NCBI RefSeq assembly: GCF_054482525.1
Contig: NZ_CM137006.1
Reading direction: 5' to 3' (one strand)
DNA length: 64,000 nt
Shown: positions 1 to 64,000 of the stretch, in pieces
Layout of the letters: every line of letters begins with the position of its first letter
Numbering within the stretch: position 1 is the first letter of the stretch
The notes under the pieces: model-generated
Seen by the model: only the letters and a program-made list of their open reading frames with translations
What the model was told of the DNA's origin: nothing
Database searches by the model: none
Made by a program: the position numbers and the translations under genes

Positions 1-1309
1 GATATGTCTGTTTTATGGTGCCAGAAAGGGTGGTATCGCGCTGGGTTTATTAGGCGGTATCGGTCTGGTCATTCTGGTCTTCGTCTTCCACCTTCAGCCA
101 GGTAAACCACCGGTTGATGTCATGCTGGTTATCATTGCGGTGGTGGCGGCATCGGCGACCTTGCAAGCTTCGGGCGGTCTTGATGTCATGCTGCAAATTG
201 CCGAGAAGCTGCTGCGCCGTAACCCGAAATATGTCTCAATTGTCGCGCCGTTTGTGACCTGTACGCTGACCATTCTTTGCGGTACGGGTCATGTGGTTTA
301 CACCATTCTGCCGATCATCTACGACGTTGCTATTAAGAACAACATCCGTCCGGAACGTCCAATGGCGGCAAGTTCTATCGGTGCACAGATGGGGATTATC
401 GCCAGTCCGGTGTCGGTTGCGGTCGTATCTCTGGTTGCGATGCTGGGTAATGTCACCTTTGATGGTCGCCATCTTGAGTTCCTCGACCTGCTGGCAATCA
501 CCATTCCATCGACGTTAATCGGTATCCTGGCGATCGGTATCTTCAGCTGGTTCCGCGGTAAAGATCTGGATAAAGACGAAGAGTTCCAGAAATTCATCTC
601 CGTACCGGAAAACCGTGAGTATGTTTACGGTGATACCGCGACGCTGCTGGATAAAAAACTGCCGAAAAGCAACTGGCTGGCAATGTGGATCTTCCTCGGG
701 GCAATCGCTGTAGTCGCCCTTCTTGGTGCTGATTCGGACCTGCGTCCATCCTTCGGTGGCAAACCGCTGTCGATGGTACTGGTTATTCAGATGTTTATGC
801 TGCTGACCGGGGCGCTGATTATTATCCTGACCAAAACCAATCCCGCGTCTATCTCAAAAAACGAAGTCTTCCGTTCCGGTATGATCGCCATCGTGGCGGT
901 GTACGGTATCGCATGGATGGCAGAAACCATGTTCGGTGCGCATATGTCTGAAATTCAGGGCGTACTGGGTGAAATGGTGAAAGAGTATCCGTGGGCCTAT
1001 GCCATTGTTCTGCTGCTGGTTTCCAAGTTTGTAAACTCTCAGGCTGCGGCGCTGGCGGCGATTGTTCCGGTCGCGCTGGCGATCGGCGTTGATCCGGCAT
1101 ACATCGTGGCTTCAGCACCGGCTTGCTACGGTTATTACATCCTGCCGACTTATCCGAGCGATCTGGCAGCGATTCAGTTTGACCGTTCCGGCACCACCCA
1201 CATCGGTCGCTTCGTCATCAACCACAGCTTTATTCTGCCGGGGTTGATTGGTGTGAGCGTATCGTGCGTCTTCGGCTGGATCTTCGCCGCGATGTACGGG
1301 TTCTTATAA
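1..1309 (+). CDS. dcuB: Anaerobic C4-dicarboxylate transporter DcuB, 5-prime partial (continues upstream of window)
   Basis: Reading frame is open from base 2; translation matches DcuB (…[21 protein letters not shown]…LLRRNPKY…); immediately upstream of fumB as in E. coli. Confidence 0.9.
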
Positions 1310-1318
1310 ATGCACTTT

Positions 1319-1354
1319 GCGTGCCGCCCGTGACTACGCGGCACGCCATTTTCG
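1319..1354 (+). terminator. GC-rich hairpin (gcgtgccgc…gcggcacgc) after dcuB stop, weak T-tract
   Basis: Inverted repeat read directly from sequence; T-run is short so termination efficiency uncertain. Confidence 0.35.
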
Positions 1355-1386
1355 AATAACAAATACAGAGTTACAGGCTGGAAGCT

Positions 1387-3033
1387 ATGTCAAACAAACC
1401 CTTTATCTACCAGGCACCTTTCCCGATGGGGAAAGACAATACCGAATACTATCTACTCACTTCCGATTACGTTAGCGTTGCCGACTTCGACGGTGAAACC
1501 ATCCTGAAAGTGGAACCAGAAGCCCTGACCCTGCTGGCGCAGCAAGCCTTTCACGACGCTTCTTTCATGCTCCGCCCGGCACACCAGAAACAGGTTGCGG
1601 CTATTCTTCACGATCCAGAAGCCAGCGAAAACGACAAGTACGTGGCGCTGCAATTCTTAAGAAACTCCGAAATCGCCGCCAAAGGCGTGCTGCCGACCTG
1701 CCAGGATACCGGCACCGCGATCATCGTCGGTAAAAAAGGCCAGCGCGTGTGGACCGGCGGCGGTGATGAAGAAGCGCTGTCGAAAGGCGTCTATAACACC
1801 TATATCGAAGATAACCTGCGCTATTCACAGAATGCGGCGCTGGACATGTACAAAGAGGTCAACACCGGCACTAACCTGCCTGCGCAAATCGACCTGTACG
1901 CGGTAGATGGCGATGAGTACAAATTCCTTTGCGTTGCGAAAGGCGGCGGCTCTGCCAACAAAACGTATCTCTACCAGGAAACCAAAGCCCTGCTGACTCC
2001 CGGCAAACTGAAAAACTTCCTCGTTGAGAAAATGCGTACCCTCGGTACGGCAGCCTGCCCGCCGTACCATATCGCGTTTGTGATTGGCGGTACGTCTGCG
2101 GAAACCAACCTGAAAACCGTCAAGTTAGCAAGCGCTCACTATTATGATGAACTGCCGACGGAAGGGAATGAACATGGTCAGGCGTTCCGCGATGTCCAGC
2201 TGGAACAGGAACTGCTGGAAGAGGCCCAGAAACTCGGTCTTGGCGCGCAGTTTGGCGGTAAATACTTCGCACACGACATTCGCGTTATCCGTCTGCCACG
2301 TCACGGCGCATCCTGTCCGGTAGGCATGGGCGTCTCCTGCTCCGCTGACCGTAACATTAAAGCGAAAATCAACCGCGAAGGTATCTGGATCGAAAAACTG
2401 GAACACAATCCAGGACAGTACATTCCACAAGAACTGCGTCAGGCCGGTGAAGGCGAAGCGGTGAAGGTCGACCTTAACCGCCCGATGAAAGAGATCCTCG
2501 CCCAGCTTTCGCAATATCCGGTTTCCACTCGTTTGTCGCTCACCGGCACCATTATTGTGGGTCGAGATATTGCACACGCCAAGCTGAAAGAGCTGATTGA
2601 CGCCGGTAAAGAACTGCCGCAGTACATCAAAGATCACCCGATCTACTACGCGGGTCCGGCGAAAACGCCTGCCGGTTATCCATCAGGTTCACTTGGCCCA
2701 ACCACCGCAGGTCGTATGGACTCCTACGTGGATCTGCTGCAATCCCACGGCGGCAGCATGATCATGCTGGCGAAAGGTAACCGCAGTCAGCAGGTTACCG
2801 ACGCGTGTCATAAACACGGCGGCTTCTACCTCGGTAGTATCGGCGGTCCGGCGGCGGTACTGGCGCAGCAGAGCATCAAGCATCTGGAATGCGTCGCTTA
2901 TCCGGAGCTGGGTATGGAAGCTATCTGGAAAATCGAAGTAGAAGATTTCCCGGCGTTTATCCTAGTCGATGACAAAGGCAACGACTTCTTCCAGCAAATC
3001 GTCAACAAACAGTGCGCGAACTGCACTAAGTAA
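1387..3033 (+). CDS. fumB: Fumarate hydratase class I, anaerobic (FumB), 548 aa
   Basis: Full-length ORF; translation recognisable as class I Fe-S fumarase; synteny with dcuB. Confidence 0.93.
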
Positions 3034-3155
3034 CCTCTTCGGCCCAGCGCCTGGCAGCATGCTGCCAGGTGATCCCCCTGGGCCACCTCTTTTGCGATTG
3101 TAATTTCACGCTTGCTGGTGAATAGTCAGTATTTTCCCTGACTTGCGAACTCACC

Positions 3156-3785
3156 ATGACCCGCACACTCAAGCCGTTAATTCTTAACACCGGCGCACTG
3201 GCGCTAACATTAATCCTGATTTATACCGGCATTTCGGCCCATGACAAACTCACCTGGCTGATGGAAGTGACACCGGTGATTATTGTCGTGCCGCTACTGC
3301 TTGCCACCGCTAAACGTTATCCGTTAACGCCGCTGCTCTATACGCTCATTTTCTTTCACGCCATCATCCTGATGGTCGGCGGGCAATACACCTACGCGAA
3401 AGTCCCCGTTGGTTTTGAGGTGCAGGAATGGCTGGGGTTGAGCCGTAATCCGTATGACAAGCTGGGGCATTTTTTCCAGGGGCTGGTGCCTGCACTGGTG
3501 GCACGAGAGATCCTTGTGCGCGGGATGTACGTTCGCGGACGTAAAATGGTGGCGTTTCTGGTCTGCTGCGTGGCGCTGGCGATAAGCGCGATGTATGAAT
3601 TAATCGAGTGGTGGGCGGCGCTGGCAATGGGCCAGGGAGCGGATGATTTTCTCGGCACCCAGGGCGACCAGTGGGACACGCAATCCGATATGTTCTGCGC
3701 GCTGCTTGGCGCATTAACGACGGTGATATTCCTCGCTCGCTTTCATTGCCGCCAGCTACGGCGCTTTGGCTTGATAACCGGATAA
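3156..3785 (+). CDS. yjdF: Inner membrane protein YjdF, 209 aa
   Basis: ORF with multiple hydrophobic segments; position between fumB and melB. Confidence 0.8.
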   Translation: MTRTLKPLILNTGALALTLILIYTGISAHDKLTWLMEVTPVIIVVPLLLATAKRYPLTPLLYTLIFFHAIILMVGGQYTYAKVPVGFEVQEWLGLSRNPYDKLGHFFQGLVPALVAREILVRGMYVRGRKMVAFLVCCVALAISAMYELIEWWAALAMGQGADDFLGTQGDQWDTQSDMFCALLGALTTVIFLARFHCRQLRRFGLITG

Positions 3786-3799
3786 CAACGTGCGCTTTG

Positions 3800-3900
3800 T
3801 TGATGCCGGATGCGGCGTGAATTCCTTATCCGGTCTACAAAATTTGCAAATCCAAAGCATTACATTAAGACGTGGCCTGATAAACATATCGCATCAGGCC
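3800..3900. repeat. REP/BIME palindromic units (gccggatgcggcgtgaattccttatccgg; ggcctgataaacatatcgcatcaggcc)
   Basis: Characteristic REP motifs in yjdF-melB intergenic region. Confidence 0.75.
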
Positions 3901-3923
3901 ATTTTCGTTAGCTATTGTCCACG

Positions 3924-5345
3924 TCAGGCTTTCACATCACTCACTGCACCGACCGGAATATCAGCATGAACAGGCTCGGGCGGTACTTTGCGATATTTAT
4001 CCAGCAGATGGATCTGGATCCTGCGCAGCGTGTCACCATTGAGGCGATAGAAACGGAAGTAGAGAATCAGCGTTACCATGAAAAACAGAGTCGGTAGAGC
4101 AATCATAATAAACTGCATACCTAATAGGGCTTGCGTAGACTGTTCAACATTCGGTACATAGCCAATCATCCCTAACACAACCGCAATGAAAAAAGCCGCA
4201 AAGGCTGAACCGCCCTTCACCACCATAGTCTGCACGGAGTAAGCGATGCTTTCACAGCGTACGTGCAGTTTATATTCACCGTAATCAACGGTATCTGCCA
4301 CCATGATGACCTGTAATACCCAGAAAAGCGCCGTTCCCACATTCAGCAAGATACCCGCAATCACAATGAGGACGACGTTGTGATAGCTCATTAATGCCAT
4401 TAACAGGAGAACACCACAGCTTAACACCGGAAGAATAGATGCTCCGGCCCATAAAATGCGTCGGGATAATGATTTAACTAAGCGTGGGAAGAATACTAAC
4501 GTCACCAGATTAGCAGCTCCCGCATACGACAGATAATAGGGGAACAAATCCGCATCACCGATAACATATGAGAAATAATAGATAGCAAAGCCGGTAATAA
4601 TATTGCTGGCTACATTATAAGCAAGAGCCATACCCAAGAGGCATGAAAGCTGATCGTTTTTATAAATAAGCGCAACGATGGCTTTAAGTGTCAGATGGCT
4701 TCCTTCAGCAGACGGTTGATTGTCTGACGAAAAGACTTCATGCACATTGCGCAGAGTGATGATGGTTGAAACAATAAAAAAGGCGATCAGTACCAGAGTG
4801 AACATCTGAAAGCCAAATCCCCGATCGCCACCGCCGACATAATTAACAAATGGTAGCGTCACACCTGCCGTAACAAAGCCCGCCAGACTGGCAAAAAAAC
4901 GCGGATAAGGAACCAGTTGTTCGCGCTCACGTTTATCGAGCGTTATGGTTGGAACCAGCGACCAGAAGGGAATATCCATAATGGTGTAAGTCATGCCCCA
5001 GAGGATGTAGGTCACGCAAACAAAGACAATCTGAGTAGTACCTTCAAACAGATGCGCACTAAAGAGGAGAAATAAGATTACAGAGTTTGCCAACGTACCG
5101 ATCAGGATCCAGGGTTTGAACTTACCCCATCGCGATCGCGTAGCATTTACAATCCATCCCATAATCGGATCGTTAATAGCATCCCAGATCCTCGCCACCA
5201 GAAACAAAGTACCGACCAAACCCACAGACAGCCCGACGACATCGGTGTAGTAATACATGAGGTACATATACACAATGCCGATCGCAAAATCCTTCCCGAA
5301 CGCTCCAAATCCATAACTGAGTTTTGTAGTCATTGAAATGCTCAT
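3924..5345 (-). CDS. melB: Melibiose:cation symporter MelB, 473 aa
   Basis: Translation begins [20 protein letters not shown]…; start chosen at the second in-frame ATG of the listed ORF to match MelB length. Confidence 0.92.
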
Positions 5346-5447
5346 AGGGTATCGGGTCGCTGTTACCAACGCCCGCCTTCTGTTATTGGTATCGTCAGAG
5401 GTGTGCGCCGGAATAAATCCCCCGGCGCAGTAGCGTTTAGTCGCGTT

Positions 5448-6803
5448 TTAACGGTGCAACCAGCCTGGTAGCCAGTCGCCGTGGGCGGCAATCAGGTCGT
5501 CAACAAGAGCATATATTTCGTCAATGCCCAGCACGGCGGCAGTATGCGGGTCCATCATCGCGGCGTGGTAAACACGGTCGCGATTTTCCGTAAGAATGGC
5601 TTCGGTCAGCAGCGTCTGTACGTTGATGTTGGTTTGCATCAGAGCGGCCAGATGCGAAGGTAGCGTACCGACTTTGGTCGGCTGAATGCCATTAGCATCA
5701 ACCAGACAGGCCACTTCCACACAACATCCTTGTGGCAGGTTATCAATCAATCCATCGTTACGGACGTTGCCGTAAATCACACTCGGCTCGCCAGTCCAGA
5801 TAGCGTTCATGATTGTGCTGGCATATTCCCGTGACGGTTTAATATCAATCCGAGAGGCGTTCTTATACTCCTCCAGCTCTTTATGCCAGTTCGCCAGCTG
5901 CTCGACGCAGCGTTTCGGGTACTCATCCAGCGGTACTTTATAACGCTCAATCAAATCCTCACGACCTGGCTTAATAAACCACGGTGTGTACTCAGCAAAA
6001 TGTTCTGACGATTCCGTGACGAAGTAGCCCAGCTTTTTGAACATTTCATAGCGCACAATATTCTGGCAGCGAGTATTGCCATGAATATTCGGCTTCGGTG
6101 CCTGCCCTGCTTCATAAGCCGCCAGCAGTTCCGGGTAGAGATTCACGTAACTGCCGTCGGCGGTTTTGCGCTCCAGTTCCAGGTAAAACGCCATATGGTT
6201 GATACCTGCGCAACGGTAACGCAGCGTAGCCGGGTCGATATTGAGGTCACGCGCCAGCTCTTCCGCCGTTCCCTGCACCGAATGGCACAGCCCTACCTGT
6301 TTGATATGCGGATAGCGGGCATACATCGCCCAGGTATTCATCGCCATTGGGTTAACGTAGTTGAGCATAGTGGCATCGGGGCAAACTTCCGTCATGTCCT
6401 CGCAAATTTGCCACAGGTGCGGAATGGTACGTAGCGCGCGCATAATACCGCCCGGCCCCAACGTATCGGCAATGGTTTGTTCCAGACCATGCCGCTTACA
6501 GACCTCGAAATCAGTCACCGTGCAAGGTTCATAACCGCCAATCTGAAATGCCACCACGACAAAATCGGCATCCTGTAAGGCTTCTTTCTGTTGGATGTGG
6601 CAGGTGATTTTGCCGCTGGCCCCTGCTGAATCCATCAGCTTGCGCACCACAATATGCGACTCTTCCAGGCGGGTGGGATCAATGTCCATCAGGGCAATAT
6701 GCGCCGTTTTCAGCGCCTCGCGATGGAACACATCACCAAGAATATTTTTAACGAAAATCGTCGAACCAGCGCCGATAAATGTAATTTTGGGTGCAGACAT
6801 CAT
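5448..6803 (-). CDS. melA: Alpha-galactosidase MelA (NAD/Mn-dependent family 4 glycosidase), 451 aa
   Basis: Full ORF; N-terminal Rossmann motif (KITFIGAGST); upstream of melB in same orientation. Confidence 0.93.
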   Translation of the reverse strand: MMSAPKITFIGAGSTIFVKNILGDVFHREALKTAHIALMDIDPTRLEESHIVVRKLMDSAGASGKITCHIQQKEALQDADFVVVAFQIGGYEPCTVTDFEVCKRHGLEQTIADTLGPGGIMRALRTIPHLWQICEDMTEVCPDATMLNYVNPMAMNTWAMYARYPHIKQVGLCHSVQGTAEELARDLNIDPATLRYRCAGINHMAFYLELERKTADGSYVNLYPELLAAYEAGQAPKPNIHGNTRCQNIVRYEMFKKLGYFVTESSEHFAEYTPWFIKPGREDLIERYKVPLDEYPKRCVEQLANWHKELEEYKNASRIDIKPSREYASTIMNAIWTGEPSVIYGNVRNDGLIDNLPQGCCVEVACLVDANGIQPTKVGTLPSHLAALMQTNINVQTLLTEAILTENRDRVYHAAMMDPHTAAVLGIDEIYALVDDLIAAHGDWLPGWLHR

Positions 6804-6880
6804 GCAGATCTCCTGGCTTGCTTGAATAACTTCATCATGGCAGGCGAATCTGCAGAAAACCTCCGGCTTCCAGGTTGAGC

Positions 6881-6936
6881 ATTCCCATAAACTCAGATCC
6901 TACGTGAAGCATCAATAAATCTGAGTTTATGGGAAT
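6881..6936. promoter_or_regulatory. melAB promoter operator region: perfect inverted repeat attcccataaactcagat / atctgagtttatgggaat separated by 20 bp (probable MelR sites)
   Basis: Palindrome read from sequence, located in melA-melR divergent intergenic region; assignment to MelR by established knowledge of melAB regulation. Confidence 0.55.
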
Positions 6937-7663
6937 AAATTACCTGAAAAGCAGAGTTTTCGGCCTCAGAATGCTCGGATGGTCCCCTCGCCTCTCTGGG
7001 AAGAGAGTGAAAACCGTGCTCCCACTCGCAGTCATCTTCCTGCACTCCTGCCATAATTCTGATATTCCAGGAAAGAGAGCCATCCATGAATACAGATACG
7101 TTTATGTGCAGCAGCGACGAAAAACAGACCCGCAGCCCGCTGTCGCTGTATTCGGAATACCAGCGGATGGAGATTGAGTTTCGCGCACCGCATATCATGC
7201 CCACCAGCCACTGGCATGGTCAGGTCGAAGTGAATGTGCCTTTCGATGGCGATGTGGAATACCTGATCAACAATGAAAAAGTGAGTATCAATCAGGGACA
7301 TATCACGCTGTTCTGGGCCTGTACACCGCACCAACTAACAGATACCGGAACCTGTCAGAGCATGGCGATTTTTAATCTGCCGATGCATCTGTTTCTCTCC
7401 TGGCCGCTGGATAAAGACCTGATTAACCACGTCACTCACGGCATGGTGATCAAATCACTGGCGACACAGCAACTTAGCCCGTTTGAAGTGCGCCGCTGGC
7501 AGCAGGAATTGAACAGTCCGAACGAGCAAATTCGCCAGCTCGCCATTGATGAAATTGGCCTGATGCTCAAGCGATTTAGCCTCTCTGGCTGGGAACCGAT
7601 TCTGGTCAATAAAACCTCGCGCACACACAAAAACAGCGTCTCGCGCCATGCGCAATTTTATGT

Positions 7664-7676
7664 CAGCCAGATGCTG
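7664..7676. repeat. Left copy of 13 bp target-site duplication (cagccagatgctg) of IS4
   Basis: Identical 13-mer found at 9103..9115 directly abutting the other IS4 end. Confidence 0.85.
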
Positions 7677-9102
7677 TAATGCCAGTCAGTTAAGCAACTG
7701 ACTGGCTCTTTTTCGGGGCTGTGGGGTATTTCCAGGGCCTCTCCTTTACCACTCTCGGGAAGGCCCTTTCCCTTCTTGTCGGTAATTTCACAAGTTGTCC
7801 CATACTTGCAAGATCGCGCATCAGCTCCGGTATACGTCCCGGTGAAGCGCCCTGCAATGTCATCAGCATTCTCATCACCATTCCGCATGATTCTGAGAAA
7901 CTCAGTTGATTCGGCCAGTAACCTTTCAGATGTTCCGCCATTTTAATCATCTGATATCTCACCAGATTATAAGCCAGTAAGACACCCCACAGCTCTTGCT
8001 CCACAAGCTCCGGTTTTTTACTTCTCAGCGTCAGCCTGCTCAGTTGCATCGTCTGTTTTATCTCCCTGTATCCCAGTTCGATTTCCCAGCGATGACTGTA
8101 CAGATCCGCCATTTCTCCTCCGGGGAAGCGCATGGCGTCCGTCATCGACGTCAGCAGATGGCAGACTTTTCCTTTGCGCGTCACGGTCAGCAGGCGGGCT
8201 GTCACTTCATTTCCCAGTCCCGGCCACTTTTTTCGTGCCTGCGGGCTGGTTTTCAGCTTCACCAGATGATCGCCTTTACCCAGTTTTCTGATCTCTTCAT
8301 ATTGCGCTCCCTTTCTGAGAGGTATCATCCAGTGGCGGTGTTCTCCCGCCAGGCTCCAGGCATTTAACAGTCCCAGTGAGTAATAACCTTTATCCATTAA
8401 CGTCAGAGTGTTATCGCCGGTTTGTTCTATAAGTTGCTCAGCAAGCTCATTTTCGCTGTTCTTCATCGTGCCGAAGGCTGCAGCCGTCAGCAGATGGCTG
8501 GTCAGTTCCATCTGGCAGACCATTTTGACCTGCGGGTAGAGCGCCGGGTTCCCGGCATGTGTCTGGCGGGGGAAGGCTGCATCGTTCTCTAGTGTATCCG
8601 GTGTGCGCCAGAACACACCATCGATGGCCAGCAGGGTCAGGCCGCACCAGTGCGGATGCGGCGTGGCGTTATGCCAGAGCTGCGCTGTTTTCGTGAACAC
8701 GCGGCGGACAGCCTCACTTCCCAGGCGCTGGCGGGCCTGAATAACGGCACTGGGGGCAACGAAGGGGCGATTGCCCGGCAGCATGATGTCCAGGCGATTC
8801 ACAATCTGGTGAAGAGGTTCTTTACGCTCAAGCGCCATGCCAACAATACACCAGACCATCATTTCGAGGGGAAGACGGCGCTTGCGTAGCGTTACAGTAC
8901 CTGATTCGGCAAGGCAACGAGAGATGAGTTCGGGGTCGAGGTAATCCCCCAGAGAAGTCAGTGGGTTACGCAGAGAATCGTAACGGGATACCAGATCAAG
9001 AGCCTGTCCAATGTGCATAAAAAAATCCGGAAACAAGTGAGCGTTTCCGGATTCTTACACAGCCACTGGATCGGTCAACTGATCCTTAACTGATCGGCAT
9101 TA
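7677..9102 (-). mobile_element. IS4 insertion sequence, complete (1426 bp) with imperfect terminal inverted repeats (taatgcc…/…ggcatta)
   Basis: Length and terminal repeats; internal transposase ORF; flanked by 13 bp direct repeat cagccagatgctg. Confidence 0.9.
7690..9018 (-). CDS. insG: IS4 transposase (InsG-like, DDE family), about 442 aa
   Basis: ORF inside IS4; translation matches IS4 transposase; start placed at MHIGQALD… (listed ORF begins 6 codons earlier). Confidence 0.85.
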
Positions 9103-9115
9103 CAGCCAGATGCTG
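9103..9115. repeat. Right copy of 13 bp target-site duplication of IS4
   Basis: Identical to 7664..7676. Confidence 0.85.
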
Positions 9116-9631
9116 GGCTTTATTGCCGAAAACTATGATCAGGCGCTGACCATCAACGATGTGGCTGAGCACGTCAAACTTAACGCCAACTATGCAATGG
9201 GGATATTCCAGCGGGTCATGCAATTGACGATGAAACAGTACATTACCGCGATGCGCATCAACCACGTTCGCGCGTTACTGAGCGATACCGATAAAAGTAT
9301 TCTCGATATTGCCCTGACGGCAGGCTTTCGTTCGAGTAGCCGTTTTTACAGCACGTTCGGCAAATATGTCGGCATGTCACCGCAACAATACCGCAAACTT
9401 AGCCAACAGCGCCGCCAGACGTTTCCCGGCTAAAGACGATATCAGTATCAGCCAAAAAAATAGTTTAGCCGTCGATAATAAGCAGTGAAAATAATTTAAA
9501 ATAATCACATAACATATTGTTTATAAAAACAAATATTTCAAAAATGTTTGTTTTTCACGCGCTTTACAGCCCGAAAAGGCCGGAAGATACTTGCCCGCAA
9601 CGAAGATTCCTTCATAACCGGGTAAGCAATG

Positions 9632-11899
9632 ATGAAAGTATTAATTGTTGAAAGCGAGTTTCTCCATCAAGACACCTGGGTCGGTAACGCCGTTGAGCGT
9701 CTGGCTGATGCTTTAAGCCAGCAAAATGTTACCGTGATTAAATCCACCTCCTTTGATGATGGTTTTGCCATTCTCTCTTCAAACGAAGCCATTGACTGCC
9801 TGATGTTCAGCTATCAAATGGAACATCCGGACGAACATCAAAACGTCAGACAATTGATCGGTAAGCTTCATGAGCGCCAACAAAACGTGCCGGTCTTCCT
9901 GTTGGGCGATCGGGAAAAAGCCCTCGCCGCAATGGACCGGGATCTGCTGGAGCTTGTCGATGAATTCGCCTGGATTCTGGAAGATACCGCCGACTTTATC
10001 GCCGGACGCGCCGTTGCCGCGATGACCCGCTACCGCCAGCAACTGTTGCCGCCACTGTTCAGCGCGCTGATGAAATATAGCGACATCCATGAATATTCCT
10101 GGGCAGCGCCAGGCCACCAGGGTGGCGTTGGTTTTACCAAAACACCCGCCGGACGTTTCTACCATGACTACTATGGTGAAAACCTGTTCCGCACCGACAT
10201 GGGCATCGAACGAACTTCCCTCGGTTCTTTGCTTGACCATACTGGCGCATTTGGCGAAAGCGAAAAATATGCCGCACGCGTATTTGGTGCCGATCGCTCC
10301 TGGTCGGTAGTCGTCGGTACTTCCGGCTCTAACCGCACCATCATGCAGGCTTGCATGACCGATAACGATGTCGTGGTCGTTGACCGTAACTGCCATAAAT
10401 CCATCGAACAAGGCTTGATGCTGACAGGCGCGAAACCGGTCTACATGGTGCCAAGCCGCAACCGCTACGGCATTATCGGGCCAATCTATCCGCAGGAAAT
10501 GCAACCTGAAACCTTGCAGAAGAAAATCAGTGAAAGCCCGCTGACTAAAGACAAAGCCGGGCAAAAACCGTCTTACTGCGTAGTGACCAACTGTACCTAT
10601 GACGGCGTGTGTTATAACGCTAAAGAAGCGCAGGATCTGCTGGAAAAAACCTCCGATCGGCTGCACTTTGACGAAGCCTGGTACGGCTATGCACGTTTCA
10701 ACCCGATCTATACCGATCACTATGCCATGCGCGGCGAACCTGGCGATCACAACGGTCCTACCGTTTTCGCCACCCACTCCACCCACAAACTGCTGAATGC
10801 GCTGTCACAGGCCTCTTATATTCATGTACGTGAAGGTCGTGGGGCGATTAACTTCTCTCGCTTCAACCAGGCCTACATGATGCATGCCACCACCTCCCCG
10901 CTGTATGCCATCTGCGCATCTAACGACGTGGCGGTGTCGATGATGGACGGCAACAGCGGCCTGTCACTGACCCAGGAAGTGATCGACGAAGCGGTTGATT
11001 TCCGTCAGGCGATGGCGCGGCTGTATAAAGAGTTCACCGCTGACGGTAGCTGGTTCTTCAAACCGTGGAACAAAGAAGTCGTCACCGACCCACAAACCGG
11101 CAAAACCTATGACTTTGCTGACGCACCAACCAAACTGCTGACCACCGTTCAGGACTGCTGGGTAATGCATCCGGGCGAAAGCTGGCACGGCTTCAAAGAT
11201 ATTCCGGATAACTGGAGTATGCTCGACCCGATTAAAGTCAGCATCCTTGCTCCGGGAATGGGTGAAGATGGTGAACTGGAAGAAACCGGTGTTCCAGCGG
11301 CGCTAGTCACTGCCTGGCTTGGTCGCCACGGCATTGTGCCTACCCGCACCACTGACTTCCAAATTATGTTCCTGTTCTCTATGGGCGTAACCCGTGGGAA
11401 ATGGGGGACTCTGGTTAACACCCTTTGCTCCTTCAAACGCCACTATGACGCCAACACACCGCTGGCGCAGGTGATGCCGGAACTTGTTGAACAATATCCT
11501 GACACTTACGCGAACATGGGGATTCACGATCTGGGTGACACCATGTTTGCCTGGCTGAAAGAAAACAACCCTGGCGCACGGTTGAACGAAGCCTATTCCG
11601 GCCTGCCGGTGGCGGAAATCACCCCACGTGAAGCGTACAACGCGATTGTCGACAACAATGTCGAACTGGTATCCATTGAAAATCTGCCAGGACGCATCGC
11701 GGCAAACTCAGTTATCCCGTATCCGCCAGGAATCCCGATGCTGCTGTCTGGTGAAAACTTCGGCGATAAAAACAGTCCGCAAGTAAGTTATTTACGCTCG
11801 CTGCAATCCTGGGACCATCATTTCCCTGGATTTGAACACGAAACAGAAGGGACAGAAATTATTGACGGTATTTACCACGTTATGTGTGTGAAAGCGTAA
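9632..11899 (+). CDS. adiA: Biodegradative (acid-inducible) arginine decarboxylase AdiA, PLP-dependent, 755 aa
   Basis: Translation MKVLIVESEF…; Orn/Lys/Arg decarboxylase architecture; followed by adiY and adiC. Confidence 0.93.
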   Translation: MKVLIVESEFLHQDTWVGNAVERLADALSQQNVTVIKSTSFDDGFAILSSNEAIDCLMFSYQMEHPDEHQNVRQLIGKLHERQQNVPVFLLGDREKALAAMDRDLLELVDEFAWILEDTADFIAGRAVAAMTRYRQQLLPPLFSALMKYSDIHEYSWAAPGHQGGVGFTKTPAGRFYHDYYGENLFRTDMGIERTSLGSLLDHTGAFGESEKYAARVFGADRSWSVVVGTSGSNRTIMQACMTDNDVVVVDRNCHKSIEQGLMLTGAKPVYMVPSRNRYGIIGPIYPQEMQPETLQKKISESPLTKDKAGQKPSYCVVTNCTYDGVCYNAKEAQDLLEKTSDRLHFDEAWYGYARFNPIYTDHYAMRGEPGDHNGPTVFATHSTHKLLNALSQASYIHVREGRGAINFSRFNQAYMMHATTSPLYAICASNDVAVSMMDGNSGLSLTQEVIDEAVDFRQAMARLYKEFTADGSWFFKPWNKEVVTDPQTGKTYDFADAPTKLLTTVQDCWVMHPGESWHGFKDIPDNWSMLDPIKVSILAPGMGEDGELEETGVPAALVTAWLGRHGIVPTRTTDFQIMFLFSMGVTRGKWGTLVNTLCSFKRHYDANTPLAQVMPELVEQYPDTYANMGIHDLGDTMFAWLKENNPGARLNEAYSGLPVAEITPREAYNAIVDNNVELVSIENLPGRIAANSVIPYPPGIPMLLSGENFGDKNSPQVSYLRSLQSWDHHFPGFEHETEGTEIIDGIYHVMCVKA

Positions 11900-12016
11900 C
11901 CACTATTCCGCTGAAGGCGTAATTGTTAAATAACATTACGCCGCCTGGCTTGAGGCCTTTTAAGTATGGCAACGTTTTCATAAAAATTGCTGCAAACAAA
12001 AAATGTCATGCTTTTT

Positions 12017-12043
12017 GCGCGGTCCCACCCCGCGCTTTTTTTT
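12017..12043 (+). terminator. Rho-independent terminator: gcgcggtcccaccccgcgc stem followed by T8
   Basis: Hairpin plus T-run read from sequence downstream of adiA. Confidence 0.5.
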
Positions 12044-12234
12044 GCCTGTTATTTATCCTTTTTTTAGCCTGTAAAAAAATATGTACATGAGAAATTACTA
12101 TAAAAATTTGTAATATTAGTAAAACTCGTTATTTTTATGCATGTTTATATTCATCATACAATTATATAACCATTTCCCGGTATCGCTTCGCTTTAGCGAG
12201 AACTGGTCTTTTATTCGCACTCAGGAGTACATGT

Positions 12235-12996
12235 ATGAGGATTTGCAGCGACCAACCTTGTATTGTTTTATTGACTGAAAAAGATGTCTGGATAAGGGTG
12301 AATGGGAAAGAACCTATTAGCCTTAAAGCTAACCATATGGCGTTATTAAATTGTGAAAATAATATTATCGACGTCTCCTCTCTTAATAACACTTTGGTTG
12401 CTCATATTAGTCACGACATCATCAAAGATTACCTCCGGTTTCTGAATAAAGATCTCTCGCAAATACCAGTATGGCAACGTAGCGCTACGCCCATCCTCAC
12501 TCTGCCATGCCTGACGCCAGACGTCTTTCGCGTTGCCGCGCAACACAGCATGATGCCCGCTGAAACTGAGTCAGAAAAGGAACGAACACGTGCATTATTA
12601 TTCACTGTGCTATCCCGTTTTCTCGACAGTAAAAAATTCCTTTCATTAATGATGTATATGTTACGTAATTGTGTAAGCGACAGCGTTTATCAAATTATTG
12701 AAAGCGATATTCACAAAGACTGGAATCTTAGTATGGTAGCCAGTTGTTTATGTCTTAGCCCAAGTCTGTTAAAGAAAAAGCTGAAAAGCGAAAACACCAG
12801 TTATAGCCAAATAATCACCACCTGCCGCATGCGTTATGCCGTAAATGAATTAATGATGGACGGTAAAAATATCTCTCAGGTTTCACAGTCCTGCGGCTAC
12901 AACAGTACGTCGTACTTTATTTCTGTCTTTAAAGACTTCTACGGTATGACGCCGCTGCATTATGTTAGTCAGCACAGAGAACGCACTGTCGCCTGA
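12235..12996 (+). CDS. adiY: AraC-family regulator AdiY, 253 aa
   Basis: ORF between adiA and adiC; C-terminal AraC HTH region; AT-rich coding sequence. Confidence 0.88.
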   Translation: MRICSDQPCIVLLTEKDVWIRVNGKEPISLKANHMALLNCENNIIDVSSLNNTLVAHISHDIIKDYLRFLNKDLSQIPVWQRSATPILTLPCLTPDVFRVAAQHSMMPAETESEKERTRALLFTVLSRFLDSKKFLSLMMYMLRNCVSDSVYQIIESDIHKDWNLSMVASCLCLSPSLLKKKLKSENTSYSQIITTCRMRYAVNELMMDGKNISQVSQSCGYNSTSYFISVFKDFYGMTPLHYVSQHRERTVA

Positions 12997-13132
12997 TTTT
13001 TAACCTTAACGAAGAGCTATATTAATAACGGCATCAGCGATAACCCGGTCGATAATAATTCAACTATCGAATGCAGGCGTATGATATGACGTAATTTATT
13101 GTCACGAAGCTCGCCTTCGCAGGAGTTTAATT

Positions 13133-14470
13133 ATGTCTTCGGATGCTGATGCTCACAAAGTGGGCTTAATCCCCGTCACCCTGATGGTGTCGGGGAATAT
13201 TATGGGGTCAGGTGTTTATCTGTTACCTGCAAACCTGGCCTCCACTGGCGGGATTGCCATTTATGGATGGTTGGTGACGATTATCGGTGCGCTGGGGCTC
13301 TCGATGGTATACGCCAAAATGTCGTTCCTCGACCCAAGTCCTGGTGGTTCTTACGCTTACGCCCGCCGCTGCTTTGGCCCGTTTCTCGGTTATCAAACCA
13401 ACGTCCTCTACTGGCTGGCCTGCTGGATCGGCAATATCGCCATGGTGGTCATTGGCGTAGGTTATTTAAGTTACTTCTTCCCGATTCTGAAAGATCCATT
13501 GGTATTAACCATCACCTGCGTCGTGGTGCTGTGGATCTTCGTCCTGCTGAATATTGTCGGTCCGAAAATGATCACCCGCGTGCAGGCCGTTGCCACCGTG
13601 CTGGCGCTGATCCCCATCGTCGGGATTGCCGTATTTGGCTGGTTCTGGTTCCGTGGTGAAACCTATATGGCGGCATGGAACGTCAGCGGCCTGGGCACCT
13701 TCGGCGCGATTCAAAGTACCCTTAACGTTACGCTGTGGTCGTTCATCGGTGTGGAAAGTGCCTCCGTTGCCGCAGGTGTGGTGAAAAACCCGAAACGCAA
13801 CGTCCCTATCGCCACCATAGGTGGGGTATTGATTGCCGCCGTTTGCTATGTGCTCTCCACCACCGCGATTATGGGGATGATCCCTAATGCCGCACTGCGC
13901 GTTTCTGCCTCGCCATTCGGTGATGCCGCACGGATGGCGTTGGGTGACACCGCCGGGGCCATTGTTTCCTTCTGCGCAGCTGCGGGTTGCTTAGGTTCAC
14001 TGGGCGGCTGGACGTTGCTGGCGGGGCAAACGGCGAAAGCCGCTGCCGATGACGGACTGTTCCCACCGATTTTTGCCCGTGTAAATAAAGCGGGTACGCC
14101 AGTGGCAGGGCTGATTATCGTCGGTATTTTGATGACCATCTTCCAGCTCAGCAGCATTTCACCAAACGCGACCAAAGAGTTCGGTCTGGTTTCTTCCGTC
14201 TCGGTCATCTTTACACTGGTGCCATATCTTTACACCTGTGCGGCGTTACTGCTGCTCGGCCACGGTCACTTTGGTAAAGCACGCCCGGCATATCTGGCAG
14301 TTACTACCATTGCCTTCCTCTACTGCATCTGGGCCGTGGTGGGGTCCGGGGCGAAAGAGGTTATGTGGTCATTTGTCACCCTGATGGTCATCACCGCCAT
14401 GTATGCGCTGAATTACAACCGGCTGCATAAAAACCCGTATCCCTTAGATGCACCAATAAGCAAAGATTAA
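13133..14470 (+). CDS. adiC: Arginine:agmatine antiporter AdiC (APC family), 445 aa
   Basis: 12-TM hydrophobic ORF; synteny with adiA/adiY. Confidence 0.92.
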
Positions 14471-14573
14471 TTCCCCTTAATCCAGCAAACATAAAAGCCA
14501 ACCTTAAGAACTTAAGGTTGGCTTAATTTTGCTTTGCGAGCATATGCGCACTTTGTTCGATGGAAACACCGTG

Positions 14574-16217
14574 ATGTTGAAGCGCCTACTAAAAAGACCC
14601 TCTTTGAATTTACTCGCCTGGCTATTGTTGGCCGCTTTTTATATCTCTATCTGCCTGAATATTGCCTTTTTTAAACAGGTGTTGCAGGCGCTGCCGCTGG
14701 ACTCGCTGCATAACGTACTGGTTTTCTTGTCGATGCCGGTCGTCGCTTTCAGCGTGATTAATATTGTCCTGACACTAAGCTCTTTCTTATGGCTTAATCG
14801 ACCGCTGGCCTGCCTGTTTATTCTGGTTGGCGCGGCTGCACAATATTTCATAATGACTTACGGCATCGTCATCGACCGCTCGATGATTGCCAATATTATT
14901 GATACCACTCCGGCAGAAAGTTATGCGCTGATGACACCGCAAATGTTATTAACGCTGGGATTCAGCGGCGTGCTTGCTGCGCTGATTGCCTGCTGGATTA
15001 AAATCAAACCTGCCACCTCGCGTCTGCGCAGTGTTCTTTTCCGTGGTGCCAATATTCTGGTTTCTGTACTGCTGATTTTGCTGGTCGCCGCACTGTTTTA
15101 TAAAGACTACGCCTCGTTGTTTCGCAATAACAAAGAGCTGGTGAAGTCCTTAAGCCCCTCTAACAGCATTGTTGCCAGCTGGTCATGGTACTCCCATCAG
15201 CGACTGGCAAATCTGCCGCTGGTGCGAATTGGAGAAGACGCGCACCGCAACCCATTAATGCAGAACGAGACACGTAAAAATTTGACCATCCTGATTGTCG
15301 GCGAAACCTCGCGGGCGGAGAACTTCTCCCTCAACGGCTACCCGCGTGAAACTAACCCGCGGCTGGCGAAAGATAACGTGGTCTATTTCCCTAATACCGC
15401 ATCTTGCGGCACGGCAACGGCAGTTTCAGTACCGTGCATGTTCTCGGATATGCCGCGTGAGCATTACAAAGAAGAGTTGGCACAGCACCAGGAAGGCGTG
15501 CTGGATATCATTCAGCGAGCTGGCATCAACGTACTGTGGAATGACAACGATGGCGGCTGTAAAGGTGCCTGCGACCGCGTGCCTCACCAGAACGTCACCG
15601 CGCTGAATCTGCCTGGTCAGTGCATCAACGGCGAATGCTATGACGAAGTGCTGTTTCACGGGCTGGAAGAGTACATCAATAACCTGCAGGGTGATGGCGT
15701 GATTGTCTTACACACCATCGGCAGCCACGGTCCGACCTATTACAACCGCTATCCGCCGCAGTTCAGGAAATTTACCCCAACCTGCGACACTAACGAGATC
15801 CAGACCTGTACCAAAGAGCAACTGGTGAACACTTACGACAACACGCTGGTTTACGTCGACTATATTGTTGATAAAGCGATTAATCTGCTGAAAGAACATC
15901 AGGATAAATTCACCACCAGCCTGGTTTATCTTTCTGACCACGGTGAATCGTTAGGTGAAAATGGCATCTATCTGCACGGTCTGCCTTATGCCATCGCCCC
16001 GGATAGCCAAAAACAGGTGCCGATGCTGCTGTGGCTGTCGGAGGATTATCAAAAACGGTATCAGGTTGACCAGAACTGCCTGCAAAAACAGGCGCAAACG
16101 CAACACTATTCACAAGACAATTTATTCTCCACGCTATTGGGATTAACTGGCGTTGAGACGAAGTATTACCAGGCTGCGGATGATATTCTGCAAACTTGCA
16201 GGAGAGTGAGTGAATGA
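14574..16217 (+). CDS. eptA: Lipid A phosphoethanolamine transferase EptA (PmrC), 547 aa
   Basis: Translation from [14 protein letters not shown]…; N-terminal TM domain plus sulfatase-like periplasmic domain; stop overlaps basR start (ATGA). Confidence 0.9.
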
Positions 16218-16882
16218 AAATTCTGATTGTTGAAGACGATACGCTGTTATTGCAGGGATTGATTCTGGCGGCGCAAACCGAAGGCTACGCATGCGATGGC
16301 GTGACAACCGCGCGGATGGCGGAACAAAGCCTTGAGGCCGGTCATTACAGCCTGGTAGTACTGGATTTAGGGTTACCCGATGAAGATGGACTGCATTTTC
16401 TCGCCCGTATCCGGCAGAAAAAATATACCCTGCCGGTACTGATCCTCACCGCTCGCGATACGCTGACCGACAAAATCGCCGGGCTGGATGTCGGTGCCGA
16501 TGACTATCTGGTGAAGCCTTTTGCGCTGGAAGAGTTACACGCCCGTATCCGCGCCCTGCTACGACGCCATAATAATCAGGGTGAAAGTGAGCTGATTGTT
16601 GGCAATCTGACGCTAAATATGGGTCGCCGTCAGGTCTGGATGGGCGGTGAAGAGTTGATTCTGACGCCTAAAGAATATGCTCTGCTGTCACGGTTAATGC
16701 TCAAAGCAGGCAGTCCGGTGCATCGGGAAATTCTCTACAACGACATCTATAACTGGGACAATGAACCCTCGACCAACACCCTGGAAGTGCATATCCACAA
16801 TCTGCGCGACAAAGTGGGCAAAGCCCGTATCCGCACCGTGCGTGGTTTTGGCTATATGCTGGTCGCAAATGAGGAAAACTAA
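16214..16882 (+). CDS. basR: Two-component response regulator BasR (PmrA), OmpR family, 222 aa
   Basis: MKILIVEDD… receiver domain and winged-helix C-terminus; operon with eptA/basS. Confidence 0.93.
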
Positions 16883-16891
16883 TTGAATCTG

Positions 16892-17983
16892 ATGCGTTTT
16901 CTGCGCCGACCAATATCGCTGCGCCAACGGCTGATATTGACCATCGGGGCCATTTTGTTGGTGTTTGAGCTGATCAGCGTCTTCTGGCTATGGCATGAAA
17001 GTACCGAGCAGATTCAGCTGTTTGAGCAGGCGCTACGCGACAATCGCAACAACGATCGCCACATCATGCGTGAGATCCGCGAGGCGGTCGCCAGCCTGAT
17101 CGTCCCCGGCGTCTTTATGGTCAGCCTGACGCTATTTATCTGCTATCAGGCGGTACGCCGCATCACCCGCCCGCTGGCGGAGCTGCAAAAAGAGCTGGAA
17201 GCGCGCACCGCCGACAATTTAACGCCTATTGCCATTCACAGTGCCACCCTCGAAATCGAAGCGGTGGTTTCGGCGTTAAACGATCTGGTCAGTCGCCTGA
17301 CCAACACGCTGGATAACGAAAGGTTGTTTACCGCTGACGTCGCGCATGAACTGCGAACGCCACTGGCGGGGGTGCGTTTGCATCTGGAACTGCTGGCGAA
17401 AACGCATCACATTGATGTAGCACCGTTAGTGGCACGGCTTGATCAGATGATGGAGAGTGTCTCCCAGCTACTGCAACTGGCGCGTGCCGGACAGTCATTT
17501 TCTTCCGGGAATTATCAACATGTAAAACTGCTGGAAGATGTCATTCTCCACTCGTATGACGAACTCAGTACCATGCTCGACCAGCGACAGCAAAACCTGC
17601 TATTGCCAGAGAGCGCCGCCGACATCACCGTTCAGGGTGATGCAACCCTGCTGCGGATGTTATTGCGAAACCTGGTAGAAAACGCCCATCGTTACAGCCC
17701 GCAAGGCAGCAACATTATGATTAAGCTGCAAGAAGATGGCGGAGCGGTCATGGCCGTTGAAGATGAAGGACCGGGTATTGATGAGAGTAAATGCGGGGAG
17801 TTGAGTAAAGCGTTTGTACGTATGGACAGCCGTTATGGCGGGATTGGTCTGGGGTTAAGTATTGTCAGCCGCATTACACAGTTGCATCACGGGCAGTTTT
17901 TCCTGCAAAACCGGCAAGAGACTTCTGGCACGCGGGCCTGGGTACGGCTGAAGAAAGATCAGTACGTGGCAAACCAGATATAA
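16892..17983 (+). CDS. basS: Sensor histidine kinase BasS (PmrB), 363 aa
   Basis: H-box ADVAHELRTPL and ATPase motifs; start taken at ATG 16892 (the listed ORF begins at an upstream TTG). Confidence 0.9.
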   Translation: MRFLRRPISLRQRLILTIGAILLVFELISVFWLWHESTEQIQLFEQALRDNRNNDRHIMREIREAVASLIVPGVFMVSLTLFICYQAVRRITRPLAELQKELEARTADNLTPIAIHSATLEIEAVVSALNDLVSRLTNTLDNERLFTADVAHELRTPLAGVRLHLELLAKTHHIDVAPLVARLDQMMESVSQLLQLARAGQSFSSGNYQHVKLLEDVILHSYDELSTMLDQRQQNLLLPESAADITVQGDATLLRMLLRNLVENAHRYSPQGSNIMIKLQEDGGAVMAVEDEGPGIDESKCGELSKAFVRMDSRYGGIGLGLSIVSRITQLHHGQFFLQNRQETSGTRAWVRLKKDQYVANQI

Positions 17984-18048
17984 AGAAAGCTGCTGACCAC
18001 CAGCACGCTGAACACGGTAGTTAAACTTTCATAAACACGGTTTTTCAT
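17959..18048 (-). CDS. pmrR: Small membrane peptide PmrR, 29 aa (MKNRVYESLTTVFSVLVVSSFLYIWFATY)
   Basis: Short ORF on minus strand with RBS ggagag upstream; I recognise the peptide as PmrR; its 3-prime end overlaps the basS 3-prime end on the opposite strand. Confidence 0.65.
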   Translation of the reverse strand: MKNRVYESLTTVFSVLVVSSFLYIWFATY

Positions 18049-18118
18049 TGCACTCTCCTCCGTTAACCTGGAGGAGAGTATGCGCGTCAGAGATTAAGTG
18101 AACCTTAAGAGTTCAATT

Positions 18119-18147
18119 GGCCTGATAAGACAGCGTCACATCAGGCC
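18119..18147. repeat. REP element (ggcctgataagacagcgtcacatcaggcc)
   Basis: Canonical REP palindrome between pmrR and proP. Confidence 0.75.
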
Positions 18148-18159
18148 ATCCGTTTCAGC

Positions 18160-19662
18160 TTATTCATCAATTCGCGGATGTTGCTGCACCAGGCGGGTAC
18201 GTTTCGCCTGCAAATCGGCAATCTCGTGGTCAATATCATCGATTTTCTGCTCGATATTATCGTAATGCTCGACGAGAATTTCCTTCGCTTCCTGTATATC
18301 TGACGCCGCCGGTGTCGCACCTTTCAACGGACGATTCGCCGTCTCTTTCATGGTTACGCCGGTGATTAAACCAACCACCGCCACTACCATCAGGTAATAG
18401 GCAGGCATCATCAGATTCTGCGAGCTTTCGACCAGCCAGGCCGCCAGTGTTGGCGTCAGACCGGCAACCAGCACCGAAATATTAAATGCCGCCGCCAGCG
18501 CGCTGTAACGGATATGCGTCGGGAACATCGCTGGCAAGGTAGAAGCCATAACGCCCGTAAAGCAGTTAAGGATCACCGCCAGCATCAGTAACCCGGCAAA
18601 AATCAGGCCGATGACGTTACTGTTAATCAGAATAAACGCCGGGATCGCCAACACAAACAGTGCAACACTACCAAGTAGCACAAACGGACGACGGCCAAAA
18701 CGGTCACTCAGCAAGCCCATCACCGGCTGGACAAACAGCATACCGATCATAATGGCGATAATAATCAGCACCCCGTGGTCTTCGGAGTAATGCAGGTTAT
18801 GCGACAAATAACTCGGCATATAGGTCAGCAACATGTAGTAAGTCACGTTGGTGGCAATTACCAGACCAATACATGTCAACAGGCTGCGCCAGTATTTAGT
18901 GGCAATCTCTTTAAACGAGACTTTCGGGCCATCCTGCAAACCTTCGCGGTCGCCCTGTTCCAGTTTATCAACATGCTGCTGGAACGCCGGAGTCTCTTCC
19001 AGCGCATGGCGCAGGTAAAGCCCGATAATCCCTAACGGCAGAGCAATAAAGAACGGAATACGCCAGCCCCAGTCGAGGAAGTTCGCTTCGCCGACAATGG
19101 TCGAAATTAACACCACCACGCCCGCACCCAGCACAAACCCGGCAATAGAACCGAAGTCCAGCCAGCTGCCCATAAATCCACGTTTACGGTCAGGGGAGTA
19201 TTCCGCAACAAATATCGACGCCCCGGTATATTCACCGCCGACCGAGAAACCTTGTGCCATCTTACAGATCAACAGCAGAATCGGTGCCCAAATACCAATC
19301 GTATCGTAGGACGGTATTAAGCCAATACAGAACGTACTGATCGACATAATCACAATAGTGATAGCGAGGATCTTCTGGCGACCATATTTATCGCCCAACA
19401 TACCAAAGAAGAGTCCACCAAGCGGTCGAATCAGAAAGGGAACGGAGAAAGTGGCAAGTGCAGCAACCATCTGCACGCTGGGGTCAGCCCCCGGGAAAAA
19501 AACTTTACCTAATGCGTAAGCAACAAAACCATAAACACCAAAATCAAACCATTCCATTGCATTACCCAGTGATGCTGCGGTAATGGCTTTACGCAGTTTA
19601 CCGTCATCAATAATAGTGACATCACGAAGGGTAATTGGTTTTACTTTTTTCCTTTTCAGCAT
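18160..19662 (-). CDS. proP: Proline/glycine betaine:H+ symporter ProP (MFS) with C-terminal coiled coil, 500 aa
   Basis: Translation from MLKRKKVKPITLRDVTIIDDGKLRK…; MFS topology; start chosen at internal ATG. Confidence 0.92.
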   Translation of the reverse strand: MLKRKKVKPITLRDVTIIDDGKLRKAITAASLGNAMEWFDFGVYGFVAYALGKVFFPGADPSVQMVAALATFSVPFLIRPLGGLFFGMLGDKYGRQKILAITIVIMSISTFCIGLIPSYDTIGIWAPILLLICKMAQGFSVGGEYTGASIFVAEYSPDRKRGFMGSWLDFGSIAGFVLGAGVVVLISTIVGEANFLDWGWRIPFFIALPLGIIGLYLRHALEETPAFQQHVDKLEQGDREGLQDGPKVSFKEIATKYWRSLLTCIGLVIATNVTYYMLLTYMPSYLSHNLHYSEDHGVLIIIAIMIGMLFVQPVMGLLSDRFGRRPFVLLGSVALFVLAIPAFILINSNVIGLIFAGLLMLAVILNCFTGVMASTLPAMFPTHIRYSALAAAFNISVLVAGLTPTLAAWLVESSQNLMMPAYYLMVVAVVGLITGVTMKETANRPLKGATPAASDIQEAKEILVEHYDNIEQKIDDIDHEIADLQAKRTRLVQQHPRIDE

Positions 19663-19925
19663 AGCTTTCCTCGCAGAGTTGGCCCATTTCCGCAAACGCC
19701 AGAAAAATCAGCGCGACGGCCGCAAAAGGGGAGCGGGAATTGCAGGATGCAATCTCTGTAACAAGCGTAGCGGGTTTGCTTACACCCTCCGGTTAAGGAA
19801 TGTACAATCAAACCAGTTGACGCCTGAATTGGGCAGTTAATGACCTTTTTACCCTACCAGTGTTTAAATTTGTGATCAACTTCACACATGCATTTCGTTT
19901 AGGACTCATTGGTGTAACTGATTAT

Positions 19926-20804
19926 TTACACCAAATTTACAGAGAAGATTTCCTCGACCATTGCCCCCGCCAGACGCTGCGCTGAACAGAGTCGTGGCAT
20001 CCCCAGTGCGACAGTTCGCCAGCGTTGGGTCACTGACCAGCAAACGGGTTGTTTATCTGCCGTGGACCACTTTCCCAGCCAACTTAAAAAATCAGCATGA
20101 TCCCCGCCCGTCGAAACGGTCGAAGAGGCAAACCACTGATGGTAATAGTGACGCGTGGTCGGGGCCGCATTGATACTCTCTGCCAGATGTTGTGTCGCTT
20201 TCACGCGCAAATCACCCAGCAACAACGCCACCGCTTGCGGGCTTCCCAGACGGCAGGCATCGCCAAATCCCCCCCAGCGCAACTCCTCCAGAACGATAAA
20301 ACAGCGCCCAGGCAACGACCAGGCGTTATACGCCCCAGCACGCCAGCGGGTAAAAATTTGCTCGCTCTGTTCACCCGCCTGCACCAGTAGGCCTCGTTGC
20401 GTTAACGCCTTTTCCTTCCAGCGACAACGGGCTGAAAACCACTCATACAAGGCGGCAATTTGCTGGGGGAGCTCAGGGAAAGCAGAGTGCTGGCGGTGAT
20501 CCATTTTTTGCAGCAGCGCCAGATGTTGCGCGATCTGCGTCAGCGCCAGATGACCGGGATCCAGCATCGAAGCCAGTTTTTCCACCAATGTCAGACGCAG
20601 GCTAAGCGGCGCATTTAACATCCCGCCGTTCGTCCATGCCTGAAGCTGCACACGCGCAAGAAGTTCCTGCATCAGTCGTTCACGAAACTGCTGCTGATGG
20701 GGTTGTGGATGGCGGACATCATCGCCCTGCGCCAGATCCACTAAAAAGCGCGGATGAACCGACTCCAGCACGCGACCGGGGCCGTCCAGTAACGTCTTGG
20801 TCAA
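19926..20804 (-). CDS. yjcZ: Uncharacterised protein YjcZ, 292 aa
   Basis: ORF immediately downstream of crfC, 4-bp overlap with crfC stop; matches K-12 yjcZ by position and length. Confidence 0.8.
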   Translation of the reverse strand: MTKTLLDGPGRVLESVHPRFLVDLAQGDDVRHPQPHQQQFRERLMQELLARVQLQAWTNGGMLNAPLSLRLTLVEKLASMLDPGHLALTQIAQHLALLQKMDHRQHSAFPELPQQIAALYEWFSARCRWKEKALTQRGLLVQAGEQSEQIFTRWRAGAYNAWSLPGRCFIVLEELRWGGFGDACRLGSPQAVALLLGDLRVKATQHLAESINAAPTTRHYYHQWFASSTVSTGGDHADFLSWLGKWSTADKQPVCWSVTQRWRTVALGMPRLCSAQRLAGAMVEEIFSVNLV

Positions 20805-23029
20805 TATCGTTCTGCCGTGAAAAGTGTTTGAATATCATCGCGTAACAGCTGAGCGTCGGTGTAAATCCAGCTGTGAGTCATCACAGCCTGCTGCAATTGC
20901 TGCTGCATCAGCCTGACCACCGATTCATTTTGTTGACGCAGAGCCAGGCTTTCGCGTAAACGCGTCTGTAATTCCGTCAAACATGAAGCGAACTCAGCGA
21001 AAAAAGTATTCATGCCTGCCGTAACAGATTCATCGACCTGCTCTGCCAGAACTTTAGCCATTTGTTGGCAATAAAGATCGACTTCTGCGCTTAATGCTCG
21101 TTGCAACACACTGTAATCAACCGTCTCTGTCGGGGATTTCTCATTTCCCCGTCCCCAGTCGGGCTGATTCAACCAGCGCGAAAAAGTCTCACGCACAACG
21201 CCTAAACGCGTGCTCTGCTCGTCCGTTGCTTCCTGGCGCGAAATGACTTCACTGAACAGCTGGCGAGTGTTGAAGTGGGGAACTGCGCCGTGAAAAACAG
21301 GAAAATGAAACCCAGGACGAAACCCTGACTCGCTCAATTCCATTTTGATTTGTTGCTCAATGGGCCGAATAACATCGGTTAACACCCGGCAAAGGGTGGA
21401 TTCCAGCTCGGCAAAACGCAGCGTAAAGTCGCGACTGATGGTGTTCTGCGCCGTCTGTAACAGTGTCTCACAGCGGGTACGAATCTCGCTTAACGGCTCC
21501 GAATCATCCTGAAACAAGGCGGCTAACTGCGCATTCAGCGCATCTTGCTGTTGACGCAGAAAGTGGTTGGCGGAGGTCAGGGCCAGCTCGATTTCATGTT
21601 TAATCTCGCCGCTCACCTGCGCCTGATTGAGTTGCAATAGCTGCAAACTTTCTTCGATCTGATGGATATTTTGCCGCAATTGTTCACAAGCGACGTTTAA
21701 CCCGTGCGCACGAAAATCCAGGTATTCCCGCGCCTGCTGCGCGTAATTCAACAGTTTATGCGCGGCAGATCGCAGAGCATACAACGAGGCGTTAGCGTAA
21801 GCGGCATGAAGCAACGCCTGAATTGGCTGGGCGAACAGCGAATCTTCCCACAACTGATCGGCAGCATGACGAATATGTTCGAGGTCCGCCAGATCGGCAT
21901 GACGCCAGCGCCTGCCGAGCGCGGCATGGGCAAAATCTTCCACCCAGCGTTGTTGCTCTGGCGGTGGTAACTTACCGTTGTTGGCTAACTCATGGCGCGC
22001 CCGATTCGCCAGGTAGCCCCACATCGACGACACCGGAAATATCTGCTGTGGCGTAATACAGCCTTTCATCAGCGTCCCGGAAATCAGTGCCCGCACCTGG
22101 TCGGCGTCGTCACTGTTACGATCCTGTTGATCGAACTTATTGACCAGCACATACAGCGGCACCGATTGCCCCACCGCCAAAATCGCCTCACGGACCTCTT
22201 CATCGGAGATCGATTTCAGTTGCGTATAATCCAGCACCGCCAGTACCGCCGAGGCGCGTGCCAGCTGCTGGTTAAGCATTTTTTGCAGATGCGGTTGCCC
22301 GGCTTCATTTGGCCCAGGGGTATCCAGTAACGTCAACTGACCGGGATAACTCTCCAGCCCCGCCAGATGGACAAACTCCACTTCAATCACGGGAATATAC
22401 TCAATGGCGGCGTAAGCAGAAAAAGGAAAATCGACGTCCAGCGCCTTCGCCAGTCGCACCAAATCATTCAAACTTTTCAGACAATGAAAAATAGGCTGGG
22501 CACCCAGATAATATTTTTCGAAAGCGACGCCATTTTCGATCCGCTGCATAAGCGCACGCATATCTTTATCTATTTCCAGCACATCGGTCAGATGCTTAAT
22601 ATCGCAATCACACAGGCGCTGTTGTAATTTTTGAATTAAACAATCGATTGGCGCGACATGTGAAAAATGCAGTACCGGTTCCTTTTGCCCGGGCGTATGG
22701 CGAATAAGCGTCGGCAGCGCAGTCATTGGGCGATTACGATTAGGCAAAACCTCCGTACCAACAATGGCATTAATGGTAGTTGATTTCCCTGCTTTCATGG
22801 TACCGACAATCGCCAGCACCATTTCCAGTCGGGAAATTTTACGCAACTCATTATTCAGCATCGCGTGACGTTCGGCGATATTAGGCTGACTCCAGGGTAA
22901 AGCCAGTTGTGGCGCATCGTCTCCGGGGACAGAGAGAGGCATTTTTTCCAGTAACTGCAACTGTTGGCGAGAAAGCTGTAACAGGCGTTCAGCCTCCTGA
23001 CTTAACTCATACAGGGTCTGTGTGTACAT
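20801..23029 (-). CDS. crfC: Dynamin-like GTPase CrfC (YjdA), 742 aa
   Basis: Large ORF with N-terminal P-loop (GTMKAGKST) GTPase domain; position between phnA and yjcZ. Confidence 0.85.
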   Translation of the reverse strand: MYTQTLYELSQEAERLLQLSRQQLQLLEKMPLSVPGDDAPQLALPWSQPNIAERHAMLNNELRKISRLEMVLAIVGTMKAGKSTTINAIVGTEVLPNRNRPMTALPTLIRHTPGQKEPVLHFSHVAPIDCLIQKLQQRLCDCDIKHLTDVLEIDKDMRALMQRIENGVAFEKYYLGAQPIFHCLKSLNDLVRLAKALDVDFPFSAYAAIEYIPVIEVEFVHLAGLESYPGQLTLLDTPGPNEAGQPHLQKMLNQQLARASAVLAVLDYTQLKSISDEEVREAILAVGQSVPLYVLVNKFDQQDRNSDDADQVRALISGTLMKGCITPQQIFPVSSMWGYLANRARHELANNGKLPPPEQQRWVEDFAHAALGRRWRHADLADLEHIRHAADQLWEDSLFAQPIQALLHAAYANASLYALRSAAHKLLNYAQQAREYLDFRAHGLNVACEQLRQNIHQIEESLQLLQLNQAQVSGEIKHEIELALTSANHFLRQQQDALNAQLAALFQDDSEPLSEIRTRCETLLQTAQNTISRDFTLRFAELESTLCRVLTDVIRPIEQQIKMELSESGFRPGFHFPVFHGAVPHFNTRQLFSEVISRQEATDEQSTRLGVVRETFSRWLNQPDWGRGNEKSPTETVDYSVLQRALSAEVDLYCQQMAKVLAEQVDESVTAGMNTFFAEFASCLTELQTRLRESLALRQQNESVVRLMQQQLQQAVMTHSWIYTDAQLLRDDIQTLFTAERY

Positions 23030-23352
23030 AGAAAATTCTTCCTTAAAGCAAATTTTGTTACTTTTATTTAGCCAGATTGTTTTTGAGTTCTGTTTTCGGC
23101 TTTTATAATTACTGCAAGAAATAATTTTATATTTAGCGTGTTGTTTTTTATTAGAATAAATAACGTCTTCCGATACGTTTAAAACGTCAGAAAGATAAAA
23201 ATATCATTTGAATTAAAAAAAGAACAAGTAGAGCATTAACCTTATCTTAAATAATAAATGGAGGCAAAAAGATTATTTTCTTTTTGCGTTTCCTTTCAAA
23301 TGAAAACGATCGTCGTCTAAAATCAGCAGTACCCCCGACAAACTCAGGGATT

Positions 23353-23362
23353 TTGTGTATAA
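23353..23362 (+). promoter_or_regulatory. Candidate extended -10 element (tgtgtataat) upstream of phnA
   Basis: TGnTATAAT match read from sequence in AT-rich intergenic region; no -35 verified. Confidence 0.3.
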
Positions 23363-23430
23363 TTGCGGCCTTTTTCGGCAATCTGCCGTTTTTTGGCGCT
23401 TTTGCCCTGCTGACTTTTGAGGAAATCCAC

Positions 23431-23766
23431 ATGTCATTACCACACTGCCCAAAATGCAACTCCGAATACACCTACGAAGATAACGGCATGTACATCTGCC
23501 CGGAATGTGCCTACGAATGGAACGACGCAGAACCTGCAGAGGAAAGCGACGAGCTGATCGTTAAAGATGCTAACGGCAATCTGCTGGCTGACGGCGACAG
23601 CGTTACCATCATTAAAGATCTGAAGGTGAAAGGTAGCTCTTCGATGCTGAAAATTGGCACCAAAGTGAAAAACATCCGCCTGGTTGAAGGCGACCATAAC
23701 ATCGATTGCAAAATCGACGGTTTTGGTCCGATGAAACTGAAATCTGAGTTTGTGAAAAAGAACTGA
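23431..23766 (+). CDS. phnA: Zinc-ribbon protein PhnA (YjdM), 111 aa
   Basis: [30 protein letters not shown]… with CxxC…CxxC motifs; listed ORF extends further upstream but real start is ATG at 23431. Confidence 0.88.
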
Positions 23767-23782
23767 TTGTATTGTGATCGGT

Positions 23783-23862
23783 AAGCCGGATAAGGCGCTC
23801 GCGCCGCATCCGGCAACGATGCCGACAGCCTGATGCGACGCTGACCGCGTCTTATCAGGCTT
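23783..23862. repeat. REP/BIME cluster (two REP palindromes)
   Basis: gccggataaggcgctcgcgccgcatccggc and gcctgatgcgacgctgaccgcgtcttatcaggc motifs. Confidence 0.75.
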
Positions 23863-23925
23863 CCCTCTCATCTGTATAAATTTCGAACTACACTTAACTG
23901 GCTTCTCTTAACTGAGGTCACCATC

Positions 23926-24369
23926 ATGCCGTTAAGTCCCTACCTCTCTTTTGCCGGTAACTGTGCCGACGCAATTGCTTATTATCAACGTACGTTGGGC
24001 GCTGAACTGCTCTATAAAATCAGCTTCGGCGAAATGCCAAAATCAGCGCAGGACAGCGCCGAGAACTGCCCTTCCGGAATGCAATTTCCCGATACCGCCA
24101 TCGCTCATGCCAACGTGCGCATTGCCGGAAGCGATATCATGATGAGCGATGCTATACCGTCAGGAAAAGCCAGCTACTCCGGCTTTACGCTGGTGCTCGA
24201 TTCGCAACAGGTCGAAGAAGGGAAACGCTGGTTTGACAATCTTGCCGCCAACGGAAAAATCGAAATGGCATGGCAGGAAACTTTCTGGGCGCATGGCTTC
24301 GGCAAAGTCACTGATAAATTTGGCGTACCGTGGATGATTAATGTCGTCAAACAACAACCAACGCAATAA
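23926..24369 (+). CDS. phnB: Glyoxalase/bleomycin-resistance fold protein PhnB (YjdN), 147 aa
   Basis: ORF upstream of phnC; matches K-12 phnB by position and length. Confidence 0.82.
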   Translation: MPLSPYLSFAGNCADAIAYYQRTLGAELLYKISFGEMPKSAQDSAENCPSGMQFPDTAIAHANVRIAGSDIMMSDAIPSGKASYSGFTLVLDSQQVEEGKRWFDNLAANGKIEMAWQETFWAHGFGKVTDKFGVPWMINVVKQQPTQ

Positions 24370-24404
24370 TCCGCCGGGAGGCCCGCCCTCCCGCACTGTC
24401 ATCG

Positions 24405-24465
24405 AATTCCCGTTAACTCTTCATCTGTTAGTCACTTTTAATTAACCAAATCGTCACAATAATCC
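24405..24465 (+). promoter_or_regulatory. phnC promoter region with probable Pho box (ctgttagtcacttttaattaaccaaatcgtcacaat)
   Basis: Direct-repeat TGTCA-like half sites with 11 bp periodicity upstream of phnC; PhoB control of phn operon is established; exact site boundaries inferred. Confidence 0.45.
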
Positions 24466-24501
24466 GCCACGATGGAGCCACTTTTTTAGGGAGTCTGCAT
24501 C

Positions 24502-25290
24502 ATGCAAACGATTATCCGTGTCGAGAAGCTCGCCAAAACCTTCAATCAGCATCAGGCGCTGCACGCGGTTGATCTGAACATTCATCACGGTGAAATGGTG
24601 GCTCTGCTTGGGCCGTCGGGTTCCGGCAAATCCACCCTTTTACGTCACTTAAGCGGTTTGATTACCGGCGATAAATCTGCCGGTAGCCATATCGAGCTGC
24701 TGGGCCGCACAGTCCAGCGCGAAGGCCGCCTGGCCCGCGATATCCGCAAAAGCCGCGCCAACACCGGCTACATCTTCCAACAATTCAACCTGGTGAATCG
24801 CCTGAGCGTACTGGAGAACGTGCTGATTGGCGCGCTCGGCAGCACGCCATTCTGGCGCACCTGTTTTAGCTACTTCACCCGCGAGCAGAAACAGCGCGCG
24901 TTACAGGCGCTGACCCGCGTTGGCATGGTGCATTTTGCCCATCAGCGCGTTTCCACCCTCTCCGGCGGACAGCAGCAGCGTGTGGCGATTGCCCGCGCGC
25001 TGATGCAGCAGGCGAAGGTGATTCTGGCGGACGAACCCATCGCCTCGCTGGACCCGGAATCAGCGCGCATCGTGATGGACACCCTGCGCGACATCAACCA
25101 GAACGACGGCATTACCGTGGTCGTCACGCTGCATCAGGTGGATTACGCCCTGCGCTACTGCGAACGCATCGTCGCCCTGCGCCAGGGGCACGTCTTCTAC
25201 GACGGCAGCAGCCAACAGTTTGATAACGAACGCTTTGATCATCTCTATCGCAGCATCAACCGCGTCGAAGAGAACGCGAAAGCTGCCTGA
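24502..25290 (+). CDS. phnC: Phosphonate ABC transporter ATP-binding protein PhnC, 262 aa
   Basis: Walker [13 protein letters not shown] signature LSGGQQQR. Confidence 0.93.
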
Positions 25291-25314
25291 CATCCCCATC
25301 ATTGAGGAAAACGA

Positions 25315-26331
25315 ATGAACGCTAAGATAATTGCCTCGCTGGCCTTCACCAGCATGTTCAGCCTCAGCACCCTGTTAAGCCCGGCGCACGCCGAAGAGCA
25401 GGAAAAGGCGTTGAATTTCGGCATTATTTCAACGGAATCACAGCAAAACCTGAAACCGCAATGGACGCCGTTCTTACAGGATATGGAGAAGAAGCTGGGC
25501 GTAAAGGTCAACGCCTTCTTTGCCCCGGACTACGCGGGCATTATCCAGGGGATGCGCTTCAATAAAGTGGATATCGCCTGGTACGGCAATCTGTCGGCGA
25601 TGGAAGCGGTGGATCGCGCCAACGGTCAGGTCTTCGCCCAGACGGTCGCGGCGGATGGATCGCCGGGTTACTGGAGCGTGTTGATCGTCAACAAAGATAG
25701 TCCGATCAACAACCTGAACGATCTGCTGGCGAAGCGTAAAGATCTCACCTTCGGCAATGGCGATCCTAACTCCACCTCTGGCTTCCTCGTCCCCGGCTAC
25801 TACGTCTTCGCCAAAAACAATATCTCCGCCAGCGACTTCAAGCGCACCGTCAACGCCGGGCATGAAACCAACGCGCTGGCCGTCGCCAACAAGCAGGTGG
25901 ATGTGGCGACCAACAACACCGAAAACCTCGACAAGCTGAAAACCTCCGCACCGGAGAAGCTCAAAGAACTGAAGGTGATCTGGAAATCGCCGCTGATCCC
26001 AGGCGATCCGATCGTCTGGCGCAAAAATCTGTCCGAAACCACCAAAGACAAGATCTACGACTTCTTTATGAACTACGGCAAAACGCCGGAAGAGAAAGCG
26101 GTGCTGGAGCGCCTGGGCTGGGCCCCGTTCCGCGCCTCCAGCGACCTGCAACTGGTGCCGATTCGCCAGCTCGCGCTGTTTAAAGAGATGCAGGGCGTGA
26201 AAGGCAATAAAGGGCTGAATGAGCAGGACAAGCTGGCAAAAACCACCGAGATTCAGGCGCAGCTGGATGACCTGGACCGCCTGAACAACACGTTAAGCGC
26301 GATGAGTTCGGTAAGTAAAGCGGTGCAGTAA
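25315..26331 (+). CDS. phnD: Phosphonate ABC transporter periplasmic binding protein PhnD, 338 aa
   Basis: Signal peptide then binding-protein fold; operon position. Confidence 0.92.
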   Translation: MNAKIIASLAFTSMFSLSTLLSPAHAEEQEKALNFGIISTESQQNLKPQWTPFLQDMEKKLGVKVNAFFAPDYAGIIQGMRFNKVDIAWYGNLSAMEAVDRANGQVFAQTVAADGSPGYWSVLIVNKDSPINNLNDLLAKRKDLTFGNGDPNSTSGFLVPGYYVFAKNNISASDFKRTVNAGHETNALAVANKQVDVATNNTENLDKLKTSAPEKLKELKVIWKSPLIPGDPIVWRKNLSETTKDKIYDFFMNYGKTPEEKAVLERLGWAPFRASSDLQLVPIRQLALFKEMQGVKGNKGLNEQDKLAKTTEIQAQLDDLDRLNNTLSAMSSVSKAVQ

Positions 26332-26334
26332 TGT

Positions 26335-26452
26335 GCTCGATCGGTCCCCTCTCCCTTGAGGGAGAGGGTTAGGGTGAGGGGGAAATGCGCACGCTGATGC
26401 CCTCACCCCGGCCCTCTCCCACAGGGAGAGGGAGAAAACATTAAACGGAGCA
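26335..26452. repeat. GC-rich palindromic intergenic repeat (Box C/RSA-like; units cccctctccc…gggagaggg and ccctcacccc)
   Basis: Read directly; a permuted inverted copy occurs at 35336..35490. Confidence 0.7.
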
Positions 26453-26456
26453 ATAT

Positions 26457-27236
26457 ATGCAAACCATCACCATCGCCCCACCCAAGCGCAGCTGGTTCGC
26501 GCTTCTGAGCTGGGCCATTGTTCTCGCCGTGCTGGTCGTCTCGTGGCAGGGCGCGGAAATGGCCCCGCTCACGCTGATTAAAGGCGGCGGCAACATGGCG
26601 ACGTTCGCCGCCGACTTCTTCCCGCCCGATTTCAGCCAGTGGCAGGATTACCTCACCGAAATGGCCGTCACGCTGCAAATCGCCGTCTGGGGCACCGCGC
26701 TGGCGGTGGTTCTCTCCATCCCCTTTGGCCTGATGAGCGCCGAAAACCTGGTGCCGTGGTGGGTTTACCAGCCCGTTCGCCGCCTGATGGACGCCTGCCG
26801 CGCCATTAACGAGATGGTCTTCGCCATGCTGTTCGTGGTCGCCGTCGGTCTCGGTCCGTTCGCTGGCGTACTGGCGCTGTTTATCCACACCACCGGCGTG
26901 CTCTCCAAACTGCTTTCCGAAGCGGTAGAAGCAATTGAACCCGGCCCGGTGGAAGGTATTCGCGCCACCGGTGCCAACAAGCTCGAAGAGATCCTCTACG
27001 GCGTGCTGCCGCAGGTGATGCCGCTGCTGATCTCCTACTCCCTCTATCGCTTCGAATCCAACGTCCGTTCGGCCACCGTTGTTGGCATGGTCGGCGCGGG
27101 CGGGCTCGGCGTCACCCTGTGGGAAGCGATTCGCGGTTTCCAGTTCCAGCAAACCTGCGCCCTGATGGTGCTGATTATCGTCACTGTCAGCCTGCTGGAT
27201 TTCCTCTCTCAACGGTTGCGTAAGCACTTTATCTGA
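26457..27236 (+). CDS. phnE: Phosphonate ABC transporter permease PhnE, uninterrupted 259 aa ORF
   Basis: Continuous ORF with EAA-type permease region; no frameshift seen. Confidence 0.88.
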
Positions 27237-27256
27237 TAAGCGAGGCATTGATAGCT

Positions 27257-27982
27257 ATGCACTTGTCTACACATCCGACCAGCTACCCAACACGCTATCA
27301 GGAGATAGCCGCAAAACTTGAGCAGGAGCTTCGTCAACACTACCGCTGCGGCGACTATCTTCCCGCCGAGCAGCAACTGGCGGCGCGCTTTGAGGTGAAC
27401 CGCCACACCCTGCGCCGCGCCATCGACCAACTGGTGGAAAAAGGCTGGGTACAGCGCCGTCAGGGCGTCGGCGTGCTGGTGCTGATGCGCCCGTTCGATT
27501 ACCCGCTCAACGCCCAGGCGCGTTTTAGCCAGAACCTGCTGGATCAGGGCAGCCATCCCACCAGCGAAAAACTGCTGTCTGTGCTGCGCCCGGCCTCCGG
27601 TCACGTCGCTGACGCGCTGGGGATAACCGAAGGCGAGAACGTTATCCACCTGCGCACCCTGCGCCGGGTCAACGGCGTCGCGCTCTGTTTAATCGACCAC
27701 TACTTTGCGGACCTCACCCTCTGGCCGACGCTGCAACGCTTCGACAGCGGCTCGCTGCACGATTTTCTGCGCGAGCAAACGGGGATTGCGCTGCGCCGCA
27801 GCCAGACGCGGATCAGCGCCCGCCGCGCCCAGGCCAAAGAGTGCCAGCGTCTTGAAATCCCGAATATGTCGCCGCTGCTGTGCGTGCGCACCCTTAACCA
27901 CCGTGACGGTGAAAGCAGCCCGGCGGAGTACTCCGTCAGCCTGACGCGCGCCGACATGATTGAATTCACTATGGAGCACTGA
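27257..27982 (+). CDS. phnF: GntR-family repressor PhnF, 241 aa
   Basis: N-terminal winged HTH, UTRA-like C-terminus; start at MHLSTHP. Confidence 0.9.
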   Translation: MHLSTHPTSYPTRYQEIAAKLEQELRQHYRCGDYLPAEQQLAARFEVNRHTLRRAIDQLVEKGWVQRRQGVGVLVLMRPFDYPLNAQARFSQNLLDQGSHPTSEKLLSVLRPASGHVADALGITEGENVIHLRTLRRVNGVALCLIDHYFADLTLWPTLQRFDSGSLHDFLREQTGIALRRSQTRISARRAQAKECQRLEIPNMSPLLCVRTLNHRDGESSPAEYSVSLTRADMIEFTMEH

Positions 27983-28435
27983 ATGCACGCAGATACCGCG
28001 ACCCGCCAGCACTGGATGTCCGTACTGGCACACAGCCAACCGGCTGAACTGGCAGCCCGCCTGAAGGCGCTGAACATCACTGCCGACTATGAAGTAATCC
28101 GCGCCGCTGAAACCGGCCTGGTGCAGATTCAGGCGCGGATGGGTGGCACCGGCGAACGCTTTTTTGCTGGCGACGCCACGCTCACCCGCGCCGCCGTACG
28201 CCTGACTGACGGCACGCTCGGCTACAGCTGGGTGCTGGGGCGCGACAAACAGCACGCCGAACGCTGCGCGCTGATCGACGCGCTGATGCAGCAAACCCGC
28301 CATTTTCAAAACTTATCAGAAACTCTTATTGCCCCGCTGAACGCTGACCGTATGGCACGCATTGCCGCACGCCAGGCCGAAGTAAACGCCAGCCGGGTCG
28401 ACTTCTTTACGATGGTTCGCGGAGATAACGCATGA
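27983..28435 (+). CDS. phnG: C-P lyase core complex subunit PhnG, 150 aa
   Basis: Operon position and length; start abuts phnF stop. Confidence 0.9.
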
Positions 28436-29016
28436 CCCTGGAAACCGCTTTTATGCTTCCCGTGCAGGATGCCCAGCACAGTTTTCGTCGCCTGTTAAAG
28501 GCCATGAGCGAGCCGGGCGTGATTGTCGCCCTGCATCAGCTCAAGCGCGGCTGGCAGCCGCTGAATATCGCCACCACCAGCGTGCTGCTGACGCTGGCCG
28601 ATAACGACACGCCGGTGTGGCTTTCTGCGCCATTAAGTAACGATATCGTCAGCCAGAGCCTGCGTTTTCATACCAACGCGCCGCTGGTCAGCCAGCCGGA
28701 ACTGGCGACCTTCGCGGTAACGGATGAGGCGATTTCCAGCGAACAGCTCAACGCTCTTTCCAGCGGCACCGCTGTTGCGCCGGAAGCGGGCGCGACGCTG
28801 ATTTTACAGGTCGTCAGCCTGAGCGGCGGGCGCATGCTGCGCCTTACTGGCGCGGGTATTGCCGAAGAACGAATGATCGCTCCGCAGCTGCCGGAGTGCA
28901 TTCTGCACGAACTCACCGAGCGCCCGCACCCGTTCCCGCTCGGCATCGACCTGATCCTGACCTGCGGCGAGCGGCTGCTGGCTATCCCGCGAACCACTCA
29001 TGTGGAGGTGTGCTGA
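28432..29016 (+). CDS. phnH: C-P lyase core complex subunit PhnH, 194 aa
   Basis: 4-bp overlap with phnG; operon position. Confidence 0.9.
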
Positions 29017-30080
29017 TGTACGTTGCCGTGAAAGGGGGCGAGAAGGCGATCGACGCCGCCCACGCCCTGCAAGAGAGCCGACGCCGGGGCAATACCGATT
29101 TGCCTGAACTGAGCGTCGCCCAGATTGAACAGCAGCTTAACCTTGCGGTGGATCGCGTGATGACCGAAGGCGGCATTGCCGACCGCGAACTGGCGGCGCT
29201 GGCGCTGAAACAGGCCAGCGGCGATAACGTCGAAGCGATTTTCCTGCTGCGCGCCTACCGCACCACGCTGGCGAAGCTCGCGGTAAGCGAGCCGCTCGAC
29301 ACCACGGAGATGCGCTTCGAACGGCGTATTTCAGCGGTTTATAAAGATATTCCCGGCGGTCAGTTGCTTGGCCCAACCTACGACTACACCCATCGCCTGC
29401 TCGATTTCACCCTGCTGGCAAACGGCGAAGCGCCGACGCTGACCACCGCCGACAGCGCACAACAGCCGTCGCCGCACGTTTTCAGCCTGCTGGCGCGTCA
29501 GGGGCTGGCGAAGTTTGAGGAGGATAGCGGCGCACAGCCGGATGACATCACCCGCACGCCGCCGGTTTACCCCTGCTCACGCTCCTCCCGCCTGCAACAA
29601 TTAATGCGCGGGGACGAAGGCTATTTGCTGGCGCTGGCCTACTCCACCCAGCGTGGTTACGGGCGCAATCACCCGTTCGCGGGCGAGATCCGCAGTGGCT
29701 ATATCGACGTGTCTATTGTGCCGGAAGAGCTGGGATTTGCGGTGAACGTCGGCGAACTGCTGATGACCGAATGTGAAATGGTCAACGGTTTTATCGACCC
29801 GCCGGATGAGCCGCCGCACTTCACGCGCGGCTACGGACTGGTGTTCGGCATGAGCGAGCGCAAAGCGATGGCAATGGCGCTGGTTGACCGTGCGTTGCAG
29901 GCTCCGGAGTACGGCGAGCACGCGACAGGCCCGGCGCAGGATGAAGAGTTCGTGCTGGCGCATGCCGACAACGTCGAAGCCGCAGGCTTTGTCTCGCACC
30001 TCAAACTCCCCCACTACGTCGATTTCCAGGCCGAACTGGAGCTACTCAAATGTCTGCAACAGGAGCAGAACCATGGCTAA
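29016..30080 (+). CDS. phnI: C-P lyase subunit PhnI (ribosyl-triphosphate forming), 354 aa
   Basis: Start at ATG 29016 ([16 protein letters not shown]…), overlapping phnH stop; the listed ORF starts at an upstream GTG. Confidence 0.9.
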   Translation: MYVAVKGGEKAIDAAHALQESRRRGNTDLPELSVAQIEQQLNLAVDRVMTEGGIADRELAALALKQASGDNVEAIFLLRAYRTTLAKLAVSEPLDTTEMRFERRISAVYKDIPGGQLLGPTYDYTHRLLDFTLLANGEAPTLTTADSAQQPSPHVFSLLARQGLAKFEEDSGAQPDDITRTPPVYPCSRSSRLQQLMRGDEGYLLALAYSTQRGYGRNHPFAGEIRSGYIDVSIVPEELGFAVNVGELLMTECEMVNGFIDPPDEPPHFTRGYGLVFGMSERKAMAMALVDRALQAPEYGEHATGPAQDEEFVLAHADNVEAAGFVSHLKLPHYVDFQAELELLKCLQQEQNHG

Positions 30081-30918
30081 TCTGAGCGGCTACAACTTTG
30101 CTTACCTCGACGAGCAGACCAAACGCATGATCCGCCGCGCCATCTTAAAAGCGGTGGCGATCCCCGGTTATCAGGTGCCGTTTGGCGGGCGCGAGATGCC
30201 GATGCCGTACGGCTGGGGAACTGGTGGTATCCAGCTAACCGCCAGCGTGATTGGCGAAAGCGACGTGTTGAAGGTGATTGACCAGGGCGCGGATGACACC
30301 ACCAACGCCGTGTCGATTCGCAACTTCTTTAAGCGCGTGACCGGGGTAAACACCACTGAACGTACGGACGATGCGACGCTTATCCAGACGCGCCACCGCA
30401 TCCCCGAAACGTCGCTGACCGAAGATCAGATCATTATTTTCCAGGTACCGATCCCCGAACCGATGCGCTTTATCGAGCCGCGCGAAACGGAGACCCGCAC
30501 TATGCACGCGCTGGAGGAGTACGGCGTGATGCAGGTGAAGCTGTATGAAGATATCGCCCGCTTCGGTCATATCGCCACCACCTATGCCTATCCGGTGAAG
30601 GTGAACGGGCGCTACGTGATGGACCCGTCGCCGATCCCGAAATTCGATAACCCGAAAATGGACATGATGCCCGCCCTGCAACTGTTCGGCGCGGGGCGCG
30701 AGAAGCGCATCTATGCGGTGCCGCCGTTTACCCGCGTGGAAAGCCTCGATTTCGACGATCACCCGTTCACCGTTCAGCAGTGGAATGAGCCATGCGCCAT
30801 CTGCGGATCGACCCACAGCTATCTTGATGAAGTGGTGCTGGATGACGCCGGAAACCGCATGTTTGTCTGCTCCGATACCGATTATTGCCGCCAACAGAGC
30901 GAGGCGAAAAGCCAATGA
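30073..30918 (+). CDS. phnJ: C-P lyase catalytic subunit PhnJ (radical SAM-like, Cys-rich C-terminus), 281 aa
   Basis: MANLSGYNFAYLDEQTKRMIRRA…; C-terminal CxxC…C…C cluster. Confidence 0.92.
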   Translation: MANLSGYNFAYLDEQTKRMIRRAILKAVAIPGYQVPFGGREMPMPYGWGTGGIQLTASVIGESDVLKVIDQGADDTTNAVSIRNFFKRVTGVNTTERTDDATLIQTRHRIPETSLTEDQIIIFQVPIPEPMRFIEPRETETRTMHALEEYGVMQVKLYEDIARFGHIATTYAYPVKVNGRYVMDPSPIPKFDNPKMDMMPALQLFGAGREKRIYAVPPFTRVESLDFDDHPFTVQQWNEPCAICGSTHSYLDEVVLDDAGNRMFVCSDTDYCRQQSEAKSQ

Positions 30919-31673
30919 ATCAACCGTTACTTTCGGTCAATAACCTGACCCACCTTTACGCGCCGGGCAAAGGCTTTAGCGATGTCTCTTTTGATTTATG
31001 GCCGGGGGAAGTGCTGGGCATTGTCGGGGAGTCCGGCTCCGGGAAGACCACGCTGCTGAAATCAATCTCCGCGCGCCTGACGCCGCAGCAGGGGGAGATT
31101 CGCTATGAAAACCGCTCCCTCTATGGCATGAGCGAAGCCGACCGCCGCCGTTTACTGCGCACCGAATGGGGCGTGGTACATCAGCATCCGCTCGACGGCC
31201 TGCGCCGCCAGGTGTCGGCAGGCGGCAATATCGGCGAGCGGCTGATGGCGACCGGGGCGCGTCATTACGGCGACATCCGCGCCACCGCGCAGAAGTGGCT
31301 GGAGGAGGTGGAGATTCCCTCCAACCGGATCGACGACCTGCCGACCACCTTTTCCGGCGGTATGCAGCAACGTTTGCAGATTGCCCGCAACCTGGTGACG
31401 CATCCGAAGCTGGTGTTTATGGACGAGCCAACCGGCGGGCTGGATGTATCGGTACAGGCGCGCCTGCTCGATCTGCTGCGCGGTCTGGTGGTGGAGCTGA
31501 ATCTGGCGGTGGTGATTGTCACCCACGATCTGGGCGTCGCCCGCCTGCTGGCGGACCGTTTGCTGGTGATGAAACAGGGGCAAGTGGTGGAGAGTGGGTT
31601 AACCGACCGCGTGCTCGACGACCCGCATCATCCGTATACCCAGCTGCTGGTGTCATCGGTTTTGCAGAATTGA
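30915..31673 (+). CDS. phnK: ABC-type ATPase PhnK, 252 aa
   Basis: Walker [10 protein letters not shown]; start at [15 protein letters not shown]. Confidence 0.9.
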
Positions 31674-31677
31674 GCCA

Positions 31678-31765
31678 GTGCCGGATACGGCGTAAACGCC
31701 TTATCCGGCCGACAAATGCGCTCCCCGTAGGTCGGATAAGACGCGTCAGCGTCGCATCCGACACC
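31678..31765. repeat. REP/BIME cluster inside phn operon (between phnK and phnL)
   Basis: gccggatacggcgtaaacgccttatccggcc and gtaggtcggataagacgcgtcagcgtcgcatccgac palindromes. Confidence 0.8.
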
Positions 31766-31783
31766 CGAACCACGAGGCGAAAA

Positions 31784-32464
31784 ATGATTAACGTACAAAA
31801 CGTCAGTAAAACCTTCATCCTGCACCAGCAAAACGGCGTGCGCCTGCACGTCTTACAACGTGCCTCGCTCACCGTCAACGCAGGCGAATGCGTGGTGCTC
31901 CACGGCCACTCCGGCAGTGGAAAATCAACCCTGCTACGCTCGCTGTACGCCAACTATCTGCCCGATGAAGGTCAAATCCAGATCAAACACGGTGATGAGT
32001 GGGTAGACCTGATCACCGCGCCAGCCCGCAAAGTGGTGGAGATCCGCAAAACCACCATCGGCTGGGTGAGCCAGTTTCTGCGCGTCATCCCGCGTATTTC
32101 GGCACTGGAAGTGGTGATGCAGCCTCTGCTCGATACCGGCGTACCGCGTGAAGCCTGCGCCGCTAAAGCCGCGCGTCTGCTCACCCGCCTGAACGTGCCT
32201 GAACGCCTGTGGCACCTGGCACCATCGACCTTCTCCGGCGGCGAACAGCAGCGCGTCAACATCGCCCGTGGCTTTATCGTCGACTATCCGATTCTGCTGC
32301 TCGACGAACCTACCGCCTCGCTGGACGCTAAAAACAGCGCCGCCGTAGTGGAACTGATCCGCGAAGCCAAAGCCCGCGGCGCGGCCATCGTCGGTATCTT
32401 CCATGACGAAGCCGTACGCAATGACGTCGCCGACCGCCTGCACCCGATGGGAGCCTCTTCATGA
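31784..32464 (+). CDS. phnL: ABC-type ATPase PhnL, 226 aa
   Basis: [11 protein letters not shown]…, Walker [10 protein letters not shown]; start at ATG 31784. Confidence 0.9.
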
Positions 32465-33597
32465 TTATCAATAACGTCAAACTGGTGCTGGAAAATGAAG
32501 TGGTGCACGGTTCACTGGAAGTACAGGATGGCGAAATTCGGGCCTTTGCCGAAAGCCAGAGCCGCCAGCCGGAAGCGATGGACGGCGAAGGTGGCTGGCT
32601 ACTGCCCGGACTGATTGAGCTGCATACCGACAACCTCGATAAATTCTTCACCCCGCGCCCGAAAGTCGACTGGCCCGCCCATTCGGCGATGAGCAGCCAC
32701 GACGCGCTGATGGTGGCAAGCGGCATCACCACCGTACTGGACGCCGTGGCGATTGGTGATGTGCGCGACGGCGGCGATCGGCTGGAGAATCTGGAGAAGA
32801 TGATCAACGCCATCGAAGAGACGCAGAAACGCGGCGTCAACCGCGCCGAGCACCGCCTGCACCTGCGCTGCGAACTGCCGCACCACACCACGTTGCCGCT
32901 GTTTGAAAAACTGGTGCAGCGCGAACCGGTGACGCTGGTATCGCTGATGGACCACTCGCCAGGCCAGCGCCAGTTCGCCAATCGCGAGAAGTATCGCGAA
33001 TATTATCAGGGCAAATATTCCCTCACCGATGCGCAGATGCAGCAGTACGAAGAAGAGCAATTGGCGCTCGCCGCACGCTGGTCGCAGCCAAATCGCGAAA
33101 CCATCGCCGCAATGTGCCGCGCGCGACACATTGCCCTCGCCAGCCACGATGACGCCACGCACGCCCACGTTGCCGAATCTCACCAGCTTGGCAGCGTGAT
33201 CGCCGAATTTCCCACCACGTTCGAAGCGGCAGAAGCCTCGCGCAAGCATGGCATGAACGTGCTGATGGGCGCGCCGAATATCGTGCGCGGCGGTTCGCAC
33301 TCCGGCAACGTGGCGGCCAGTGAACTGGCGCAGCTTGGCCTGCTGGATATCCTCTCTTCCGACTACTACCCCGCCAGCCTGCTCGATGCGGCATTTCGCG
33401 TCGCCGATGACGAGAGCAACCGCTTTACGCTGCCGCAGGCGGTGAAGCTGGTGACTAAAAATCCGGCGCAGGCGCTTAATCTTCAGGATCGCGGAGTGAT
33501 TGGCGAGGGCAAACGCGCCGACCTGGTGCTGGCGCATCGCAAGGGCAACCACATTCATATCGACCACGTCTGGCGTCAGGGTAAAAGGGTGTTCTGA
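32461..33597 (+). CDS. phnM: Amidohydrolase-family PhnM (ribosyl-triphosphate diphosphohydrolase), 378 aa
   Basis: Metal-dependent hydrolase motifs (HTD…); operon position. Confidence 0.9.
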
Positions 33598-34154
33598 TGA
33601 CGGGAAAACTGATTTGGTTAATGGGGGCCTCTGGCTCCGGAAAAGACAGTCTGTTGACGGAACTTCGCCAGCGGGAACAAACTCAGCTACTGGTAGCGCA
33701 TCGCTACATCACGCGCGCCGCCAGCGCCGGAAGTGAAAACCATATCGCCCTGAGCGAGCAGGAGTTTTTTACCCGCGCGGGGCAGAACCTTCTGGCCTTA
33801 AGCTGGCACGCTAACGGTCTGTATTATGGCGTCGGCGTCGAGATTGACCTCTGGCTGCACGCCGGATTCGACGTGCTGGTCAACGGCTCACGCGCGCATT
33901 TGCCGCAGGCGCGGGCGCGCTATCAATCGGCGCTGCTGCCCATTTGCTTACAGGTTTCGCCGGAGATCCTGCGCCAGCGCCTGGAAAACCGTGGTCGTGA
34001 AAACGCCAGTGAAATTAACGCCCGGCTGGCGCGCGCCGCCCGCTATACTCCTCAGGATTGCCATACGCTCAATAATGACGGCAGCCTGCGCCAGTCGGTC
34101 GACACGCTGCTGACGCTGATTCATCAGAAGGAGAAACACCATGCCTGCTTGTGA
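33597..34154 (+). CDS. phnN: Ribose 1,5-bisphosphate phosphokinase PhnN, 185 aa
   Basis: P-loop GASGSGKDS; operon position. Confidence 0.9.
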
Positions 34155-34575
34155 GCTTCGCCCGGCCACGCAGTACGATACCGACGCAGTGTACGCGCTG
34201 ATTTGTGAGCTAAAACAGGCGGAGTTTGACCACCACGCGTTTCGCGTGGGCTTTAACGCCAACCTGCGCGACCCGAACATGCGCTACCATCTGGCGCTGC
34301 TGGATGGCGAAGTTGTCGGCATGATCGGCCTGCATTTGCAGTTTCATCTGCATCATGTCAACTGGATCGGCGAAATTCAGGAACTGGTGGTGATGCCGCA
34401 GGCGCGCGGTCTGAATGTCGGCAGTAAATTACTGGCATGGGCAGAAGAAGAAGCCCGCCAGGCCGGGGCCGAAATGACCGAGCTTTCCACCAACGTGAAG
34501 CGCCACGACGCGCACCGTTTCTATCTGCGCGAAGGCTACGAGCAGAGCCACTTCCGCTTCACCAAGGCGCTGTAA
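34141..34575 (+). CDS. phnO: GNAT aminoalkylphosphonate N-acetyltransferase PhnO, 144 aa
   Basis: GNAT-like motifs; 14-bp overlap with phnN. Confidence 0.9.
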
Positions 34576-34576
34576 C

Positions 34577-35335
34577 ATGAGCCTGACCCTCACACTTACT
34601 GGCACTGGCGGCGCACAGGGCGTTCCGGCATGGGGCTGCGAGTGCGTGGCCTGCGCCAGAGCGCGGCGCTCACCGCAGTATCGCCGCCAGCCATGCAGCG
34701 GCGTCGTGAAGTTTAACGACGCGATCACCCTGATCGACGCCGGGCTGCACGATCTCGCCGATCGCTGGTCGCCCGGATCGTTCCAGCAGTTTTTGCTGAC
34801 GCACTACCATATGGATCACGTGCAGGGGCTGTTTCCGCTGCGCTGGGGTGTGGGCGATTCGATCCCGATCTACGGCCCGCCGGATGAACAGGGCTGCGAC
34901 GATCTGTTTAAACATCCGGGCCTGCTTGATTTCAGCCACACGATGGAACCGTTTGTGGTGTTTGATTTACAGGGGTTACAGGTCACGCCCCTGCCGCTCA
35001 ACCACTCAAAACTGACCTTCGGTTATCTGCTGGAAACGGCACACAGCCGGGTGGCGTGGCTGTCTGACACCGCTGGCTTGCCGGAAAAAACGCTGAAATT
35101 TTTACGCAATAATCAGCCGCAGGTAATGGTGATTGATTGCAGCCACCCGCCGCGCGAGGATGCACCGCGTAATCACTGTGATTTAAATACCGTGCTTGCG
35201 CTGAATCAGGTTATCCGCTCGCCACGGGTGATTCTGACCCATATCAGCCACCAGTTTGATGCGTGGCTGATGGAAAACGCACTGCCGTCGGGGTTTGAGG
35301 CGGGGTTTGATGGGATGGAGATTGGGGTGGCGTGA
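34577..35335 (+). CDS. phnP: Metallo-beta-lactamase-fold phosphodiesterase PhnP, 252 aa
   Basis: HxHxDH motif ([10 protein letters not shown]). Confidence 0.9.
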
Positions 35336-35490
35336 TGGGAGGGAATGTGCGCGCTGGCCCCCTCACCCTAACCCTCTCCCCAGAGGGGCGAGGGGACCGA
35401 TTGTGCTCGATATTGAATATTGCGCTGGTTTTCTCCCTCGCCCCATTGGGGAGAGGGCCGGGGTGAGGGGCGATGCCTGCTCCATACCCA
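35336..35490. repeat. GC-rich palindromic intergenic repeat, inverted and module-permuted relative to 26335..26452
   Basis: Shares cccctcaccc / ccctctcccc / gggagaggg / gtgctcgat modules with the phnD-phnE repeat. Confidence 0.7.
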
Positions 35491-35493
35491 ACA

Positions 35494-35823
35494 TCAACGC
35501 CCATACTCATCTTCCATTCTCCGCTCTTCATCTTCTAGCTGCCGACGCTCCTGATCCAGCTGGCGCTGGCGATCGTCCAGCTGCCTGCGGCGATCTTCAA
35601 ACTGGCGGCGGCGATCGTCATATTGTCTGCGCCGATCGTCGTTCACTTCACGCTGCCAGCCGTCGTCGCGCGAATCTTCATAGTCTCGCCCACGGTCAGG
35701 GTTATAAGCGTCGTTAATCGCCTGCTGAATATTGCCAATGGTGTCGTCGATAATATCGGCCTGGGCCGGAACGGTGGACAGCGTGAGCAGGGTGAATAAA
35801 AGAAATAGCGGAAAGCGTTTCAT
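35494..35823 (-). CDS. yjdP: Small secreted Arg/Asp/Glu-rich protein YjdP, 109 aa
   Basis: Signal peptide MKRFPLFLLFTLLTLSTVPAQA followed by charged low-complexity RRRQ repeats. Confidence 0.8.
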   Translation of the reverse strand: MKRFPLFLLFTLLTLSTVPAQADIIDDTIGNIQQAINDAYNPDRGRDYEDSRDDGWQREVNDDRRRQYDDRRRQFEDRRRQLDDRQRQLDQERRQLEDEERRMEDEYGR

Positions 35824-35891
35824 TAGCCAACCTCAAAAAGAAACTCTATCCACATTAGTCATTACTCATCCATGCAAGTAGTGGATGAATC

Positions 35892-36226
35892 TCAATTTCT
35901 CCGCTGCTCTATTGCCGTAATCGCCTCCACGCGTTGTTGATGACGACCGCCTTCGTACTGCGCGCCCAGCCACGCATCCACAATCATTTTTGCCAGTTCG
36001 AGGCCAACCACTCGTGAACCAAAAGCCAGTGCAACTTCACTGGCGTAATGCGGATAATCAGTACGCTCTGACGACCTGGTTTCTTTATCAATCCCCTCAC
36101 TCATTGACCATGAATAAAAGGCTGGCACAGCAACGCAGAATCCTGCGGTGCCAGCGACATGACCGCCCATTGCTCCGGTACGTTTTTTAATAAAAAACAC
36201 CGGTTGCATTGATTAATTGTGCTCAG
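35892..36226 (-). pseudogene. rpiB: rpiB (ribose-5-phosphate isomerase B) remnant: C-terminal about 67 codons recognisable, internal segment missing, 5-prime part unrelated
   Basis: Translation ends …AFGSRVVGLELAKMIVDAWLGAQYEGGRHQQRVEAITAIEQRRN which I recognise as the RpiB C-terminus; …SSERTDYPHYAS… is also present, but the segment between (with the catalytic Cys) is absent and the N-terminal 38 codons do not resemble RpiB. Confidence 0.5.
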
Positions 36227-36241
36227 GGTAATGACTCCAAC

Positions 36242-36745
36242 TTATTGATAGTGTTTTATGTTCAGATAATGCCCGATGACTTTGTCATGCAGCTCCACCG
36301 ATTTTGAGAACGACAGCGACTTCCGTCCCAGCCGTGCCAGGTGCTGCCTCAGATTCAGGTTATGCCGCTCAATTCGCTGCGTATATCGCTTGCTGATTAC
36401 GTGCAGCTTTCCCTTCAGGCGGGATTCATACAGCGGCCAGCCATCCGTCATCCATATCACCACGTCAAAGGGTGACAGCAGGCTCATAAGACGCCCCAGC
36501 GTCGCCATAGTGCGTTCACCGAATACGTGCGCAACAACCGTCTTCCGGAGACTGTCATACGCGTAAAACAGCCAGCGCTGGCGCGATTTAGCCCCGACAT
36601 AGCCCCACTGTTCGTCCATTTCCGCGCAGACGATGACGTCACTGCCCGGCTGTATGCGCGAGGTTACCGACTGCGGCCTGAGTTTTTTAAGTGACGTAAA
36701 ATCGTGTTGAGGCCAACGCCCATAATGCGGGCAGTTGCCCGGCAT
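36242..36745 (-). CDS. insB: IS1 InsB frame, 167 aa (expressed as InsAB-prime transposase by -1 frameshift)
   Basis: Translation matches IS1 InsB; overlaps insA 3-prime end around the ttaaaaaactc slippery motif. Confidence 0.9.
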
Positions 36746-36939
36746 CCAACGCCATTCATGGCCATATCAATGATTTTCTGGTGCGTACCGGGTTGAGAAG
36801 CGGTGTAAGTGAACTGCAGTTGCCATGTTTTACGGCAGTGAGAGCAGAGATAGCGCTGATGTCCGGCGGTGCTTTTGCCGTTACGCACCACCCCGTCAGT
36901 AGCTGAACAGGAGGGACAGCTGATAGAAACAGAAGCCAC
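36664..36939 (-). CDS. insA: IS1 InsA, 91 aa
   Basis: [43 protein letters not shown]… zinc-finger/HTH protein of IS1. Confidence 0.92.
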
Positions 36940-37238
36940 TGGAGCACCTCAAAAACACCATCATACACTAAATCAGTAAGTTGGCAGCATCACCTGTGCT
37001 CAGTATTTGCCGAAGTACAATATATATAATAAATATATAAAACACCTCATATTATTTACAGAGATAATAAATTCGCGTACTTTTCCCTCTTCAGCACAAA
37101 TGCCTAATAAAGTGGCGCGTTCAGCTCACACTTCTACTTATTAAAGTCGCAATTTCCCAATTATGATAACGCCAGCTTTAAATGACGTATTTTGCATGGA
37201 TTACATATTTACGACATAAATGATAAATGGAGATTTAT

Positions 37239-39224
37239 ATGAATAACTCTCGGTTATTCCGTTTGAGCAGGATTGTTATTGCGTTAACTGCCGCCAGCGG
37301 CATGATGGTAAATACCGCTTACGCAACAGATGAAGCGAAAGCCGCCACTCAATATACCCAACAGATTAATCAGAATTACGCCAAATCATTACCTTTTAGC
37401 GATCGTCAAGATTTTGACGATGCCCAGCGTGGATTTATCGCTCCGCTGCTGGATGAAGGTATTCTGCGTGATGCTAACGGCAAAGTTTACTACCGCGCAG
37501 ACGATTACAAATTTGATATTAATGCCGCTGCGCCGGAAACCGTAAACCCCAGCCTGTGGCGTCAGTCGCAAATCAACGGTATTTCTGGCCTGTTCAAAGT
37601 CACCGATAAAATGTATCAGGTGCGCGGCCAGGATATCTCTAACATTACGTTCGTTGAGGGCGAGAAAGGCATTATTGTTATCGACCCGCTGGTGACGCCG
37701 CCTGCCGCAAAAGCCGCACTTGATCTTTACTTCCAGCATCGTCCGCAAAAACCGATTGTTGCTGTGATTTACACCCACAGCCACGCCGACCATTATGGCG
37801 GTGTGAAAGGCATTATCTCTGAAGCGGATGTTAAATCCGGCAAAGTGCAGGTGATCGCTCCGGCAGGCTTTATGGACGAAGCCATCAGCGAAAACGTGCT
37901 GGCGGGTAACATCATGAGCCGCCGTGCGCTCTACTCTTACGGTCTGTTACTGCCGCACAACGCGCAAGGCAACGTGGGCAACGGCCTGGGCGTGACGCTG
38001 GCAACCGGCGACCCGAGCATTATTGCACCGACTAAAACTATCGTCAGAACTGGCGAGAAGATGATTATCGACGGCCTGGAGTTTGACTTCCTGATGACTC
38101 CGGGTAGCGAAGCGCCAGCCGAAATGCACTTCTATATTCCGGCCCTGAAAGCCCTGTGTACCGCCGAGAACGCCACGCATACCCTGCACAACTTCTACAC
38201 TCTGCGCGGCGCGAAAACCCGCGATACCAGCAAGTGGACCGAGTACCTGAACGAAACGCTGGATATGTGGGGTAACGACGCGGAAGTACTGTTTATGCCG
38301 CACACCTGGCCGGTCTGGGGCAATAAGCATATCAATGATTATATTGGTAAATATCGCGATACTATCAAGTACATTCACGACCAGACCCTGCACCTGGCGA
38401 ACCAGGGCTACACCATGAATGAAATCGGCGACATGATTAAGCTGCCGCCTGCGCTTGCCAATAACTGGGCCAGCCGCGGCTATTACGGTTCTGTCAGCCA
38501 CAACGCCCGCGCGGTGTATAACTTCTATCTTGGCTATTACGACGGTAACCCGGCTAACCTGCATCCATATGGTCAGGTGGAGATGGGTAAACGTTACGTG
38601 CAAGCTCTGGGCGGTTCTGCCCGCGTCATCAACCTGGCGAAAGAAGCGAACAAGCAAGGTGATTATCGCTGGTCGGCAGAACTGCTGAAACAGGTGATTG
38701 CCGCCAACCCTGGTGACCAGGTCGCGAAGAATCTGCAAGCGAATAACTTTGAACAGCTGGGCTATCAGGCCGAGTCCGCCACCTGGCGCGGTTTCTACCT
38801 GACCGGCGCGAAAGAGCTGCGCGAAGGGGTGCATAAATTCAGCCACGGCACCACCGGTTCCCCGGACACCATTCGCGGAATGTCGGTCGAAATGCTGTTC
38901 GACTTTATGTCCGTTCGCCTCGATAGTGCGAAAGCCGCGGGTAAAAATATCAGCCTGAACTTCAATATGAGCAACGGCGATAACCTCAACCTGACGCTGA
39001 ACGATAGCGTGCTTAACTACCGTAAAACGCTGCAACCTGAAGCCAACGCCTCTTTCTACATCAGCCGTGAAGATCTTCACGCCGTGCTGACCGGACAAGC
39101 CAAAATGGCGGATCTGGTAAAAGCGAAGAAAGCCAAAATTATTGGCAATGGCGCGAAACTGGAAGAAATTATTGCCTGTCTGGATAATTTCGATTTGTGG
39201 GTGAATATCGTAACCCCAAATTAA
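37239..39224 (+). CDS. yjcS: Metallo-beta-lactamase-fold alkyl/aryl-sulfatase YjcS, 661 aa
   Basis: Signal peptide, [10 protein letters not shown] metal-binding motif, C-terminal SCP2-like region; start at MNNSRLF. Confidence 0.88.
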
Positions 39225-39234
39225 TGCCACTCAC

Positions 39235-39262
39235 TTTTGGGGGCCCTTAAGCCCCCAAAAGC
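39235..39262. terminator. Near-perfect palindromic hairpin cttttgggggc ccttaa gcccccaaaag flanked by A/T runs (bidirectional terminator candidate)
   Basis: Read from sequence immediately after yjcS stop. Confidence 0.55.
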
Positions 39263-39432
39263 ATTTATTTAAAAAATATATACAGCAAATTAATACATAA
39301 AATATATAAGTTATGAATGCGGTGGCTGAATAAAGCTATTTTTATTCATCGAGAAAATAGCCATACTGACGCCTTCAATGGATATTGATATTCACTACAG
39401 ATATTGTTCGCAGCAGACAGGATGTATTTAAT

Positions 39433-39708
39433 ATGCCAACAGTTCTCTCTCGCATGGCGATGCAACTCAAAAAAACAGCCTGGATAATTCCCGTCTTCAT
39501 GGTTTCGGGATGCTCATTATCTCCGGCAATCCCGGTGATCGGCGCTTATTATCCCAGCTGGTTTTTCTGCGCCATTGCCAGCCTTATTTTGACGCTCATC
39601 ACGAGGCGAATTATTCAGCGGGCAAATATCAATCTGGCATTTGTCGGAATTATTTATACCGCCCTTTTTGCTCTCTACGCCATGCTGCTCTGGCTGGCAT
39701 TTTTCTAA
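39433..39708 (+). CDS. ytcA: Small lipoprotein YtcA, about 91 aa
   Basis: Lipobox MVSGCSL; immediately upstream of mdtN; start at MPTVLSRMAMQLKK (listed ORF starts at an upstream codon). Confidence 0.7.
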   Translation: MPTVLSRMAMQLKKTAWIIPVFMVSGCSLSPAIPVIGAYYPSWFFCAIASLILTLITRRIIQRANINLAFVGIIYTALFALYAMLLWLAFF

Positions 39709-39726
39709 TCTATTTGAGACGCGCTC

Positions 39727-40758
39727 ATGGAAAGTACGCCGAAAAAAGCTCCTCGCAGTAAATTCCCTGCTCTGTTAGTGGTTGCGTTGGCGCTGGTTGC
39801 CCTTGTTTTCGTTATCTGGCGCGTAGACAGTGCGCCATCAACTAATGACGCCTACGCGTCAGCAGATACCATTGATGTGGTGCCGGAAGTCAGCGGTCGC
39901 ATTGTAGAACTGGCGGTCACCGACAACCAGGCGGTGAAACAGGGTGATTTGCTATTCCGCATCGACCCACGCCCATACGAAGCCAATCTGGCGAAAGCCG
40001 AAGCCTCCCTCGCGGCGCTGGATAAGCAAATTATGCTCACCCAACGTAGCGTTGACGCGCAACAGTTTGGTGCCGACTCGGTTAATGCCACGGTAGAAAA
40101 AGCCCGTGCCGCCGCGAAACAGGCCACAGATACATTACGCCGCACCGAGCCATTACTGAAAGAAGGTTTTGTCTCAGCGGAAGACGTTGACCGTGCAAGA
40201 ACTGCGCAGCGCGCCGCAGAAGCCGATCTTAATGCCGTATTGTTGCAGGCGCAGTCAGCCGCCAGTGCCGTCAGCGGCGTCGATGCGCTGGTCGCCCAAC
40301 GTGCGGCGGTCGAAGCGGATATTGCCCTGACCAAACTGCATCTGGAAATGGCGACCGTTCGCGCGCCGTTTGATGGCCGGGTCATTTCCCTCAAAACCTC
40401 CGTCGGGCAATTTGCTTCTGCCATGCGCCCTATTTTTACCCTAATCGACACTCGTCACTGGTACGTGATCGCCAACTTCCGCGAAACCGATCTGAAAAAT
40501 ATTCGCTCAGGTACACCCGCAACGATTCGCCTGATGAGCGACAGCGGCAAAACCTTCGAGGGTAAAGTGGATTCGATTGGCTACGGCGTGCTACCGGATG
40601 ACGGCGGTCTGGTGCTGGGCGGCCTGCCGAAAGTGTCTCGTTCTATTAACTGGGTCCGCGTTGCCCAGCGTTTTCCGGTCAAAATCATGGTTGATAAACC
40701 TGACCCGGAAATGTTCCGCATCGGCGCTTCGGCAGTCGCTAATCTTGAGCCGCAATAA
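39727..40758 (+). CDS. mdtN: Efflux pump membrane fusion protein MdtN (HlyD family), 343 aa
   Basis: N-terminal TM anchor, coiled-coil and lipoyl-like domains. Confidence 0.88.
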   Translation: MESTPKKAPRSKFPALLVVALALVALVFVIWRVDSAPSTNDAYASADTIDVVPEVSGRIVELAVTDNQAVKQGDLLFRIDPRPYEANLAKAEASLAALDKQIMLTQRSVDAQQFGADSVNATVEKARAAAKQATDTLRRTEPLLKEGFVSAEDVDRARTAQRAAEADLNAVLLQAQSAASAVSGVDALVAQRAAVEADIALTKLHLEMATVRAPFDGRVISLKTSVGQFASAMRPIFTLIDTRHWYVIANFRETDLKNIRSGTPATIRLMSDSGKTFEGKVDSIGYGVLPDDGGLVLGGLPKVSRSINWVRVAQRFPVKIMVDKPDPEMFRIGASAVANLEPQ

Positions 40759-42809
40759 TGAGCGCGCTCAACTCCCTGCCATTACCGGTGGTCAGGCTGC
40801 TGGCGTTCTTTCATGAAGAGTTAAGCGAGCGGCGACCAGGCCGCGTGCCGCAGACTATGCAACTCTGGGTAGGCTGCCTGCTGGTGATTCTGATCTCGAT
40901 GACTTTTGAGATCCCTTTTGTGGCGTTATCGCTGGCAGTGCTGTTTTACGGTATTCAGTCGAACGCGTTTTACACCAAATTTGTCGCGATCTTGTTTGTG
41001 GTCGCCACGATGCTGGAGATCGGCAGCCTGTTTTTGATCTACAAATGGTCATATGGCGAACCGTTGATCCGATTGATCATCGCCGGACCGATCCTGATGG
41101 GCTGCATGTTTTTGATGCGCACCCATCGGCTGGGGCTGGTCTTTTTCGCCGTCGCCATTGTCGCTATTTACGGGCAAACCTTCCCCGCCATGCTCGACTA
41201 TCCGGAAGTGGTCGTGCGCTTAACCCTGTGGTGTATCGTTGTCGGCCTCTACCCGACGTTATTGATGACGTTAATCGGCGTGCTGTGGTTTCCCAGCCGC
41301 GCTATCACGCAGATGCATCAGGCGCTTAATGATCGGCTTGATGATGCCATTAGTCACCTGACGGACAGCCTCGCACCGCTACCCGAAACGCGGATTGAAA
41401 GAGAGGCGCTGGCGCTGCAAAAACTCAATGTCTTTTGCCTCGCGGACGATGCCAACTGGCGAACTCAGAGCGCATGGTGGCAAAGCTGCGTGGCAACGGT
41501 AACCTACATTTACTCGACGCTGAATCGCTACGATCCCACCTCTTTTGCTGATTCTCAGGCAATTATTGAATTTCGGCAAAAATTAGCCTCAGAAATCAAC
41601 AAACTGCAGCATGCCATTGCCGAAGGTCAGTGCTGGCAAAGCGACTGGCGGATCACTGAAAGTGAAGCGATGGCGGCACGGGAATGTAACCTGGAGAATA
41701 TCTGCCAGACATTGTTGCAACTGGGTCAGATGGACCCGAATACGCCGCCAACGCCCGCCGCCAAACCGCCATCAATGGTCGCCGATGCTTTTACCAATCC
41801 AGACTATATGCGCTACGCGGTAAAAACGCTGCTCGCCTGTTTGATCTGTTACACCTTCTACAGCGGCGTGGACTGGGAAGGCATTCACACCTGTATGCTG
41901 ACCTGCGTGATCGTCGCTAACCCGAATGTTGGTTCGTCGTATCAGAAAATGGCGCTGCGTTTTGGCGGTGCCTTCTGCGGTGCAATTCTGGCGCTGTTAT
42001 TCACGTTACTGGTCATGCCCTGGCTGGACAATATTGTCGAATTGCTATTTGTGCTGGCACCGATTTTTCTGTTGGGCGCATGGATTGCCACCAGCTCTGA
42101 ACGCTCTTCTTATATCGGCACACAGATGGTGGTCACCTTCGCGCTCGCCACGCTCGAAAACGTTTTTGGCCCGGTGTACGACCTGGTGGAAATTCGCGAT
42201 CGCGCCCTGGGTATCATCATTGGTACCGTGGTGTCCGCGGTGATTTACACCTTTGTCTGGCCTGAAAGTGAAGCGCGCACACTGCCGCAAAAACTGGCTG
42301 GCGCGCTGGGTATGTTGAGTAAAGTAATGCGGATCCCACGCCAGCAGGAAGTCACGGCTCTGCGCACTTATCTGCAAATTCGTATAGGTCTGCATGCGGC
42401 GTTTAATGCCTGTGAAGAGATGTGCCAACGCGTGGCGCTGGAGCGTCAACTGGACAGCGAAGAACGCGCTTTACTGATTGAACGTTCGCAAACGGTTATT
42501 CGTCAGGGCCGCGATATTCTTCACGCCTGGGATGCAACCTGGAACTCGGCGCAGGCGCTGGATAACGCACTACAGCCGGACAGAGCAGGTCAGTTTGCCG
42601 ACGCACTGGAGAAATACGCTGCCGGTCTGGCAACCGCACTCAGCCGTTCTCCTCAAATAACGCTTGAAGAAACACCCGCCTCGCAGGCCATCCTGCCGAC
42701 CTTATTAAAACAGGAACAACACGTCTGCCAGCTTTTCGCCCGCTTGCCAGACTGGACAGCCCCGGCATTAACGCCCGCCAAGGAACAGGTACAAGGAGCC
42801 ACGCAATGA
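40758..42809 (+). CDS. mdtO: Efflux pump inner membrane component MdtO (aromatic acid exporter/FUSC family), 683 aa
   Basis: Two hydrophobic domains separated by cytoplasmic region; operon position. Confidence 0.88.
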   Translation: MSALNSLPLPVVRLLAFFHEELSERRPGRVPQTMQLWVGCLLVILISMTFEIPFVALSLAVLFYGIQSNAFYTKFVAILFVVATMLEIGSLFLIYKWSYGEPLIRLIIAGPILMGCMFLMRTHRLGLVFFAVAIVAIYGQTFPAMLDYPEVVVRLTLWCIVVGLYPTLLMTLIGVLWFPSRAITQMHQALNDRLDDAISHLTDSLAPLPETRIEREALALQKLNVFCLADDANWRTQSAWWQSCVATVTYIYSTLNRYDPTSFADSQAIIEFRQKLASEINKLQHAIAEGQCWQSDWRITESEAMAARECNLENICQTLLQLGQMDPNTPPTPAAKPPSMVADAFTNPDYMRYAVKTLLACLICYTFYSGVDWEGIHTCMLTCVIVANPNVGSSYQKMALRFGGAFCGAILALLFTLLVMPWLDNIVELLFVLAPIFLLGAWIATSSERSSYIGTQMVVTFALATLENVFGPVYDLVEIRDRALGIIIGTVVSAVIYTFVWPESEARTLPQKLAGALGMLSKVMRIPRQQEVTALRTYLQIRIGLHAAFNACEEMCQRVALERQLDSEERALLIERSQTVIRQGRDILHAWDATWNSAQALDNALQPDRAGQFADALEKYAAGLATALSRSPQITLEETPASQAILPTLLKQEQHVCQLFARLPDWTAPALTPAKEQVQGATQ

Positions 42810-44305
42810 TCAATCGTCAACTTTCACGTCTGCTGTTGTGCAGCATTCTCGGCAGCACGACGCTGATTTCCGGCTGTGCCCTGGTACGTAAGGATTCTGC
42901 ACCTCATCAACAGCTCAAACCGGAACAAATCAAACTGGCCGATGATATTCATCTTGCCAGCTCCGGCTGGCCGCAGGCGCAGTGGTGGAAACAACTCAAT
43001 GACCCGCAGCTGGATGCGCTGATCCAACGGACGCTAAGTGGTTCACACACCCTCGCCGAAGCGAAACTGCGGGAAGAAAAAGCGCAGTCGCAGGCCGATT
43101 TGTTAGATGCCGGTTCACAGTTGCAGGTGGCCGCGTTAGGGATGCTCAACCGACAACGTGTCTCGGCGAACGGCTTTTTAAGCCCTTATGCGATGGATGC
43201 GCCAGCACTGGGTATGGACGGGCCGTACTATACGGAAGCCACAGTCGGTTTGTTTGCCGGACTGGATCTTGATTTGTGGGGTGTGCATCGCTCAGCGGTT
43301 GCCGCCGCCATTGGCGCGCATAATGCCGCGCTGGCAGAAACCGCAGCAGTAGAGCTATCGCTGACCACGGGCGTAGCGCAGCTTTATTACAGTATGCAGG
43401 CCAGCTATCAGATGCTCGATCTGTTAGAACAAACACGCGATGTGATTGATTACGCGGTGAAAGCGCACCAGAGTAAAGTGGCGCACGGTCTGGAAGCGCA
43501 CCAGAGTAAAGTGGCGCACGGTCTGGAAGCGCAAGTGCCTTTCCACGGCGCGCGGGCACAGATTCTGGCGGTCGATAAACAAATTGCTGCCGTTAAAGGG
43601 CAAATCACCGAAACGCGAGAATCTCTGCGTGCATTGATTGGCGCGGGAGCCAGCGATATGCCGGAGATCAAACCGGTGGCATTACCGCAAGTCCAGACCG
43701 GCATTCCGGCGACACTCTCTTATGAGTTGCTCGCCAGACGCCCGGATCTGCAAGCCATGCGCTGGTATGTTCAGGCGTCATTAGATCAGGTGGATTCCGC
43801 GCGGGCGCTGTTCTATCCGAGCTTTGATATCAAAGCGTTTTTCGGCCTGGATTCTATCCACCTGGATACCTTATTCAAAAAAACCAGTCGCCAGTTCAAC
43901 TTTATCCCAGGTCTGAAATTGCCGCTGTTTGACGGTGGACGGTTGAATGCCAATCTCGAAGGCACTCGCGCCGCCAGCAACATGATGATTGAACGTTACA
44001 ACCAGTCAGTGCTGAATGCGGTGCGCGACGTTGCCGTCAACGGCACGCGTCTGCAAACGCTCAACGACGAGCGAGAGATGCAGGCTGAACGCGTGGAAGC
44101 AACGCGCTTCACCCAGCGCGCTGCCGAGGCCGCCTATCAACGCGGCTTAACCAGCCGCTTACAGGCCACCGAAGCCCGGTTGCCAGTGCTTGCCGAGGAG
44201 ATGTCATTACTGATGCTGGACAGCCGCCGGGTGATCCAAAGCATTCAGTTGATGAAATCGCTGGGCGGCGGGTATCAGGCAAGTCCCGTCGTCGAGAAAA
44301 AATAA
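42806..44305 (+). CDS. mdtP: Outer membrane efflux factor MdtP (TolC-like), 499 aa, containing an 11-residue tandem duplication
   Basis: Lipoprotein signal (LISGCAL); OMF family; internal repeat HQSKVAHGLEA x2. Confidence 0.88.
   Translation: MINRQLSRLLLCSILGSTTLISGCALVRKDSAPHQQLKPEQIKLADDIHLASSGWPQAQWWKQLNDPQLDALIQRTLSGSHTLAEAKLREEKAQSQADLLDAGSQLQVAALGMLNRQRVSANGFLSPYAMDAPALGMDGPYYTEATVGLFAGLDLDLWGVHRSAVAAAIGAHNAALAETAAVELSLTTGVAQLYYSMQASYQMLDLLEQTRDVIDYAVKAHQSKVAHGLEAHQSKVAHGLEAQVPFHGARAQILAVDKQIAAVKGQITETRESLRALIGAGASDMPEIKPVALPQVQTGIPATLSYELLARRPDLQAMRWYVQASLDQVDSARALFYPSFDIKAFFGLDSIHLDTLFKKTSRQFNFIPGLKLPLFDGGRLNANLEGTRAASNMMIERYNQSVLNAVRDVAVNGTRLQTLNDEREMQAERVEATRFTQRAAEAAYQRGLTSRLQATEARLPVLAEEMSLLMLDSRRVIQSIQLMKSLGGGYQASPVVEKK
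43461..43533 (+). repeat. Perfect 33 bp tandem duplication (aagcgcaccagagtaaagtggcgcacggtctgg x2, plus 7 bp of a third unit) inside mdtP
   Basis: Read directly from sequence; in-frame. Confidence 0.95.
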
Positions 44306-44313
44306 AATGTCTG

Positions 44314-44346
44314 CCGCGTGATGGCTGTCACGCGGTATTTCGTTTC
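44314..44346 (+). terminator. Terminator hairpin ccgcgtga tggctg tcacgcgg followed by T-rich tract, after mdtP
   Basis: Perfect 8 bp inverted repeat then tatttcgtttcg. Confidence 0.5.
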
Positions 44347-44435
44347 GTCACGTCAAAACTGACGACAGCCTGTTTTTCGTCAGAGTTTTGAATAAATAGT
44401 GCCCGTAATATCAGGGAATGACCCCAAATAAAATG

Positions 44436-44451
44436 TGGCATAAAAGATGCA
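44436..44451 (+). promoter_or_regulatory. Sigma-54 promoter of fdhF (TGGCAtaaaagaTGCAt; GG and GC 12 nt apart)
   Basis: -24/-12 consensus read from sequence about 50 bp upstream of fdhF ATG; fdhF is known to be sigma-54/FhlA dependent. Confidence 0.7.
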
Positions 44452-44502
44452 TACTGTAGTCGAGAGCGCGTATGCGTGATTTGATTAACTGGAGCGAGAC
44501 CG

Positions 44503-46650
44503 ATGAAAAAAGTCGTCACGGTTTGCCCCTATTGCGCATCAGGTTGCAAAATCAACCTGGTCGTCGATAACGGCAAAATCGTCCGGGCGGAGGCAGCGCA
44601 GGGGAAAACCAACCAGGGTACCCTGTGTCTGAAGGGTTATTATGGCTGGGATTTCATTAACGATACCCAGATCCTGACCCCGCGCCTGAAAACCCCCATG
44701 ATCCGTCGCCAGCGTGGCGGCAAACTCGAACCTGTTTCCTGGGATGAGGCACTGAATTACGTTGCCGAGCGCCTGAGCGCCATCAAAGAGAAGTACGGTC
44801 CGGATGCCATCCAGACGACCGGCTCCTCGCGTGGTACGGGTAACGAAACCAACTATGTAATGCAAAAATTTGCGCGCGCCGTTATTGGTACCAATAACGT
44901 TGACTGCTGCGCTCGTGTCTGACACGGCCCATCGGTTGCAGGTCTGCACCAATCGGTCGGTAATGGCGCAATGAGCAATGCTATTAACGAAATTGATAAT
45001 ACCGATTTAGTGTTCGTTTTCGGGTACAACCCGGCGGATTCCCACCCAATCGTGGCGAACCACGTAATTAACGCTAAACGTAACGGGGCGAAAATTATCG
45101 TCTGCGATCCGCGCAAAATTGAAACCGCGCGCATTGCTGACATGCACATTGCACTGAAAAACGGCTCGAACATCGCGCTGTTGAATGCGATGGGCCATGT
45201 CATTATTGAAGAAAATCTGTACGACAAAGCATTCGTCGCTTCCCGTACAGAAGGCTTTGAAGAGTATCGTAAAATCGTTGAAGGCTACACGCCGGAGTCG
45301 GTTGAAGATATCACCGGCGTCAGCGCCAATGAGATTCGTCAGGCGGCACGGATGTATGCCCAGGCGAAAAGCGCCGCCATCCTGTGGGGCATGGGTGTAA
45401 CCCAGTTCTACCAGGGCGTGGAAACCGTGCGTTCTCTGACCAGCCTCGCGATGCTGACCGGTAACCTCGGTAAGCCACATGCGGGTGTTAACCCGGTTCG
45501 TGGTCAGAACAACGTACAGGGTGCCTGCGATATGGGCGCGCTGCCGGATACGTATCCGGGATACCAGTACGTGAAAGATCCGGCTAACCGCGAGAAATTC
45601 GCCAAAGCCTGGGGCGTGGAAAGCCTGCCTGCTCATACCGGTTATCGCATCAGCGAGCTGCCGCACCGCGCAGCGCATGGTGAAGTGCGTGCCGCGTACA
45701 TTATGGGCGAAGATCCGCTGCAAACTGACGCGGAGCTGTCGGCAGTACGTAAAGCCTTTGAAGATCTGGAACTGGTTATCGTTCAGGACATCTTTATGAC
45801 CAAAACCGCGTCGGCGGCGGATGTTATTTTACCGTCAACGTCGTGGGGCGAGCATGAAGGCGTGTTTACTGCGGCTGACCGTGGCTTCCAGCGTTTCTTC
45901 AAAGCGGTTGAACCGAAGTGGGATCTGAAAACGGACTGGCAGATTATCAGTGAAATCGCCACTCGTATGGGTTATCCGATGCACTACAACAACACCCAGG
46001 AGATCTGGGATGAGTTGCGTCATCTGTGCCCGGATTTCTACGGTGCGACTTACGAGAAAATGGGCGAACTGGGCTTCATTCAGTGGCCTTGCCGCGATAC
46101 TTCAGATGCCGATCAGGGGACTTCTTATCTGTTTAAAGAGAAGTTTGATACCCCGAACGGTCTGGCGCAGTTCTTCACCTGCGACTGGGTAGCGCCAATC
46201 GACAAACTCACCGACGAGTACCCGATGGTACTGTCAACGGTGCGTGAAGTTGGTCACTACTCTTGCCGTTCGATGACCGGTAACTGTGCGGCACTGGCGG
46301 CGCTGGCTGATGAACCTGGCTACGCACAAATCAATACCGAAGACGCCAAACGTCTGGGTATTGAAGATGAGGCATTGGTTTGGGTGCACTCGCGTAAAGG
46401 CAAAATTATCACCCGTGCGCAGGTCAGCGATCGTCCGAACAAAGGGGCGATTTATATGACCTACCAGTGGTGGATTGGTGCCTGTAACGAGCTGGTTACC
46501 GAAAACTTAAGCCCGATTACGAAAACGCCGGAATACAAATACTGCGCCGTGCGCGTCGAGCCGATCGCCGATCAGCGCGCCGCCGAGCAGTACGTGATTG
46601 ACGAGTACAACAAGTTGAAAACTCGCCTGCGCGAAGCGGCACTGGCGTAA
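44503..46650 (+). CDS. fdhF: Formate dehydrogenase H (selenocysteine-containing molybdoenzyme) FdhF, 715 aa with in-frame UGA (Sec) at 44920..44922
   Basis: Two adjacent same-frame ORFs (44503..44922 and 44971..46650) joined by a TGA; N-terminal 4Fe-4S Cys motif CPYCASGC; SECIS hairpin follows the TGA. Confidence 0.93.
44920..44970 (+). other. SECIS element: UGA plus downstream stem-loop (cacggcccatcggttgcaggtctgcaccaatcggtcgg)
   Basis: Matches the fdhF SECIS hairpin as I recall it; positioned immediately 3-prime of the in-frame TGA. Confidence 0.8.
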
Positions 46651-46664
46651 TACAGTCCTTTCTA

Positions 46665-46691
46665 CAGCCTCCTTTCGGAGGCTGTTTTTTT
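46665..46691 (+). terminator. Rho-independent terminator of fdhF (cagcctcc tttc ggaggctg + T7)
   Basis: Perfect hairpin followed by T-run. Confidence 0.8.
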
Positions 46692-46743
46692 ATCCATTCG
46701 AACTCTTTATACTGGTTACTCCCTACCCAATCGTATTATCAAA

Positions 46744-47433
46744 ATGAAAAAAATTATCGCATTGATGTTGTTTTTGACATTCTTTGCCCACGCGAACGAC
46801 TCCGAGCCTGGCAGCCAGTATTTAAAGGCAGCAGAGGCCGGGGACCGACGCGCACAATATTTTCTTGCCGACAGCTGGTTTAGCTCCGGCGATTTGAGCA
46901 AAGCCGAATATTGGGCACAGAAAGCCGCCGACAGCGGTGATGCTGATGCCTGCGCGCTGTTGGCGCAGATCAAAATCACCAATCCGGTCAGTCTGGACTA
47001 TCCACAAGCAAAAGTTCTTGCAGAGAAAGCAGCGCAAGCGGGGAGTAAAGAAGGTGAAGTAACGCTGGCGCATATTCTGGTAAATACGCAAGCGGGTAAA
47101 CCGGATTATCCAAAGGCGATTTCGCTGTTAGAAAACGCTTCGGAAGATCTGGAGAACGACTCTGCCGTCGATGCCCAAATGCTGCTTGGTTTGATTTACG
47201 CCAACGGCGTGGGCATTAAGGCCGACGATGACAAGGCAACCTGGTATTTCAAACGCAGCTCTGCGATTTCACGAACCGGTTATTCCGAGTACTGGGCGGG
47301 AATGATGTTCTTAAACGGTGAAGAAGGTTTTATCGAGAAGAACAAACAAAAGGCGCTGCACTGGCTGAACCTGAGCTGTATGGAAGGGTTTGATACCGGG
47401 TGTGAGGAGTTTGAAAAATTAACTAACGGTTAA
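46744..47433 (+). CDS. yjcO: Sel1-repeat (TPR-like) periplasmic protein YjcO, 229 aa
   Basis: Signal peptide then repeated Sel1-like motifs. Confidence 0.82.
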   Translation: MKKIIALMLFLTFFAHANDSEPGSQYLKAAEAGDRRAQYFLADSWFSSGDLSKAEYWAQKAADSGDADACALLAQIKITNPVSLDYPQAKVLAEKAAQAGSKEGEVTLAHILVNTQAGKPDYPKAISLLENASEDLENDSAVDAQMLLGLIYANGVGIKADDDKATWYFKRSSAISRTGYSEYWAGMMFLNGEEGFIEKNKQKALHWLNLSCMEGFDTGCEEFEKLTNG

Positions 47434-47435
47434 GG

Positions 47436-47510
47436 TAGGCCTGATAAGACGCGGTAAGCGTCGCATCAGGCATCCACATATTGCCGGGTGGATATCCCCG
47501 GCAATCTTCA
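47436..47510. repeat. REP element plus adjacent palindrome (aggcctgataagacgcggtaagcgtcgcatcaggcat; ccgggtggatatccccgg)
   Basis: Canonical REP in yjcO-gltP convergent intergenic region. Confidence 0.75.
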
Positions 47511-47511
47511 A

Positions 47512-48825
47512 TTATTGATCCGCAGTTTTATCAAATTTGCCCAGCACTTCACGCTCATAAGCCAGCGCTTTCTTACGGTCAAATTTGTGTTCCCACTTGG
47601 CAATCACCAGCACCGCCAGCGCATTACCCACCACGTTCAGCGCAGTACGCGCCATATCGAGGATACGGTCAACACCGGCAATAAATGCCAGACCTTCCAG
47701 CGGAATACCTACGCTACCCAGCGTTGCCAGCAGCACCACAAACGACACGCCCGGCACGCCAGCAATCCCTTTCGAGGTCACCATCAGCGTCAGCACCAGA
47801 ATGATTTCCTGCCAGATGGACAGGTCAATGCCATACAACTGCGCGATGAAGATAGCGGCAATACTTTGATACAGCGTCGAACCATCAAGGTTAAAAGAGT
47901 AACCGGTCGGCACCACGAAACTGGTGATCGACGCCGGTGCACCGTAGGCTTCCATCTTCTCAATAATTCGCGGCAACACGCTTTCAGAGCTGGCAGTGGA
48001 GTACGCCAGAATCAGCTCATCTTTCAGAATACGAATCAGGATCCAGACGCTTAACCCGCACAGGCGCGCCACAATTCCCAGCACTACCAGCGCGAAGAAC
48101 AGAATGGCGAAATGCACCAGCAGCACCAGTTTCGCCAGTGGCCACAGAGAAGAGAAACCAAAGTTAGCCACCGTCACCGCAATCAGCGCAAACACACCCA
48201 CCGGTGCATAACGCATCACCATGTGAGTCACTTTAAACATGGTTTCAGAGATGGAGCGGAACACGGTCACCAGCGGTTCACGATGCGTCGCGGGCAGGGA
48301 GGAAAGCCCCAGACCAAACAGCACCGAGAAGAAGATGATCGGCAGCATTTCGCCTTTCGCCATCGACGCCACAATGTTCGTCGGCACCAGCGACAAAATC
48401 GTGCCCATAATGCCGTGGGAACTGCTTTGTACCGCTTCCGTAGTGCTCTGATATTTCGAGATATCGACGGTCGCCAGCTGCGACATATCCACCCCGGCAC
48501 CGGGCTGGAAGACGTTCGCCAGAGTGATCCCCAAAATGATGGCGACGGTGGTGATCACCTCGAAGTAAATAATGGTTTTCGCGCCAATACGCCCGAGCTG
48601 TTTGGCATCACCAACACCCGCGATACCCACCACCAGCGTGGAGATCACAATCGGCACAACAATCATTTTGATCAGATGGATGAAGATATCACCCGCCGGA
48701 GAGAGCAAATTGACGACCAGCCAGTCGCGGCTGTCGCTATGGTAGTGCAGGTAGCTTCCCAGGAGAATGCCCAGCACCATAGCAAACAGAATCTGCCAAG
48801 CCAGGCTGAATTTTATATTTTTCAT
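47512..48825 (-). CDS. gltP: Glutamate/aspartate:proton symporter GltP (DAACS family), 437 aa
   Basis: Full-length ORF; translation matches GltP. Confidence 0.93.
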   Translation of the reverse strand: MKNIKFSLAWQILFAMVLGILLGSYLHYHSDSRDWLVVNLLSPAGDIFIHLIKMIVVPIVISTLVVGIAGVGDAKQLGRIGAKTIIYFEVITTVAIILGITLANVFQPGAGVDMSQLATVDISKYQSTTEAVQSSSHGIMGTILSLVPTNIVASMAKGEMLPIIFFSVLFGLGLSSLPATHREPLVTVFRSISETMFKVTHMVMRYAPVGVFALIAVTVANFGFSSLWPLAKLVLLVHFAILFFALVVLGIVARLCGLSVWILIRILKDELILAYSTASSESVLPRIIEKMEAYGAPASITSFVVPTGYSFNLDGSTLYQSIAAIFIAQLYGIDLSIWQEIILVLTLMVTSKGIAGVPGVSFVVLLATLGSVGIPLEGLAFIAGVDRILDMARTALNVVGNALAVLVIAKWEHKFDRKKALAYEREVLGKFDKTADQ

Positions 48826-49166
48826 CAGAATAACTTCCTCAATGGAGCGCCGTTCCCCGTTCAGAAACGCGAGAACGTGACATACTGCCAGGGCATGAAT
48901 TGTGTTGCGTTGGTTTGTAGATTTTTTTAACGCTTATGATCAGTATCATTTGCGCGGTATGTTGCGCAACCCTTTAACAACAGAGCTTTTCGCTGCATTA
49001 ATGCATAATAACGCGAGTTTATGGCAGGATTAATGAATAACCATTTGTTATGGAAAGATTTTTATTTGTTTAATCTGCAATAATACTGATTGGTTATTAT
49101 TTTTGGCATATGTTCATTCGATTATTTTTTATGCAGCTCAATAACATAATCTTCATCACCAGATGA

Positions 49167-49763
49167 TTAATCTGATCTCCGCTGCAACAGTTTCGCCAAA
49201 TTAATCGACTCGACCAGCTGTGTCCGGTTGATCCGGGGTGAGTTGAGATCCATCACTTTTTGCCATAGTTCGATGGCTTGCGCGTAATTCGCCTGCATAA
49301 ACGCATCGGAAGCCAGCAGCATCAGAGCGGTGATTTCGTTAGAGTCCAGCGCGAGGGCTTTGTCGATCATTGCGCGAGTCTGGGCGGTCATATGCTGGCT
49401 GGCCTGGTAATAAAGCACCGTCGCCAGCGCCGCATACAGTTCAGCGTTCTCACCACGTAGTTGCAACGCCTGACGGTACGCCAGCAGCGAATTGCTGTAA
49501 TCGTTTTGCCACAGATAATACTCGCCCAGTAACGCCCATTGTTCGCTGTTTTGTGGATTAGTGCGGATTTTATCCTGCAATGCCTGAAGCTGCGCTTCCG
49601 GGGTTTGCTGGTTGGCAAACTGATGTAGCGGATCGCGCTGACGCTGATACTCCGCACGTACCGCCTGCCATTTTGGGCTTAACAGATAACTGCCGATACA
49701 GAGAAATACCATCAATATCGTGAGTGTTGTCAGCATTTTCACCGGTATTTGAGGCTGTTTCAT
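49167..49763 (-). CDS. nrfG: TPR-repeat protein NrfG (cytochrome c552 heme-attachment accessory), 198 aa
   Basis: Start at [14 protein letters not shown]; TPR repeats; operon position. Confidence 0.88.
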
Positions 49764-50143
49764 CGCTTCGCCCTTACCCGCCAGAGGATCAGTATCATCA
49801 GCAGTAACAACACCACTGGCAGCGCCCACAACACCAGAGTCTGACCGGTTAACGGTGGGTTATAGCGAACAAAATCTCCGTAGCGTTCGGTCATCCAGCC
49901 AATGATTTCGACTTCACTTTTCCCCTCCGCCACCATGCTGTAAACCTGATGGCGCATACTGACTGCCACCGGCGCATTGGATTCCAGTAAGTTTTGATTC
50001 TGGCACTGCGGACAACGTAACTGGCTGGCAATATTTAACGCCTGTTCCTGTTGTTGCGGATTGGCGAATTGCCAGGTGTCTACAACCTGAGCGCGCGCAA
50101 AACAGGTAAATAACAGCAGTAGCGTGAGAAGCGCTTTATTCAT
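49760..50143 (-). CDS. nrfF: NrfF (CcmH-like thiol-disulfide protein), 127 aa
   Basis: Signal peptide, CPQC motif. Confidence 0.9.
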
Positions 50144-51818
50144 CGCGCTTCCTCCCCCGCCATCCGCTTAACAATGCGCCCGCAATCATCAACAATCCTC
50201 CCCCCCAGATCCAGCGCACACCGCTTTGTACATACAAACGAAAAGCGTAACGATCCGGCCCAGTTTTCTCCCCCATGACCGCATACCAGTCATGGATGCC
50301 GTTCCAGCGAATTGACGGTTCCATCATTTGCTGACGACGTGCTTCGTAAAAACGCCGCTCCGGCGTTAATTCACCAATGCGTTGCTGATGGTCAAACAGT
50401 GCCACTATCGCTTTTTCGCTGGTGTAATTGCCTCTGGCTTGCAGATCGAGGCGCTCAAAACGGAAGGTGTATCCTGCCAGCGTCACCTGCTGACCCGGCT
50501 GTAAATTCAGGCTGATCTCCTGACGGCTGACGCTGGAGACCACGATCCCCGCGGCAAATAACAGCACGCCCGCATGCGCCAGCAGCGCCGGAAGCTGCAC
50601 GCGTTTGCCAGAGACAAACGTCGCCAGCACAATCACCACCAGCATCAACAGACCAAACGGTAACGTCGCGCGGTTAAAATACGGCGCGCCAACGGAGAGG
50701 CGTCCCCAGCCCAGCAGGCCGTAAATCATCGGATAAAGCGTTCCCACCAGCACGATCAGTAGCACTGTGCAAAACAGCAACAGCGTAGCGAGGATTAACA
50801 TTTCCCGCGATAATCCCGAAAAACGCACCGCCGGGCCACCGTCCCGCGCTCGCCAGCCATACAGAGCCAGAGACGCAAGGCTAATCAGTGCAAACAGGCC
50901 GAACAACGGCACGGCGCGGACGTTATCCAGTGCGAACGCATGAACCGAAACCAGAATGCCAGAACGGACAATTAAGGTGCCCAGCAGCGACAGCATCAAA
51001 GTAACTATCGCCAGCAACAGCGACCAGTGGCGGAAAATCCCCCGCTGGCGTGTCAGGGATAAACTGTGCAGCAGCGCAGTGGCAGAAAGCCAGGGTAATA
51101 AAGAGGCGTTTTCCACCGGATCCCAAAACCACCAGCCGCCCCAGCCCAGTTCGCAATAGGCCCACCAGGAGCCGAGGATGATCCCCGCCGTTAATGCGCT
51201 CCAGCCAGGTAGTGCCCAGCGCCAGCAAATTCGGGCGCAGGCACCATCAAACTCGCTGCGCAGTAAACTCGCCAGCGCCACGCTCGCCGCCACCATCAAA
51301 CCGCCATACCCGAGATAAAGCAGCGGTGGATGAAAGATAAGACCGGGATGTTGCAGCATCGGATTGAGATCGCGGCCTTCGATTGCTGGTGGAAATATCC
51401 GCACGAAGGGATCGGACCACAGCACCACAAACAGTAGCAGTGCGGCGAGCATGAGAGATAAAACGGCTAGCGTCAGCGGAAATAGCGGATCGGTTTGCTG
51501 CCGATAATGCCAGGCAAACAGCGCGCTCCAGGCGGAAAGCAGTAGCACCCAAAGCAGCAGCGAACCTTCATGCCCCCCCCATACCGCCGCCAGTTTGAGT
51601 TCCCACGACAGCAGGCTATAGCTATGTTGGGCGACATAAATGACCGAGAAATCGCTGATGAGAAAACAATACGTCAGTACGCCAAAGGCGAGCAGCAGGA
51701 GCGCGAACTGCGCCAGAATGCCGATGCAAGTGAGTCGCATCATGGCAGGCCAGCGCAACCGCACTCCCGCGAAGGCCGTCAACGGGGTCAACACGTTGAC
51801 CCCGAGACTTAACAACAA
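50136..51818 (-). CDS. nrfE: NrfE (CcmF-like heme lyase); exact start uncertain
   Basis: Polytopic membrane protein with WGGWWFWDPVEN tryptophan-rich motif; listed ORF is 560 aa, true start may be a few codons downstream. Confidence 0.88.
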   Translation of the reverse strand: MLLSLGVNVLTPLTAFAGVRLRWPAMMRLTCIGILAQFALLLLAFGVLTYCFLISDFSVIYVAQHSYSLLSWELKLAAVWGGHEGSLLLWVLLLSAWSALFAWHYRQQTDPLFPLTLAVLSLMLAALLLFVVLWSDPFVRIFPPAIEGRDLNPMLQHPGLIFHPPLLYLGYGGLMVAASVALASLLRSEFDGACARICWRWALPGWSALTAGIILGSWWAYCELGWGGWWFWDPVENASLLPWLSATALLHSLSLTRQRGIFRHWSLLLAIVTLMLSLLGTLIVRSGILVSVHAFALDNVRAVPLFGLFALISLASLALYGWRARDGGPAVRFSGLSREMLILATLLLFCTVLLIVLVGTLYPMIYGLLGWGRLSVGAPYFNRATLPFGLLMLVVIVLATFVSGKRVQLPALLAHAGVLLFAAGIVVSSVSRQEISLNLQPGQQVTLAGYTFRFERLDLQARGNYTSEKAIVALFDHQQRIGELTPERRFYEARRQQMMEPSIRWNGIHDWYAVMGEKTGPDRYAFRLYVQSGVRWIWGGGLLMIAGALLSGWRGRKRDE

Positions 51819-51873
51819 CGCCAGAAAACCGACTTCAGGAAGGAATACGTCCAGAAACCACCTCTGTTCTGGC

Positions 51874-52830
51874 TTACGCCACCGTTAACTGCCCGGCGTA
51901 GAGAATGAAAAATCGCAACATCAACACGCCGACCAGGCTGGCCCCACACGCCGCCAGCACGGCAGGAATGCCGGAACTGCGATTGACCCACGGTTTGAGC
52001 AACATTGGTACAATCAACCCCAGCCCGGCGACACCAAGCCAGAACCACCACGTCCAGAAACCGCCGCCCAATGCCGCCACCAGCGCACGCACTTTACCGT
52101 CATCGCCCAGCGCCAGACCGACAAAAAACGCCACCAGCAGGAAGATTTCGCCCCATACCACAGGGATCTCCATACGGTGTACAAAGTGCGCTTCCGTGGA
52201 ATGCGGATTTTTGCGCTGACATATCGCCATGGCGATCAGCGCCACCGCCGCACCGGACGAGATGCCGGAGAAGAGGAACAACACCGGCAGGATCGGGTTA
52301 TTGAGGAACGGATACGATTTCAGCGCCGATAGCAGAAAGCCGGTATAAGCCCCCAGCATTACCGCCAGCACCAGCATCAATGTTTCCAGTCCGCGATGAA
52401 CGGGCGTCAGCAGGCTCAGAACCTTTTGTACGATCCCCAGCTTCGGCAACCAGCGTTGTTGCAGGGCAAGCAAATCATGTTCAAAGATTTTCGCCAGCCA
52501 CAGCACCAGCACCACCATGTAAAACTGAAAAAGCATCACCCCCATCGACATCACCGAGGTAAAACTGTAGTGGAACATCAGCTTCCAGAAGGTCCACGGT
52601 CTTGTCAGGTGGAAGACGAGGATCAACAGACCAAGGATCACCGCACCAGGCCCGATAATCAGCGTGGTGCGCAGCAACGTGCTGTCTGCACCGCCCGCCT
52701 GCGGGTAGACGCGACGTAACAGCACGGCCAGCGTCACCAGACCAGCAGAAATACCAATCAAAAACAGGTAGATGGCAATCGGCCAGTCCCACACCAGCGA
52801 TTCAAAATGAAATGCGGAAGTCTGCGTCAT
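51874..52830 (-). CDS. nrfD: NrfD membrane quinol-dehydrogenase subunit, 318 aa
   Basis: Polytopic membrane ORF; operon position. Confidence 0.9.
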   Translation of the reverse strand: MTQTSAFHFESLVWDWPIAIYLFLIGISAGLVTLAVLLRRVYPQAGGADSTLLRTTLIIGPGAVILGLLILVFHLTRPWTFWKLMFHYSFTSVMSMGVMLFQFYMVVLVLWLAKIFEHDLLALQQRWLPKLGIVQKVLSLLTPVHRGLETLMLVLAVMLGAYTGFLLSALKSYPFLNNPILPVLFLFSGISSGAAVALIAMAICQRKNPHSTEAHFVHRMEIPVVWGEIFLLVAFFVGLALGDDGKVRALVAALGGGFWTWWFWLGVAGLGLIVPMLLKPWVNRSSGIPAVLAACGASLVGVLMLRFFILYAGQLTVA

Positions 52831-53498
52831 TGGCTCACCTCCCCGTATTTAAACGGTACGCGGTACAGCTTCGGTTTGGTTCCCAGCGCCAGCTTGTAGC
52901 GGTAAGTGGGCTTCTTGCGCAGCAGTTGCGAAATCTCACTGTTGGGATCGTCCAGATTGCCAAACGTCAGCGCCTTCGTCGGGCAAGCCTCAACGCACGC
53001 GGGCAGCTTACCGGCCTGCAAATTGGTCTTACGGCAGAAATCGCATTTGTCCGCTGTCTTCGTGACCGGATGGATAAAGCGCACGCGGTACGGACAGGCG
53101 GCGATGCAGTACTGACAACCGACGCAGAGATCCGGATTTACATCGACAATCCCACTGGCAGCATCGCGAAAAGACGCACCGGTCGGGCAGACGTCAACGC
53201 ACGGCGCATGATCGCAGTGCTGGCAAGACTTACGGAAGAAGCGATATTTCACATCAGGAAATTCGCCCTGTGGCTCGCTACGAATAATTGTCAGGCGCGA
53301 GACGCCTTCCGGCACCTTGTTCACTTCCCGACAAGCATCCATACAGGCGGTACAGCCGATACATAACGACTCGTCATGCACCATGCCGTAACGCACCCCA
53401 TTGATATTCAACGTTTTCGCCACCACGCGCCCTGCGGTGCCGCTGACGGCTGCCAGCACGCCGACGCCGGTGAGAAACTGGCGACGAGACCAGGTCAT
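52827..53498 (-). CDS. nrfC: NrfC 4Fe-4S ferredoxin-type subunit with Tat signal, 223 aa
   Basis: Twin-arginine motif SRRQFL; multiple CxxCxxCxxxCP clusters. Confidence 0.92.
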
Positions 53499-54061
53499 GG
53501 CTGCTCCTTAAGCAACGGAACAGACGCCGGGTTAAAGTTCGGATTGGTGCGCTGATCGCTGTGGCAATCGACGCAAATCTTAATCCGTCCTTTGTCACTT
53601 AACGTCTGCATCGTATCTTGCTGTGGATGCAGGGAATGGCAGCTGGCGCACGCCACTTTGGTTACGTGGACATCGTGTGGCCAGAACGCTTTTTGCAACT
53701 GTTCCGGCAGATGGCAGGACATACAGACGCTGTTCTGCTCTCCAACCTTGTACATAGGCTCGTTAAAGCGCATCACATCTTTCACCCCTTCGCGGTGTTG
53801 CGGTGATGGCTGGCCGTGACAGTTGGTGCAGGTGACCGGCAGTTTGTTATTCGGGTTGATAACGGAAGCATGTTTGCCATGCATACCTTCGGTATCTGGT
53901 TTATGGCAGTCCAGACAGGCGGCATCCGGGTTACGCTGCTGGGTAACTTCGTAGCGATCACCAGATGCCTGCGCCGCAGGGGTAGCGGTAATTCCGTTCA
54001 GGCTCCACAACAGGCCCGACGCCAGCACCCCGGCAGTTAATAACGAACGTAATACGCTCAT
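53495..54061 (-). CDS. nrfB: NrfB pentaheme c-type cytochrome, about 188 aa
   Basis: Five CxxCH motifs; start at MSVLRSLL. Confidence 0.9.
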
Positions 54062-54105
54062 ATTCACTCCATTGTGTTTTCCGCCCCTTGCGAGGCGGAA
54101 CGGGG

Positions 54106-55584
<1,479 letters not shown>

Positions 55585-55934
55585 TTATTGTTTTTCACGA
55601 CAGTAACCGCACCTACACTGTCATGACATTACTCGCCCCTATGTGTAACAAATAACCACACTGTGAATGTTGTCTTTAATCAATTGTAAGTGCATGCAAA
55701 ATACCACTTTAGAGTTAGTCAGTATCTTCCTCTTTTTCAACAGCATGCATAACTGCATGTTCCTCAAAGAATTAATCAACTTTTGTTGCTGACCTTCAAA
55801 AATTACCCTGCCGTTTATTTGCACAATTCTACTTTTGCGTGATCTGTCGCCCAAATACTAAACAAAACTGCCAATACCCCTACATTTAACGCTTATGCCA
55901 CATATTATTAACATCCTACAAGGAGAACAAAAGC

Positions 55935-57893
55935 ATGAGTCAAATTCACAAACACACCATTCCTGCCAACATCGCAGACCGTTGCCTGATAAACCCTCAG
56001 CAGTACGAGGCGATGTATCAACAATCTATTAACGCACCAGATACCTTCTGGGGCGAACAGGGAAAAATTCTCGACTGGATCAAACCTTACCAGAAGGTGA
56101 AAAACACCTCCTTTGCCCCCGGTAATGTGTCCATTAAATGGTACGAGGACGGCACGCTGAATCTGGCGGCAAACTGCCTTGACCGCCATCTGCAAGAAAA
56201 CGGCGATCGTACCGCCATCATCTGGGAAGGCGACGACGCCAGCCAGAGCAAACATATCAGCTATAAAGAGCTGCACCGCGACGTCTGCCGCTTCGCCAAT
56301 ACCCTGCTCGAGCTGGGCATTAAAAAAGGTGATGTGGTGGCGATTTATATGCCGATGGTGCCGGAAGCCGCGGTCGCGATGCTGGCCTGCGCCCGCATTG
56401 GCGCGGTGCATTCGGTAATTTTCGGCGGCTTCTCGCCGGAAGCCGTTGCCGGGCGCATTATCGATTCTAACTCACGGTTGGTGATCACTTCCGACGAAGG
56501 CGTGCGCGCCGGGCGTAGTATTCCGCTGAAGAAAAACGTTGATGACGCGCTGAAAAACCCGAACGTCACCAGCGTAGAGCATGTGGTGGTACTGAAGCGT
56601 ACTGGCGGAAAAATCGACTGGCAGGAAGGGCGCGACCTCTGGTGGCACGACCTGGTTGAGCAAGCCAGCGATCAGCACCAGGCGGAAGAGATGAACGCCG
56701 AAGATCCGCTGTTTATTCTCTACACCTCTGGTTCTACCGGGAAGCCGAAAGGCGTGCTGCACACTACCGGCGGTTATCTGGTGTACGCGGCGCTGACCTT
56801 TAAATATGTCTTTGATTATCATCCGGGTGATATCTACTGGTGCACCGCCGATGTGGGCTGGGTTACCGGACACAGTTATTTGCTGTACGGCCCGCTGGCC
56901 TGCGGCGCGACCACGCTGATGTTTGAAGGCGTACCGAACTGGCCGACGCCTGCCCGTATGGCGCAGGTGGTGGACAAGCATCAGGTCAATATTCTCTATA
57001 CCGCGCCCACGGCGATTCGCGCGCTGATGGCGGAAGGCGATAAAGCGATTGAAGGCACCGACCGTTCGTCACTGCGCATTCTCGGTTCCGTGGGCGAGCC
57101 AATTAACCCGGAAGCGTGGGAGTGGTACTGGAAAAAAATCGGCAATGAGAAATGCCCGGTGGTCGACACCTGGTGGCAGACCGAAACTGGCGGTTTCATG
57201 ATCACGCCGCTGCCTGGCGCTACCGAGCTAAAAGCCGGTTCGGCAACACGTCCGTTCTTCGGCGTGCAACCGGCGCTGGTCGATAACGAAGGTAACCCGC
57301 TGGAAGGCGCTACCGAAGGCAGCCTGGTGATTATTGACTCCTGGCCGGGTCAGGCGCGTACGCTGTTTGGCGATCACGAACGTTTTGAACAGACCTACTT
57401 CTCCACCTTCAAAAATATGTATTTCAGCGGCGACGGCGCGCGTCGTGATGAAGATGGCTATTACTGGATCACCGGGCGTGTGGACGACGTGCTGAACGTC
57501 TCCGGTCACCGTCTGGGAACGGCAGAGATTGAGTCGGCGCTGGTGGCCCATCCGAAGATTGCCGAAGCCGCTGTCGTCGGTATTCCGCACAATATTAAAG
57601 GTCAGGCGATCTACGCCTACGTCACGCTTAATCATGGGGAGGAACCGTCACCAGAACTGTACGCAGAAGTCCGCAACTGGGTGCGTAAAGAGATTGGCCC
57701 GCTGGCGACGCCAGACGTGCTGCACTGGACCGACTCCCTGCCTAAAACCCGCTCTGGCAAAATTATGCGCCGTATTCTGCGCAAAATTGCGGCGGGCGAT
57801 ACCAGCAACCTGGGCGATACCTCGACGCTTGCCGATCCTGGCGTAGTCGAGAAGCTGCTTGAAGAGAAGCAGGCTATCGCGATGCCATCGTAA
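55935..57893 (+). CDS. acs: Acetyl-CoA synthetase Acs, 652 aa
   Basis: AMP-binding motifs ([11 protein letters not shown]); full-length. Confidence 0.95.
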
Positions 57894-57902
57894 CCCACAA
57901 TT

Positions 57903-57937
57903 GCCGGATGCGGCGTATAACGCCTTATCCGGTCTAC
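57903..57937. repeat. REP element (gccggatgcggcgtataacgccttatccggtctac)
   Basis: Canonical REP between acs and yjcH. Confidence 0.75.
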
Positions 57938-58119
57938 ACGCCCCTTTCTTTATAGTGGGAAAGGGCAAATATAAAAATTCCCCTAAGTATTTCGCGTTGC
58001 AGGAAGGAAGCAAGCGAGCATCTCCCCAGGAGCATAGAAAACTATGTGACTGGGGAAGGCGAGTGCGGCTGACGAACCTGCGGCGTGAAAGACGACGGGG
58101 AACCTCTGGAGAATCTGTG

Positions 58120-60080
<1,961 letters not shown>

Positions 60081-60257
60081 TCTCTCCCCTTCCCCGGTCG
60101 CCTGACCGGGGAATACTCTTCCTCTGCAAAATGCATCACCTTTTCACATAATATTAAACAAATAAACTCATTAAAAAATGAGCGATTTTTGACAGTCGTA
60201 GAAAATGATAATGCAGAGAATATGCCTTTTCTTTCTTGTTAATTATAAGGATATTTC

Positions 60258-61550
60258 ATGCGCTATAATGGTTTAAATAATATGTTTTTTCCTCTTTGCC
60301 AGATTAACGATAACCACTCTGTCACAAGTCCATCACATACAAAGAAAACAAAATCAGATAATTATAGCAAACATCATAAAAACACGTTAATTGACAATAA
60401 AGCCCTCTCTCTTTTCAAAAAAGATGATCATGAAAAAGTGATAGGCTTGATTCAGAAAATGAAAAGATTTTATGATAGTTTGCCATCAGGAAAAATCACG
60501 AAAGAAACGGACAGGAAAATACATAAACATTTTATAGATATAGCTTTATATGCAAATAATAAATGTGACGATAGAATTACGAGAAGAGTTTACCTTAGTA
60601 AAGAAAAGGAAGTGTCCATTAAGGTGGTATATTTTATAAATAATGTCACCGTCCATAATAATACTATCGAAATCCCACAGACAGTAAATGGTGGTTACGA
60701 TTTTTCACACCTTAGCCTGAAAGGTATCGTGATTAAAGATGAAGATTTATCCAATTCGAATTTTGCAGGTTGCAGACTACAAAACGCTATTTTCCAGGAC
60801 TGTAATATGTATAAAACGAATTTTTATTGCGCCATAATGGAAAAAATACTTTTTGATAATTGTATTCTCGATGACTCAAATTTCGCTCAGATAAAAATGG
60901 CTGACGGAACTCTAAATGCTTGCTCCGCTATGCATGTTCAATTCTTCAATGCAGCAATGAATAGAGCCAATATTAAAAATACCTTCCTTGATTATTCAAA
61001 TTTTTATATGGCGTACATGGCTGAGGCAAATCTTTATAAAGTAATAGCGCCATATGTTAATTTATTTAAAGCCGACCTTAGTTTCTCTAAACTCGATTTA
61101 ATTAACTTTGACCATGCTGATCTGTCTCGCGTCAATCTGAACAAAGCAATCCTCCAGAATATAAACTTAATTGATAGCAAACTCTTTTTTACGCGGCTGA
61201 CAAATACATTCCTCGAAATGGTTATATGTACCGGCTCTAATATGGCTAATGTTAATTTTAATAATGCCAATTTAAGCAACTGCCATTTCAACTGTTCTGT
61301 TTTAACAAAAGCCTGGATGTTTGATACCCGTCTCTATCGGGTTAATTTCGATGAGGCTAACGTGCAGGGAATGGGCATTTCCATTCTCCGTGAGGAGGAA
61401 AATATCCCCATTAATAGTGATACCCTGATAACACTACAGAAATTCTTTGAAGAAGATTGTACCTCTCATACTGACATATCACAAACTGAGGATAATATTC
61501 ATGCAGTCGCTATGAAGATTACTGCAGATATTATGCGAGATGCAGATTGA
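60258..61550 (+). CDS. yjcF: Pentapeptide-repeat protein YjcF, 430 aa, function unknown, AT-rich
   Basis: Repeated A(N/D)L(S/T)xAx-type pentapeptide tracts in C-terminal half; strongly AT-rich codon usage. Confidence 0.8.
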   Translation: MRYNGLNNMFFPLCQINDNHSVTSPSHTKKTKSDNYSKHHKNTLIDNKALSLFKKDDHEKVIGLIQKMKRFYDSLPSGKITKETDRKIHKHFIDIALYANNKCDDRITRRVYLSKEKEVSIKVVYFINNVTVHNNTIEIPQTVNGGYDFSHLSLKGIVIKDEDLSNSNFAGCRLQNAIFQDCNMYKTNFYCAIMEKILFDNCILDDSNFAQIKMADGTLNACSAMHVQFFNAAMNRANIKNTFLDYSNFYMAYMAEANLYKVIAPYVNLFKADLSFSKLDLINFDHADLSRVNLNKAILQNINLIDSKLFFTRLTNTFLEMVICTGSNMANVNFNNANLSNCHFNCSVLTKAWMFDTRLYRVNFDEANVQGMGISILREEENIPINSDTLITLQKFFEEDCTSHTDISQTEDNIHAVAMKITADIMRDAD

Positions 61551-61644
61551 GGTTAAGCCGAAGAACAGCCAATGAATTGACTTTAAAAGAGAGATAACTT
61601 ATTTGTTTTAGAATCATGTATGTTAGCCCGAGCTAACCTGTTAA

Positions 61645-61669
61645 AGGTGCAAAAGATTGCACCTTTTTC
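61645..61669 (+). terminator. Terminator hairpin aggtgcaaaagattgcacct + T5 after yjcF
   Basis: Inverted repeat and T-run read from sequence. Confidence 0.55.
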
Positions 61670-61703
61670 AAATTACCTCGGGCCTGGTTACGTCGCTTTC
61701 GGC

Positions 61704-63353
61704 TTACTGATTTTCCTCAATCAACAACGCTTCAAGCAAATCGAGATCGTGCAGTAATTTTTGCAGCGTTTCGTTGCTGATCTCCCGCGTGGCGCGCAGG
61801 TGGTACAGTTCAGCACGTTCAGAACGCAATGCCGCCAGACGGAAGCGACGCTCAAGGTTCTCTTCCTGCACGGAACTTTCAACGTCGTTACGTCCATCGG
61901 CGCGACGACGCAGGTTACCAATGACGCGAGAACTGACCTCCGTAAGCAACTGGTTATCGATATTCTCTTCGGTATCCGCCGCCAGACGCTCCTCCATTTT
62001 CTGGATCGCCACAATCGCCACTTCTGCCGTTGCCGCTCGCGCAATACGTTCCTCTTTCAATTGTTGCGAATGGTCCGCGACTTCAATGTGTTGTAGCAGA
62101 ATAGGCAACATCACCACGCCGACAAACAGCGAGAAGAGAATGACACCAGCCGCCAGGAATACCAGCTCGTAGCGCGCCGGGAAGACGTTACCATCCGGCA
62201 AGAGCAGCGGGATTGAGAGCACACCGGCCAGAGTGATCGCCCCACGCACCCCAGCGAAAGACGCGATCAGGATTTCTCGTGTGGTCCACGAACCAAACTC
62301 CATCGGCTTCTTCTTCAGGAAGCGGTTGCTGAACTTTTTCATCGTCCACAGCCAGCCGAAACGGACCAGCATCAGCGCCGCATAAATCAGAATGATATCG
62401 GTAAACAGCATCCAGATTTCGACGTTAGGGTCGATTTCTGCCGCCATCAGCGACGTCTCCAGAATACCCGGCAGCTGCAGACCTAACAGCAGGAACACCA
62501 TGCCGTTAAAGACAAATTCCAGCATCGCCCAGGTGCTGTTTGCGCGCAGGCGCATTGCCAGCGGCGCACGGCGCATCACACCGGAGCGGGTGATGGTCAT
62601 CCCGGCGGCAACCGCAGCGAGGATGCCGGAAACGCCAATATGTTCGGCAATCAGATAAGAAGCGAATGGCAGCAAGAACAGTAGAACAATCTGCGTCGCA
62701 GGTTCATCACCGCCCCAGCGGCTGAGGAATCGCAGCGAGCGACCATACAGCCAGCTCACTACAAAACCGGCGAGAATACCGCCAATGGCCACTTTCATAA
62801 ATTCGACCGTCGCACCGCCGACGGTGAAGATCATCGTCCCCATCGCCACTGCTACAGCAAACTTCAACGACACCAGGCCGGAGGCGTCATTCATCAACGC
62901 TTCGCCCTGCAAAATGCCCATGATTTTTTTCGGGATGCGCCCTTCGCCAACAATCCCCGAGAGCGCCACAGCATCGGTCGGAGAAAGCACCGCCGCCAGC
63001 GCAAAGGCGGGGATCAGCGGAATGCCCGGCACCACCCAGTAAATAAGAAAGCCAATGCCGACCACGGTGACCACCACCAGCGCCAGCGCGAGGCCGAAAA
63101 TCTCTCGACCATGTTCGAGAAATTCACGGGTCGGCGTTTTCCAGCCATCAGCGAACAGCAACGGCGGGATAAACAAGACTAAAAAGAGTTCAGGATCAAA
63201 CTCCACATGCAAACCAAACGTCGGCCACGCCAATAGCGCACCGATGGCGATTTGCATAAGCGGAAGCGGGATCTGAAAGGGCATGACACGAGTGACCACC
63301 CCGGACAGCGAGACCACGAGGGTCATTATCAGTATGGTGAAGAAGATTTCCAT
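61704..63353 (-). CDS. yjcE: Putative Na+/H+ exchanger YjcE (CPA1 family), 549 aa
   Basis: Polytopic membrane domain plus C-terminal cytoplasmic tail. Confidence 0.85.
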   Translation of the reverse strand: MEIFFTILIMTLVVSLSGVVTRVMPFQIPLPLMQIAIGALLAWPTFGLHVEFDPELFLVLFIPPLLFADGWKTPTREFLEHGREIFGLALALVVVTVVGIGFLIYWVVPGIPLIPAFALAAVLSPTDAVALSGIVGEGRIPKKIMGILQGEALMNDASGLVSLKFAVAVAMGTMIFTVGGATVEFMKVAIGGILAGFVVSWLYGRSLRFLSRWGGDEPATQIVLLFLLPFASYLIAEHIGVSGILAAVAAGMTITRSGVMRRAPLAMRLRANSTWAMLEFVFNGMVFLLLGLQLPGILETSLMAAEIDPNVEIWMLFTDIILIYAALMLVRFGWLWTMKKFSNRFLKKKPMEFGSWTTREILIASFAGVRGAITLAGVLSIPLLLPDGNVFPARYELVFLAAGVILFSLFVGVVMLPILLQHIEVADHSQQLKEERIARAATAEVAIVAIQKMEERLAADTEENIDNQLLTEVSSRVIGNLRRRADGRNDVESSVQEENLERRFRLAALRSERAELYHLRATREISNETLQKLLHDLDLLEALLIEENQ

Positions 63354-63503
63354 GCGTTCCCTGTTTGCGATGTTTTTTATGATCTGAGAAAGACGTTATG
63401 CCTGAATTCTCATTTTTTCAGAATATCGCAAAAGATCACACAATGTACGGAGAAAATAAAAACGGGTAGCCATTGCCACCCGTTTTCAGAATCATATGAA
63501 AGA

Positions 63504-64000
63504 TTAGATAGCCCAGCCACCCGCATAGAAGGTCACCAGCGCCACAGCGATAACGACCGTACCGATGTTCAACTTGCGCCATTCGCCGGAAACCAGACGA
63601 CCAATCACCAGAGTCGCGAAGCCGATCATAATGCCTGTTACGATGTTACAGGTCAGCACGATGAATACCGCCGTAACCAGCCCCGCCATCGCATCAACAA
63701 AATCAGCAAAGTCGATTTTCGCCACGTTACTCAGCATCAGCAGGCCAACGTACATCAGCGCCGGAGCCGTTGCATACCCCGGAACGAGGTAAGAGAGCGG
63801 AGAGAGGAACAGAATCAGCAGGAACAGCACGCCAACGGTGATAGCCGTCAAACCGGTTTTACCGCCCGCCGCCGTACCCGCCGCAGACTCAATGTATACC
63901 GCTGCCGGAGCTGCCCCCACCAGGCCAGAGAAAACGCTGCTCATGGAGTCAGTGGTCAGTGCTTTCCCGCCGTCGATGATCTGTCCATCTTTATCCAGCA
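63504..64000 (-). CDS. ghxP: Nucleobase (guanine/hypoxanthine) permease GhxP/YjcD, 3-prime portion; gene continues beyond window end
   Basis: C-terminal hydrophobic segments; frame open to window end. Confidence 0.75.

Follow-up and report, generated by a model that had tools for sequence, protein, structure and literature searches.

Introduction

The E. coli chromosome contains dispersed copies of BoxC, a long-established repeat that is non-coding and located outside genes. As quoted in PMC2267715, the original element was 56 bp long and present in 32 copies (consensus in Bergler 1992 and Bachellier 1999). Holder et al. (2015, PMC4666352) equated BoxC with the PIT element and with types A and B of the TMECO triplex motif, and the same repeats have been published as the G-quadruplex motifs HPG1 and HPG2 (Kaplan et al. 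2016, PMC5100583). Where BoxC units are paired, type A is always joined by an inverted type B (PMC4666352), and the collapse of such pairs into simple hairpins has been called the "palindrome effect" (PMC4666352, PMC5100583). A survey of the copies in K-12 revealed no positional bias that would point to gene regulation (PMC4666352). According to the summary of the work of Hoyne and Maher given in the same paper, PIT elements have neither promoter nor terminator activity and do not affect RNA polymerase.

The window analyzed here is a stretch of DNA of 64,000 nucleotides containing the phn region of E. coli. A sequence-only reading had noticed that the phnD-phnE and phnP-yjdP spacers share GC-rich palindromic modules in opposite orientation and in a different order, and had named Box C as a candidate family. 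Both observations were right. Each spacer contains one type-A and one type-B BoxC unit, inverted relative to each other, and all four units match the published types.

Results

Two BoxC doublets in the phn region

The genes and repeats of relevance are the following.

25315..26331, plus strand: phnD, phosphonate-binding protein of the periplasm; the BoxC doublet follows directly on its stop codon
26332..26439, no strand: complete BoxC doublet, type A followed by inverted type B, convergent; a 108-bp unit with sharp ends that fills the phnD-phnE spacer
26332..26382, plus strand: BoxC type A (TMECO A / HPG1), with the same core as type A in PMC4666352 (Table 1)
26360-26380, plus strand: exact match to core GGGAGAGGGNNNGGGTGAGGG, TTA loop (type A)
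26383..26399, no strand: centre of the phnD-phnE doublet, AAATGCGCACGCTGATG, containing the gcgcac module; apical loop of the long hairpin
26400..26439, minus strand: BoxC type B (TMECO B / HPG2), core match and canonical G-quadruplex motif
26400-26420, minus strand: exact match to core GGGAGAGGGNNNGGGTGAGGG, CCG loop (type B)
26457..27236, plus strand: phnE, permease, intact, 259 aa
34577..35335, plus strand: phnP, last gene of the operon
35336..35493, no strand: entire spacer between the convergent genes phnP and yjdP; folds into a single long hairpin whichever strand is read
35344..35411, minus strand: BoxC type A, orthologous to K-12 TMECO no. 22 / HPGQ 51
35360-35380, minus strand: exact match to core GGGAGAGGGNNNGGGTGAGGG, TTA loop (type A)
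35422..35470, plus strand: BoxC type B, divergent from the type-A unit
35449-35469, plus strand: exact match to core GGGAGAGGGNNNGGGTGAGGG, CCG loop (type B)
35494..35823, minus strand: yjdP, convergent with phnP

Both doublets are extragenic, lying between annotated genes. The phnE ribosome-binding site GGAG is located 11 nt 3' of the first doublet, and downstream of it phnE to phnP form a row of 12 genes on one strand, with short or overlapping junctions.

The 21-nt core GGGAGAGGGNNNGGGTGAGGG has four exact matches in the window, all within the two spacers; shuffling predicts 0.01 matches, and none of 100 shuffles gave four. Pairwise BLAST of one spacer against the other resulted in two inverted matches, of 45 nt (91% identity, E 5e-14) and 42 nt (88%, E 3e-11), a similarity far beyond that of low-complexity GC runs. 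The longest exact matches are 23 and 21 bp in inverted and 10 bp in direct orientation. The 9-mer gtgctcgat has the same orientation in the two spacers and three matches in the window, where 0.62 are expected; alone it is not significant, as 4 of 100 shuffles reach three matches. This 9-mer is part of a degenerate, near-palindromic head-flank module of BoxC (G-Y-G-C-W-C), which is also present at other BoxC loci.

The tripartite BoxC core is composed of a C-rich arm CCCTC(T/G)CCC, a short loop, GGGAGAGGG, a 3-nt loop that is TTA in type A and CCG in type B, and GGGTGAGGG, and all four units conform to it. The unit at 26332..26382 reads as head flank TGTGCTCGATCGGT, C-arm CCCCTCTCCC, loop TTGA, G-arm GGGAGAGGG, loop TTA and G-arm GGGTGAGGGGG, and its partner at 26400..26439, on the minus strand, as GTTTTCT, CCCTCTCCC, TGT, GGGAGAGGG, CCG and GGGTGAGGG. 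In the phnP-yjdP spacer, the unit at 35344..35411 has a tail flank at 35344-35357 (containing gcgcac on the minus strand), G-arms at 35358-35381, a C-arm at 35385-35394 and a head flank at 35396-35411, which contains gtgctcgat; the unit at 35422..35470 has head flank GCGCTGGTTTTCT, C-arm CCCTCGCCCC, a loop, and the G-arms GGGGAGAGGG-CCG-GGGTGAGGGG. The cores of both types are identical to those in Table 1 of PMC4666352, with the equivalence of BoxC and TMECO taken from that paper and not from a comparison with the original 56-bp consensus. The rule for BoxC pairs holds in both spacers, as A+/B- at phnD-phnE and A-/B+ at phnP-yjdP, and it is this convergent versus divergent arrangement that generates the pattern of permuted and inverted modules.

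The phnP-yjdP copy of K-12 has been catalogued as TMECO no. 22 (4,314,285-4,314,320; PMC4666352) and as HPGQ 51 (PMC5100583), and the K-12 spacer aligns with that of the window, which links the latter to the catalogued copy. Because K-12 contains a REP pair at the phnD-phnE junction, the BoxC doublet located there is missing from K-12-based tables. The modules of the BoxC head and tail flanks recur at 11 other K-12 loci, and the family occupies a median of 13 and up to 26 places per E. coli genome. The RSA family, which has a 152-bp consensus and was also considered in the sequence-only reading, is not needed, as BoxC units and family flanks cover every module that had been listed. No Rfam family reached its gathering score in either spacer. 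At a permissive E-value, matches of the miRNA-precursor type were obtained; these were far under threshold and merely reflect the long hairpin.

The complete doublet is repeated elsewhere in E. coli

Over 108 bp, the phnD-phnE doublet and the K-12 doublet between hrpB and mrcB share 95.4% identity. The similarity begins at TGTGCTCGAT and ends at GAGAAAAC, and the centre AAATGCGCACGCTGATG corresponds to GAACGTGCGCGCTGATG at hrpB-mrcB. Thus, the whole inverted doublet, with sharp ends, is found at another locus, as is typical of REPINs, and it would behave as a REPIN-like unit of dispersal.

Holder et al. did not find a mobilising enzyme for BoxC (PMC4666352). We clustered 614 ORFs located no farther than 1.5 kb from one of 141 motif copies in 14 genomes of other phyla; in this limited set the largest cluster had six members from four genomes, and no protein family was recurrent. 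Matches to BoxC were found in 4 of 50,697 phage records and 424 of 72,556 plasmid records, several of the best plasmid matches listed being megabase-size records filed as plasmids; these two collections thus gave no sign of carriage on mobile elements. Among the matches listed, the tripartite core (its 18 specified bases exact, preceded by a similar C-rich arm) occurs in many phyla, with flanks that are genome-specific.

Alleles of the two spacers

Allele counts were obtained with flank-anchored queries; the bare spacer also matches other BoxC doublets (4,306 genomes at a coverage of at least 80%). Numbers for full doublets were estimated from ranks, their identity bands being inflated by short exact partial matches. 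A REP pair is present at the phnD-phnE junction in 3,876 of 5,426 E. coli genomes (71%), and most of the others contain collapsed BoxC hairpins, in spacers of 60, 61 and 67 nt; a further collapsed hairpin is inverted. All nine E. coli alleles sampled at this junction retain a hairpin with a folding energy of -23 kcal/mol or below. Beyond E. coli, a BoxC-like hairpin and a REP-like pair are present at the same junction in Enterobacter-type and Dryocola-type operons, and the spacer of an Enterobacteriaceae 4M9-type operon is only 23 nt long and has no hairpin.

The REP identity of the K-12 phnD-phnE spacer follows from its BLAST similarity to the naRNA4/REP325 region and the phnK-phnL REP pair of the window; a strict regular expression for the REP consensus gave no match. 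The K-12 spacer matches the window at 31679-31763, at 23778-23856 and at other sites, and neither at phnD-phnE nor at phnP-yjdP. Neither of these two spacers contains the REP consensus of the GCCGGATG...CTTATCCGGCCTAC type. A REP pair is also located between phnK and phnL in the window. The centre of the K-12 REP pair, AATGTGCAGGCGTTGATGCC, resembles that of the BoxC doublet, AATGCGCACGCTGATGCC, possibly by chance.

The phnP-yjdP spacer occurs in alleles of 146, 95, 76, 34 and 27 nt, and in K-12 its type-B unit has lost 12 bp. The deletion that produced the 76-nt allele lies between copies of the 9-bp direct repeat GAGGGGCGA, and, judged from the alignment, those of the 146- and 95-nt alleles also appear to be bounded by short repeats within the element. 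Alleles of 27-34 nt, which fold weakly, are found in about a quarter of the E. coli genomes by rank estimate. Both spacers are highly polymorphic, and all rearrangements seen are local to a single spacer. The doublet would thus decay through deletions between its own short repeats.

The 23-nt spacer of the 4M9-type operon and the weakly folding 27-34-nt alleles speak against a hairpin being obligatory at these sites, and so count against the REP-like role considered below.

The operon is not inverted in finished genomes

The sequence-only reading had also suggested that the two doublets, lying 9 kb apart, could mediate inversion of phnE-phnP. Such a switch would turn phosphonate use on or off. 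The required inverted homologous segments do exist in the form of the two BLAST matches described above, and BoxC loci are prone to rearrangement (PMC4666352). However, a chimeric query, in which the 3' end of phnD is followed by that of phnP in reverse complement, was contiguous in none of 5,397 complete E. coli genomes, and the corresponding deletion junction was absent from all 5,409 genomes screened. Moreover, the 23 and 21 bp of exact inverted identity are at the lower limit for RecA-dependent recombination, none of the rearrangements seen joins both spacers, and no recombinase gene is located in or beside the phnE-phnP segment, whose genes are all phn genes. Inversion would also have a cost: as no sigma-70-like promoter was detected within 26200-26600, it would sever 12 genes from the transcription that enters through phnC upstream.

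In about 5,400 finished genomes there is no fixed repeat-mediated inversion of the operon. The proposal is not supported by these results and is largely refuted as a fixed polymorphism, and we give an inversion switch next to no credence. The fimS and hin switches likewise have inverted repeats around a DNA segment, but phnE-phnP contains neither a recombinase gene nor, in the stretches scanned, a promoter, and its other orientation is not found in any of the genomes.

Predicted RNA hairpins

As the sequence-only reading had anticipated, strong hairpins are predicted in both spacers. The RNA of the phnD-phnE doublet has a folding energy of -75.2 kcal/mol (z = -6.35), and that of the phnP-yjdP spacer -100.8 kcal/mol on the plus strand (z = -6.07) and -96.5 kcal/mol on the minus strand (z = -7.18). 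Neither spacer contains a hairpin followed by a T-run on either strand, no terminator-like site was found within the phnP-yjdP spacer, and a promoter scan detected nothing in either spacer.

Such hairpins, to which the sequence-only reading gave a possible stabilising or attenuating role in transcripts, could be regulatory signals, the one at phnD-phnE reducing read-through into phnE-P and the one at phnP-yjdP acting as a bidirectional terminator. Their stability and, for the latter, the position between convergent genes would fit this role, and like Rho-independent terminators they are GC-rich stem-loops following a stop codon. Unlike those terminators, however, the doublets lack a U-tract and their stems are far longer (about 35-55 paired positions). 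The absence of terminator activity of PIT elements, as summarised in PMC4666352, also argues against it. In addition, strong termination at phnD-phnE would be costly, since 12 genes lie downstream and no sigma-70-like promoter was detected in the stretch scanned around the spacer. We therefore consider termination or attenuation as the role of the doublets the less likely possibility, and this explanation as a whole very improbable.

The REP elements that separate malE from malF increase the stability of the mRNA upstream of them. Transcribed BoxC doublets would fold into very stable hairpins without a U-tract, and their effect on phn expression would most likely resemble that of REP elements, namely a barrier to 3'-to-5' exonucleases. 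Such a barrier would shield the phnCD mRNA, which lies upstream, as compared with that of phnE-P, and at the other site it would shield the transcripts of the convergent genes phnP and yjdP at their 3' ends. A REP-like role is suggested by the presence of a REP pair at the same junction, by the hairpin kept in the sampled E. coli alleles, and by the BoxC-like and REP-like elements in relatives. Instead of selection, a hot spot for insertion could account for the repeated occupation of the phnD-phnE junction. The published negative tests of PIT elements and the lack of positional bias in K-12 also speak against this role.

Structures at the DNA level

No canonical G-quadruplex motifs other than the four BoxC sites are present in the window. 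Formation in vitro of triplexes and of G-quadruplexes or hairpins has been reported for identical sequences (PMC4666352, PMC5100583). The units might accordingly act as DNA, forming an intrastrand triplex or G-quadruplex that stalls replication or transcription and drives local instability, or that serves as a structural switch. The high polymorphism of both spacers and the conservation of the core across phyla, among the matches listed, are in line with this. However, in vivo DMS footprinting suggested that the triplex is formed little or only transiently, and, as far as reported in PMC4666352, an in vivo effect on polymerases was not found. The 76-nt allele arose by deletion between direct repeats and the others apparently between short repeats or hairpin arms, so that slippage at a palindrome suffices without triplex or G-quadruplex. 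The G-tracts of the doublets are, moreover, all paired in the long hairpin. Taken as a whole, an explanation based on non-B DNA is unlikely, although it deserves more weight than termination or inversion.

Discussion

The repeats in the two spacers are catalogued BoxC elements and thus already known in kind. Core sequences, extragenic location and inverted A/B pairing are shared with the published BoxC, TMECO and HPG elements, and nothing essential differs. What distinguishes this strain is that the doublets are complete at both sites, whereas in K-12 the phnD-phnE junction is occupied by a REP pair and the type-B unit at phnP-yjdP is 12 bp shorter.

The explanation that we favour, and regard as probable, is that BoxC A/B doublets are dispersed as REPIN-like units and decay locally, that the two copies would neither act jointly nor invert the operon, and that their transcripts would form a REP-like barrier in RNA. 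BoxC resembles REP/BIME and REPIN elements in being extragenic, palindromic and dispersed, in forming inverted doublets that give long hairpins, and in occupying the same phnD-phnE junction. It differs from REP in showing no similarity to the REP consensus, in lacking a GTAG-type tetranucleotide, in having no associated RAYT-like transposase among the ORFs clustered here, and in its copy number of about 13-30 per genome as compared with hundreds for REP.

A broader combination of ideas can be formulated, to which we assign a rather low probability, slightly below that of the non-B DNA explanation. First, the A/B doublets of BoxC may replicate in the manner of REPINs, as units of about 108 bp with sharp ends that are inserted in either orientation and copied by a putative trans-acting factor. 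Second, the junction between the genes for the binding protein and the permease may be selected for some strong palindrome, with BoxC and REP as interchangeable RNA-stability modules. Third, a core shared across phyla together with genome-specific flanks would be indicative of a host factor that is conserved or of a structural requirement.

As the repeat is a catalogued one, the consequences for phn biology are small at present, and the tempting idea of an operon inversion switch is set aside as unsupported. BoxC does illustrate the puzzle of one tripartite core recurring in many phyla among the matches listed. Finally, the phnD-phnE junction offers a natural allelic series, comprising the BoxC doublet, collapsed hairpins, an inverted collapsed hairpin, the REP pair and, in a relative, an empty spacer; with this series it could be tested cleanly whether the PhnD:PhnE expression ratio is determined by these palindromes.

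The phnD-phnE and phnP-yjdP spacers each contain an inverted pair of BoxC units

The window covers part of an E. coli chromosome, with yjdM-yjdN, phnCDEFGHIJKLMNOP and yjdP; over the kilobase tested, it shares 99.8% identity with strain PCN033. The 21-nt pattern GGGAGAGGGNNNGGGTGAGGG is matched exactly at four sites in these 64 kb, against 0.01 expected by chance (shuffles), and all are located within the phnD-phnE (26332-26456) and phnP-yjdP (35336-35493) spacers. The same four sites are the only canonical G-quadruplex motifs in the window. In the phnD-phnE spacer, a copy with a TTA loop on the plus strand is followed by a copy with a CCG loop on the minus strand; in the phnP-yjdP spacer, a TTA copy on the minus strand is followed by a CCG copy on the plus strand. 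BLAST analysis of one spacer against the other aligned two segments in inverted orientation, one of 45 nt (91% identity) and one of 42 nt (88% identity), and the longest exact matches are 23 and 21 bp in inverted and 10 bp in direct orientation. The sequence-only reading that both spacers carry the same modules in opposite orientation therefore holds well beyond chance. The modules look permuted because each spacer consists of one TTA-type and one CCG-type unit in inverted configuration, tail-to-tail in phnD-phnE and head-to-head in phnP-yjdP.

That reading had named Box C and RSA as candidate families. The element is BoxC rather than REP, as borne out by the published motif, the pairing rule and the catalogued K-12 copy at phnP-yjdP, and BoxC units with their flanks account for every module without recourse to RSA. 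The motif was first named BoxC, then PIT, and then TMECO with types A (TTA) and B (CCG) (Holder et al., PMC4666352). The K-12 copy between yjdP and phnP is no. 22 in Table 1 of that paper (4,314,285-4,314,320), and in all five K-12 pairs type A is combined with type B in inverted configuration (PMC4666352). The yjdP-phnP copy of K-12 has also been described as a G-quadruplex motif of group HPG1, with the CCG form being HPG2 (Kaplan et al., PMC5100583), and BoxC has been quoted as 56 bp and 32 copies (PMC2267715). Rfam contains no family for the element.

The structure of the unit was derived from eleven further K-12 loci, with all units oriented. A unit starts with a head flank, G-Y-G-C-W-C plus 2-4 nt, followed by CGGT (type A) or TTTTCT (type B), and continues with CCCCTC(G/T)CCC(C), a loop of 3-4 nt, GGGAGAGGG, TTA or CCG, and GGGTGAGGG(G); the tail often holds a GCGCAC-like word. 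The modules “gtgctcgat” and “gcgcac” are therefore flanks of the family, carried by the head flank and tail of the shared unit. Because the hexamer of the head flank is close to a palindrome (GTGCTC in one copy, GAGCAC in another), “gtgctcgat” has the same orientation in both spacers despite the inversion of the adjacent units; as a bare 9-mer, its match between the spacers is not significant.

The doublet is repeated as a whole

The inverted A and B pair (doublet) at 26332-26439 matches the hrpB-mrcB doublet of K-12 at 95.4% identity over 108 bp. The similarity starts exactly at TGTGCTCGAT and stops at GAGAAAAC, and the flanks are unrelated. The phnD-phnE doublet resembles this copy far more than it does the phnP-yjdP doublet, 9 kb distant, and it behaves like a REPIN doublet in that the whole unit is repeated with sharp ends. 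Its centre (26383-26399, AATGCGCACGCTGATGCC) resembles that of the REP pair present at the same site in K-12 (AATGTGCAGGCGTTGATGCC), a likeness that could be due to chance.

In 14 genomes of other phyla, no protein family was recurrent in the vicinity of 141 copies, and a mobilising gene was not found by Holder et al. either (PMC4666352). Phage records are essentially devoid of the element (4 of 50,697), and 424 of 72,556 plasmid records matched it. A wider scan for the exact core was performed with one genome per species. Among the matches listed are assemblies of Alpha-, Gamma- and Deltaproteobacteria, Verrucomicrobia, Nitrospirales, Armatimonadota and Candidatus Gracilibacteria; in almost every one of these copies the core is preceded by a C-rich arm, and the flanks are genome-specific. 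These multi-phylum matches agree with the literature, in which over 260 genomes are reported to contain the motif. One Candidatus Gracilibacteria assembly has at least 17 core copies, with AT-rich visible flanks, and in an uncultured bacterium (MAG GL140) the tripartite core forms part of two longer repeat families (about 80-90 nt), which are highly conserved and have an additional hairpin of their own.

Other features of the window

The phn operon of the window contains three palindromic-repeat stations of two families. Besides the spacers, the following features were identified:

17952-18117, minus strand: sRNA STnc630 (Rfam match), unrelated to BoxC
23784-23861, plus strand: naRNA4 (CssrE; Rfam match, 85.5 bits), between the ORFs corresponding to yjdM and yjdN, a short distance upstream of the phn operon
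31680-31763: REP pair inside the operon, between phnK and phnL (-49 kcal/mol)
36242-36939, minus strand: IS1 element with InsA and InsB domains (Pfam), between a truncated rpiB remnant (35892-36209) and yjcS (37227-39224)
44915-44969, plus strand: selenocysteine insertion element SECIS_2 (Rfam match), unrelated to BoxC

The naRNA4 RNA has its origin in the REP325 cluster. A coordinate offset of about 765 bp suggests that the IS1 element is not present in PCN033, the closest genome. The als operon, next to rpiB in K-12, is missing from the window. The phnE gene (26457-27236) is intact and encodes 259 aa; that of K-12 is annotated as a pseudogene (phnE1). In some E. coli protein records phnE is extended upstream across the repeat-bearing spacer (284 aa), and these are probably annotation artefacts.

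The phnE-phnP segment is not found inverted

It had been proposed that the inverted repeats could flip phnE-phnP. A chimeric query for this junction, made of 400 bp from the 3' end of phnD followed by the terminal 400 bp of phnP in reverse complement, was run against 5,426 complete E. coli genomes. The two halves were contiguous in none of the 5,397 matching genomes, and the deletion junction, phnD joined to yjdP, was found in 0 of 5,409. Moreover, the exact inverted identity between the spacers is only 23 bp, the segment contains no recombinase, and its inversion would cut twelve genes off from transcription entering from upstream. These results give no support to inversion as a standing polymorphism; rare inversion events may still occur.

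Both junctions vary between E. coli genomes

The K-12 allele at phnD-phnE, present in 3,876 of the 5,426 genomes, is not BoxC but a REP pair (14232-14336 of the K-12 locus), similar to the naRNA4/REP325 region and the phnK-phnL REP pair of the window. Unrelated palindromic repeats occupy the same junction in different strains. BoxC-derived alleles are present in about 1,231 genomes, of which about 275-354, judging from ranks, have the full doublet as in the window; the remainder retain one collapsed hairpin in a spacer of 60, 61 or 67 nt. In the alignments, these deletions appear to lie between repeated arms. One genome (NRZ105822) has the collapsed hairpin in place in the opposite orientation, and in another single genome the REP pair is partly deleted.

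At least six length alleles exist at phnP-yjdP (158, 146, 95, 76, 34 and 27 nt). Few genomes have the full 158-nt form, and the majority form is that of K-12, in which the type-B unit lacks 12 bp. The 76-nt form results from a deletion between the 9-bp direct repeat GAGGGGCGA, and in the alignment short repeats also seem to bound the deletions of the 146- and 95-nt forms. The 27-nt form (MSHS 133) resembles only the flank at the A-unit tail and may be an empty site or a clean excision. This length variation is the same instability and “palindrome effect” already reported for the BoxC family (PMC4666352).

The spacers are predicted to form strong hairpins

RNA folding bears out the proposed hairpins: -75.2 kcal/mol (z = -6.35) for phnD-phnE, and -100.8 (plus strand) and -96.5 kcal/mol (minus strand) for phnP-yjdP, because the A and B units pair as inverted copies. 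The hairpin interpretation is structurally sound on these predictions. Of the two functions proposed, stabilising or attenuating, published experiments on PIT elements weigh against the latter, having detected neither promoter or terminator activity nor an effect on RNA polymerase, and little or only transient formation of the triplex was suggested by footprinting in vivo (PMC4666352). In addition, neither spacer has a T-run after the hairpin on either strand.

In each of the nine E. coli phnD-phnE alleles sampled, the stretch separating the phnD stop codon from the ribosome-binding site of phnE contains a hairpin no weaker than -23 kcal/mol. Between malE and malF, likewise a binding-protein gene and membrane-component genes, REP elements keep 3' exonucleases from degrading the upstream message. 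The doublets would, by analogy, most likely act as a REP-like RNA barrier, although the recurrent repeats at phnD-phnE could equally well reflect a shared insertion hot spot. The site has been occupied repeatedly across genera, since the spacers of relatives differ: 52 nt with a CCCTCTCCC-GGT-GGGAGAGGG hairpin in the Enterobacter type, a 94-nt REP-like pair in the Dryocola type, and an empty 23-nt spacer without a hairpin in the Enterobacteriaceae 4M9 type. This empty spacer shows that a hairpin at phnD-phnE is not required.

The kind of element, the A/B pairing and the instability of BoxC are already known, and the interest of the finding is therefore limited. One practically useful by-product is the natural allelic series at phnD-phnE.

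Follow-up and report, generated by a model that had tools for sequence, protein, structure and literature searches.

The phnE gene of an Escherichia coli strain close to PCN033 is an uninterrupted reading frame with two copies of the 8-bp repeat

PhnCDE is a PhoB-controlled ABC importer for phosphonates and is also used for phosphate uptake. The DNA stretch analyzed here (hereafter the window; 64,000 nucleotides of contig NZ_CM137006.1) carries the genes for this importer and for the C-P lyase pathway side by side on the plus strand. The genes for the ATP-binding subunit, phnC (24502–25290, 262 aa), and for the periplasmic phosphonate-binding protein, phnD (25315–26331, 338 aa), lie directly upstream of phnE (26457–27236), which encodes the membrane permease subunit. 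Downstream are phnF for a GntR-type regulator (27257–27982, 241 aa) and the C-P lyase pathway genes phnGHIJKLMNOP (27983–35335), namely, phnG (27983–28435), phnH (28432–29016), phnI (29016–30080), phnJ (30073–30918), phnK (30915–31673), phnL (31784–32464), phnM (32461–33597), phnN (33597–34154), phnO (34141–34575), and phnP (34577–35335). Twelve of the 14 phn products scored above the NCBIfam equivalog cut-offs over their full length, including PhnC (NF007438, 606.3 bits; cut-off, 365), PhnD (TIGR03431, 376.4 bits; cut-off, 261.1), and PhnF (NF007486, 518.6 bits; cut-off, 363), and PhnI and PhnJ matched the Pfam families PF05861 and PF06007, respectively. The layout of the operon is the same as that annotated in E. 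coli PCN033. The original prediction had called the phnCDEFGHIJKLMNOP operon otherwise complete, and all 14 genes proved to be full length by NCBIfam and Pfam.

In the list of open reading frames, phnE is a single uninterrupted ORF of 259 codons with an ATG start (a CDS of 780 bp). Reading of the sequence placed a TAA codon of the same frame at 26442–26444, 12 nt 5' of the ATG, and a Shine-Dalgarno GGAG at 26447–26450. This stop codon makes a longer in-frame start impossible, and the RefSeq annotation of PCN033 phnE gives a CDS of the same 780 bp with the same start. A frameshift concealed by a longer upstream start, which had been named as the way in which the ORF might mislead, was thereby excluded. 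PhnE scored 308.7 bits against the PhnE equivalog TIGR01097 (cut-off, 216.7 bits), with residues 16–258 aligned to profile positions 8–251 of 252, and 92.9 bits against Pfam PF00528 (BPD_transp_1; gathering score, 26.4), and it therefore belongs to both families. The translation contains an EAA coupling loop, E166-G-I-R-A-T-G172 ... L184-P185, the spacing of which fits EAA-x3-G-x9-I-x-LP. The gene also has the expected neighbors of a C-P lyase operon, with phnC and phnD directly upstream and phnF–P downstream. This ORF is a genuine conserved gene and not a chance ORF.

An AlphaFold model of PhnE had a mean pLDDT of 86.5, and its best PDB matches in Foldseek were MetI and other type I ABC importer permeases. 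MetI shares the fold and the EAA coupling loop with PhnE of the window (3tui_A, E = 6e-7, TM 0.66/0.78) and was also its best sequence match in phmmer (E = 2.8e-6). By contrast, the sequence identity to MetI and the type I importer permeases is only about 20%, and these permeases have another substrate and another binding protein. There was no PhnE structure among the PDB matches of the model.

To locate the 8-bp repeat tract, phnE was aligned with its counterparts from K-12 MG1655, PCN033, and SW071611, and the units were extracted with a regex pattern. The tract of the window lies at 26862–26877 on the plus strand and consists of two units, GCTGGCGT ACTGGCGC, which span codons 136–141 (AGVLAL); the tract of PCN033 is the same. 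K-12 MG1655 has three units, GCTGGCGT GCTGGCGT GCTGGCGC, and its phnE bears the RefSeq flag "frameshifted", as does phnE of SW071611, which has four units. The locus and gene order of K-12 are like those of the window, and the promoter and Pho-box region is essentially identical, but the extra GCTGGCGT in K-12 shifts the frame at around codon 139, and the K-12 reading frame stops after 189 aa, ahead of the EAA coupling loop. The window lacks this extra unit. Thus, phnE is uninterrupted here because the 8-bp unit is present in two and not three copies, and the allele is not the cryptic K-12 type with three units and a +8 frameshift. The ORF list, the upstream TAA, the TIGR01097 score, and the K-12 alignment all bear out the earlier claim of one uninterrupted 259-codon ORF, and the copy count that had been proposed as a check gave two units in the window and three in K-12.

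These observations agree with the published genetics of the locus. The Phn-negative state of K-12 is caused by an 8-bp duplication (PMC3463581), and the 8-bp deletion in K-12 phnE results from slippage between direct repeats (PMC4759930). Loss of GCTGGCGT at nt 407–414 restores PhnCDE transport in K-12, where the system is cryptic through the insertion, whereas E. coli B and BL21 are phnE+ (PMC6469041). Reversible phase variation and frequent loss of 8 bp in K-12 phnE have also been described (PMC6469041, PMC3463581, PMC4759930).

From 26300 to 27400, the window shares 99.9% identity with PCN033, as against 95.6% with K-12. The closest genome is thus that of the phylogroup-D-like strain PCN033, not K-12, and the strain is also close to 19KM1776. 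Across 20000–44999 of the window, there were only seven SNPs relative to PCN033 in approximately 24 kb, together with one 768-bp IS1 insertion. The non-MG1655 background claimed by the original prediction is therefore correct, and the strain is not a K-12 derivative. At the DNA level, phnE of PCN033 (WP_001193490.1) differs from that of the window by a single base (nt 26584), which gives Asp43 in PCN033 and Gly43 in the window, and the two strains share both an A-interrupted form of the repeat tract and a nested intergenic palindrome. The functional two-unit phnE allele of E. coli B and of K-12 Phn+ revertants was reportedly described by Makino et al. in 1991 and by Iqbal et al. in 2004. More recently, Stasi et al. 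(2019; PMC6469041) dealt with the functional phnE+ of E. coli B, BL21, and K-12 revertants. The window resembles phnE+ of E. coli B/BL21 and the K-12 Phn+ revertant in its 259-codon ORF, two repeat units, operon, and promoter, but its second unit has A in place of G at the first position, and its protein carries D43G in addition to A15, I21, and L217. The last three residues are variants of the lineage, and I217L, which is found in the PhnE of the closest lineage, falls at a nearly invariant Ile. Sampled two-unit alleles of the phnE+ type differ from the protein of the window at 3–5 of 259 residues.

Upstream of phnC, in the PhoB-dependent promoter region, the Pho-box-like sequence CTGTTAGTCACTTTTAATTAAC (24425–24446, plus strand) is identical to that of K-12 MG1655; the whole yjdN–phnC intergenic region (24371–24501) has two bases that differ from K-12, and CTGTTAGTCACTTTTAATTAAC contains neither of them. 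CTGTTAGTCACTTTTAATTAAC agrees poorly with the generic consensus CTGTCATAWAWCTGTCAY. We take it to be the Pho box of phnC, which Makino et al. are said to have described in 1991. The Pho box placed upstream of the operon by the original prediction is accordingly present as a sequence identical to that in K-12.

The spacer between phnD and phnE (26332–26456) contains a nested palindromic element (26345–26435, plus strand) that folds into a stable hairpin, the predicted RNA fold of 26329–26460 having an energy of −72.8 kcal/mol (z = −7.46 relative to shuffled sequences). Strains have at least three forms of this spacer. K-12 and a B2-like strain carry a REP-like form, a second form is a short hairpin, and in the third, which is that of the window and PCN033, an insert of 64 nt is nested within the short hairpin. 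No Rfam family was found in 24000–37500, a range that includes the spacer hairpin. By analogy with the REP elements between malE and malF, the hairpin could set the ratio of PhnD to PhnE expression.

Taken together, the features of the locus suggest how phosphonate use would proceed in this strain. With two repeat units, translation runs on from AGVLAL, where a transmembrane helix starts, into the EAA loop (E166–P185) and on through the last transmembrane helices. The third unit of K-12 shifts the frame and yields the 189-aa product without the loop that docks the ATPase PhnC, and for this reason K-12 stays Phn-negative until slippage removes one unit. Under phosphate limitation, PhoB would activate the phnC promoter, PhnD would hand phosphonate to a PhnE dimer energized by PhnC, and the C-P lyase proteins would then release phosphate. 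Because phnC, phnD, phnF–P, and the promoter are intact as well, the strain is expected to import and cleave phosphonates without reversion. PhnE is likely active, and judging from the sequence, we hold it to be highly probable that this phnE is the wild-type, in-frame allele and that the strain is Phn+ without reversion. The earlier expectation of a Phn+ strain that does not need slipped-strand reversion is thus supported, as a prediction, by the intact frame, the two units, the full operon, and the conserved promoter. Methylphosphonate and 2-aminoethylphosphonate would be used without a prior reversion mutation, and import of phosphate by PhnCDE may also be possible.

An intact phnE in E. 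coli is known biology, described between 1991 and 2004, to which the present allele adds nothing; its practical value lies in strain typing and the annotation of metabolic models. Slightly more informative are three by-products of the analysis, namely, a census of tract states in 5,426 genomes, a synonymous change that interrupts the repeat in one lineage, and the singleton D43G.

The census covered 5,426 complete RefSeq E. coli genomes and used short megablast queries, in which a 28-base exact word can match one tract state only. Approximately 1,500 genomes missed by the first queries were flank variants, either B1-type (GGACCG...TATTT) or O157-type (GCTGGTGT), and were counted with two further queries. 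Two units were present in the common G form in 2,463 of the 5,426 genomes, with B1-type flanks in a further 658 to 1,201 (a range that reflects one-mismatch matches overlapping the G-form count), in the O157 form GCTGGTGTGCTGGCGC in 309, and in the A form of the window in 408 (7.5%), PCN033 among them. Two-unit tracts thus amount to 3,838–4,381 of the 5,426 genomes (about 71–81%). The three-unit state of K-12 was found in 997 genomes (18.4%), and 14 had at least four units, of which 12 had four and one (strain 2013C-4974) had ten; a one-unit tract was found in none of the 5,426 complete genomes. Judging from names and genome sizes in sampled rows, K-12 laboratory derivatives make up perhaps a third to half of the three-unit genomes, and the remaining ones in these rows came from pigs, chickens, people, and sheep. 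A functional phnE has already been reported for most E. coli (PMC6469041). Possession of an intact phnE is normal for E. coli and does not set this strain apart.

Other rearrangements of phnE were also encountered. In FDAARGOS_943, an 83-bp deletion between two CCGTTCGC repeats ends at the left boundary of the 8-bp tract, and PhnE proteins in the databases include in-frame deletions of 25 and 18 aa and duplications of 25 and 54 aa. A junction query for the 75-bp in-frame deletion of phnE gave no match, although masking may have hidden matches. phnE seems to be prone to several slippage and deletion events.

The one base that separates this phnE from that of PCN033 lies in codon 43 (26583–26585, plus strand), which is GGC (Gly) in the window owing to the private change at nt 26584 and GAC (Asp) in the other E. 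coli alleles examined. Asp43 was found in all 10 other intact E. coli PhnE alleles sampled and in all 116 of the aligned cluster representatives that were at least 72% identical. An exact-sequence look-up among approximately 15 billion proteins returned the G43 protein (WP_458911826.1) from a single 5.14-Mb contig and its D43 parent from 330 contigs; this look-up, together with the one mismatch against the best-matching genome, identifies G43 as a singleton. A 39-nt query centered on the G43 codon had no match, and the low-complexity filter of BLAST could mask GGCGGCGGC. Conservation among close homologs at first suggested that D43G is damaging. This idea was weakened by a set of 150 representatives of 50%-identity clusters, mostly 30–50% identical to the query, in which Gly was the commonest residue at this column whether the query carried G or D. 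In the AlphaFold model, residue 43 is located outside the membrane core, past the first transmembrane helix, where two short helices are separated by a break, and the pLDDT is only 60–65 around residues 31–50. D43G is a private substitution of recent origin and has yet to be tested by selection. It could alter the activity of the transporter.

An intact ORF might nevertheless encode an impaired transporter, in which D43G, possibly together with the private A326T in PhnD (nt 26290, relative to PCN033; outside the TIGR03431 core, in the C-terminal tail), weakens the folding of PhnE or the docking of PhnD and leaves the strain Phn-negative or leaky by missense. The invariance of Asp43 in the 116 close representatives and 10 E. 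coli alleles and the confinement of G43 to one contig speak for this reading, as does the fact that natural isolates repeatedly inactivate phnE by other routes. Two of the seven SNPs relative to PCN033 over approximately 24 kb are also non-synonymous and located in the transporter genes phnD and phnE, but a case for selection cannot be built on two SNPs. Moreover, distant homologs most commonly have Gly at this column, the residue sits outside the membrane core in a low-confidence segment between short helices, and the TIGR01097 score of the whole protein is far above the cut-off. We therefore consider impairment unlikely. It is also conceivable that the unit count or the base in codon 43 is an artefact of sequencing or assembly, given that short tandem repeats and single bases are open to miscalls and that G43 is a singleton. 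However, an 8-bp unit is unlike an error of the homopolymer type, the identical two-unit tract occurs in PCN033 and 407 other genomes, and elsewhere in the window only a few clean SNPs and one IS1 separate the sequence from PCN033, so that an artefact is extremely improbable.

Because A replaces G at the first position of the second unit in the window, a synonymous change of GTG to GTA at Val138, the two units of the A form agree at 6 of 8 periodic positions (GCTGGCGT / ACTGGCGC), compared with 7 of 8 in the G form; the tracts are GCTGGCGTACTGGCGC in the A form and GCTGGCGTGCTGGCGC in the G form. The phnE locus varies in unit number among isolates, with 2, 3, 4, and 10 units observed. Expansions of the uninterrupted G-form unit to at least three units occurred in approximately 1,011 genomes, beside approximately 3,100–3,700 two-unit genomes of the G form, and a three-unit derivative of the A form was found in none of the 5,426 genomes, though 408 carry the A form. 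The window might have captured a reversible slipped-strand switch in its ON phase, with OFF three-unit variants present at appreciable frequency, and in that case "intact" would describe the sequenced clone only. The natural polymorphism of the tract is in keeping with this idea, as are the reversible phase variation and frequent 8-bp slippage loss in the K-12 literature. The limited agreement between the units of the window and the lack of any three-unit derivative beside the 408 A-form genomes argue against it, and we regard such a switch as very unlikely here. Instead, the counts fit an A form that is less prone to slippage, although this is a lead only and the genome counts are not phylogenetically independent. 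Going further, the phnE slippage switch may be naturally "locked-ON" in the allele of the window, a tentative proposal that we ourselves find rather unlikely. Should it survive correction for common descent, it would mean that slippage can no longer turn off phosphonate uptake in one lineage of E. coli.

Two further differences from PCN033 lie outside the phn genes. The IS1 copy at 36227–36994 (768 bp), which is absent from PCN033, is located downstream of phnP, with an rpiB/lacA-family gene on one side and yjcS on the other, and is flanked by the 9-bp duplication TGTGCTCAG. On the minus strand, crfC (20801–23029) is an intact ORF of 742 aa in the window; crfC of PCN033 has an internal stop at nt 21643, the site of one of the seven SNPs.

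Follow-up and report, generated by a model that had tools for sequence, protein, structure and literature searches.

What is a pair of REP sequences doing in the middle of an operon, among genes (phnG to phnP) that otherwise lie almost end to end? The stretch of DNA analysed here – 64,000 nucleotides of contig NZ_CM137006.1 (assembly GCF_054482525.1), hereafter the window – is a segment of an E. coli chromosome with the 14 genes of the phn operon on its + strand; positions 31500-31950 match strain PCN033 at 100% identity. The succession of genes is broken between phnK and phnL by a gap containing two REP palindromes. The initial annotation saw in these palindromes a possible mRNA stabiliser or partial terminator, one that would set different stoichiometries for the core complex encoded upstream and for the products of phnLMNOP. 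An alternative is that the repeats are mobile elements tolerated at a place where they damage nothing. We address the issue through the structure of the element, its variation within E. coli, the state of the same junction in other species, and published expression data.

Results

A single Y-Z2 pair of REPs separates phnK from phnL

Taken from the gene translations, the distances between neighbouring genes are 0 nt (F/G), −4 (G/H), −1 (H/I), −8 (I/J), −4 (J/K), +110 (K/L), −4 (L/M), −1 (M/N), −14 (N/O) and +1 (O/P). The overlaps of 1 to 14 bp initially described on either side of the gap hold for every junction except that of phnO and phnP, which lie 1 nt apart; K/L is the only sizeable gap within phnG-phnP but not within the whole operon, where phnD and phnE are separated by 125 nt. 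The 110-bp separation of phnK and phnL and the two palindromes that occupy it are both confirmed (Table 1), and the gap in K-12 MG1655 has the same length. A start for phnL further upstream was considered and rejected: the frame stays open through the gap and back to 31166, but 31674-31783 contains no in-frame ATG, GTG, TTG or CTG (and no in-frame stop codon). Because the gap lacks an in-frame start, the annotated ATG, with GAGG 6 nt upstream, stands.

Table 1. Features of the phnK-phnL junction, with positions in the window
Feature	Position	Strand	Remarks
phnK CDS	30915-31673	+	252 aa; TGA stop 31671-31673; translated reading frame
phnK-phnL intergenic gap	31674-31783	+	110 nt
REP1, Y-type palindromic unit	31680-31713	+	hairpin 31680-31709 plus tail GCCGAC (GCCTAC in K-12)
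Linker between REP tails	31714-31726		13 nt, AAATGCGCTCCCC; without IHF consensus
REP2, Z2-like unit, inverted	31727-31762	-	GTAG tail 31727-31730 plus hairpin 31731-31762; reverse complement GTCGGATGCGACGCTGACGCGTCTTATCCGACCTAC
3′ spacer with phnL Shine-Dalgarno	31763-31783	+	GAGG at 31774-31777; invariant in 10 E. coli alleles
phnL CDS	31784-32464	+	226 aa; ATG start; 4-nt overlap with phnM

Both palindromes have the attributes of REP sequences, which are the most frequent palindromic repeats of E. coli and are taken here as imperfect palindromes of ~35 nt with the consensus …GCCGGATGCGGCG…CGCCTTATCCGGCCTAC and a GTAG/CTAC tail. The arms of REP1 (31680-31693 / 31696-31709), whose loop is comparatively short, are 93% complementary and those of REP2 (31731-31744 / 31749-31762) 86%; the tail motif CGYCTTATCMGRCCTAC is present with one mismatch in REP1 and none in REP2; and both units align with six other REP copies in the window. 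The pair is extragenic, lying wholly inside the 110-nt gap, and belongs to a multicopy family, the motif occurring eight times in 64 kb against 0.45 expected. In the alignment of window copies REP1 clusters with the Y-type units at 3822, 23781 and 57921, while REP2, oriented opposite to REP1, clusters with the Z2-type units at 23848 and 47435 (GATGCGACGCTG..CGCGTCTTATC); the names Y and Z2 follow the nomenclature of Gilson and Bachellier. The two tails point toward each other across the linker.

Units of types Y and Z2 in alternating orientation, joined by short linkers with characteristic motifs (S, l/r), are the components of a BIME-2, although such elements usually comprise several repeated pairs and the phnK-phnL gap holds one pair only. 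A BIME-1 (RIP/RIB) would combine Y and Z1 units with an IHF consensus in the linker; since no match to that consensus (WATCARNNNNTTR) occurs in 31674-31783, and the linker is so short, an IHF-binding BIME-1/RIP was rejected. To judge from its sequence, the element consists of one Y and one Z2 unit of the BIME-2 kind, tail to tail and without an IHF site. The two REPs could also pair with each other in the manner of a REPIN, an element moved by a RAYT (tnpA-REP) transposase (arms 31697-31713 / 31727-31743, 17 nt, 82% complementary), but the minimum-energy fold favours two separate hairpins over one long REPIN hairpin.

A comparison with Rfam family RF02564 (naRNA4) gave best scores of 40.9 and 39.0 bits, below the gathering threshold of 59.5, and otherwise only sub-threshold REP-related or spurious miRNA-like matches were returned; the naRNA4 similarity is read here as a reflection of common REP sequence and not as family membership. 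No repeat features are listed in the K-12 RefSeq feature table; we expect the pair to be part of the genome-wide K-12 REP catalogue. The element is of a known kind, and the roles of mRNA stabiliser and attenuator are textbook functions of REPs. A further inverted repeat (31658-31668 / 31803-31813, 11 nt, 82% complementary) flanks the whole gap; it is probably due to chance. In the 141-nt fold it is another short helix, between 31660-31665 and bases just before the phnL ATG, that closes the gap.

The gap is predicted to fold into two stable hairpins without a terminator signature

RNA folding, which the initial annotation had proposed as a check, predicts two stable hairpins. The gap as a whole has a predicted free energy of −48.4 kcal/mol (z −4.8; none of 200 shuffled sequences was as stable), REP1 with short flanks (31674-31720) of −21.5 kcal/mol, and the REP2 half of −24.2 kcal/mol; with flanks added to the gap the value is −51.7 kcal/mol (z −3.7). 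Between the end of the phnK stop codon (31673) and the start of the REP1 stem (31680) there are 6 nt. The predicted fold leaves the Shine-Dalgarno sequence of phnL, GAGG, essentially unpaired, 11 nt past REP2.

A T-run is missing after both hairpins (the sequences that follow are CGACAAAT and ACCCGAAC), and a scan of 30800-32600 found no terminator-like site on the + strand. An intrinsic (Rho-independent) terminator was rejected on these grounds. An internal promoter for phnL was likewise rejected: the scan found no + strand promoter-like site for this gene, and the phnLMNOP ‘TSS’ of PMC3734233, which comes from an uninduced sample, falls inside phnL by our own conversion of the older genome coordinates.

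The junction is occupied by alternative repeats within E. coli

The 110-nt REP-pair form is carried by 4,842 of 5,426 complete E. coli genomes (89%). In a further 546 (10%; STEC384 is an example, locus L002, 475-650) the junction holds a 176-nt filling, an inverted pair of BoxC/PIT/TMECO repeats recognised by the consensus given in PMC4666352; two genomes, RMDEC465 among them (locus L003, 475-641), carry a 167-nt allele with three REPs. These counts leave about 6 of the 5,396 matching E. coli genomes unclassified, and no empty-site allele was found among the E. coli sequences sampled. The REP and BoxC alleles have nothing in common but the stop codon at one end and GAACCACGAGGCGAAAA-ATG at the other, GAACCACGAGGCGAAAA being the last 17 nt of the 3′ spacer. 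A 207-nt stretch spanning the BoxC gap is predicted to fold with −99.5 kcal/mol (z −7.4). In the three-REP allele of RMDEC465 the first REP is of the E. coli type, and the last REP, together with the 5′ end of phnL, resembles Citrobacter werkmanii, which points to a recombination joint within the cluster.

Repeats of the BoxC kind are found elsewhere in the phn region of the window. The phnD-phnE gap (26332-26456; 125 nt with the start of the 259-aa phnE) contains an inverted BoxC/PIT/TMECO pair at 26347-26432, with a predicted fold of −72.8 kcal/mol (z −7.3); phnE is here an intact 259-aa frame (26457-27236), and a pseudogene (phnE1) in the K-12 annotation. A second inverted BoxC/TMECO pair, at 35360-35469, lies directly downstream of the operon (phnP stop, 35335) and attracts spurious Rfam matches to miRNA precursors. 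All four BoxC copies of the 64-kb window are at phn.

Is the REP pair decaying? Ten alleles taken across the identity range show 8 segregating sites over the 110 nt of the gap, a nucleotide diversity of 0.024; at third codon positions of the neighbouring phnK and phnL, where 38 of 112 sites segregate, diversity is 0.12 and 0.15. None of the ten alleles has lost any of the 24 stem pairs: the two pairs that vary do so on one side only and in wobble-compatible fashion (C-G to U-G; G·U and A-U), and two other hairpin substitutions fall in loop or internal-loop columns of the alignment. Across ~5,400 genomes conservation of the 110-nt gap is at least that of coding flanks of equal length on both sides. 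The REP pair is well conserved within E. coli and is not decaying junk. Its conservation fits selection for function and gene conversion among REP copies equally.

The phnK-phnL junction has been colonised repeatedly in other species

A scan with PhnJ yielded 80 loci from different species, E. albertii and E. fergusonii not among them, in each of which phnK, phnL and phnM were located. The phnK-phnL spacer is greater than zero in 71 of 78 species and zero or less in seven (median 22 nt), whereas phnL and phnM abut or overlap in 59 of 75 (median −4). The unoverlapped K-L junction is therefore a general trait of the operon and not a peculiarity of E. coli. (Gaps between phnJ and phnK were not used because automatic phnK starts are unreliable in other species, many being GTG or TTG picks.)

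Many relatives, including congeners of REP-bearing species, have a K-L spacer of just 7-15 nt. In some Enterobacteriaceae it consists of a Shine-Dalgarno sequence only: in Leclercia (TAA-GAGGCGAAC-ATG), in Citrobacter sp. FP75 and Cedecea neteri (9 nt), and in an Enterobacter metagenome-assembled genome (7 nt). Elsewhere the same junction is expanded by repeats. Lineage-specific REPs occupy it in Citrobacter werkmanii (107 nt, two REPs), Enterobacter asburiae (160 nt, three REPs), Cedecea sulfonylureivorans (81 nt), Kluyvera (67 nt) and strain RIT691 (55 nt), and several Pseudomonas and Stutzerimonas species have hairpin repeats of their own (82-337 nt). Each such repeat could be newly inserted, or could occupy an old site that has become homogenised with the REP population of its genome. 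The comparison nonetheless gives robust grounds for the view that hairpin repeats turn over rapidly at a permissive site, and it identifies the phnK-phnL junction as a putative landing site that has been colonised repeatedly.

In Pseudocitrobacter faecalis DSM 27453 the K-L gap measures 298 nt and contains four BoxC-like units; PhnJ, K, L and M of this strain are 98-99% identical to those of E. coli, other genera being far less close, and the operon may have been transferred recently. Three expansions were left out as non-repeat or artefact. In two of them, Yersinia thracica (locus L022, 5159-5234, 76 nt) and Y. artesiana (L024, 5159-5216, 58 nt), the spacers contain short direct repeats (e.g. 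CTGTCCATCAAACCC / CTGTCTATCAAACCCC) and no hairpins (about −5 kcal/mol), and could represent another type of repeat or a mis-called phnL start. In the third, Salinicola tamaricis (L059, 4334-5286), the apparent 296-nt gap holds sequence resembling the 3′ part of phnK, which appears to be frameshifted or truncated in that assembly.

Transcripts cross the REP pair

In samples starved of phosphate for 2 h and 4 h, directional RNA-seq assembles a single 14-gene phn transcript that crosses the REP, with coverage that declines along the operon (PMC3734233). In the same study assemblies restricted to phnGHIJK or to phnLMNOP appear only in uninduced or heat-shock samples, at very low coverage, and a REP may itself break a low-coverage assembly for technical reasons, reads that match repeats being poorly mapped. 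Fold changes of phn genes between ΔphoB and wild type (PMC7657598) are noisy, rest on very low counts and are uninformative as to a step in coverage; phn genes are not listed in the RepRanger supplements.

As for the proteins, PhnK and PhnL bind the core complex as a double dimer, giving Phn(GHIJKL)2, and neither ATPase activity is dispensable in vivo (PMC9947105); C-P lyase activity depends on phnL and phnM (PMC3734233). The proposed division between a core complex encoded upstream and products encoded downstream is consequently blurred, because PhnL takes its place in the complex alongside PhnK; the fall in coverage along the operon does accord with unequal output. The suggestion of an mRNA stabiliser or partial terminator likewise survives in part: the REPs are genuine, their predicted hairpins stable and the analogues documented, but the signature of an intrinsic terminator is missing and the 14-gene transcript reads through.

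Discussion

A critical issue is whether the REP pair is at the phnK-phnL junction because of what it does or because of what the junction allows. The second reading seems to us rather more probable than its negation: the pair is best explained as a mobile-repeat insertion tolerated at a permissive junction, with modest and evolvable tuning of expression as a by-product – neither a terminator nor a conserved design. The ancestral junction would have been a short spacer with a Shine-Dalgarno sequence alone, so that a repeat could be inserted without damage to either gene. The pair, which lies after the phnK stop codon and ahead of the phnL Shine-Dalgarno, would be found here mainly because, the 1 nt between phnO and phnP aside, K-L is the sole junction of phnG-phnP without an overlap. 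As relatives make do with a spacer of 7-10 nt, and as 10% of E. coli carry a different repeat, the REP is not a conserved design feature of the operon.

Once in place the pair need not be without effect. Folded as two stable hairpins within the 14-gene mRNA, it would block 3′-to-5′ exonucleases and perhaps mildly attenuate read-through, the phnC-K mRNA then outlasting that of phnL-P. With the 9-nt spacer of REP-less relatives, translation of phnL could be coupled stop-to-start to that of phnK; the pair would break this coupling. Since the first hairpin starts 6 nt past the stop, ribosomes terminating on phnK may also stall, lowering the yield of PhnK. By analogy with other REPs these effects on decay and attenuation, coupling and stalling are likely, and an effect on gene dosage is plausible. 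Against the explanation of tolerated insertion stand the conservation of the gap, the retention of stem pairs and the lack of an empty-site allele among the E. coli sequences sampled, all of which fit selection as well as gene conversion.

These same observations sustain the main rival, a selected regulator of dosage: an intra-operon device whose hairpins are kept to hold the products of phnC-K above those of phnL-P through stabilisation of the upstream mRNA and partial, possibly Rho-assisted, attenuation. Compared with synonymous sites the REP pair is strongly conserved, with pairing fully kept; in the genomes sampled the E. coli site is always occupied by a stable hairpin, whether REP or BoxC; unrelated hairpin repeats were gained repeatedly at K-L in other lineages; coverage declines along the operon and the phnGHIJK and phnLMNOP sub-assemblies of low-expression samples divide at this point; and tandem gene pairs that contain REPs are upstream-biased genome-wide. 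We nevertheless regard selected regulation as possible but unlikely. Many relatives manage with 7-15 nt, congeners of REP-bearing species included; PhnK and PhnL, each of them essential, work as a 2:2 double dimer; the sub-assemblies are confined to very low coverage, where poor mapping of REP reads may have created them; and BoxC/PIT had no terminator activity in the earlier tests summarised in PMC4666352. A broader version of the argument – that a structured RNA barrier at phnK-phnL has been selected convergently, unrelated hairpin repeats being recruited independently and then conserved – would take in the Y/Z2 REPs and BoxC pairs of E. coli, the REPs of Enterobacter, Citrobacter and Kluyvera, and those of Pseudomonas. 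If true, the barrier would free the two C-P lyase ATPases from translational coupling to each other and would fix the balance between products of phnC-K and of phnL-P; we think this doubtful.

Termination or attenuation as the principal role, with a substantial fraction of RNA polymerases stopping in the gap, is improbable. The REP325 cluster, 8 kb upstream, does attenuate transcription into yjdN in a partly Rho-dependent manner, and 110 untranslated nucleotides could expose RNA to Rho; yet neither hairpin has a T-run, the + strand has no terminator-like site, highly structured RNA would make a poor loading site for Rho, the full 14-gene transcript is obtained from phosphate-starved samples, and C-P lyase activity needs phnL and phnM. 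Least credible of all, and very improbable, is a role at the level of DNA, the pair serving for example as a gyrase-binding BIME-2 or as a nucleoid-organising site that eases supercoiling in a long and strongly induced operon. BIME-2 elements have been reported to bind gyrase, the Y and Z2 composition resembles theirs, and REP1 and REP2 can pair with one another; but there is one Y-Z2 pair only and no IHF site, a non-REP element occupies the site in 10% of strains, and a preprint found neither chromosome compaction by REP325 nor long-range chromosomal contacts between REPs (bioRxiv 10.64898/2026.03.23.713779).

Taken on its own, the element is an unremarkable REP pair in an operon that has been studied well; what is added is modest and stems from comparing genomes. 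Different repeat families have colonised this one junction again and again, and the outcome is a natural allelic series: E. coli carries a REP pair in 89% of genomes and a BoxC pair in 10%, and close relatives have a bare 9-nt spacer. Such a series could be used to ask whether repeats within an operon tune how a multi-subunit enzyme is expressed or are no more than tolerated.

The effects that we attribute to the pair under tolerated insertion have precedents. In general, REPs keep 3′ exonucleases from degrading the mRNA that lies upstream, and transcripts terminated by Rho often have their processed ends at REPs (PMC6061677); REP-containing tandem gene pairs show upstream-biased expression across the genome, albeit with wide scatter (bioRxiv 10.64898/2026.03.23.713779). 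One close system is REP325, the source of naRNA4, which lies just upstream of phnC, between yjdM and yjdN in the window (REPs at 23781-23864). Like the phnK-phnL pair it is made of Y and Z2 units placed within an operon between two genes of the same direction; it makes yjdM mRNA more stable and partly curbs read-through to yjdN, in part through Rho (bioRxiv 10.64898/2026.03.23.713779). For REP325 the effect was shown by experiment, whereas for the two units at phnK-phnL it is proposed by analogy. The yjdM-yjdN gap is 159 nt with two REPs here (23767-23925) and 657 nt in K-12 (locus L001, 15743-16399), which points to strong copy-number variation at this experimentally studied REP cluster.

BoxC/PIT/TMECO (PMC4666352), the occupant of the same phnK-phnL site in 10% of E. 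coli genomes, belongs to a sequence family unrelated to REP (CCCTCNCCC...GGGNGAGGG); promoter activity, like terminator activity, was reported absent in the tests summarised there. In nrdA-nrdB a stop-proximal REP cuts upstream translation: ribosomes that terminate no more than 15 nt ahead of a REP can stall, with cleavage of the mRNA and tmRNA tagging of the protein encoded upstream (Liang, Rudd and Deutscher 2015, as summarised in PMC12306157). The REP1 stem falls within that distance, so that phnK is a candidate for the same effect. A further parallel is offered by malE-malF and hisJ-hisQ, where intercistronic REPs stabilise upstream mRNA (Newbury et al. 1987 and Stern et al. 1984, as cited in PMC6061677): in these operons, as in phn, REP hairpins without a T-run lie within a polycistronic mRNA and would be expected to act as a barrier to 3′ exonucleases. 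Unlike theirs, the REP of the phn operon parts two proteins that cooperate as a 2:2 pair.

Follow-up and report, generated by a model that had tools for sequence, protein, structure and literature searches.

In E. coli K-12, the genes of this part of the chromosome run in the order yjdP, rpiB, alsR, alsB, alsA, alsC, alsE, alsK, yjcS, which is also the order given in the initial annotation of the DNA studied here. The D-allose genes are not kept by all strains. PCN033 was reported to lack alsBACEK (PMC4578781), and E. coli W, also als-less, is unable to catabolise allose (PMC3032704). As for the insertion sequence IS1, target duplications of 8-9 bp are the norm, an A6C motif acts in its frameshifting, and a weak promoter overlaps in part with the end termed IRL (PMC12428005).

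We analysed a stretch of 64 kb (64,000 nucleotides, hereafter the window) from contig NZ_CM137006.1. Here, yjdP and yjcS are separated by a short remnant of the missing block and by one IS1. We consider it very probable (roughly 0.93) that this represents a recent and simple transposition of an IS1A-type element into the AT-rich spacer of an old, widespread als-less allele, with little or no phenotype. Both the loss of als in this lineage and the element itself were already known. Only the place of this IS1 copy, in a single strain, is new.

Structure of the IS1 element

Direct reading of positions 35200-37800, together with a script, revealed a complete IS1 of 768 bp at 36227-36994. The element and its immediate flanks are composed of the following features.

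36218-36226, no strand: left copy of the 9-bp target-site duplication TGTGCTCAG (script)
36227-36994, minus strand: intact IS1 of the IS1A type (767/768 match to K-12 IS1A)
36242-36745, minus strand: open insB frame, giving InsAB' via a -1 frameshift (NCBIfam, 143.7 bits, cut-off 100)
36664-36939, minus strand: insA, 91 aa, which encodes the repressor and the N-terminal portion of the transposase (intact ORF)
36682-36690, minus strand: TTAAAAAAC (A6C), the programmed -1 frameshift motif (motif present)
36960-36987, minus strand: promoter-like site CTGCCA-16-TATGAT, in part overlapping IRL and pointing into IS1 (consensus scan)
36995-37003, no strand: right copy of the 9-bp target-site duplication TGTGCTCAG (script)

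This copy has each testable defining feature of IS1. The family norm is ~768 bp with imperfect inverted repeats of ~23 bp, and the window element has 768 bp and ends that match IRR (GGTAATGACTCCAACTTATTGAT, at the left) and IRL (ATCAGTAAGTTGGCAGCATCACC, as complement, at the right end on the yjcS side). Its insA and insB are joined by a -1 frameshift at the A6C motif, and its duplication falls within the 8-9 bp range. In terms of protein profiles, InsA accounts for positions 1-81 of the IS1 transposase model NCBIfam NF033558 and InsB for 75-199. Only one base in 768 is changed relative to K-12 IS1A, at position 507 in the window orientation.

Copies 100% identical to this IS1 are common on E. 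coli chromosomes and plasmids, where they are annotated as “IS1-like element IS1A family transposase”. The window copy is probably active in transposition, because its sequence is intact and its insertion recent.

The transposase genes lie on the minus strand and are transcribed away from yjcS, with the IRL end facing that gene. CTGCCA-16-TATGAT is the sole sigma-70-like match in a scan of 35800-37350, and its position agrees with the weak promoter described for IS1 (PMC12428005).

Target site

The two copies of TGTGCTCAG are identical at 9/9 positions and the match breaks at the 10th base. Such a match at fixed positions has a chance of ~4e-6. The 9-mer has no occurrence in the 64-kb window beyond these two flanking copies, and it is single-copy in the relatives with an empty site. 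An intact 768-bp IS1 with a direct repeat had been proposed in the initial annotation, and we confirm it, the repeat being perfect on both sides.

The target is poor in GC, with 29% over the site and 50 bp on either side (the lowest 1.4% of 109-bp windows) against 53% for the whole window. The spacer upstream of yjcS has 31% GC. IS1 favours AT-rich targets. This preference probably explains where the element landed.

Organization of the yjdP-yjcS junction

To the left of the junction are phnM-phnP, a repeat-rich spacer and then yjdP, and to the right yjcS, followed by ytcA and mdtNOP. Between them, and apart from the IS1, we found remnants of both edges of the missing block.

35494-35823, minus strand: yjdP, the left neighbour, a DDRRRQL repeat protein of 109 aa (NCBIfam NF041443, 147 bits against a cut-off of 90; RefSeq-annotated in PCN033)
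35892-36029, minus strand: 3' block of rpiB, last 45 codons and stop, 99% identical to K-12 (blastn; BLASTP to RpiB residues 107-149)
36020-36099, minus strand: middle block of rpiB (~residues 29-53), 90-92% identity, 90% to K-12 (blastn against K-12 and CFT073)
35892-36209, minus strand: fusion ORF of 105 aa, a pseudogene remnant, with its ATG 17 bp from the left end of IS1 (ORF list)
36108-36159, plus strand: 3' end of alsK (last 6 nt) and alsK terminator hairpin in a diverged form (79% identity), which mark where the old deletion ends on the right (blastn to K-12, CFT073 and AMSCJX03)
36160-36226 and 37004-37014, no strand: junction-specific segment of 78 nt, with an AT-rich hairpin and the IS1 target (no match in als+ alleles)
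37015-37238, plus strand: yjcS upstream region common to als+ strains, 92-94% identity (92% to K-12), intact 3' of IS1 (blastn against K-12 and CFT073)
37239-39224, plus strand: yjcS, an intact alkyl sulfatase gene of 661 aa (ORF list; start codon as in the RefSeq annotation of PCN033)

The two rpiB blocks are joined via an in-frame internal deletion of 159 bp between the imperfect repeats CAA(A/C)AGCCAG. Next to them, ~8 nt without homology (about 36100-36107) mark the joint of the old deletion, as resolved by blastn alignment to K-12 and CFT073. Beyond the joint, the remnant of the alsK terminator hairpin is still predicted to fold, at -22.8 kcal/mol versus -21.6 in K-12. The whole interval had been described initially as a 335-bp rpiB remnant. 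An rpiB remnant is indeed present, as two blocks that span 208 bp (35892-36099), while the rest is composed of diverged alsK terminator and junction-specific DNA.

The 78-nt segment has no counterpart in the als+ alleles that were compared, K-12 and CFT073 among them, and is kept in the als-less strains PCN033, O111:H- 11128 and EF5-18-41. As for its origin, an exact scan of 100,044 species-representative genomes with the 23-mer GACATGACCGCCCATTGCTCCGG gave zero matches, and an exact match is unlikely to survive divergence between species.

The IS1 target is inside this segment, at ~120 bp from the joint left by the old deletion. Between the IS1 and the yjcS ATG (37239) there are 244 bp, of which 235 bp follow the right copy of the 9-mer. 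This corrects the earlier value of ~230 bp.

Distribution of the als-less junction and order of events

Without the IS1 and one of the two 9-mers, the junction measures 1430 bp, and PCN033 and eight other genomes carry this sequence uninterrupted and with 100% identity. With a coverage of at least 80%, the IS1-free als-less junction is present in 1567 of 5426 complete E. coli genomes, including PCN033, SCU-102 and 19KM1776. The alsK-alsR block of K-12 is found in 3370-3404 of the same 5426. Three states of the yjdP-yjcS slot are common: als+ (~62%), the old als-less remnant (~29%) and, for the rest, other arrangements such as OI167.

The als-less breakpoints are alike in D-type strains (PCN033, EF5-18-41) and in the B1 strain O111:H- 11128, with few SNPs. 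These shared breakpoints, together with the decayed pieces of rpiB and of the alsK terminator, show that the deletion is old and of single origin. The opposite polarity, with the als-less allele as ancestral and als gained later, was rejected, as the allele holds decayed fragments of rpiB and of the alsK terminator.

The nearest relatives of the window are PCN033, SCU-102 and 19KM1776, with ~100% identity over 24 kb, and the IS1 site is empty in all three. Compared with PCN033, we found 12 SNPs in ~62.6 kb and three structural differences, namely the window IS1, an IS4 in melR and a 33-bp tandem duplication in mdtP. Furthermore, no IS1 occupies the exact site of the window copy in any of the 5426 complete E. 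coli genomes. The IS4 in melR carries a 13-bp duplication and is as clean an insertion as the window IS1.

The empty site in near-identical relatives makes this a very recent insertion into a junction that was already als-less. The IS1 is younger than the very shallow split from PCN033, SCU-102 and 19KM1776, and is probably recent in absolute time as well. That IS1 entered an als-less junction was also the view of the initial annotation, and it gains support from the clean 9-bp duplication and from the 1567 IS1-free junctions with a single 9-mer. An adjacent deletion mediated by IS1 leaves an end of the element on non-contiguous DNA and no duplication. The window has contiguous flanks and a perfect duplication.

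In the order of events that we propose, the deletion of rpiB-alsR-alsBACEK would have come first, long before IS1. The transposase would then have cut the two strands of TGTGCTCAG with a 9-bp stagger, and repair would have copied the 9-mer. The IS1 took nothing away, and the Als- and RpiB- state would come from the older deletion. If neutrality is assumed, the insertion most likely had little or no phenotype, because the flanking genes and the 235 bp next to yjcS are intact and the transcription of IS1 is directed away from that gene.

In terms of use, the insertion is a clean lineage marker that, together with the IS4 in melR, separates the strain from PCN033, SCU-102 and 19KM1776. IS elements are the fastest-changing part of an otherwise near-identical chromosome. 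The insertion has little importance beyond strain typing and is a routine strain-specific polymorphism.

Loss of the D-allose genes

A tblastn search of the 64-kb window with the K-12 Als proteins and RpiB found only ABC-ATPase paralogues at 25-30% identity and the rpiB remnant. The rpiR-alsBACEK block, noted as missing in the initial annotation, is therefore absent from the window apart from that fragment.

In als-less strains, RefSeq names the 105-aa ORF “RpiB/LacA/LacB family sugar-phosphate isomerase”. Its scores are far below the curated cut-offs of TIGR01120 (77 versus 138.65 bits) and TIGR00689 (61.7 versus 88.3), and it matches only the C-terminal part of the isomerase profile, over about 40 positions. 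In a BLASTP alignment, only RpiB residues 29-53 and 107-149 have a counterpart in it, and residues 1-28 and 54-106 are missing. We take Asp9, His10, Cys66, Thr68 and His99 to be the catalytic residues in the E. coli RpiB structure, and these would all be in the missing segments. By BLASTP, the N-terminal and central segments of RpiB, presumably the catalytic ones, are absent from the ORF. This partial alignment and the low scores identify the ORF as a pseudogene remnant. For annotators, the point is that an isomerase name is given in RefSeq to an ORF without the segments in which the catalytic residues would lie.

Neither alsB nor the rpiB core was found elsewhere in 18 sampled als-less genomes, PCN033 included. 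For this, a chimeric query of junction, alsB and rpiB core was used, which has 1 place in each of the als-less genomes (18/18) and 3 in als+ genomes. Its total of 12,605 places agrees with non-overlapping classes.

From the window and its relatives, the strain is predicted to be unable to catabolise D-allose and to lack RpiB, as was first proposed in the initial annotation. The prediction is supported by the lack of als genes in the window and in the als-less relatives, by the defective 105-aa ORF and by the reports on PCN033 and E. coli W (PMC4578781, PMC3032704). For the proposed explanation as a whole, the absence of als and rpiB is read within 64 kb of the strain's genome.

Other IS1 events near yjcS

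Several other genomes carry an IS1 close to yjcS, with or without a duplication. Orientation is given relative to the window IS1.

EF5-18-41: simple insertion, duplication AAAACACCT, same orientation
fM51a: simple insertion, duplication AAACACCTC, opposite orientation
AMSCJX03: simple insertion, duplication CAGGTACA, same orientation
64EVA: simple insertion, duplication GACAGGTAC, opposite orientation
F5: simple insertion, duplication AGTAAAAC, same orientation
PSS-12: simple insertion, duplication CGCCAGCTT, same orientation
PF9285: insertion within a gene, CTGACTTTA, inside alsK, opposite orientation
BY63: insertion within a gene, AAGTTTAC, inside yjcS, opposite orientation
2021CK-01361 and MS 115-1: deletion without duplication, yjcS-ytcA lost, same orientation
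YJ6 (IS1B): deletion without duplication, alsB' to alsK lost, same orientation
IS1X2 clade of 5 genomes including MIN9: deletion without duplication, rpiB-alsRBACEK lost, opposite orientation

In other genomes, 7 or more additional IS1 events, independent of each other, place one end within ~90-140 bp upstream of yjcS. Within ~1 kb of the yjcS start, ~22 genomes have an IS1, where ~12 per kb would be expected by chance (from 59,363 chromosomal IS1 places over genomes of roughly 5 Mb; the median is about 11 places per genome). The idea of the whole yjcS neighbourhood as an IS1 hot spot was dropped on these numbers. The notable enrichment is modest and limited to an AT-rich stretch of roughly 100 bp, with clonal inheritance making a formal test unreliable.

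The occurrence of both orientations and of several events that destroy yjcS favours target preference in dispensable AT-rich DNA over activation of yjcS. As a counterpoint, the repeated IS1 strikes on this stretch of roughly 100 bp in other lineages could reflect selection and not target preference.

MIN9, YJ6 and 2021CK-01361 have an IS1 end on non-contiguous DNA and no duplication, as expected for an adjacent deletion mediated by IS1. IS1 can thus create als deletions at the yjdP-yjcS locus, but the window copy did not do so.

Alternative explanations

The insertion could instead be adaptive, with yjcS expression changed either by separation from silencer or enhancer DNA or by a fusion promoter that takes its -35 from IRL, and with the repeated strikes being convergent. 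We regard this as improbable. Beyond the clustered IS1 ends, fusion promoters are known from IS1, according to the passage of PMC9330008 that cites Prentki 1986. In vitro, NtrC and the RpoN-holoenzyme bind somewhere in the K-12 alsK-yjcS spacer, as seen by gSELEX and gel shifts (PMC8743547). By analogy, a spacer of 31% GC may also be the kind of DNA that H-NS is known to bind.

On the other hand, the insertions are scattered over many positions and lie in either orientation, and their local excess (~22 against ~12 per kb) is modest. In addition, yjcS is destroyed or deleted in BY63, YJ6 (where its upstream region is removed), 2021CK-01361, MS 115-1 and GF153 (by ISVsa5). No outward consensus promoter crosses the junction of IRL and flank, where the scan returned only the inward site that overlaps IRL, and no link between yjcS regulation and H-NS was found in the literature searched.

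By eye, the best candidate for a fusion promoter was TTGGCA-17-TATTTG, rejected for a -10 hexamer without T at position 6. A search by eye for a sigma-54 promoter (TGGCAC-N5-TTGCA) in 37004-37238 gave TGGCGCGTTCAGCTCA and TGACGTATTTTGCA, both rejected for a wrong GG/GC spacing.

It is conceivable, as far as the sequence can tell, that the insertion affects yjcS expression to some degree, as suggested in the initial annotation. A broader form of this idea, in which the AT-rich stretch of ~100 bp would be a selected IS1 target and the insertions would reprogramme yjcS by release from silencing or from a region bound by NtrC and sigma-54, seems to us quite improbable. If it were true, the repeated and independent insertions upstream of yjcS across phylogroups would amount to convergent regulatory evolution and not to target preference.

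As for the assembly, a misplaced repeat is a very improbable source of the window IS1. IS1 is multi-copy, with a median of about 11 places per genome, and the exact site is without IS1 in every genome of the collection, both of which could be expected of an artefact. However, a misplaced repeat would not give an insert of element length with an exact 9-bp duplication of a single-copy sequence, and the IS4 in melR, with its 13-bp duplication, is equally clean in the same window.

Lastly, that IS1 itself made the als deletion, by adjacent deletion or by IS1-IS1 recombination, is already effectively refuted and has almost no probability left: such events do happen at this locus, in the IS1X2 clade (MIN9), YJ6 and 2021CK-01361, but without duplications, whereas the window IS1 is bounded by a perfect 9-bp duplication, lies ~120 bp from the joint (about 36100-36107) and not with its end on it, and the same breakpoints occur with a single 9-mer and no IS1 in 1567 genomes of several lineages, near-identical relatives included.

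Comparison with known systems

In terms of the element, the reference is IS1A of K-12 MG1655 (NC_000913.3, 19796-20563), which has the same 768 bp, IRL and IRR, the same insA/insB/A6C layout and the same 8-9-bp target duplication (PMC12428005). The two are one base apart, and the site of the window copy is unseen in 5426 complete E. coli genomes.

In terms of the junction, PCN033 (phylogroup D; NZ_CP006632.1, 4596159-4597588) and 1566 other genomes have the rpiB fragments, the remnant of the alsK terminator and the 78-nt segment as in the window. All of them differ from it by the lack of IS1 at this site.

MIN9, YJ6 and 2021CK-01361 with MS 115-1 also have an IS1 in the AT-rich DNA that precedes yjcS, with a different outcome, since there the element made the deletion. 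Unlike the window, the IS1X2 clade has the 3' end of rpiB fused to the yjcS upstream region with no duplication. YJ6 has a truncated alsB fused, via IS1B, 12 bp before the yjcS ATG, and 2021CK-01361 has lost yjcS-ytcA beside the IS1, neither of which is seen in the window.

Finally, in E. coli O157:H7 the yjdP-yjcS slot is filled by OI167, the lyxose/mannose island lmvK/lmvR-lmuKAIZYX, instead of the allose genes (PMC10128022). In contrast to the window junction, OI167 is a gene-rich replacement island with no remnant and no IS1. Its presence in the slot shows that the sugar-utilisation locus between yjdP and yjcS is polymorphic, with three alleles or more.

Differences from PCN033 or K-12

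The window departs from PCN033 or from K-12 at four further places:

7677-9102: 1426-bp insertion with a 454-codon open frame on the minus strand, missing from PCN033
20801-23029, minus strand: crfC, an intact open reading frame of 742 codons
35336-35493: phnP-yjdP spacer, in which a G+C-rich repeat occurs as inverted copies, GGGGAGAGGG...GGTGAGGGG
43463-43528: tandem duplication of the 33-bp unit GCGCACCAGAGTAAAGTGGCGCACGGTCTGGAA inside mdtP

The first of these is bounded by a perfect 13-bp duplication, CAGCCAGATGCTG, at 7664-7676 and 9103-9115, and breaks melR, which spans 7086-9433. From its size, its ends and the length of this duplication we take the insertion to be IS4-like. The melR product is the activator of melAB, and with the gene interrupted the strain is therefore predicted to be melibiose-negative.

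The duplication in mdtP adds 11 in-frame codons, and a single copy of the unit is present in PCN033 and most other genomes. SCU-102 and 19KM1776 align to the window in one unbroken piece, and on this alignment the duplication appears to be common to all three. As for crfC, the RefSeq record of PCN033 reports a pseudogene with an internal stop, a difference from the window that may be due to one of the 12 SNPs between them. The phnP-yjdP spacer has 12 bp more than in K-12, within one copy of the repeat.

Naming of the rpiB remnant

The 105-aa open reading frame at 35892-36209, a fusion of rpiB to the alsK terminator region (WP_001183282.1 / WP_001183287.1), is labelled by RefSeq in als-less genomes as “RpiB/LacA/LacB family sugar-phosphate isomerase”. 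This name is misleading, because RpiB residues 1-28 and 54-106 are missing and the profile scores fall below the NCBIfam cut-offs.

The yjdP-yjcS locus in other genomes

Insertion sequences were found at this locus in other E. coli genomes, listed here with the numbering of each locus extract:

533-1300 (L019, MIN9): IS1X2
533-1300 (L015, YJ6): IS1B
4780-5547 (L003, 2021CK-01361): IS1
4173-5381 (L010, GF153): ISVsa5, an IS4-like element, interrupting yjcS

The rpiB-alsRBACEK block was deleted a second, independent time, by IS1, in a clade of five genomes: MIN9 (NZ_CP069682.1), EC21Z-137, CT29, QDFD216 and 50EVAW. Here the last 9 nt of rpiB are fused via IS1X2 to the yjcS upstream region, and no target duplication surrounds IS1X2 in these five. 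Two further IS1 deletion derivatives are found. In YJ6, IS1B links a truncated alsB with the position 12 bp upstream of the yjcS start codon. In 2021CK-01361 and MS 115-1 the IS1 sits 46 bp rightward of the window's site and has deleted both yjcS and ytcA. GF153 is itself an als-less strain, and its broken yjcS is a further sign that this gene is dispensable.

Approximately 455 of the 5426 complete genomes lack both the als block of K-12 and the remnant junction. In O157:H7 (F3113, extract L006, 1-7000), the yjdP-yjcS slot is filled instead by OI167 lmvK/lmvR-lmu, the lyxose/mannose island of O157:H7 (PMC10128022).

Follow-up and report, generated by a model that had tools for sequence, protein, structure and literature searches.

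Does a short ORF which is annotated as an isomerase encode one, or is it a relic, and if so, of which event? The question is raised by the minus strand of the window (the whole stretch of 64,000 nucleotides that was analysed), on which phnMNOP, yjdP (35494-35823), an ORF of 105 codons and an IS1 element are arranged in this order, with yjcS (37227-39224) in divergent orientation. The RefSeq/PGAP name of the ORF is ‘RpiB/LacA/LacB family sugar-phosphate isomerase’. This name overstates the ORF; very probably, the region has no function and is a deletion scar in the D-allose (als) regulon. The features of the locus are listed in Table 1.

Table 1. Features of the yjdP-yjcS interval in the window
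Feature	Position	Strand	Remarks
rpiB-yjdP spacer, 68 nt	35824..35891	minus	colinear with als+ strains
Chimeric ORF (‘rpiB remnant’), 105 aa	35892..36209	minus	RefSeq WP_001183282.1
rpiB 3' fragment, nt 319-450 (residues 107-149 and stop codon)	35892..36023	minus	99-100% identity to E. coli als+ alleles
rpiB nt 313-450 (3' fragment and CTGGCT)	35892-36029	minus	99% identity to BL21
CTGGCT microhomology at the Delta2 junction	36024..36029	minus	rpiB nt 154-159 and nt 313-318, both parental contexts compared
rpiB 5' fragment, nt 84-153 (residues 29-51, including SSERTDYPHYAS)	36030..36099	minus	~90% identity to BL21
Filler of 8 nt, TCAATGAG, at the Delta1 junction	36100..36107	minus	
als operon 3' end, antisense: alsK stop and one codon (36108-36113), terminal hairpin	36108..36159	minus	79% identity to BL21
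Right part of the 78-bp haplotype-specific segment	36160..36217	minus	holds the ORF ATG and an A/T-rich hairpin (36175-36203)
IS1 target-site duplication, copy CTGAGCACA	36218..36226		inside the 78-bp segment
IS1, 768 bp, insA and insB' intact	36227..36994	minus	transcribed toward the remnant and yjdP; simple later insertion, outside the scar
Second target duplication copy (36995-37003) and left 11 nt of the 78-bp segment	36995..37014	minus	

The chimeric ORF and the loss of isomerase function

The translation of the ORF is MQPVFFIKKRTGAMGGHVAGTAGFCVAVPAFYSWSMSEGIDKETRSSERTDYPHYASEVALAFGSRVVGLELAKMIVDAWLGAQYEGGRHQQRVEAITAIEQRRN. It contains two pieces of E. coli RpiB, namely residues 29-53, which include SSERTDYPHYAS, and the C-terminal residues 107-149. 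An earlier note on this DNA, made from the letters alone, had stated that the ORF ends with the RpiB C-terminus and carries SSERTDYPHYAS, and the translation together with the database matches bears this out. Pfam LacAB_rpiB (PF02502) was matched with E=7.5e-12 at profile positions 102-138 of 138 only. The E. coli RpiB structures 1NN4 and 2VVR were matched with E~3e-33 in two separate stretches, ORF residues 38-62 corresponding to RpiB 29-53 and ORF residues 60-105 to RpiB 104-149. The likeness to RpiB is far above chance.

RpiB residues 1-28 and 54-106 are absent from the ORF. The second gap comprises 53 codons, in line with the roughly 50 middle codons, including the catalytic Cys, which had been reported as missing. 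In EcRpiB, Cys66 acts as catalytic base and His99 also takes part in catalysis (PMC4783025); both (E. coli numbering) fall within the second gap. Neither the complete RpiB/LacA/LacB domain of ~140 residues nor the catalytic Cys66/His99 of a functional PF02502 member is found in the ORF, and the remnant has neither a promoter of its own nor the als regulon context with a divergent alsR. Since the first beta-strand region, Cys66, His99 and the rpiB promoter are all missing, the product cannot be an isomerase.

None of the first 37 codons derives from rpiB. They consist of sequence from the 78-bp segment, the antisense als hairpin with the alsK stop codon, and the filler of 8 nt. The head had been described as 38 codons unrelated to RpiB; the lack of relationship holds, the length has to be corrected to 37. 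The 122 bp beside IS1, in which a fusion joint to rpiR/als sequences had been suspected, are indeed such a joint, made up of the haplotype-specific 78-bp segment followed by the als terminal hairpin and the alsK stop codon, i.e. yjcS-alsK intergenic material. A derivation of these 122 bp from rpiR/alsR was rejected, as they match the alsK-distal spacer instead.

A promoter scan ahead of the ORF gave no recognisable or promoter-like site, and no Shine-Dalgarno sequence is visible on direct reading before the ATG at 36209. Within the ORF, the als hairpin (-21.6 kcal/mol) is sense-oriented, and a T-run, CTTTTATT, comes after it. To judge from these sequence features, the remnant is probably not expressed. 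As expected of a pseudogene, the remnant lies in the orthologous position, is homologous to the intact gene at the nucleotide level, has defined deletion junctions and goes back to an intact ancestral state; the ‘isomerase’ annotation would best be taken as a pseudogene. In RefSeq, the ORF has a protein accession and no pseudogene flag, the window-type protein being WP_001183282.1 and the B1-type protein WP_001183287.1. The exact window-type protein is present in >15,000 assembly-index blocks, and the 90% identity cluster of the ORF protein holds 912 distinct sequences.

Deletion junctions and the neighbouring IS1

The anatomy of the remnant was resolved by BLAST and by alignment of the window against als+ BL21. 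In BL21 and two other als+ strains the order is yjcS, alsK-E-C-A-B, alsR, rpiB and yjdP. Compared to this arrangement, the window lacks two segments. Delta1 (6,557 bp) reaches from a point within alsK, close to its 3' end, to rpiB nt 83. It contains alsK (all but the last sense codon and the stop), alsE, alsC, alsA, alsB and alsR, together with the 358 bp between alsR and rpiB, the promoter of rpiB and its nt 1-83. Delta2 is an in-frame deletion of 159 bp between CTGGCT repeats, by which residues 54-106 are removed. The 78-bp segment (36160-36226 with 36995-37014) is missing in BL21. The earlier note had proposed that the ORF is either decaying as a pseudogene or a scar left by an older rearrangement, and the two deletions with defined junctions relative to als+ strains, together with the non-synonymous changes in the 5' fragment given below, agree with it.

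The terminal hairpin of the als operon (36121-36155) is kept in the remnant despite 21% sequence divergence from BL21, including a compensatory pair change from GTTGGCAC/GTGCCAAC to GCTGGCAC/GTGCCAGC. The retained hairpin may still matter, e.g. as a terminator or insulator for transcription from the yjcS side. A further structure was observed at 36025-36044 (minus strand), where the Delta2 junction and the Q49E substitution (C to G) give rise to a 7-bp stem without mismatch, GCCAGTG/CACTGGC, with TTTTGG behind it. This terminator-like hairpin is absent from intact rpiB. The left CTGGCT repeat lies within the stem, a structure that may have promoted slippage.

A perfect target duplication of 9 bp, which reads CTGAGCACA and not CTGGCACA, borders IS1. 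When IS1 and one copy of the duplication are removed from the window, the remaining 638 nt match the locus of E. coli PCN033, which has no IS1, with 100% identity. The insertion site is located 17 bp upstream of the ORF ATG and ~230 bp upstream of yjcS, and the exact IS1/remnant junction was found in 0 of 5,426 complete E. coli genomes. Because IS1 adjoins the remnant, and because it caused a larger deletion at the same locus in NCTC9966, where a genuine IS1-bounded deletion spans the whole interval, it might be supposed that the truncation was produced by the neighbouring IS1 via an adjacent deletion. Such an event is recognised by a junction at an IS1 end and by the lack of a target duplication. 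Here, however, the duplication is perfect on both sides, neither deletion junction meets an IS1 end, and an IS1-free allele with an identical remnant exists in ~1,570 genomes. The target duplication and the identity of the IS1-less allele to PCN033 refute a truncation made by IS1, the probability of which is negligible; the same evidence supports the statement of the earlier note that the remnant is not a product of the adjacent element.

Three other genomes carry IS1 44 bp from the site in the window, with a different target duplication, AGGTGTTTT. The A/T-rich spacer between yjcS and the remnant (36995-37060 region) has taken independent IS1 insertions, e.g. in EF5-18-41, and these repeated insertions suggest a local target preference of IS1.

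On the other side of yjdP, the phnP-yjdP spacer (35336-35493) contains a long GC-rich inverted repeat (arms 35359-35394 and 35435-35470) with the motif GGAGAGGGnnnGGGTGAGGG; a pair of this motif occurs again ~9 kb away at 26361-26419. Depending on the strain, the spacer measures 27 to 158 nt, which suggests a small palindromic repeat element that some strains have and others lack. A search of 35200-37300 against Rfam gave only sub-threshold plant-miRNA matches from this hairpin repeat, which are spurious.

Distribution and divergence of the remnant

Full-length rpiB was detected in 3,402 of 5,426 complete E. coli genomes (63%), the two-piece remnant without IS1 in ~1,570 (~29%), and no rpiB at all in ~447. 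The rpiB coverage drops sharply from 100% to 48%, and no intermediates with Delta1 only or Delta2 only were present among the 60 matches listed. The 78-bp segment occurs as a single copy in exactly 1,570 genomes, all of them remnant carriers, and is absent from all als+ E. coli. Carriers include EAEC 042, O104:H4 2011C-3493, O26, O103, O111 and PCN033. The haplotype is common to phylogroup D-type and B1-type strains, which are 2-4% apart across it, and it is old. An exact-match search with the 23-mer of the Delta2 junction gave 0 matches in the species-representative genomes; with this search, the remnant was not found outside E. coli.

E. coli has several alleles of the yjcS-yjdP interval: besides als with rpiB (63%) and the remnant (29%), an O157:H7 island and IS1- or IS903B-bounded deletions exist. 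In O157:H7, a sensor-kinase gene ends 68 nt before yjdP and rpiB is unannotated.

At 6 of its 70 nt, the 5' fragment departs from the als+ alleles of E. coli; four of these changes are non-synonymous (V30G, G34E, W36R and Q49E) and two synonymous. The B1-type fragment has 8 differences. Several substitutions had been claimed for the retained segment in the earlier note. Four were found, but SSERTDYPHYAS itself is unchanged at the protein level and the changes flank the motif. Between E. coli A-type strains and E. whittamii, functional rpiB differs at 21-22 nucleotides, yet the encoded protein is the same, and the 70-nt stretch which corresponds to the 5' fragment is essentially invariant in alleles of the E. 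coli phylogroups A, B2 and F. For the latter reason, a derivation of the 5' fragment from a known divergent E. coli rpiB allele was rejected. Set against this invariant functional protein, the four amino acid changes indicate that the remnant is decaying, and the constraint on the 5' fragment is relaxed. The remnant lineages differ from each other at G/V30, E/D34 and R/W36. Other circulating variants are L61P, A56P and an R to S exchange in the GGRH motif (on 130 contigs), as well as shortened forms of 70 aa and 92 aa. In every complete genome sampled the ORF is intact, and no purifying selection on the remnant protein was found in what is a small sample.

Divergence is distributed unevenly. 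Compared to als+ alleles, the 5' fragment differs at 6/70 nt, whereas the 3' fragment plus spacer differs at 1-2/206 nt (Fisher p=0.001-0.004). Other species have 19-20 differences across these 206 nt. When the two remnant types are compared with each other, the 3' fragment plus spacer differs at 1/206 nt and the left block at 8/208 nt (p=0.037). The Delta2 junction is also the exact end of a private divergent block of ~290 nt, in which a stretch of the yjcS-proximal spacer is followed by the 78-bp segment, the als hairpin and the 5' fragment of rpiB. The low 3' divergence could reflect constraint on the 3' part and not pure neutrality. Polymorphisms common to als+ and remnant haplotypes are present in both flanks, and the divergence of yjcS and yjdP does not follow the als status; that the flanking genes track this status was rejected accordingly, the flanks being recombined. 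The simplest reading of the asymmetry is an old deletion, the shared flanks of which were homogenised by recombination with als+ alleles. In the B1-type yjcS, a block of ~700 nt (equivalent to ~37330-38130) is 10-20% diverged from both the window and BL21, while the remaining gene is 0-5% diverged, which indicates a recombinant import.

Origin of the scar and comparison with known systems

E. whittamii and a further divergent Escherichia lineage (SCPM-O-B-8794) have rpiB and the als operon at this locus; thus, the als+ state is ancestral and the remnant derived. The order and the mechanism of the two deletions we infer as follows. The ancestral E. coli chromosome would have carried yjcS-alsKECAB-alsR-rpiB-yjdP. 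From this, 6,557 bp between the alsK 3' end and rpiB nt 83 were presumably lost, the joint receiving the 8 nt of filler, and 159 bp within rpiB would have been lost between the CTGGCT repeats, which fits slippage or microhomology-mediated joining. The surviving fragments (residues 29-53 and 107-149) are by chance in frame with 37 intergenic or antisense codons, and gene callers report a 105-aa ‘isomerase’ as a result. Later, in the strain of the window, IS1 transposed into the 78-bp segment.

An origin in a single step is conceivable as well. The ~290-nt block might have been imported from a divergent Escherichia by homology-facilitated illegitimate recombination with its right end at CTGGCT, so that als was replaced and the 159 bp were deleted at once. 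The exact stop of the divergent block at the Delta2 junction fits this proposal, as does the sequence to the right of it, which is typical of E. coli (1-2 differences in 206 nt compared to 19-20 in other species). Two to three states of the 5' fragment (nt 87 G, Q49E and the B1-type nt 120 C) are also found in SCPM-O-B-8794, and no als+ E. coli has the 78-bp segment. On the other hand, V30G (window type only), G34E followed by D, and R/W36 arose after the remnant had diversified inside E. coli, so that much of the divergence is decay in situ. Recombination with als+ alleles over the shared 3' flank accounts for the asymmetry just as well, and both flanks contain polymorphisms common to als+ and remnant haplotypes. 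A donor lineage with the 78-bp segment was not found: the degenerate pattern GGRHQQRVEA identified two loci only, both als+ (E. whittamii and SCPM-O-B-8794), and the retrieved loci stop short of the yjcS-alsK spacer. We consider the import unlikely.

Retention of a function was weighed against the same data, either for the 105-aa ORF or its RpiB-derived C-terminal half as a small protein, or for the rpiB 3' end as promoter or leader of yjdP. The open frame in all sampled complete genomes would agree with this, and so would the near-invariant 3' fragment and spacer between the remnant types. Against it stand the lack of a recognisable promoter and of a visible Shine-Dalgarno sequence, the strong sense-strand hairpin followed by the T-run inside the ORF, and the deletion of the catalytic residues. 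Radical substitutions and shortened forms circulate, including the R to S change in GGRH mentioned above. The chance probability of an open 37-codon upstream stretch is ~0.17, and IS1 directly upstream is tolerated here and in three other genomes. A retained function is therefore very improbable. Scarcely better is the chance of a combined reading, according to which 35824-36029 would be near-invariant as yjdP promoter or leader or via a small protein from the chimeric ORF, while the scar block was perhaps imported from other Escherichia at CTGGCT; it is quite improbable. The preferred reading remains the non-functional scar of two deletions.

The feature is common, is present in RefSeq under a name that claims too much, and matches the known als-negative genotype; no new biology is revealed by the scar. 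Its value lies in annotation hygiene. RefSeq and UniRef list the chimera in thousands of genomes as an isomerase, also as ‘ribose 5-phosphate isomerase B’, and the mis-named protein can mislead metabolic reconstructions because strains with the remnant have neither allose use nor RpiB as a back-up for RpiA. In addition, two defined junctions and a private 78-bp segment make the scar a clean old presence/absence marker in a multi-allelic sugar-utilisation locus.

The rpiB gene of K-12 and BL21 (alsI; structures 1NN4 and 2VVR; WP_000716794.1) encodes the bifunctional allose-6-phosphate/ribose-5-phosphate isomerase B. The remnant resembles it in its orthologous position directly upstream of yjdP with the same 68-nt spacer, and in sequence, residues 107-149 being identical and residues 29-53 84% identical. 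It differs from it by the lack of residues 1-28 and 54-106 (with Cys66 and His99), by the 37 unrelated N-terminal codons, and by the absence of the AlsR-regulated promoter and of the divergent alsR-alsBACEK genes. The als-negative strains EAEC 042 and E. coli W have no als operon and do not use allose (PMC2808357; PMC3032704). In these two papers rpiB is called absent from als-negative strains and the remnant is not described, and a literature search retrieved no paper describing the remnant itself; in fact, a two-piece remnant of 208 bp survives. EAEC 042 (NC_017626) belongs to the same haplotype: it has the 78-bp segment, and its remnant ORF is 97.8% identical. The window is distinguished from it by the extra IS1 in the 78-bp segment, at a site unseen in 5,426 complete genomes. 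Like the remnant, the O157:H7 sugar island and the IS-bounded deletions lie between yjcS and yjdP-phn, and in all of them als is replaced or lost. They differ from the remnant in that the O157:H7 allele is an unrelated cluster of ~9.8 kb (two-component system, ABC transporter, kinase, aldolase and lyxose/mannose isomerase), and in that the deletions of NCTC9966 and MSB1_9D are bounded by IS1 or IS903B.

Follow-up and report, generated by a model that had tools for sequence, protein, structure and literature searches.

[quoted passage not shown] The lipoprotein outer-membrane factor MdsC, which is of the same type as MdtP, loses its pump function through either G220A (situated at the tip of repeat 1) or G433A alone; adaptor cross-linking falls to 20-39% in these mutants and the channel does not become leaky (PMC4069162). 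MdtP itself is poorly characterised: its null mutants display greater sensitivity to puromycin, acriflavine and tetraphenylarsonium, and the promoters are unconfirmed (PMC11762307). The MdtP of E. coli K-12 (YjcP/SdsP, UniProt P32714) shares with the protein described here the gene, the genomic context (ytcA-mdtN-mdtO-mdtP-fdhF), the equivalog cut-off and the lipobox cysteine (Cys24), and the sequence of the 33-bp unit that is duplicated in our locus is the same in laboratory E. coli strains. The two proteins differ in that K-12 MdtP has 488 aa and a third helix (H3) of 67 residues, whereas the present one has 499 aa and a predicted H3 of 78 residues, the 11 additional residues being located at the H3/H4 tip. 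We consider it very probable that the longer form results from a genuine, lineage-specific, in-frame 33-bp tandem duplication, of which the account given below (including the origin of the duplication and its effects) is the best explanation.

The mdtNOP locus and its repeat

In the window (i.e. the whole 64-kb stretch of DNA that was analysed), mdtP extends from 42806 to 44305 on the plus strand (499 codons and a stop) and encodes the outer-membrane factor of the MdtNOP efflux system. It is preceded by two intact genes of the same strand: mdtN (39727-40758; NCBIfam NF007785, 535 bits), which encodes an EmrA-like periplasmic adaptor presumed to be the partner of the MdtP tip, and mdtO (40758-42809; NCBIfam NF008510, 1368 bits), which encodes an inner-membrane permease of the FUSC type and overlaps the start of mdtP by 4 bp. 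The locus order (mdtN-mdtO-mdtP-fdhF, with fdhF starting from 44503) is the one that RefSeq gives for the identical locus, and the identical gene in strain SCU-102 is called mdtP by RefSeq (WP_000610562.1), with no flag being raised by PGAP. The NCBIfam equivalog for MdtP (NF007390, a profile of 488 positions) recognised the window protein with 1020.6 bits (cutoff 597), in two stretches that are broken at the duplication. Furthermore, the protein matched TIGR01845 (NodT/OprM-type outer-membrane factor lipoproteins; Pfam OEP PF02321) with 261 bits against a cut-off of 210, and carries a lipobox (...TLISGC24) in which the predicted acylation site, C24, is kept in at least 90% of 124 homologues. 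It shows the organisation of a TolC-like fold, with two repeats that each comprise two beta-strands and a long helical hairpin. Foldseek comparisons of its AlphaFold2 model recovered CusC, SilC, VceC, CmeC, OprN, OprM and TolC (E 2e-24 to 1e-14), phmmer matched it to VceC (1.8e-40), and its nearest solved relatives are VceC, CusC, SilC, OprJ and OprM.

Downstream of mdtP, the fdhF region (window 44503-46650) appears as two open reading frames (of 139 aa and 559 aa) with an in-frame TGA, and a gap to the next ATG, in between, and is annotated by RefSeq at the identical locus as a single CDS of 715 aa. Formate dehydrogenase H is known to have selenocysteine at codon 140, and the TGA is this codon.

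The 33-bp unit AAGCGCACCAGAGTAAAGTGGCGCACGGTCTGG is present within mdtP in two perfect copies on the plus strand, the first at 43461-43493 and the second (100% identical to it) at 43494-43526. They are followed on the same strand by a 7-bp partial third copy (AAGCGCA, 43527-43533), the same seven bases with which copy 1 (43461-43467) and copy 2 (43494-43500) open. Tandem Repeats Finder (TRF) described the array by a period of 33, 2.2 copies, 100% matches, no indels and a score of 146, which is the higher score of the two tandem arrays found in the 64-kb window, and 33 consecutive matches cannot have arisen by chance. The array keeps the frame of the open reading frame of 42806-44305 (+, 499 aa), so that (A)HQSKVAHGLE(A) is encoded twice and the protein reads ...DYAVKA-HQSKVAHGLEA-HQSKVAHGLEA-QVPFHG... 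across it; in alignment, PCN033 and five other alleles have no extra copy. An earlier note on this DNA had described a perfect in-frame tandem duplication of 33 bp adding 11 residues (HQSKVAHGLEA) to MdtP, and a protein of 499 aa in place of the 488 aa of K-12. The sequence and TRF agree with the former statement, the extra residues contributed by the second copy being precisely these, and the latter is borne out by the annotation of single-copy mdtP (1467 bp, i.e. 488 aa) and by the length of the NCBIfam profile. The window's other tandem array is an imperfect one (21 bp x 3.9, 77% matches) at 35560-35640, inside yjdP; this gene is annotated as 'DDRRRQL repeat protein YjdP', and the 21-bp array yields a 7-residue protein repeat.

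Distribution and descent of the long allele

Among 5,426 complete E. coli genomes mdtP was found in 5,419, and nearly all of the listed matches span 1,467 bp (488 aa). The two-copy state was searched for with a 47-base junction query (window 43474-43520), to which a single-copy gene gives at most 27 consecutive matches, under the 28-nt seed of megablast. The query matched two of the 5,426 genomes, namely SCU-102 (from a human in California) and 19KM1776 (from a dog in Switzerland), a count that rare alleles may escape (the sampled mdtP alleles vary at unit position 11 or solely outside the unit, and keep a seed of at least 28 nt). Each of the two strains has exactly two copies of the unit. A longer query of 56 bases was uninformative, as the overlapping partial matches of single-copy genomes merge into '100% covered'. 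Moreover, the 161-bp span of the site was unchanged in a spread sample of 58 mdtP alleles.

Beyond the complete genomes, the exact 499-aa protein occurs on 262 contigs (281 blocks) from NCBI, ENA and metagenomes (one ENA metagenome scaffold included), a derivative with one residue changed occurs on 42 contigs, and the 488-aa parent protein on at least 1,000 contigs. All exact occurrences of the 499-aa protein belong to a single haplotype group of phylogroup D, to which PCN033 is related, and five independent loci with the duplication match the window completely or almost completely. The notion that the repeat was collapsed or expanded during sequencing or assembly and is absent from the cells themselves could appeal to the occasional misassembly of short tandem repeats. 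It is confronted by the recovery of the same junction in independent complete genomes of US and Swiss origin, other NCBI assemblies and the ENA metagenome scaffold, as well as by the dimension of the array (66 bp, far shorter than a sequencing read), and we give it practically no credence. Both circumstances that the earlier note had named as fatal to its claim, an assembly artefact and the presence of two copies in all E. coli mdtP alleles, were checked, and neither holds: the 281 blocks include independent assemblies, and the junction is matched in 2 of 5,426 complete genomes. We conclude that the 499-aa allele is real, established and limited to one lineage, and that it is already held by RefSeq (WP_000610562.1), unremarked in public databases. 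A literature search on mdtP, MdtNOP, sdsRQP or a tandem duplication of mdtP returned no paper that describes the 499-aa allele, and none was found on SCU-102 or 19KM1776.

With regard to polarity, the distance between the anchor residues Y194 and L277 amounts to 73 residues in 123 of 123 homologues (25-52% identity) versus 84 in the window protein, and this uniform spacing marks the long form as derived; judging from the sequences compared, the duplication is both derived and rare. The reverse course of events, in which two copies would be ancestral and the other E. coli would have deleted one of them, has nothing to recommend it but the formal symmetry of gain and loss. The single-copy state of 5,424 of the 5,426 complete genomes (across all phylogroups), the short form of all 123 distant homologues and the 488 positions of the NCBIfam profile all speak against it, to the point where we regard an ancestral pair as vanishingly improbable.

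The derived duplication can be placed in a narrow genealogical frame. When 11 kb were compared, all six duplication-carrying loci formed one haplotype together with the single-copy PCN033, a strain of serogroup O11 and phylogroup D (PMC4578781); other strains with an mdtP 99.9% identical to that of the window show roughly 50-100 differing sites over the same 11 kb. A comparison extended to 50 kb revealed 15 SNPs among the window, SCU-102, 19KM1776 and PCN033, all of which are singletons (6, 4, 2 and 3, respectively), and the ST70 outgroup displays 646 SNPs over the same 50 kb. This pattern is that of a star tree, compatible both with a single gain and with a gain followed by a precise loss in PCN033 or GCA_003324445.1. 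As all 15 SNPs are singletons, the duplication is the sole derived character shared by its carriers, and would have arisen at about the time when the clone radiated. The statement of the earlier note that the event is recent holds on this clonal time scale, PCN033 having 3 private SNPs in 50 kb. The MdtO protein specific for the clone was found in 463 blocks, and 23 of the 24 longest contigs read carry the 499-aa MdtP. The 488-aa form is encoded in GCA_003324445.1 on a 7-kb haplotype that is otherwise identical (one SNP), and both this assembly and PCN033 may be either basal single-copy members or revertants produced by precise contraction. For the tracing of strains, the duplication offers a clean marker, produced by one event, of an E. 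coli clone of phylogroup D that occurs in humans and dogs.

Two further differences among these strains were observed. The window carries an IS1 copy of 768 bp (36227-36994; terminal inverted repeats GGTAATGACTCCAACTTATTGAT ... ATCAGTAAGTTGGCAGCATCACC) between an rpiB-like gene and yjcS, bordered by a 9-bp target-site duplication (TGTGCTCAG, at 36218-36226 and 36995-37003), and SCU-102, 19KM1776 and PCN033 are devoid of IS1 at this position. Compared without gaps, the window and SCU-102 (which differ by 10 SNPs per 50 kb) fall out of register upstream of 36995, at IS1, and the absence of the element from these three strains identifies the window as a different member of the clone, a sister strain of SCU-102. 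The second difference concerns crfC, which in PCN033 (40162-42390 of the extracted locus) is annotated as a pseudogene with an internal stop and is intact in SCU-102 and 19KM1776; the lesion matches one PCN033-private change near window position 21643.

Origin of the repeat and the question of switching

Short direct repeats that bracket a unit are a classic substrate for replication slippage. In the single-copy sequence of PCN033 the 33-bp unit opens with AAGCGCA, and a second AAGCGCA stands directly after the unit, 33 bp apart from the first; misalignment between these flanking 7-bp repeats thus gives exactly the observed product. We propose that a slip during replication (or an unequal exchange) between the two AAGCGCA repeats would have doubled the 33-bp stretch once, that this event would have taken place in a phylogroup-D clone closely related to PCN033, and that clonal spread would then have carried the allele into the several hundred isolates of human, canine and metagenomic origin in which it has been sequenced. 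It is from the anatomy of the sequence that we infer a slippage origin; at the site itself neither an unusual single-strand DNA fold nor a slippage-promoting hairpin was detected (z = 0.01). The ancestral unit (window 43463-43533) contains GCGCA(C) three times, with spacings of 18 and 15 bp that TRF reports as sub-periods, and in the alleles of S3 and NCTC9082 the third of these reads GCACA, which leaves a shorter microhomology.

The earlier note had also raised the idea of a phase-variable or contraction-prone site. Under programmed (contingency) phase variation, frequent expansion and contraction of the 33-bp repeat would switch MdtP between functional states. Two perfect tandem copies are indeed a substrate for RecA-independent contraction, and the location of the single-copy alleles of PCN033 and GCA_003324445.1 on the carriers' haplotype (with 0-3 private SNPs) makes a reversion possible. 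Nevertheless, only one- and two-copy states were encountered, about 300 assemblies carry the two-copy allele without any change (and it is the form found on 23 of the 24 longest contigs with the clone-specific MdtO), and the length of the unit (a multiple of 3, i.e. 11 codons inside the CDS) generates no on/off frameshift. Furthermore, the site is unexpanded in 5,424 of the 5,426 complete genomes, despite the same 7-bp repeats in those sampled alleles that keep them. By exact look-up in about 15 billion proteins, a three-copy allele (510 aa) was absent, and so were five other slippage products (the 18- and 15-bp forms and the deletion forms among them). Contingency loci are recognised by more than two copy states among close isolates and by a switch acting through frameshift or promoter spacing, and the mdtP array displays neither. 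We therefore hold programmed switching to be very unlikely, and of the two ideas put forward in the earlier note, phase variation finds no support (one- and two-copy states being the only ones seen) and proneness to contraction survives to the extent that an occasional precise contraction is possible.

Sequence comparison within the clone leaves rare precise contraction of the 33-bp repeat a possible event, and with it an allele that might act as a reversible extension of the tip: the three helical turns added to hairpin 1 would uncouple or re-specify the docking of MdtN (or alter the gating of the channel), and contraction would restore the wild type. We rate such a function as quite unlikely; if true, it would provide the clone with a low-frequency switch of an outer-membrane channel.

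The extended periplasmic tip and its counterparts in other pumps

The position of the insertion, which the earlier note had proposed to map on a structural model, was examined with AlphaFold2 (monomer models, with a 124-sequence alignment for each allele), a method that is unreliable for the effects of insertions. Mean pLDDT reached 92.9 for the 488-aa and 92.0 for the 499-aa form, and the insertion mapped to the H3/H4 tip. In the models H3 comprises residues 160-226 (67 residues) of the 488-aa protein and 160-237 (78 residues) of the 499-aa one, the tip loop residues 227-231 (HGLEA) and 238-243, and H4 residues 232-267 and 244-278, respectively; H7, the counterpart of H3 in the second repeat, has 67 residues in both (368-434 and 379-445). 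The equal lengths of H3 and H7 (67 residues each) in the 488-aa model correspond to the architecture of TolC. The pLDDT of the tip region is 98 in the short form, and in the long one takes values of 82, 74 and 85 over residues 221-250. The codons of the first-copy tip loop (H227-G228-L229-E230-A231; 43484-43498, +) are those of the native helix-turn-helix turn between H3 and H4, and it is at the second-copy loop (H238-G239-L240-E241-A242; 43517-43531, +) that AlphaFold2 turns the chain in the 499-aa protein.

By the models and alignments, the duplicated segment thus consists of the last six residues of the descending helix H3 (HQSKVA) and the whole five-residue periplasmic tip loop (HGLEA). 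The expectation of the earlier note that the helix would be lengthened by 11 residues, or about three turns, is reproduced by the models (H3 160-226 becoming 160-237). Its assignment of the site to a helical coiled-coil segment was accurate as to the lengthening of a helix and too general as to the place, which is the end of H3 together with the docking tip loop. The tip glycine (G228 in the 488-aa and G239 in the 499-aa numbering) is kept in 119 of 124 homologues, an arginine stands four residues ahead of it in 109 of 124, and the next residue is L, I or V in 120 of 124; repeat 2 has the RxxxGL motif as well, at G436 (488-aa numbering). In the MdtP of the window the G-L tip motif is present twice within hairpin 1, at an anchor spacing of 84 as compared to the 73 of the family, a deviation from the norm that does not bar the protein from it. 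On the evidence of the models, hairpin 1 would exceed that of all other family members sampled by 11 residues, and would also be longer than its twin, hairpin 2, by which the pseudo-six-fold cogwheel at the periplasmic mouth would be broken.

We know of no experimental demonstration that MdtN docks onto MdtP. If the two proteins meet tip to tip, the extension would be expected to disturb the six-fold cogwheel and, as a consequence, to weaken or abolish the docking of MdtN. From this analysis, docking that is either impaired or unaffected appears likely, and we lean towards the view that it is weakened or lost, in what would be a tolerated loss of function (partial or complete) of a dispensable pump. 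The confident fold and the native-looking tip formed by the second HGLEA indicate that the 499-aa protein may fold, trimerise and perhaps dock. Both the reading frame and the entire mdtNOP operon are intact in hundreds of isolates, as would also be the case for a neutral or even a useful allele. With respect to the partner protein, MdtN (WP_000446378.1) is the same in the carriers of the duplication and in the single-copy PCN033, and hence shows no compensatory change.

The OmpK36 loop-3 GD duplication is an example of an adaptive in-frame duplication in an outer-membrane channel. By analogy, the extended tip of MdtP could have been selected for a change in gating or in partner (e.g. another adaptor, or an open state), and adherents of such remodelling may point to the frequency of the allele in a successful clone recovered from humans, dogs and metagenomes, to the preservation of the frame and the creation of a second intact GL tip motif, and to the general potential of in-frame duplications in outer-membrane channels to be adaptive. 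On the other hand, the duplication recurs in no other lineage among the 5,426 complete genomes, MdtN has not changed in compensation, all 123 homologues have the same hairpin length, changes of a single tip residue abolish the function of MdsC, and the frequency of the allele is explained by clonal hitch-hiking without selection. We thus deem adaptive remodelling quite unlikely; on the reading that we favour, that of weakened or lost docking, the allele would have hitch-hiked with its clone, neither selected nor operating as a programmed switch.

For genome biology the case carries little weight, being a routine slippage duplication in a known and dispensable gene. Its value resides in the natural experiment that it offers on tip-to-tip docking, in which 11 residues have been added to one of two hairpins exactly at the conserved glycine turn, and a pair of alleles (488 and 499 aa) could show how much length asymmetry is tolerated by a cogwheel interface. 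As in TolC, whose tip carries 'VGL', and MdsC, whose tips carry 'TGN/EGV', MdtP has a glycine motif (R/K-x-x-x-G-L) in both hairpin turns; G228 and G436 of MdtP (488-aa numbering) correspond to G220 and G433 of MdsC, and the motif of repeat 1 is contained in the duplicated segment. The perturbations described for TolC and MdsC are, however, laboratory point mutations, whereas in MdtP the entire turn and 1.5 helical turns have been duplicated in natural isolates. Another natural in-frame structural variant of the same gene is found in NCTC9082, in which an internal deletion of 249 bp leaves 405 aa; this variant is clearly destructive, whereas the 11-residue insertion of the window allele keeps all domains. 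The NCTC9082 deletion (NZ_LR134080.1) begins just past the duplication site, and the resulting CDS (1,218 bp, 902-2119 of the extracted locus) is labelled 'TolC family protein'. As to its formation, the mdtP array resembles other in-frame duplications generated in bacteria by microhomology-mediated strand slippage, with which it shares a short bracketing direct repeat (7 bp in mdtP), perfect copies and a length that is a multiple of three. In comparison with these the mechanism is ordinary, and it is the structural position alone that sets the duplication in mdtP apart.

Follow-up and report, generated by a model that had tools for sequence, protein, structure and literature searches.

On the plus strand of the window, the 64-kb stretch of DNA analyzed here, positions 44503-46650 translate as one 715-codon frame interrupted by one internal TGA, codon 140, at 44920-44922. 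The ATG at 44503, the TGA at 44920, the codon following it at 44923, a further ATG at 44971 and the terminal TAA at 46648-46650 all share a common frame (position mod 3 = 1), and the mechanical ORF list for the + strand gives two entries in this same frame, 44503..44922 (139 aa) and 44971..46650 (559 aa). A first-pass annotation of this DNA had described fdhF as split at 44920..44922 into two ORFs in frame with each other, and had warned that naive ORF calling would truncate the gene; the ORF list, the translation and the common frame bear out the former, and the 139-aa and 559-aa pieces in the list are just such a truncation. The gene and the elements surrounding it are arranged as follows:

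44312..44337, + strand: terminator-like hairpin after mdtP (stop at 44305), an inverted repeat with an 11-pair stem followed by TTTCGTTTCG, where the control region of fdhF begins

44343..44391, + strand: repeat-rich region some 45-95 nt ahead of the -24 element, candidate FhlA enhancer (UAS), recognized from its repeats

44436..44451, + strand: sigma-54 (-24/-12) promoter TGGCAT-N6-TGCA, with GG at 44437-38 and GC at 44449-50, from a pattern search, comparison with K-12 and ChIP-seq

44491..44494, + strand: Shine-Dalgarno-like GGAG, 8 nt before the ATG, read from the sequence

44503..46650, + strand: fdhF coding sequence (CDS), formate dehydrogenase H, 715 residues including Sec140 and ending in TAA, from PDB, TIGR01591, Pfam and RefSeq

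44915..44969, + strand: SECIS as delimited by the Rfam SECIS_2 model, comprising the classical hairpin and an outer 5-bp stem (44915-19 with 44965-69)

44920..44922, + strand: in-frame UGA, codon 140, assigned to selenocysteine and aligned to X140 of 1AA6/1FDO/2IV2/7Z0T

44934..44950, + strand: apical 17-nt stem-loop GGUUGCAGGUCUGCACC, the predicted SelB-binding minimal SECIS, from sequence, fold and PMC8659212

46664..46693, + strand: intrinsic terminator of fdhF with a 9-bp G+C-rich stem, the loop TTCG and a T-run, from a terminator scan

The identity of the gene was assessed at the protein and DNA levels. With Cys put at the TGA position, the conceptual protein aligned to PDB 1AA6_A over positions 1-715 without a gap (E = 0), placing the TGA opposite the non-standard residue X140, and the FdhF product shares 714/715 residues with E. 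coli FDH-H as crystallised (PDB 1AA6/1FDO). The 1AA6_A sequence itself recurs in 1FDI, 1FDO, 2IV2 and 7Z0T, the last of these being the entry for the FHL complex. The NCBIfam model TIGR01591 (Fdh-alpha) matched residues 6-685 with 1095.6 bits, compared to a cut-off of 666.25, and the Pfam domains followed in the order PF04879 (Molybdop_Fe4S4), PF00384 (Molybdopterin) and PF01568 (Molydop_binding). The Molybdopterin profile spans the TGA, with its positions 1-80 matched before and 90-352 after it, indicating that one domain straddles the stop; Molydop_binding lies after the TGA. Complementarily, the DNA between 44300 and 46700 matches E. coli PCN033, SCU-102 and 19KM1776 with 100% identity, and in these genomes RefSeq gives a single 2148-nt fdhF CDS between mdtP and yjcO. 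More globally, the fdhF region was found in 5419/5426 complete E. coli genomes, annotated as one fdhF CDS, with some records labeling the product 'formate dehydrogenase H subunit alpha, selenocysteine-containing'. Both the name initially given to the gene and the FdhF alignment suggested as a check on it were thereby confirmed. Taken with the SECIS evidence below, we are nearly certain that 44503-46650 is E. coli fdhF and that its UGA at codon 140 is read as selenocysteine via a SECIS located directly 3' of it; none of the findings spoke against this reading.

Gene order (mdtP-fdhF-yjcO), gene length and the number of the UGA codon are the same as for fdhF of E. coli K-12 (b4079). The two coding sequences differ at 20 of 2148 nucleotides, 19 of these differences being synonymous and the sole amino-acid change being S276N, a pattern indicating that purifying selection acts before as well as after the TGA. 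The 701 nt from 44290 to 44990, which take in the control region and the recoding site, differ from K-12 by just two SNPs. At 44427, 9 nt ahead of the -24 element, the window has A where K-12 has C, and at 44652 it has a synonymous T in place of C; both fall outside the -24/-12 elements and the SECIS. The fdhF of the window is thus an allelic variant of the K-12 gene, and the same allele is found in PCN033, SCU-102 and 19KM1776. As a side observation, the nearest genomes are without two IS insertions that are present in the window.

Immediately after the TGA lies the hairpin-forming sequence cacggcccatcggttgcaggtctgcaccaatcggtcgg, 38 nt long and spanning 44923-44960, which is the very sequence that the first-pass annotation had quoted as a bacterial SECIS stem-loop. 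A local search with the Rfam model SECIS_2 (RF01988) supported this identification, matching 44915-44969 with 87.1 bits (E 8.5e-19), where the gathering score is 70, and the match recurred in a gathering-threshold scan of the whole window (E 1.8e-17) with the full model positions 1-55 covered. SECIS_3 overlapped the element weakly, its 35.8 bits being under the gathering score of 63. Folding 44920-44960 yielded -14.2 kcal/mol and placed a hairpin at 44925-44959 in the minimum free energy (MFE) fold, directly 3' of the UGA, and 44915-44969 folded with -19.7 kcal/mol into an MFE structure that equals the Rfam SECIS_2 consensus structure. Within it, the apical stem-loop at 44934-44950 is set off from the UGA by an 11-nt spacer (44923-44933), carries the loop GGUC (44941-44944), in which 44942-44943 are the loop G23/U24 of the SECIS, and has a bulged U at 44937 (position 18) in the MFE fold. 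This geometry agrees with a review that describes the fdhF SECIS as a 40-nt element whose 17-nt upper stem-loop lies 11 nt from the UGA, names U17, G23 and U24 as conserved positions, and summarizes earlier mutagenesis according to which the apical stem-loop and its spacing are functional (PMC8659212).

Folding energy, in turn, was no better for the SECIS than for dinucleotide shuffles, 24-25/200 of which were as stable (z about -1.2, for the 41-nt and the 55-nt segment), and we rejected it as evidence for a SECIS in this G+C-rich stretch. The folding check from 44920 onward that had been proposed initially hence succeeded in structural terms, returning a hairpin with the SECIS_2 consensus structure, but not in energetic ones, since energy alone is not distinctive. 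The significance of the element derives from the covariance model, the base identity to K-12 and the conservation described in the following, not from fold energy.

The 76-nt segment surrounding the UGA showed 100% identity in 5403/5420 E. coli records. Even strain 14EC007, the weakest among the matches listed (97.4% identity), carries just two synonymous third-position differences, one of which turns an outer-stem U-G into a C-G pair, the other site being unpaired. For homologues, we scanned genome contigs with the back-translated peptide CCARVUHGP, which places no constraint 3' of codon 143. The matches comprised at least 120 loci outside E. coli with the TGA kept, from Enterobacterales, Pasteurellaceae and a few MAGs. 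These data bear directly on whether the TGA could be a true nonsense mutation that has reduced fdhF to a pseudogene, that is, to a 139-aa and a 559-aa piece with a restart at the ATG at 44971. UGA normally terminates translation and the mechanical ORF list does give two ORFs; however, the TGA and its flanking 76 nt are identical in nearly all of the E. coli records, the TGA is kept in loci of other species whose downstream sequence the search pattern left unconstrained, the crystallised enzyme has its full length and carries a non-standard residue 140, a curated SECIS model is matched above its threshold, and 19/20 nucleotide differences from K-12 are synonymous. We therefore regard a pseudogene as effectively refuted by the conservation, the full-length structure and the SECIS model score, leaving it a vanishingly small probability.

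Conservation extends to the shape of the element. Among the matches listed, 42 distinct 55-mers besides the E. coli one kept the hairpin in a gap-free alignment, indicating that the spacing from UGA to loop is fixed. In the 43 distinct sequences among the matches listed, 90.6% of the stem cells were paired, compared to 23-49% when the partners were slid by 1-3 columns. Eight distinct sequences among the matches listed replace G15-C31 (UGA numbering) with U-A, changing the amino acids HQ to LK and keeping the stem and the bulged U; in the Pasteurellaceae, this HQ to LK change makes 15-31 a U-A pair and lets A18 pair with U29, again with a bulged U retained. Covariation support for the SECIS is modest, amounting to one fully compensatory pair only, because the sequences are very conserved and under coding constraint; in addition, the structure tested is the one obtained for E. 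coli, and much of columns 1-16 was preset by the search pattern. In the same set of 43 sequences among the matches listed, the loop AGGUCUG and columns 26-33 were invariant, including columns 26, 29 and 32, which are four-fold-degenerate third codon positions (of GCA, GGU and CUG). By contrast, all of the third positions in columns 17, 20, 23, 41, 44, 47 and 50 varied. Invariant third positions in the loop next to varying neighbors are the signature of selection at the RNA level in addition to selection on the protein.

This pattern speaks to a second alternative, in which the hairpin is a by-product of encoding the active-site peptide HGPSVAGLHQSVG and the UGA is read by near-cognate suppression. 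Such a view would be in line with a fold energy that matches that of shuffled controls, and the peptide is so highly conserved that nucleotide conservation could largely reflect coding. Yet coding does not account for invariant four-fold-degenerate columns 26, 29 and 32 in the loop and upper stem where nearby third positions vary, nor for HQ to LK changes in Pasteurellaceae that keep the stem (U-A at 15-31, A18-U29 and the bulged U); the covariance model score of 87 bits likewise argues against it, as does mutagenesis tying function to the apical stem-loop and its spacing (PMC8659212). On the strength of the invariant synonymous sites, the covariance score and the stem-keeping changes, we rejected this explanation, which we consider highly improbable, in favor of a SECIS that directs selenocysteine insertion.

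Upstream of the gene, the sigma-54 motif that had been reported as intact was recovered at 44436-44451, identical to both K-12 and the ChIP-seq site. TGGCAT-N6-TGCA is the sole match in the window and lies 52 nt upstream of the fdhF ATG; as chance would yield 0.92 matches to this degenerate pattern, we rejected the consensus scan alone as proof (1 match versus 0.92 expected). The 17-mer GTGGCATAAAAGATGCA (44435-44451) equals the ChIP-seq-mapped fdhF sigma-54 site OS41 of K-12, being listed as the fdhF site in a genome-wide sigma-54 ChIP-seq study (PMC4591121). Together, the position upstream of the ATG, the identity to K-12 and the identity to the ChIP-seq site confirm the sigma-54 promoter. 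In the same line, a sigma-70 promoter scan of the + strand returned none ahead of fdhF, consistent with a promoter that depends on sigma-54 only. Farther upstream, direct repeats TTTCGTCA at 44343-50 and 44375-82 and the inverted CTGACGA/TCGTCAG at 44359-65 and 44377-83 lie in a region rich in TCGTCA/TGACGA repeats. FhlA and formate control fdhF (PMC11841067), and the repeats at 44343-44391, situated where such an enhancer is expected, may constitute the FhlA enhancer region. The upstream region from 44290 to 44426 is 100% identical to K-12.

We further compared the element with other selenocysteine insertion systems. As in fdnG/fdoG, whose SECIS are represented by SECIS_3 and related models, an in-frame UGA is followed by a SelB-binding hairpin inside the CDS; the element of the window is nevertheless of the fdhF type, with the SECIS_3 score remaining below gathering. 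Eukaryotic and archaeal SECIS share the same role, the recoding of UGA as selenocysteine through mRNA structure, but are located in untranslated regions, far from the UGA, whereas the element described here sits inside the ORF and begins at the UGA. They work via SBP2/eEFSec or archaeal SelB. The outer 5-bp stem (44915-19/44965-69) spans the UGA and extends past the classical 40-nt element. That this stem aids recoding, or that S276N or the A at 44427 alters FDH-H activity or fdhF expression, is conceivable but very unlikely.

Within the 64-kb window, genes of the selenocysteine machinery (sel) were absent, with no tRNA and no other relevant Rfam family detected. Among complete E. coli genomes, K-12 queries found selAB in 5425/5426, selC in 5424/5426 and selD in 5425/5426, and this prevalence across the species gives a very high prior probability that the machinery is intact in the source strain as well. 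Sec-tRNA(Sec) is the selC product, which SelA converts from Ser-tRNA with selenophosphate supplied by SelD. It is carried by SelB-GTP, the C-terminal domain of SelB binding the apical SECIS loop.

Applied to the present locus, transcription would start from the sigma-54 promoter at 44436-44451, activated by formate-bound FhlA at the upstream repeat region. In the resulting mRNA, UGA140 would not act as a stop; rather, the apical stem-loop of the SECIS at 44934-50 would bind SelB carrying Sec-tRNA(Sec), and SelB, competing with RF2, would bring Sec-tRNA(Sec) to the ribosomal A site. For part of the ribosomes at UGA140, the tethered SelB complex would outcompete RF2, selenocysteine would be inserted, and translation would run on to the TAA at 46648-50. 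The product, FDH-H, oxidises formate as a subunit of the formate hydrogenlyase complex and contains both molybdopterin and selenocysteine; its Sec140 is a ligand to the molybdenum of the bis-MGD cofactor. FDH-H passes electrons from formate to hydrogenase 3 or 4 of formate hydrogenlyase complexes (PMC11841067). SelB binding and selenium-dependent read-through are established for the identical K-12 sequence (PMC4513850, PMC8659212). SelB binding, selenocysteine insertion and FhlA activation probably take place in the source strain too.

Recoding is incomplete, being reported at 30-40% in vivo with RF2 competing (PMC4513850), so a truncated peptide must be made. One could therefore suppose that termination at UGA140 is the main relevant outcome and that the 139-residue fragment, with its Fe4S4 domain, is functional in itself. 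However, this fragment comprises no more than the Fe4S4 domain plus positions 1-80 out of 353 in the Molybdopterin profile, the known enzyme is the full-length protein, and the literature consulted mentions no function for the fragment. Given the partial Molybdopterin domain and an enzyme known as a full-length protein, we rejected a functional 139-aa fragment, the chance of which we judge to be minute.

Overall, the fdhF recoding site in this window is already known and ordinary, and its allele has previously been deposited in RefSeq. As the founding example of bacterial selenocysteine insertion, fdhF has been worked out in genetics, biochemistry and structure, and an intact copy in one more E. 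coli chromosome adds no new biology. Its value is that of a quality check: naive ORF calling would split fdhF, and the recoded stop is recognizable from the sequence.

Comparison of the fdhF product, formate dehydrogenase H (FDH-H), with that of K-12 revealed a single amino-acid change, S276N (codon 276, window position 45329), while upstream of the gene, 9 nt before the -24 element of its sigma-54 promoter, position 44427 carries an A where K-12 has a C. Both S276N and the A at 44427 were common to the E. coli genomes PCN033, SCU-102 and 19KM1776. Searching the E. coli genome collection more globally, we found no fdhF match in 7 of the 5426 complete genomes; one genome held the gene in two copies, and four matches were located on plasmid-labelled records.

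Among the loci of other species, a variant of the SECIS, the hairpin directly 3' of the fdhF UGA, encodes ...GLQRSVG and was present in Morganella, Edwardsiella, Hafnia, Proteus and Serratia (loci L031, L033, L038, L044 and L069 in the 55-mer alignment A3). Position 30, counted from the UGA, is a G in this variant, not a C, resulting in a G-G mismatch opposite G16 when placed on the E. coli structure; an alternative register pairing C14 with G32 is possible. In the same alignment, the loop was identical to that of the other loci.

Directly upstream of fdhF, mdtP (42806-44305) appeared as 499 aa in the mechanical ORF list and is annotated with 1500 nt in SCU-102, but with 1467 nt (488 aa) in PCN033 and K-12. 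This length difference between RefSeq records is a discrepancy in start-codon annotation.

Further features of the window comprise two small RNAs, both matched at the Rfam gathering level, and two insertions.

Small RNAs and insertions in the window
7677-9102, IS4 insertion of 1426 bp, interrupting melR
17952-18117, minus strand, STnc630, enterobacterial sRNA (181.8 bits)
23784-23861, plus strand, naRNA4/CssrE, nucleoid-associated RNA (85.5 bits)
36227-36994, insertion of 768 bp, intergenic between yjcS and an RpiB/LacA/LacB-family gene

The 768-bp insertion, missing from SCU-102 in the genome comparison, is flanked by a 9-bp target duplication (TGTGCTCAG; 36218-36226 and 36995-37003), ends in 23-nt terminal inverted repeats starting GGTAATGACTCCAACTTATTGAT, and holds two minus-strand ORFs of 91 and 167 aa. 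Judged by size, repeats and ORF layout, its predicted anatomy is that of IS1.

The IS4 insertion in melR, in turn, lies between copies of a 13-bp target duplication (CAGCCAGATGCTG; 7664-7676 and 9103-9115), has terminal inverted repeats of roughly 18-22 nt, and contains a single minus-strand ORF of 448 aa matching the NCBIfam IS4-family transposase model NF033592 (304.6 bits). Genome comparison showed that it is missing from the three otherwise 100%-identical genomes. As melR is broken by this insertion, melibiose utilisation is probably not inducible in the source strain.
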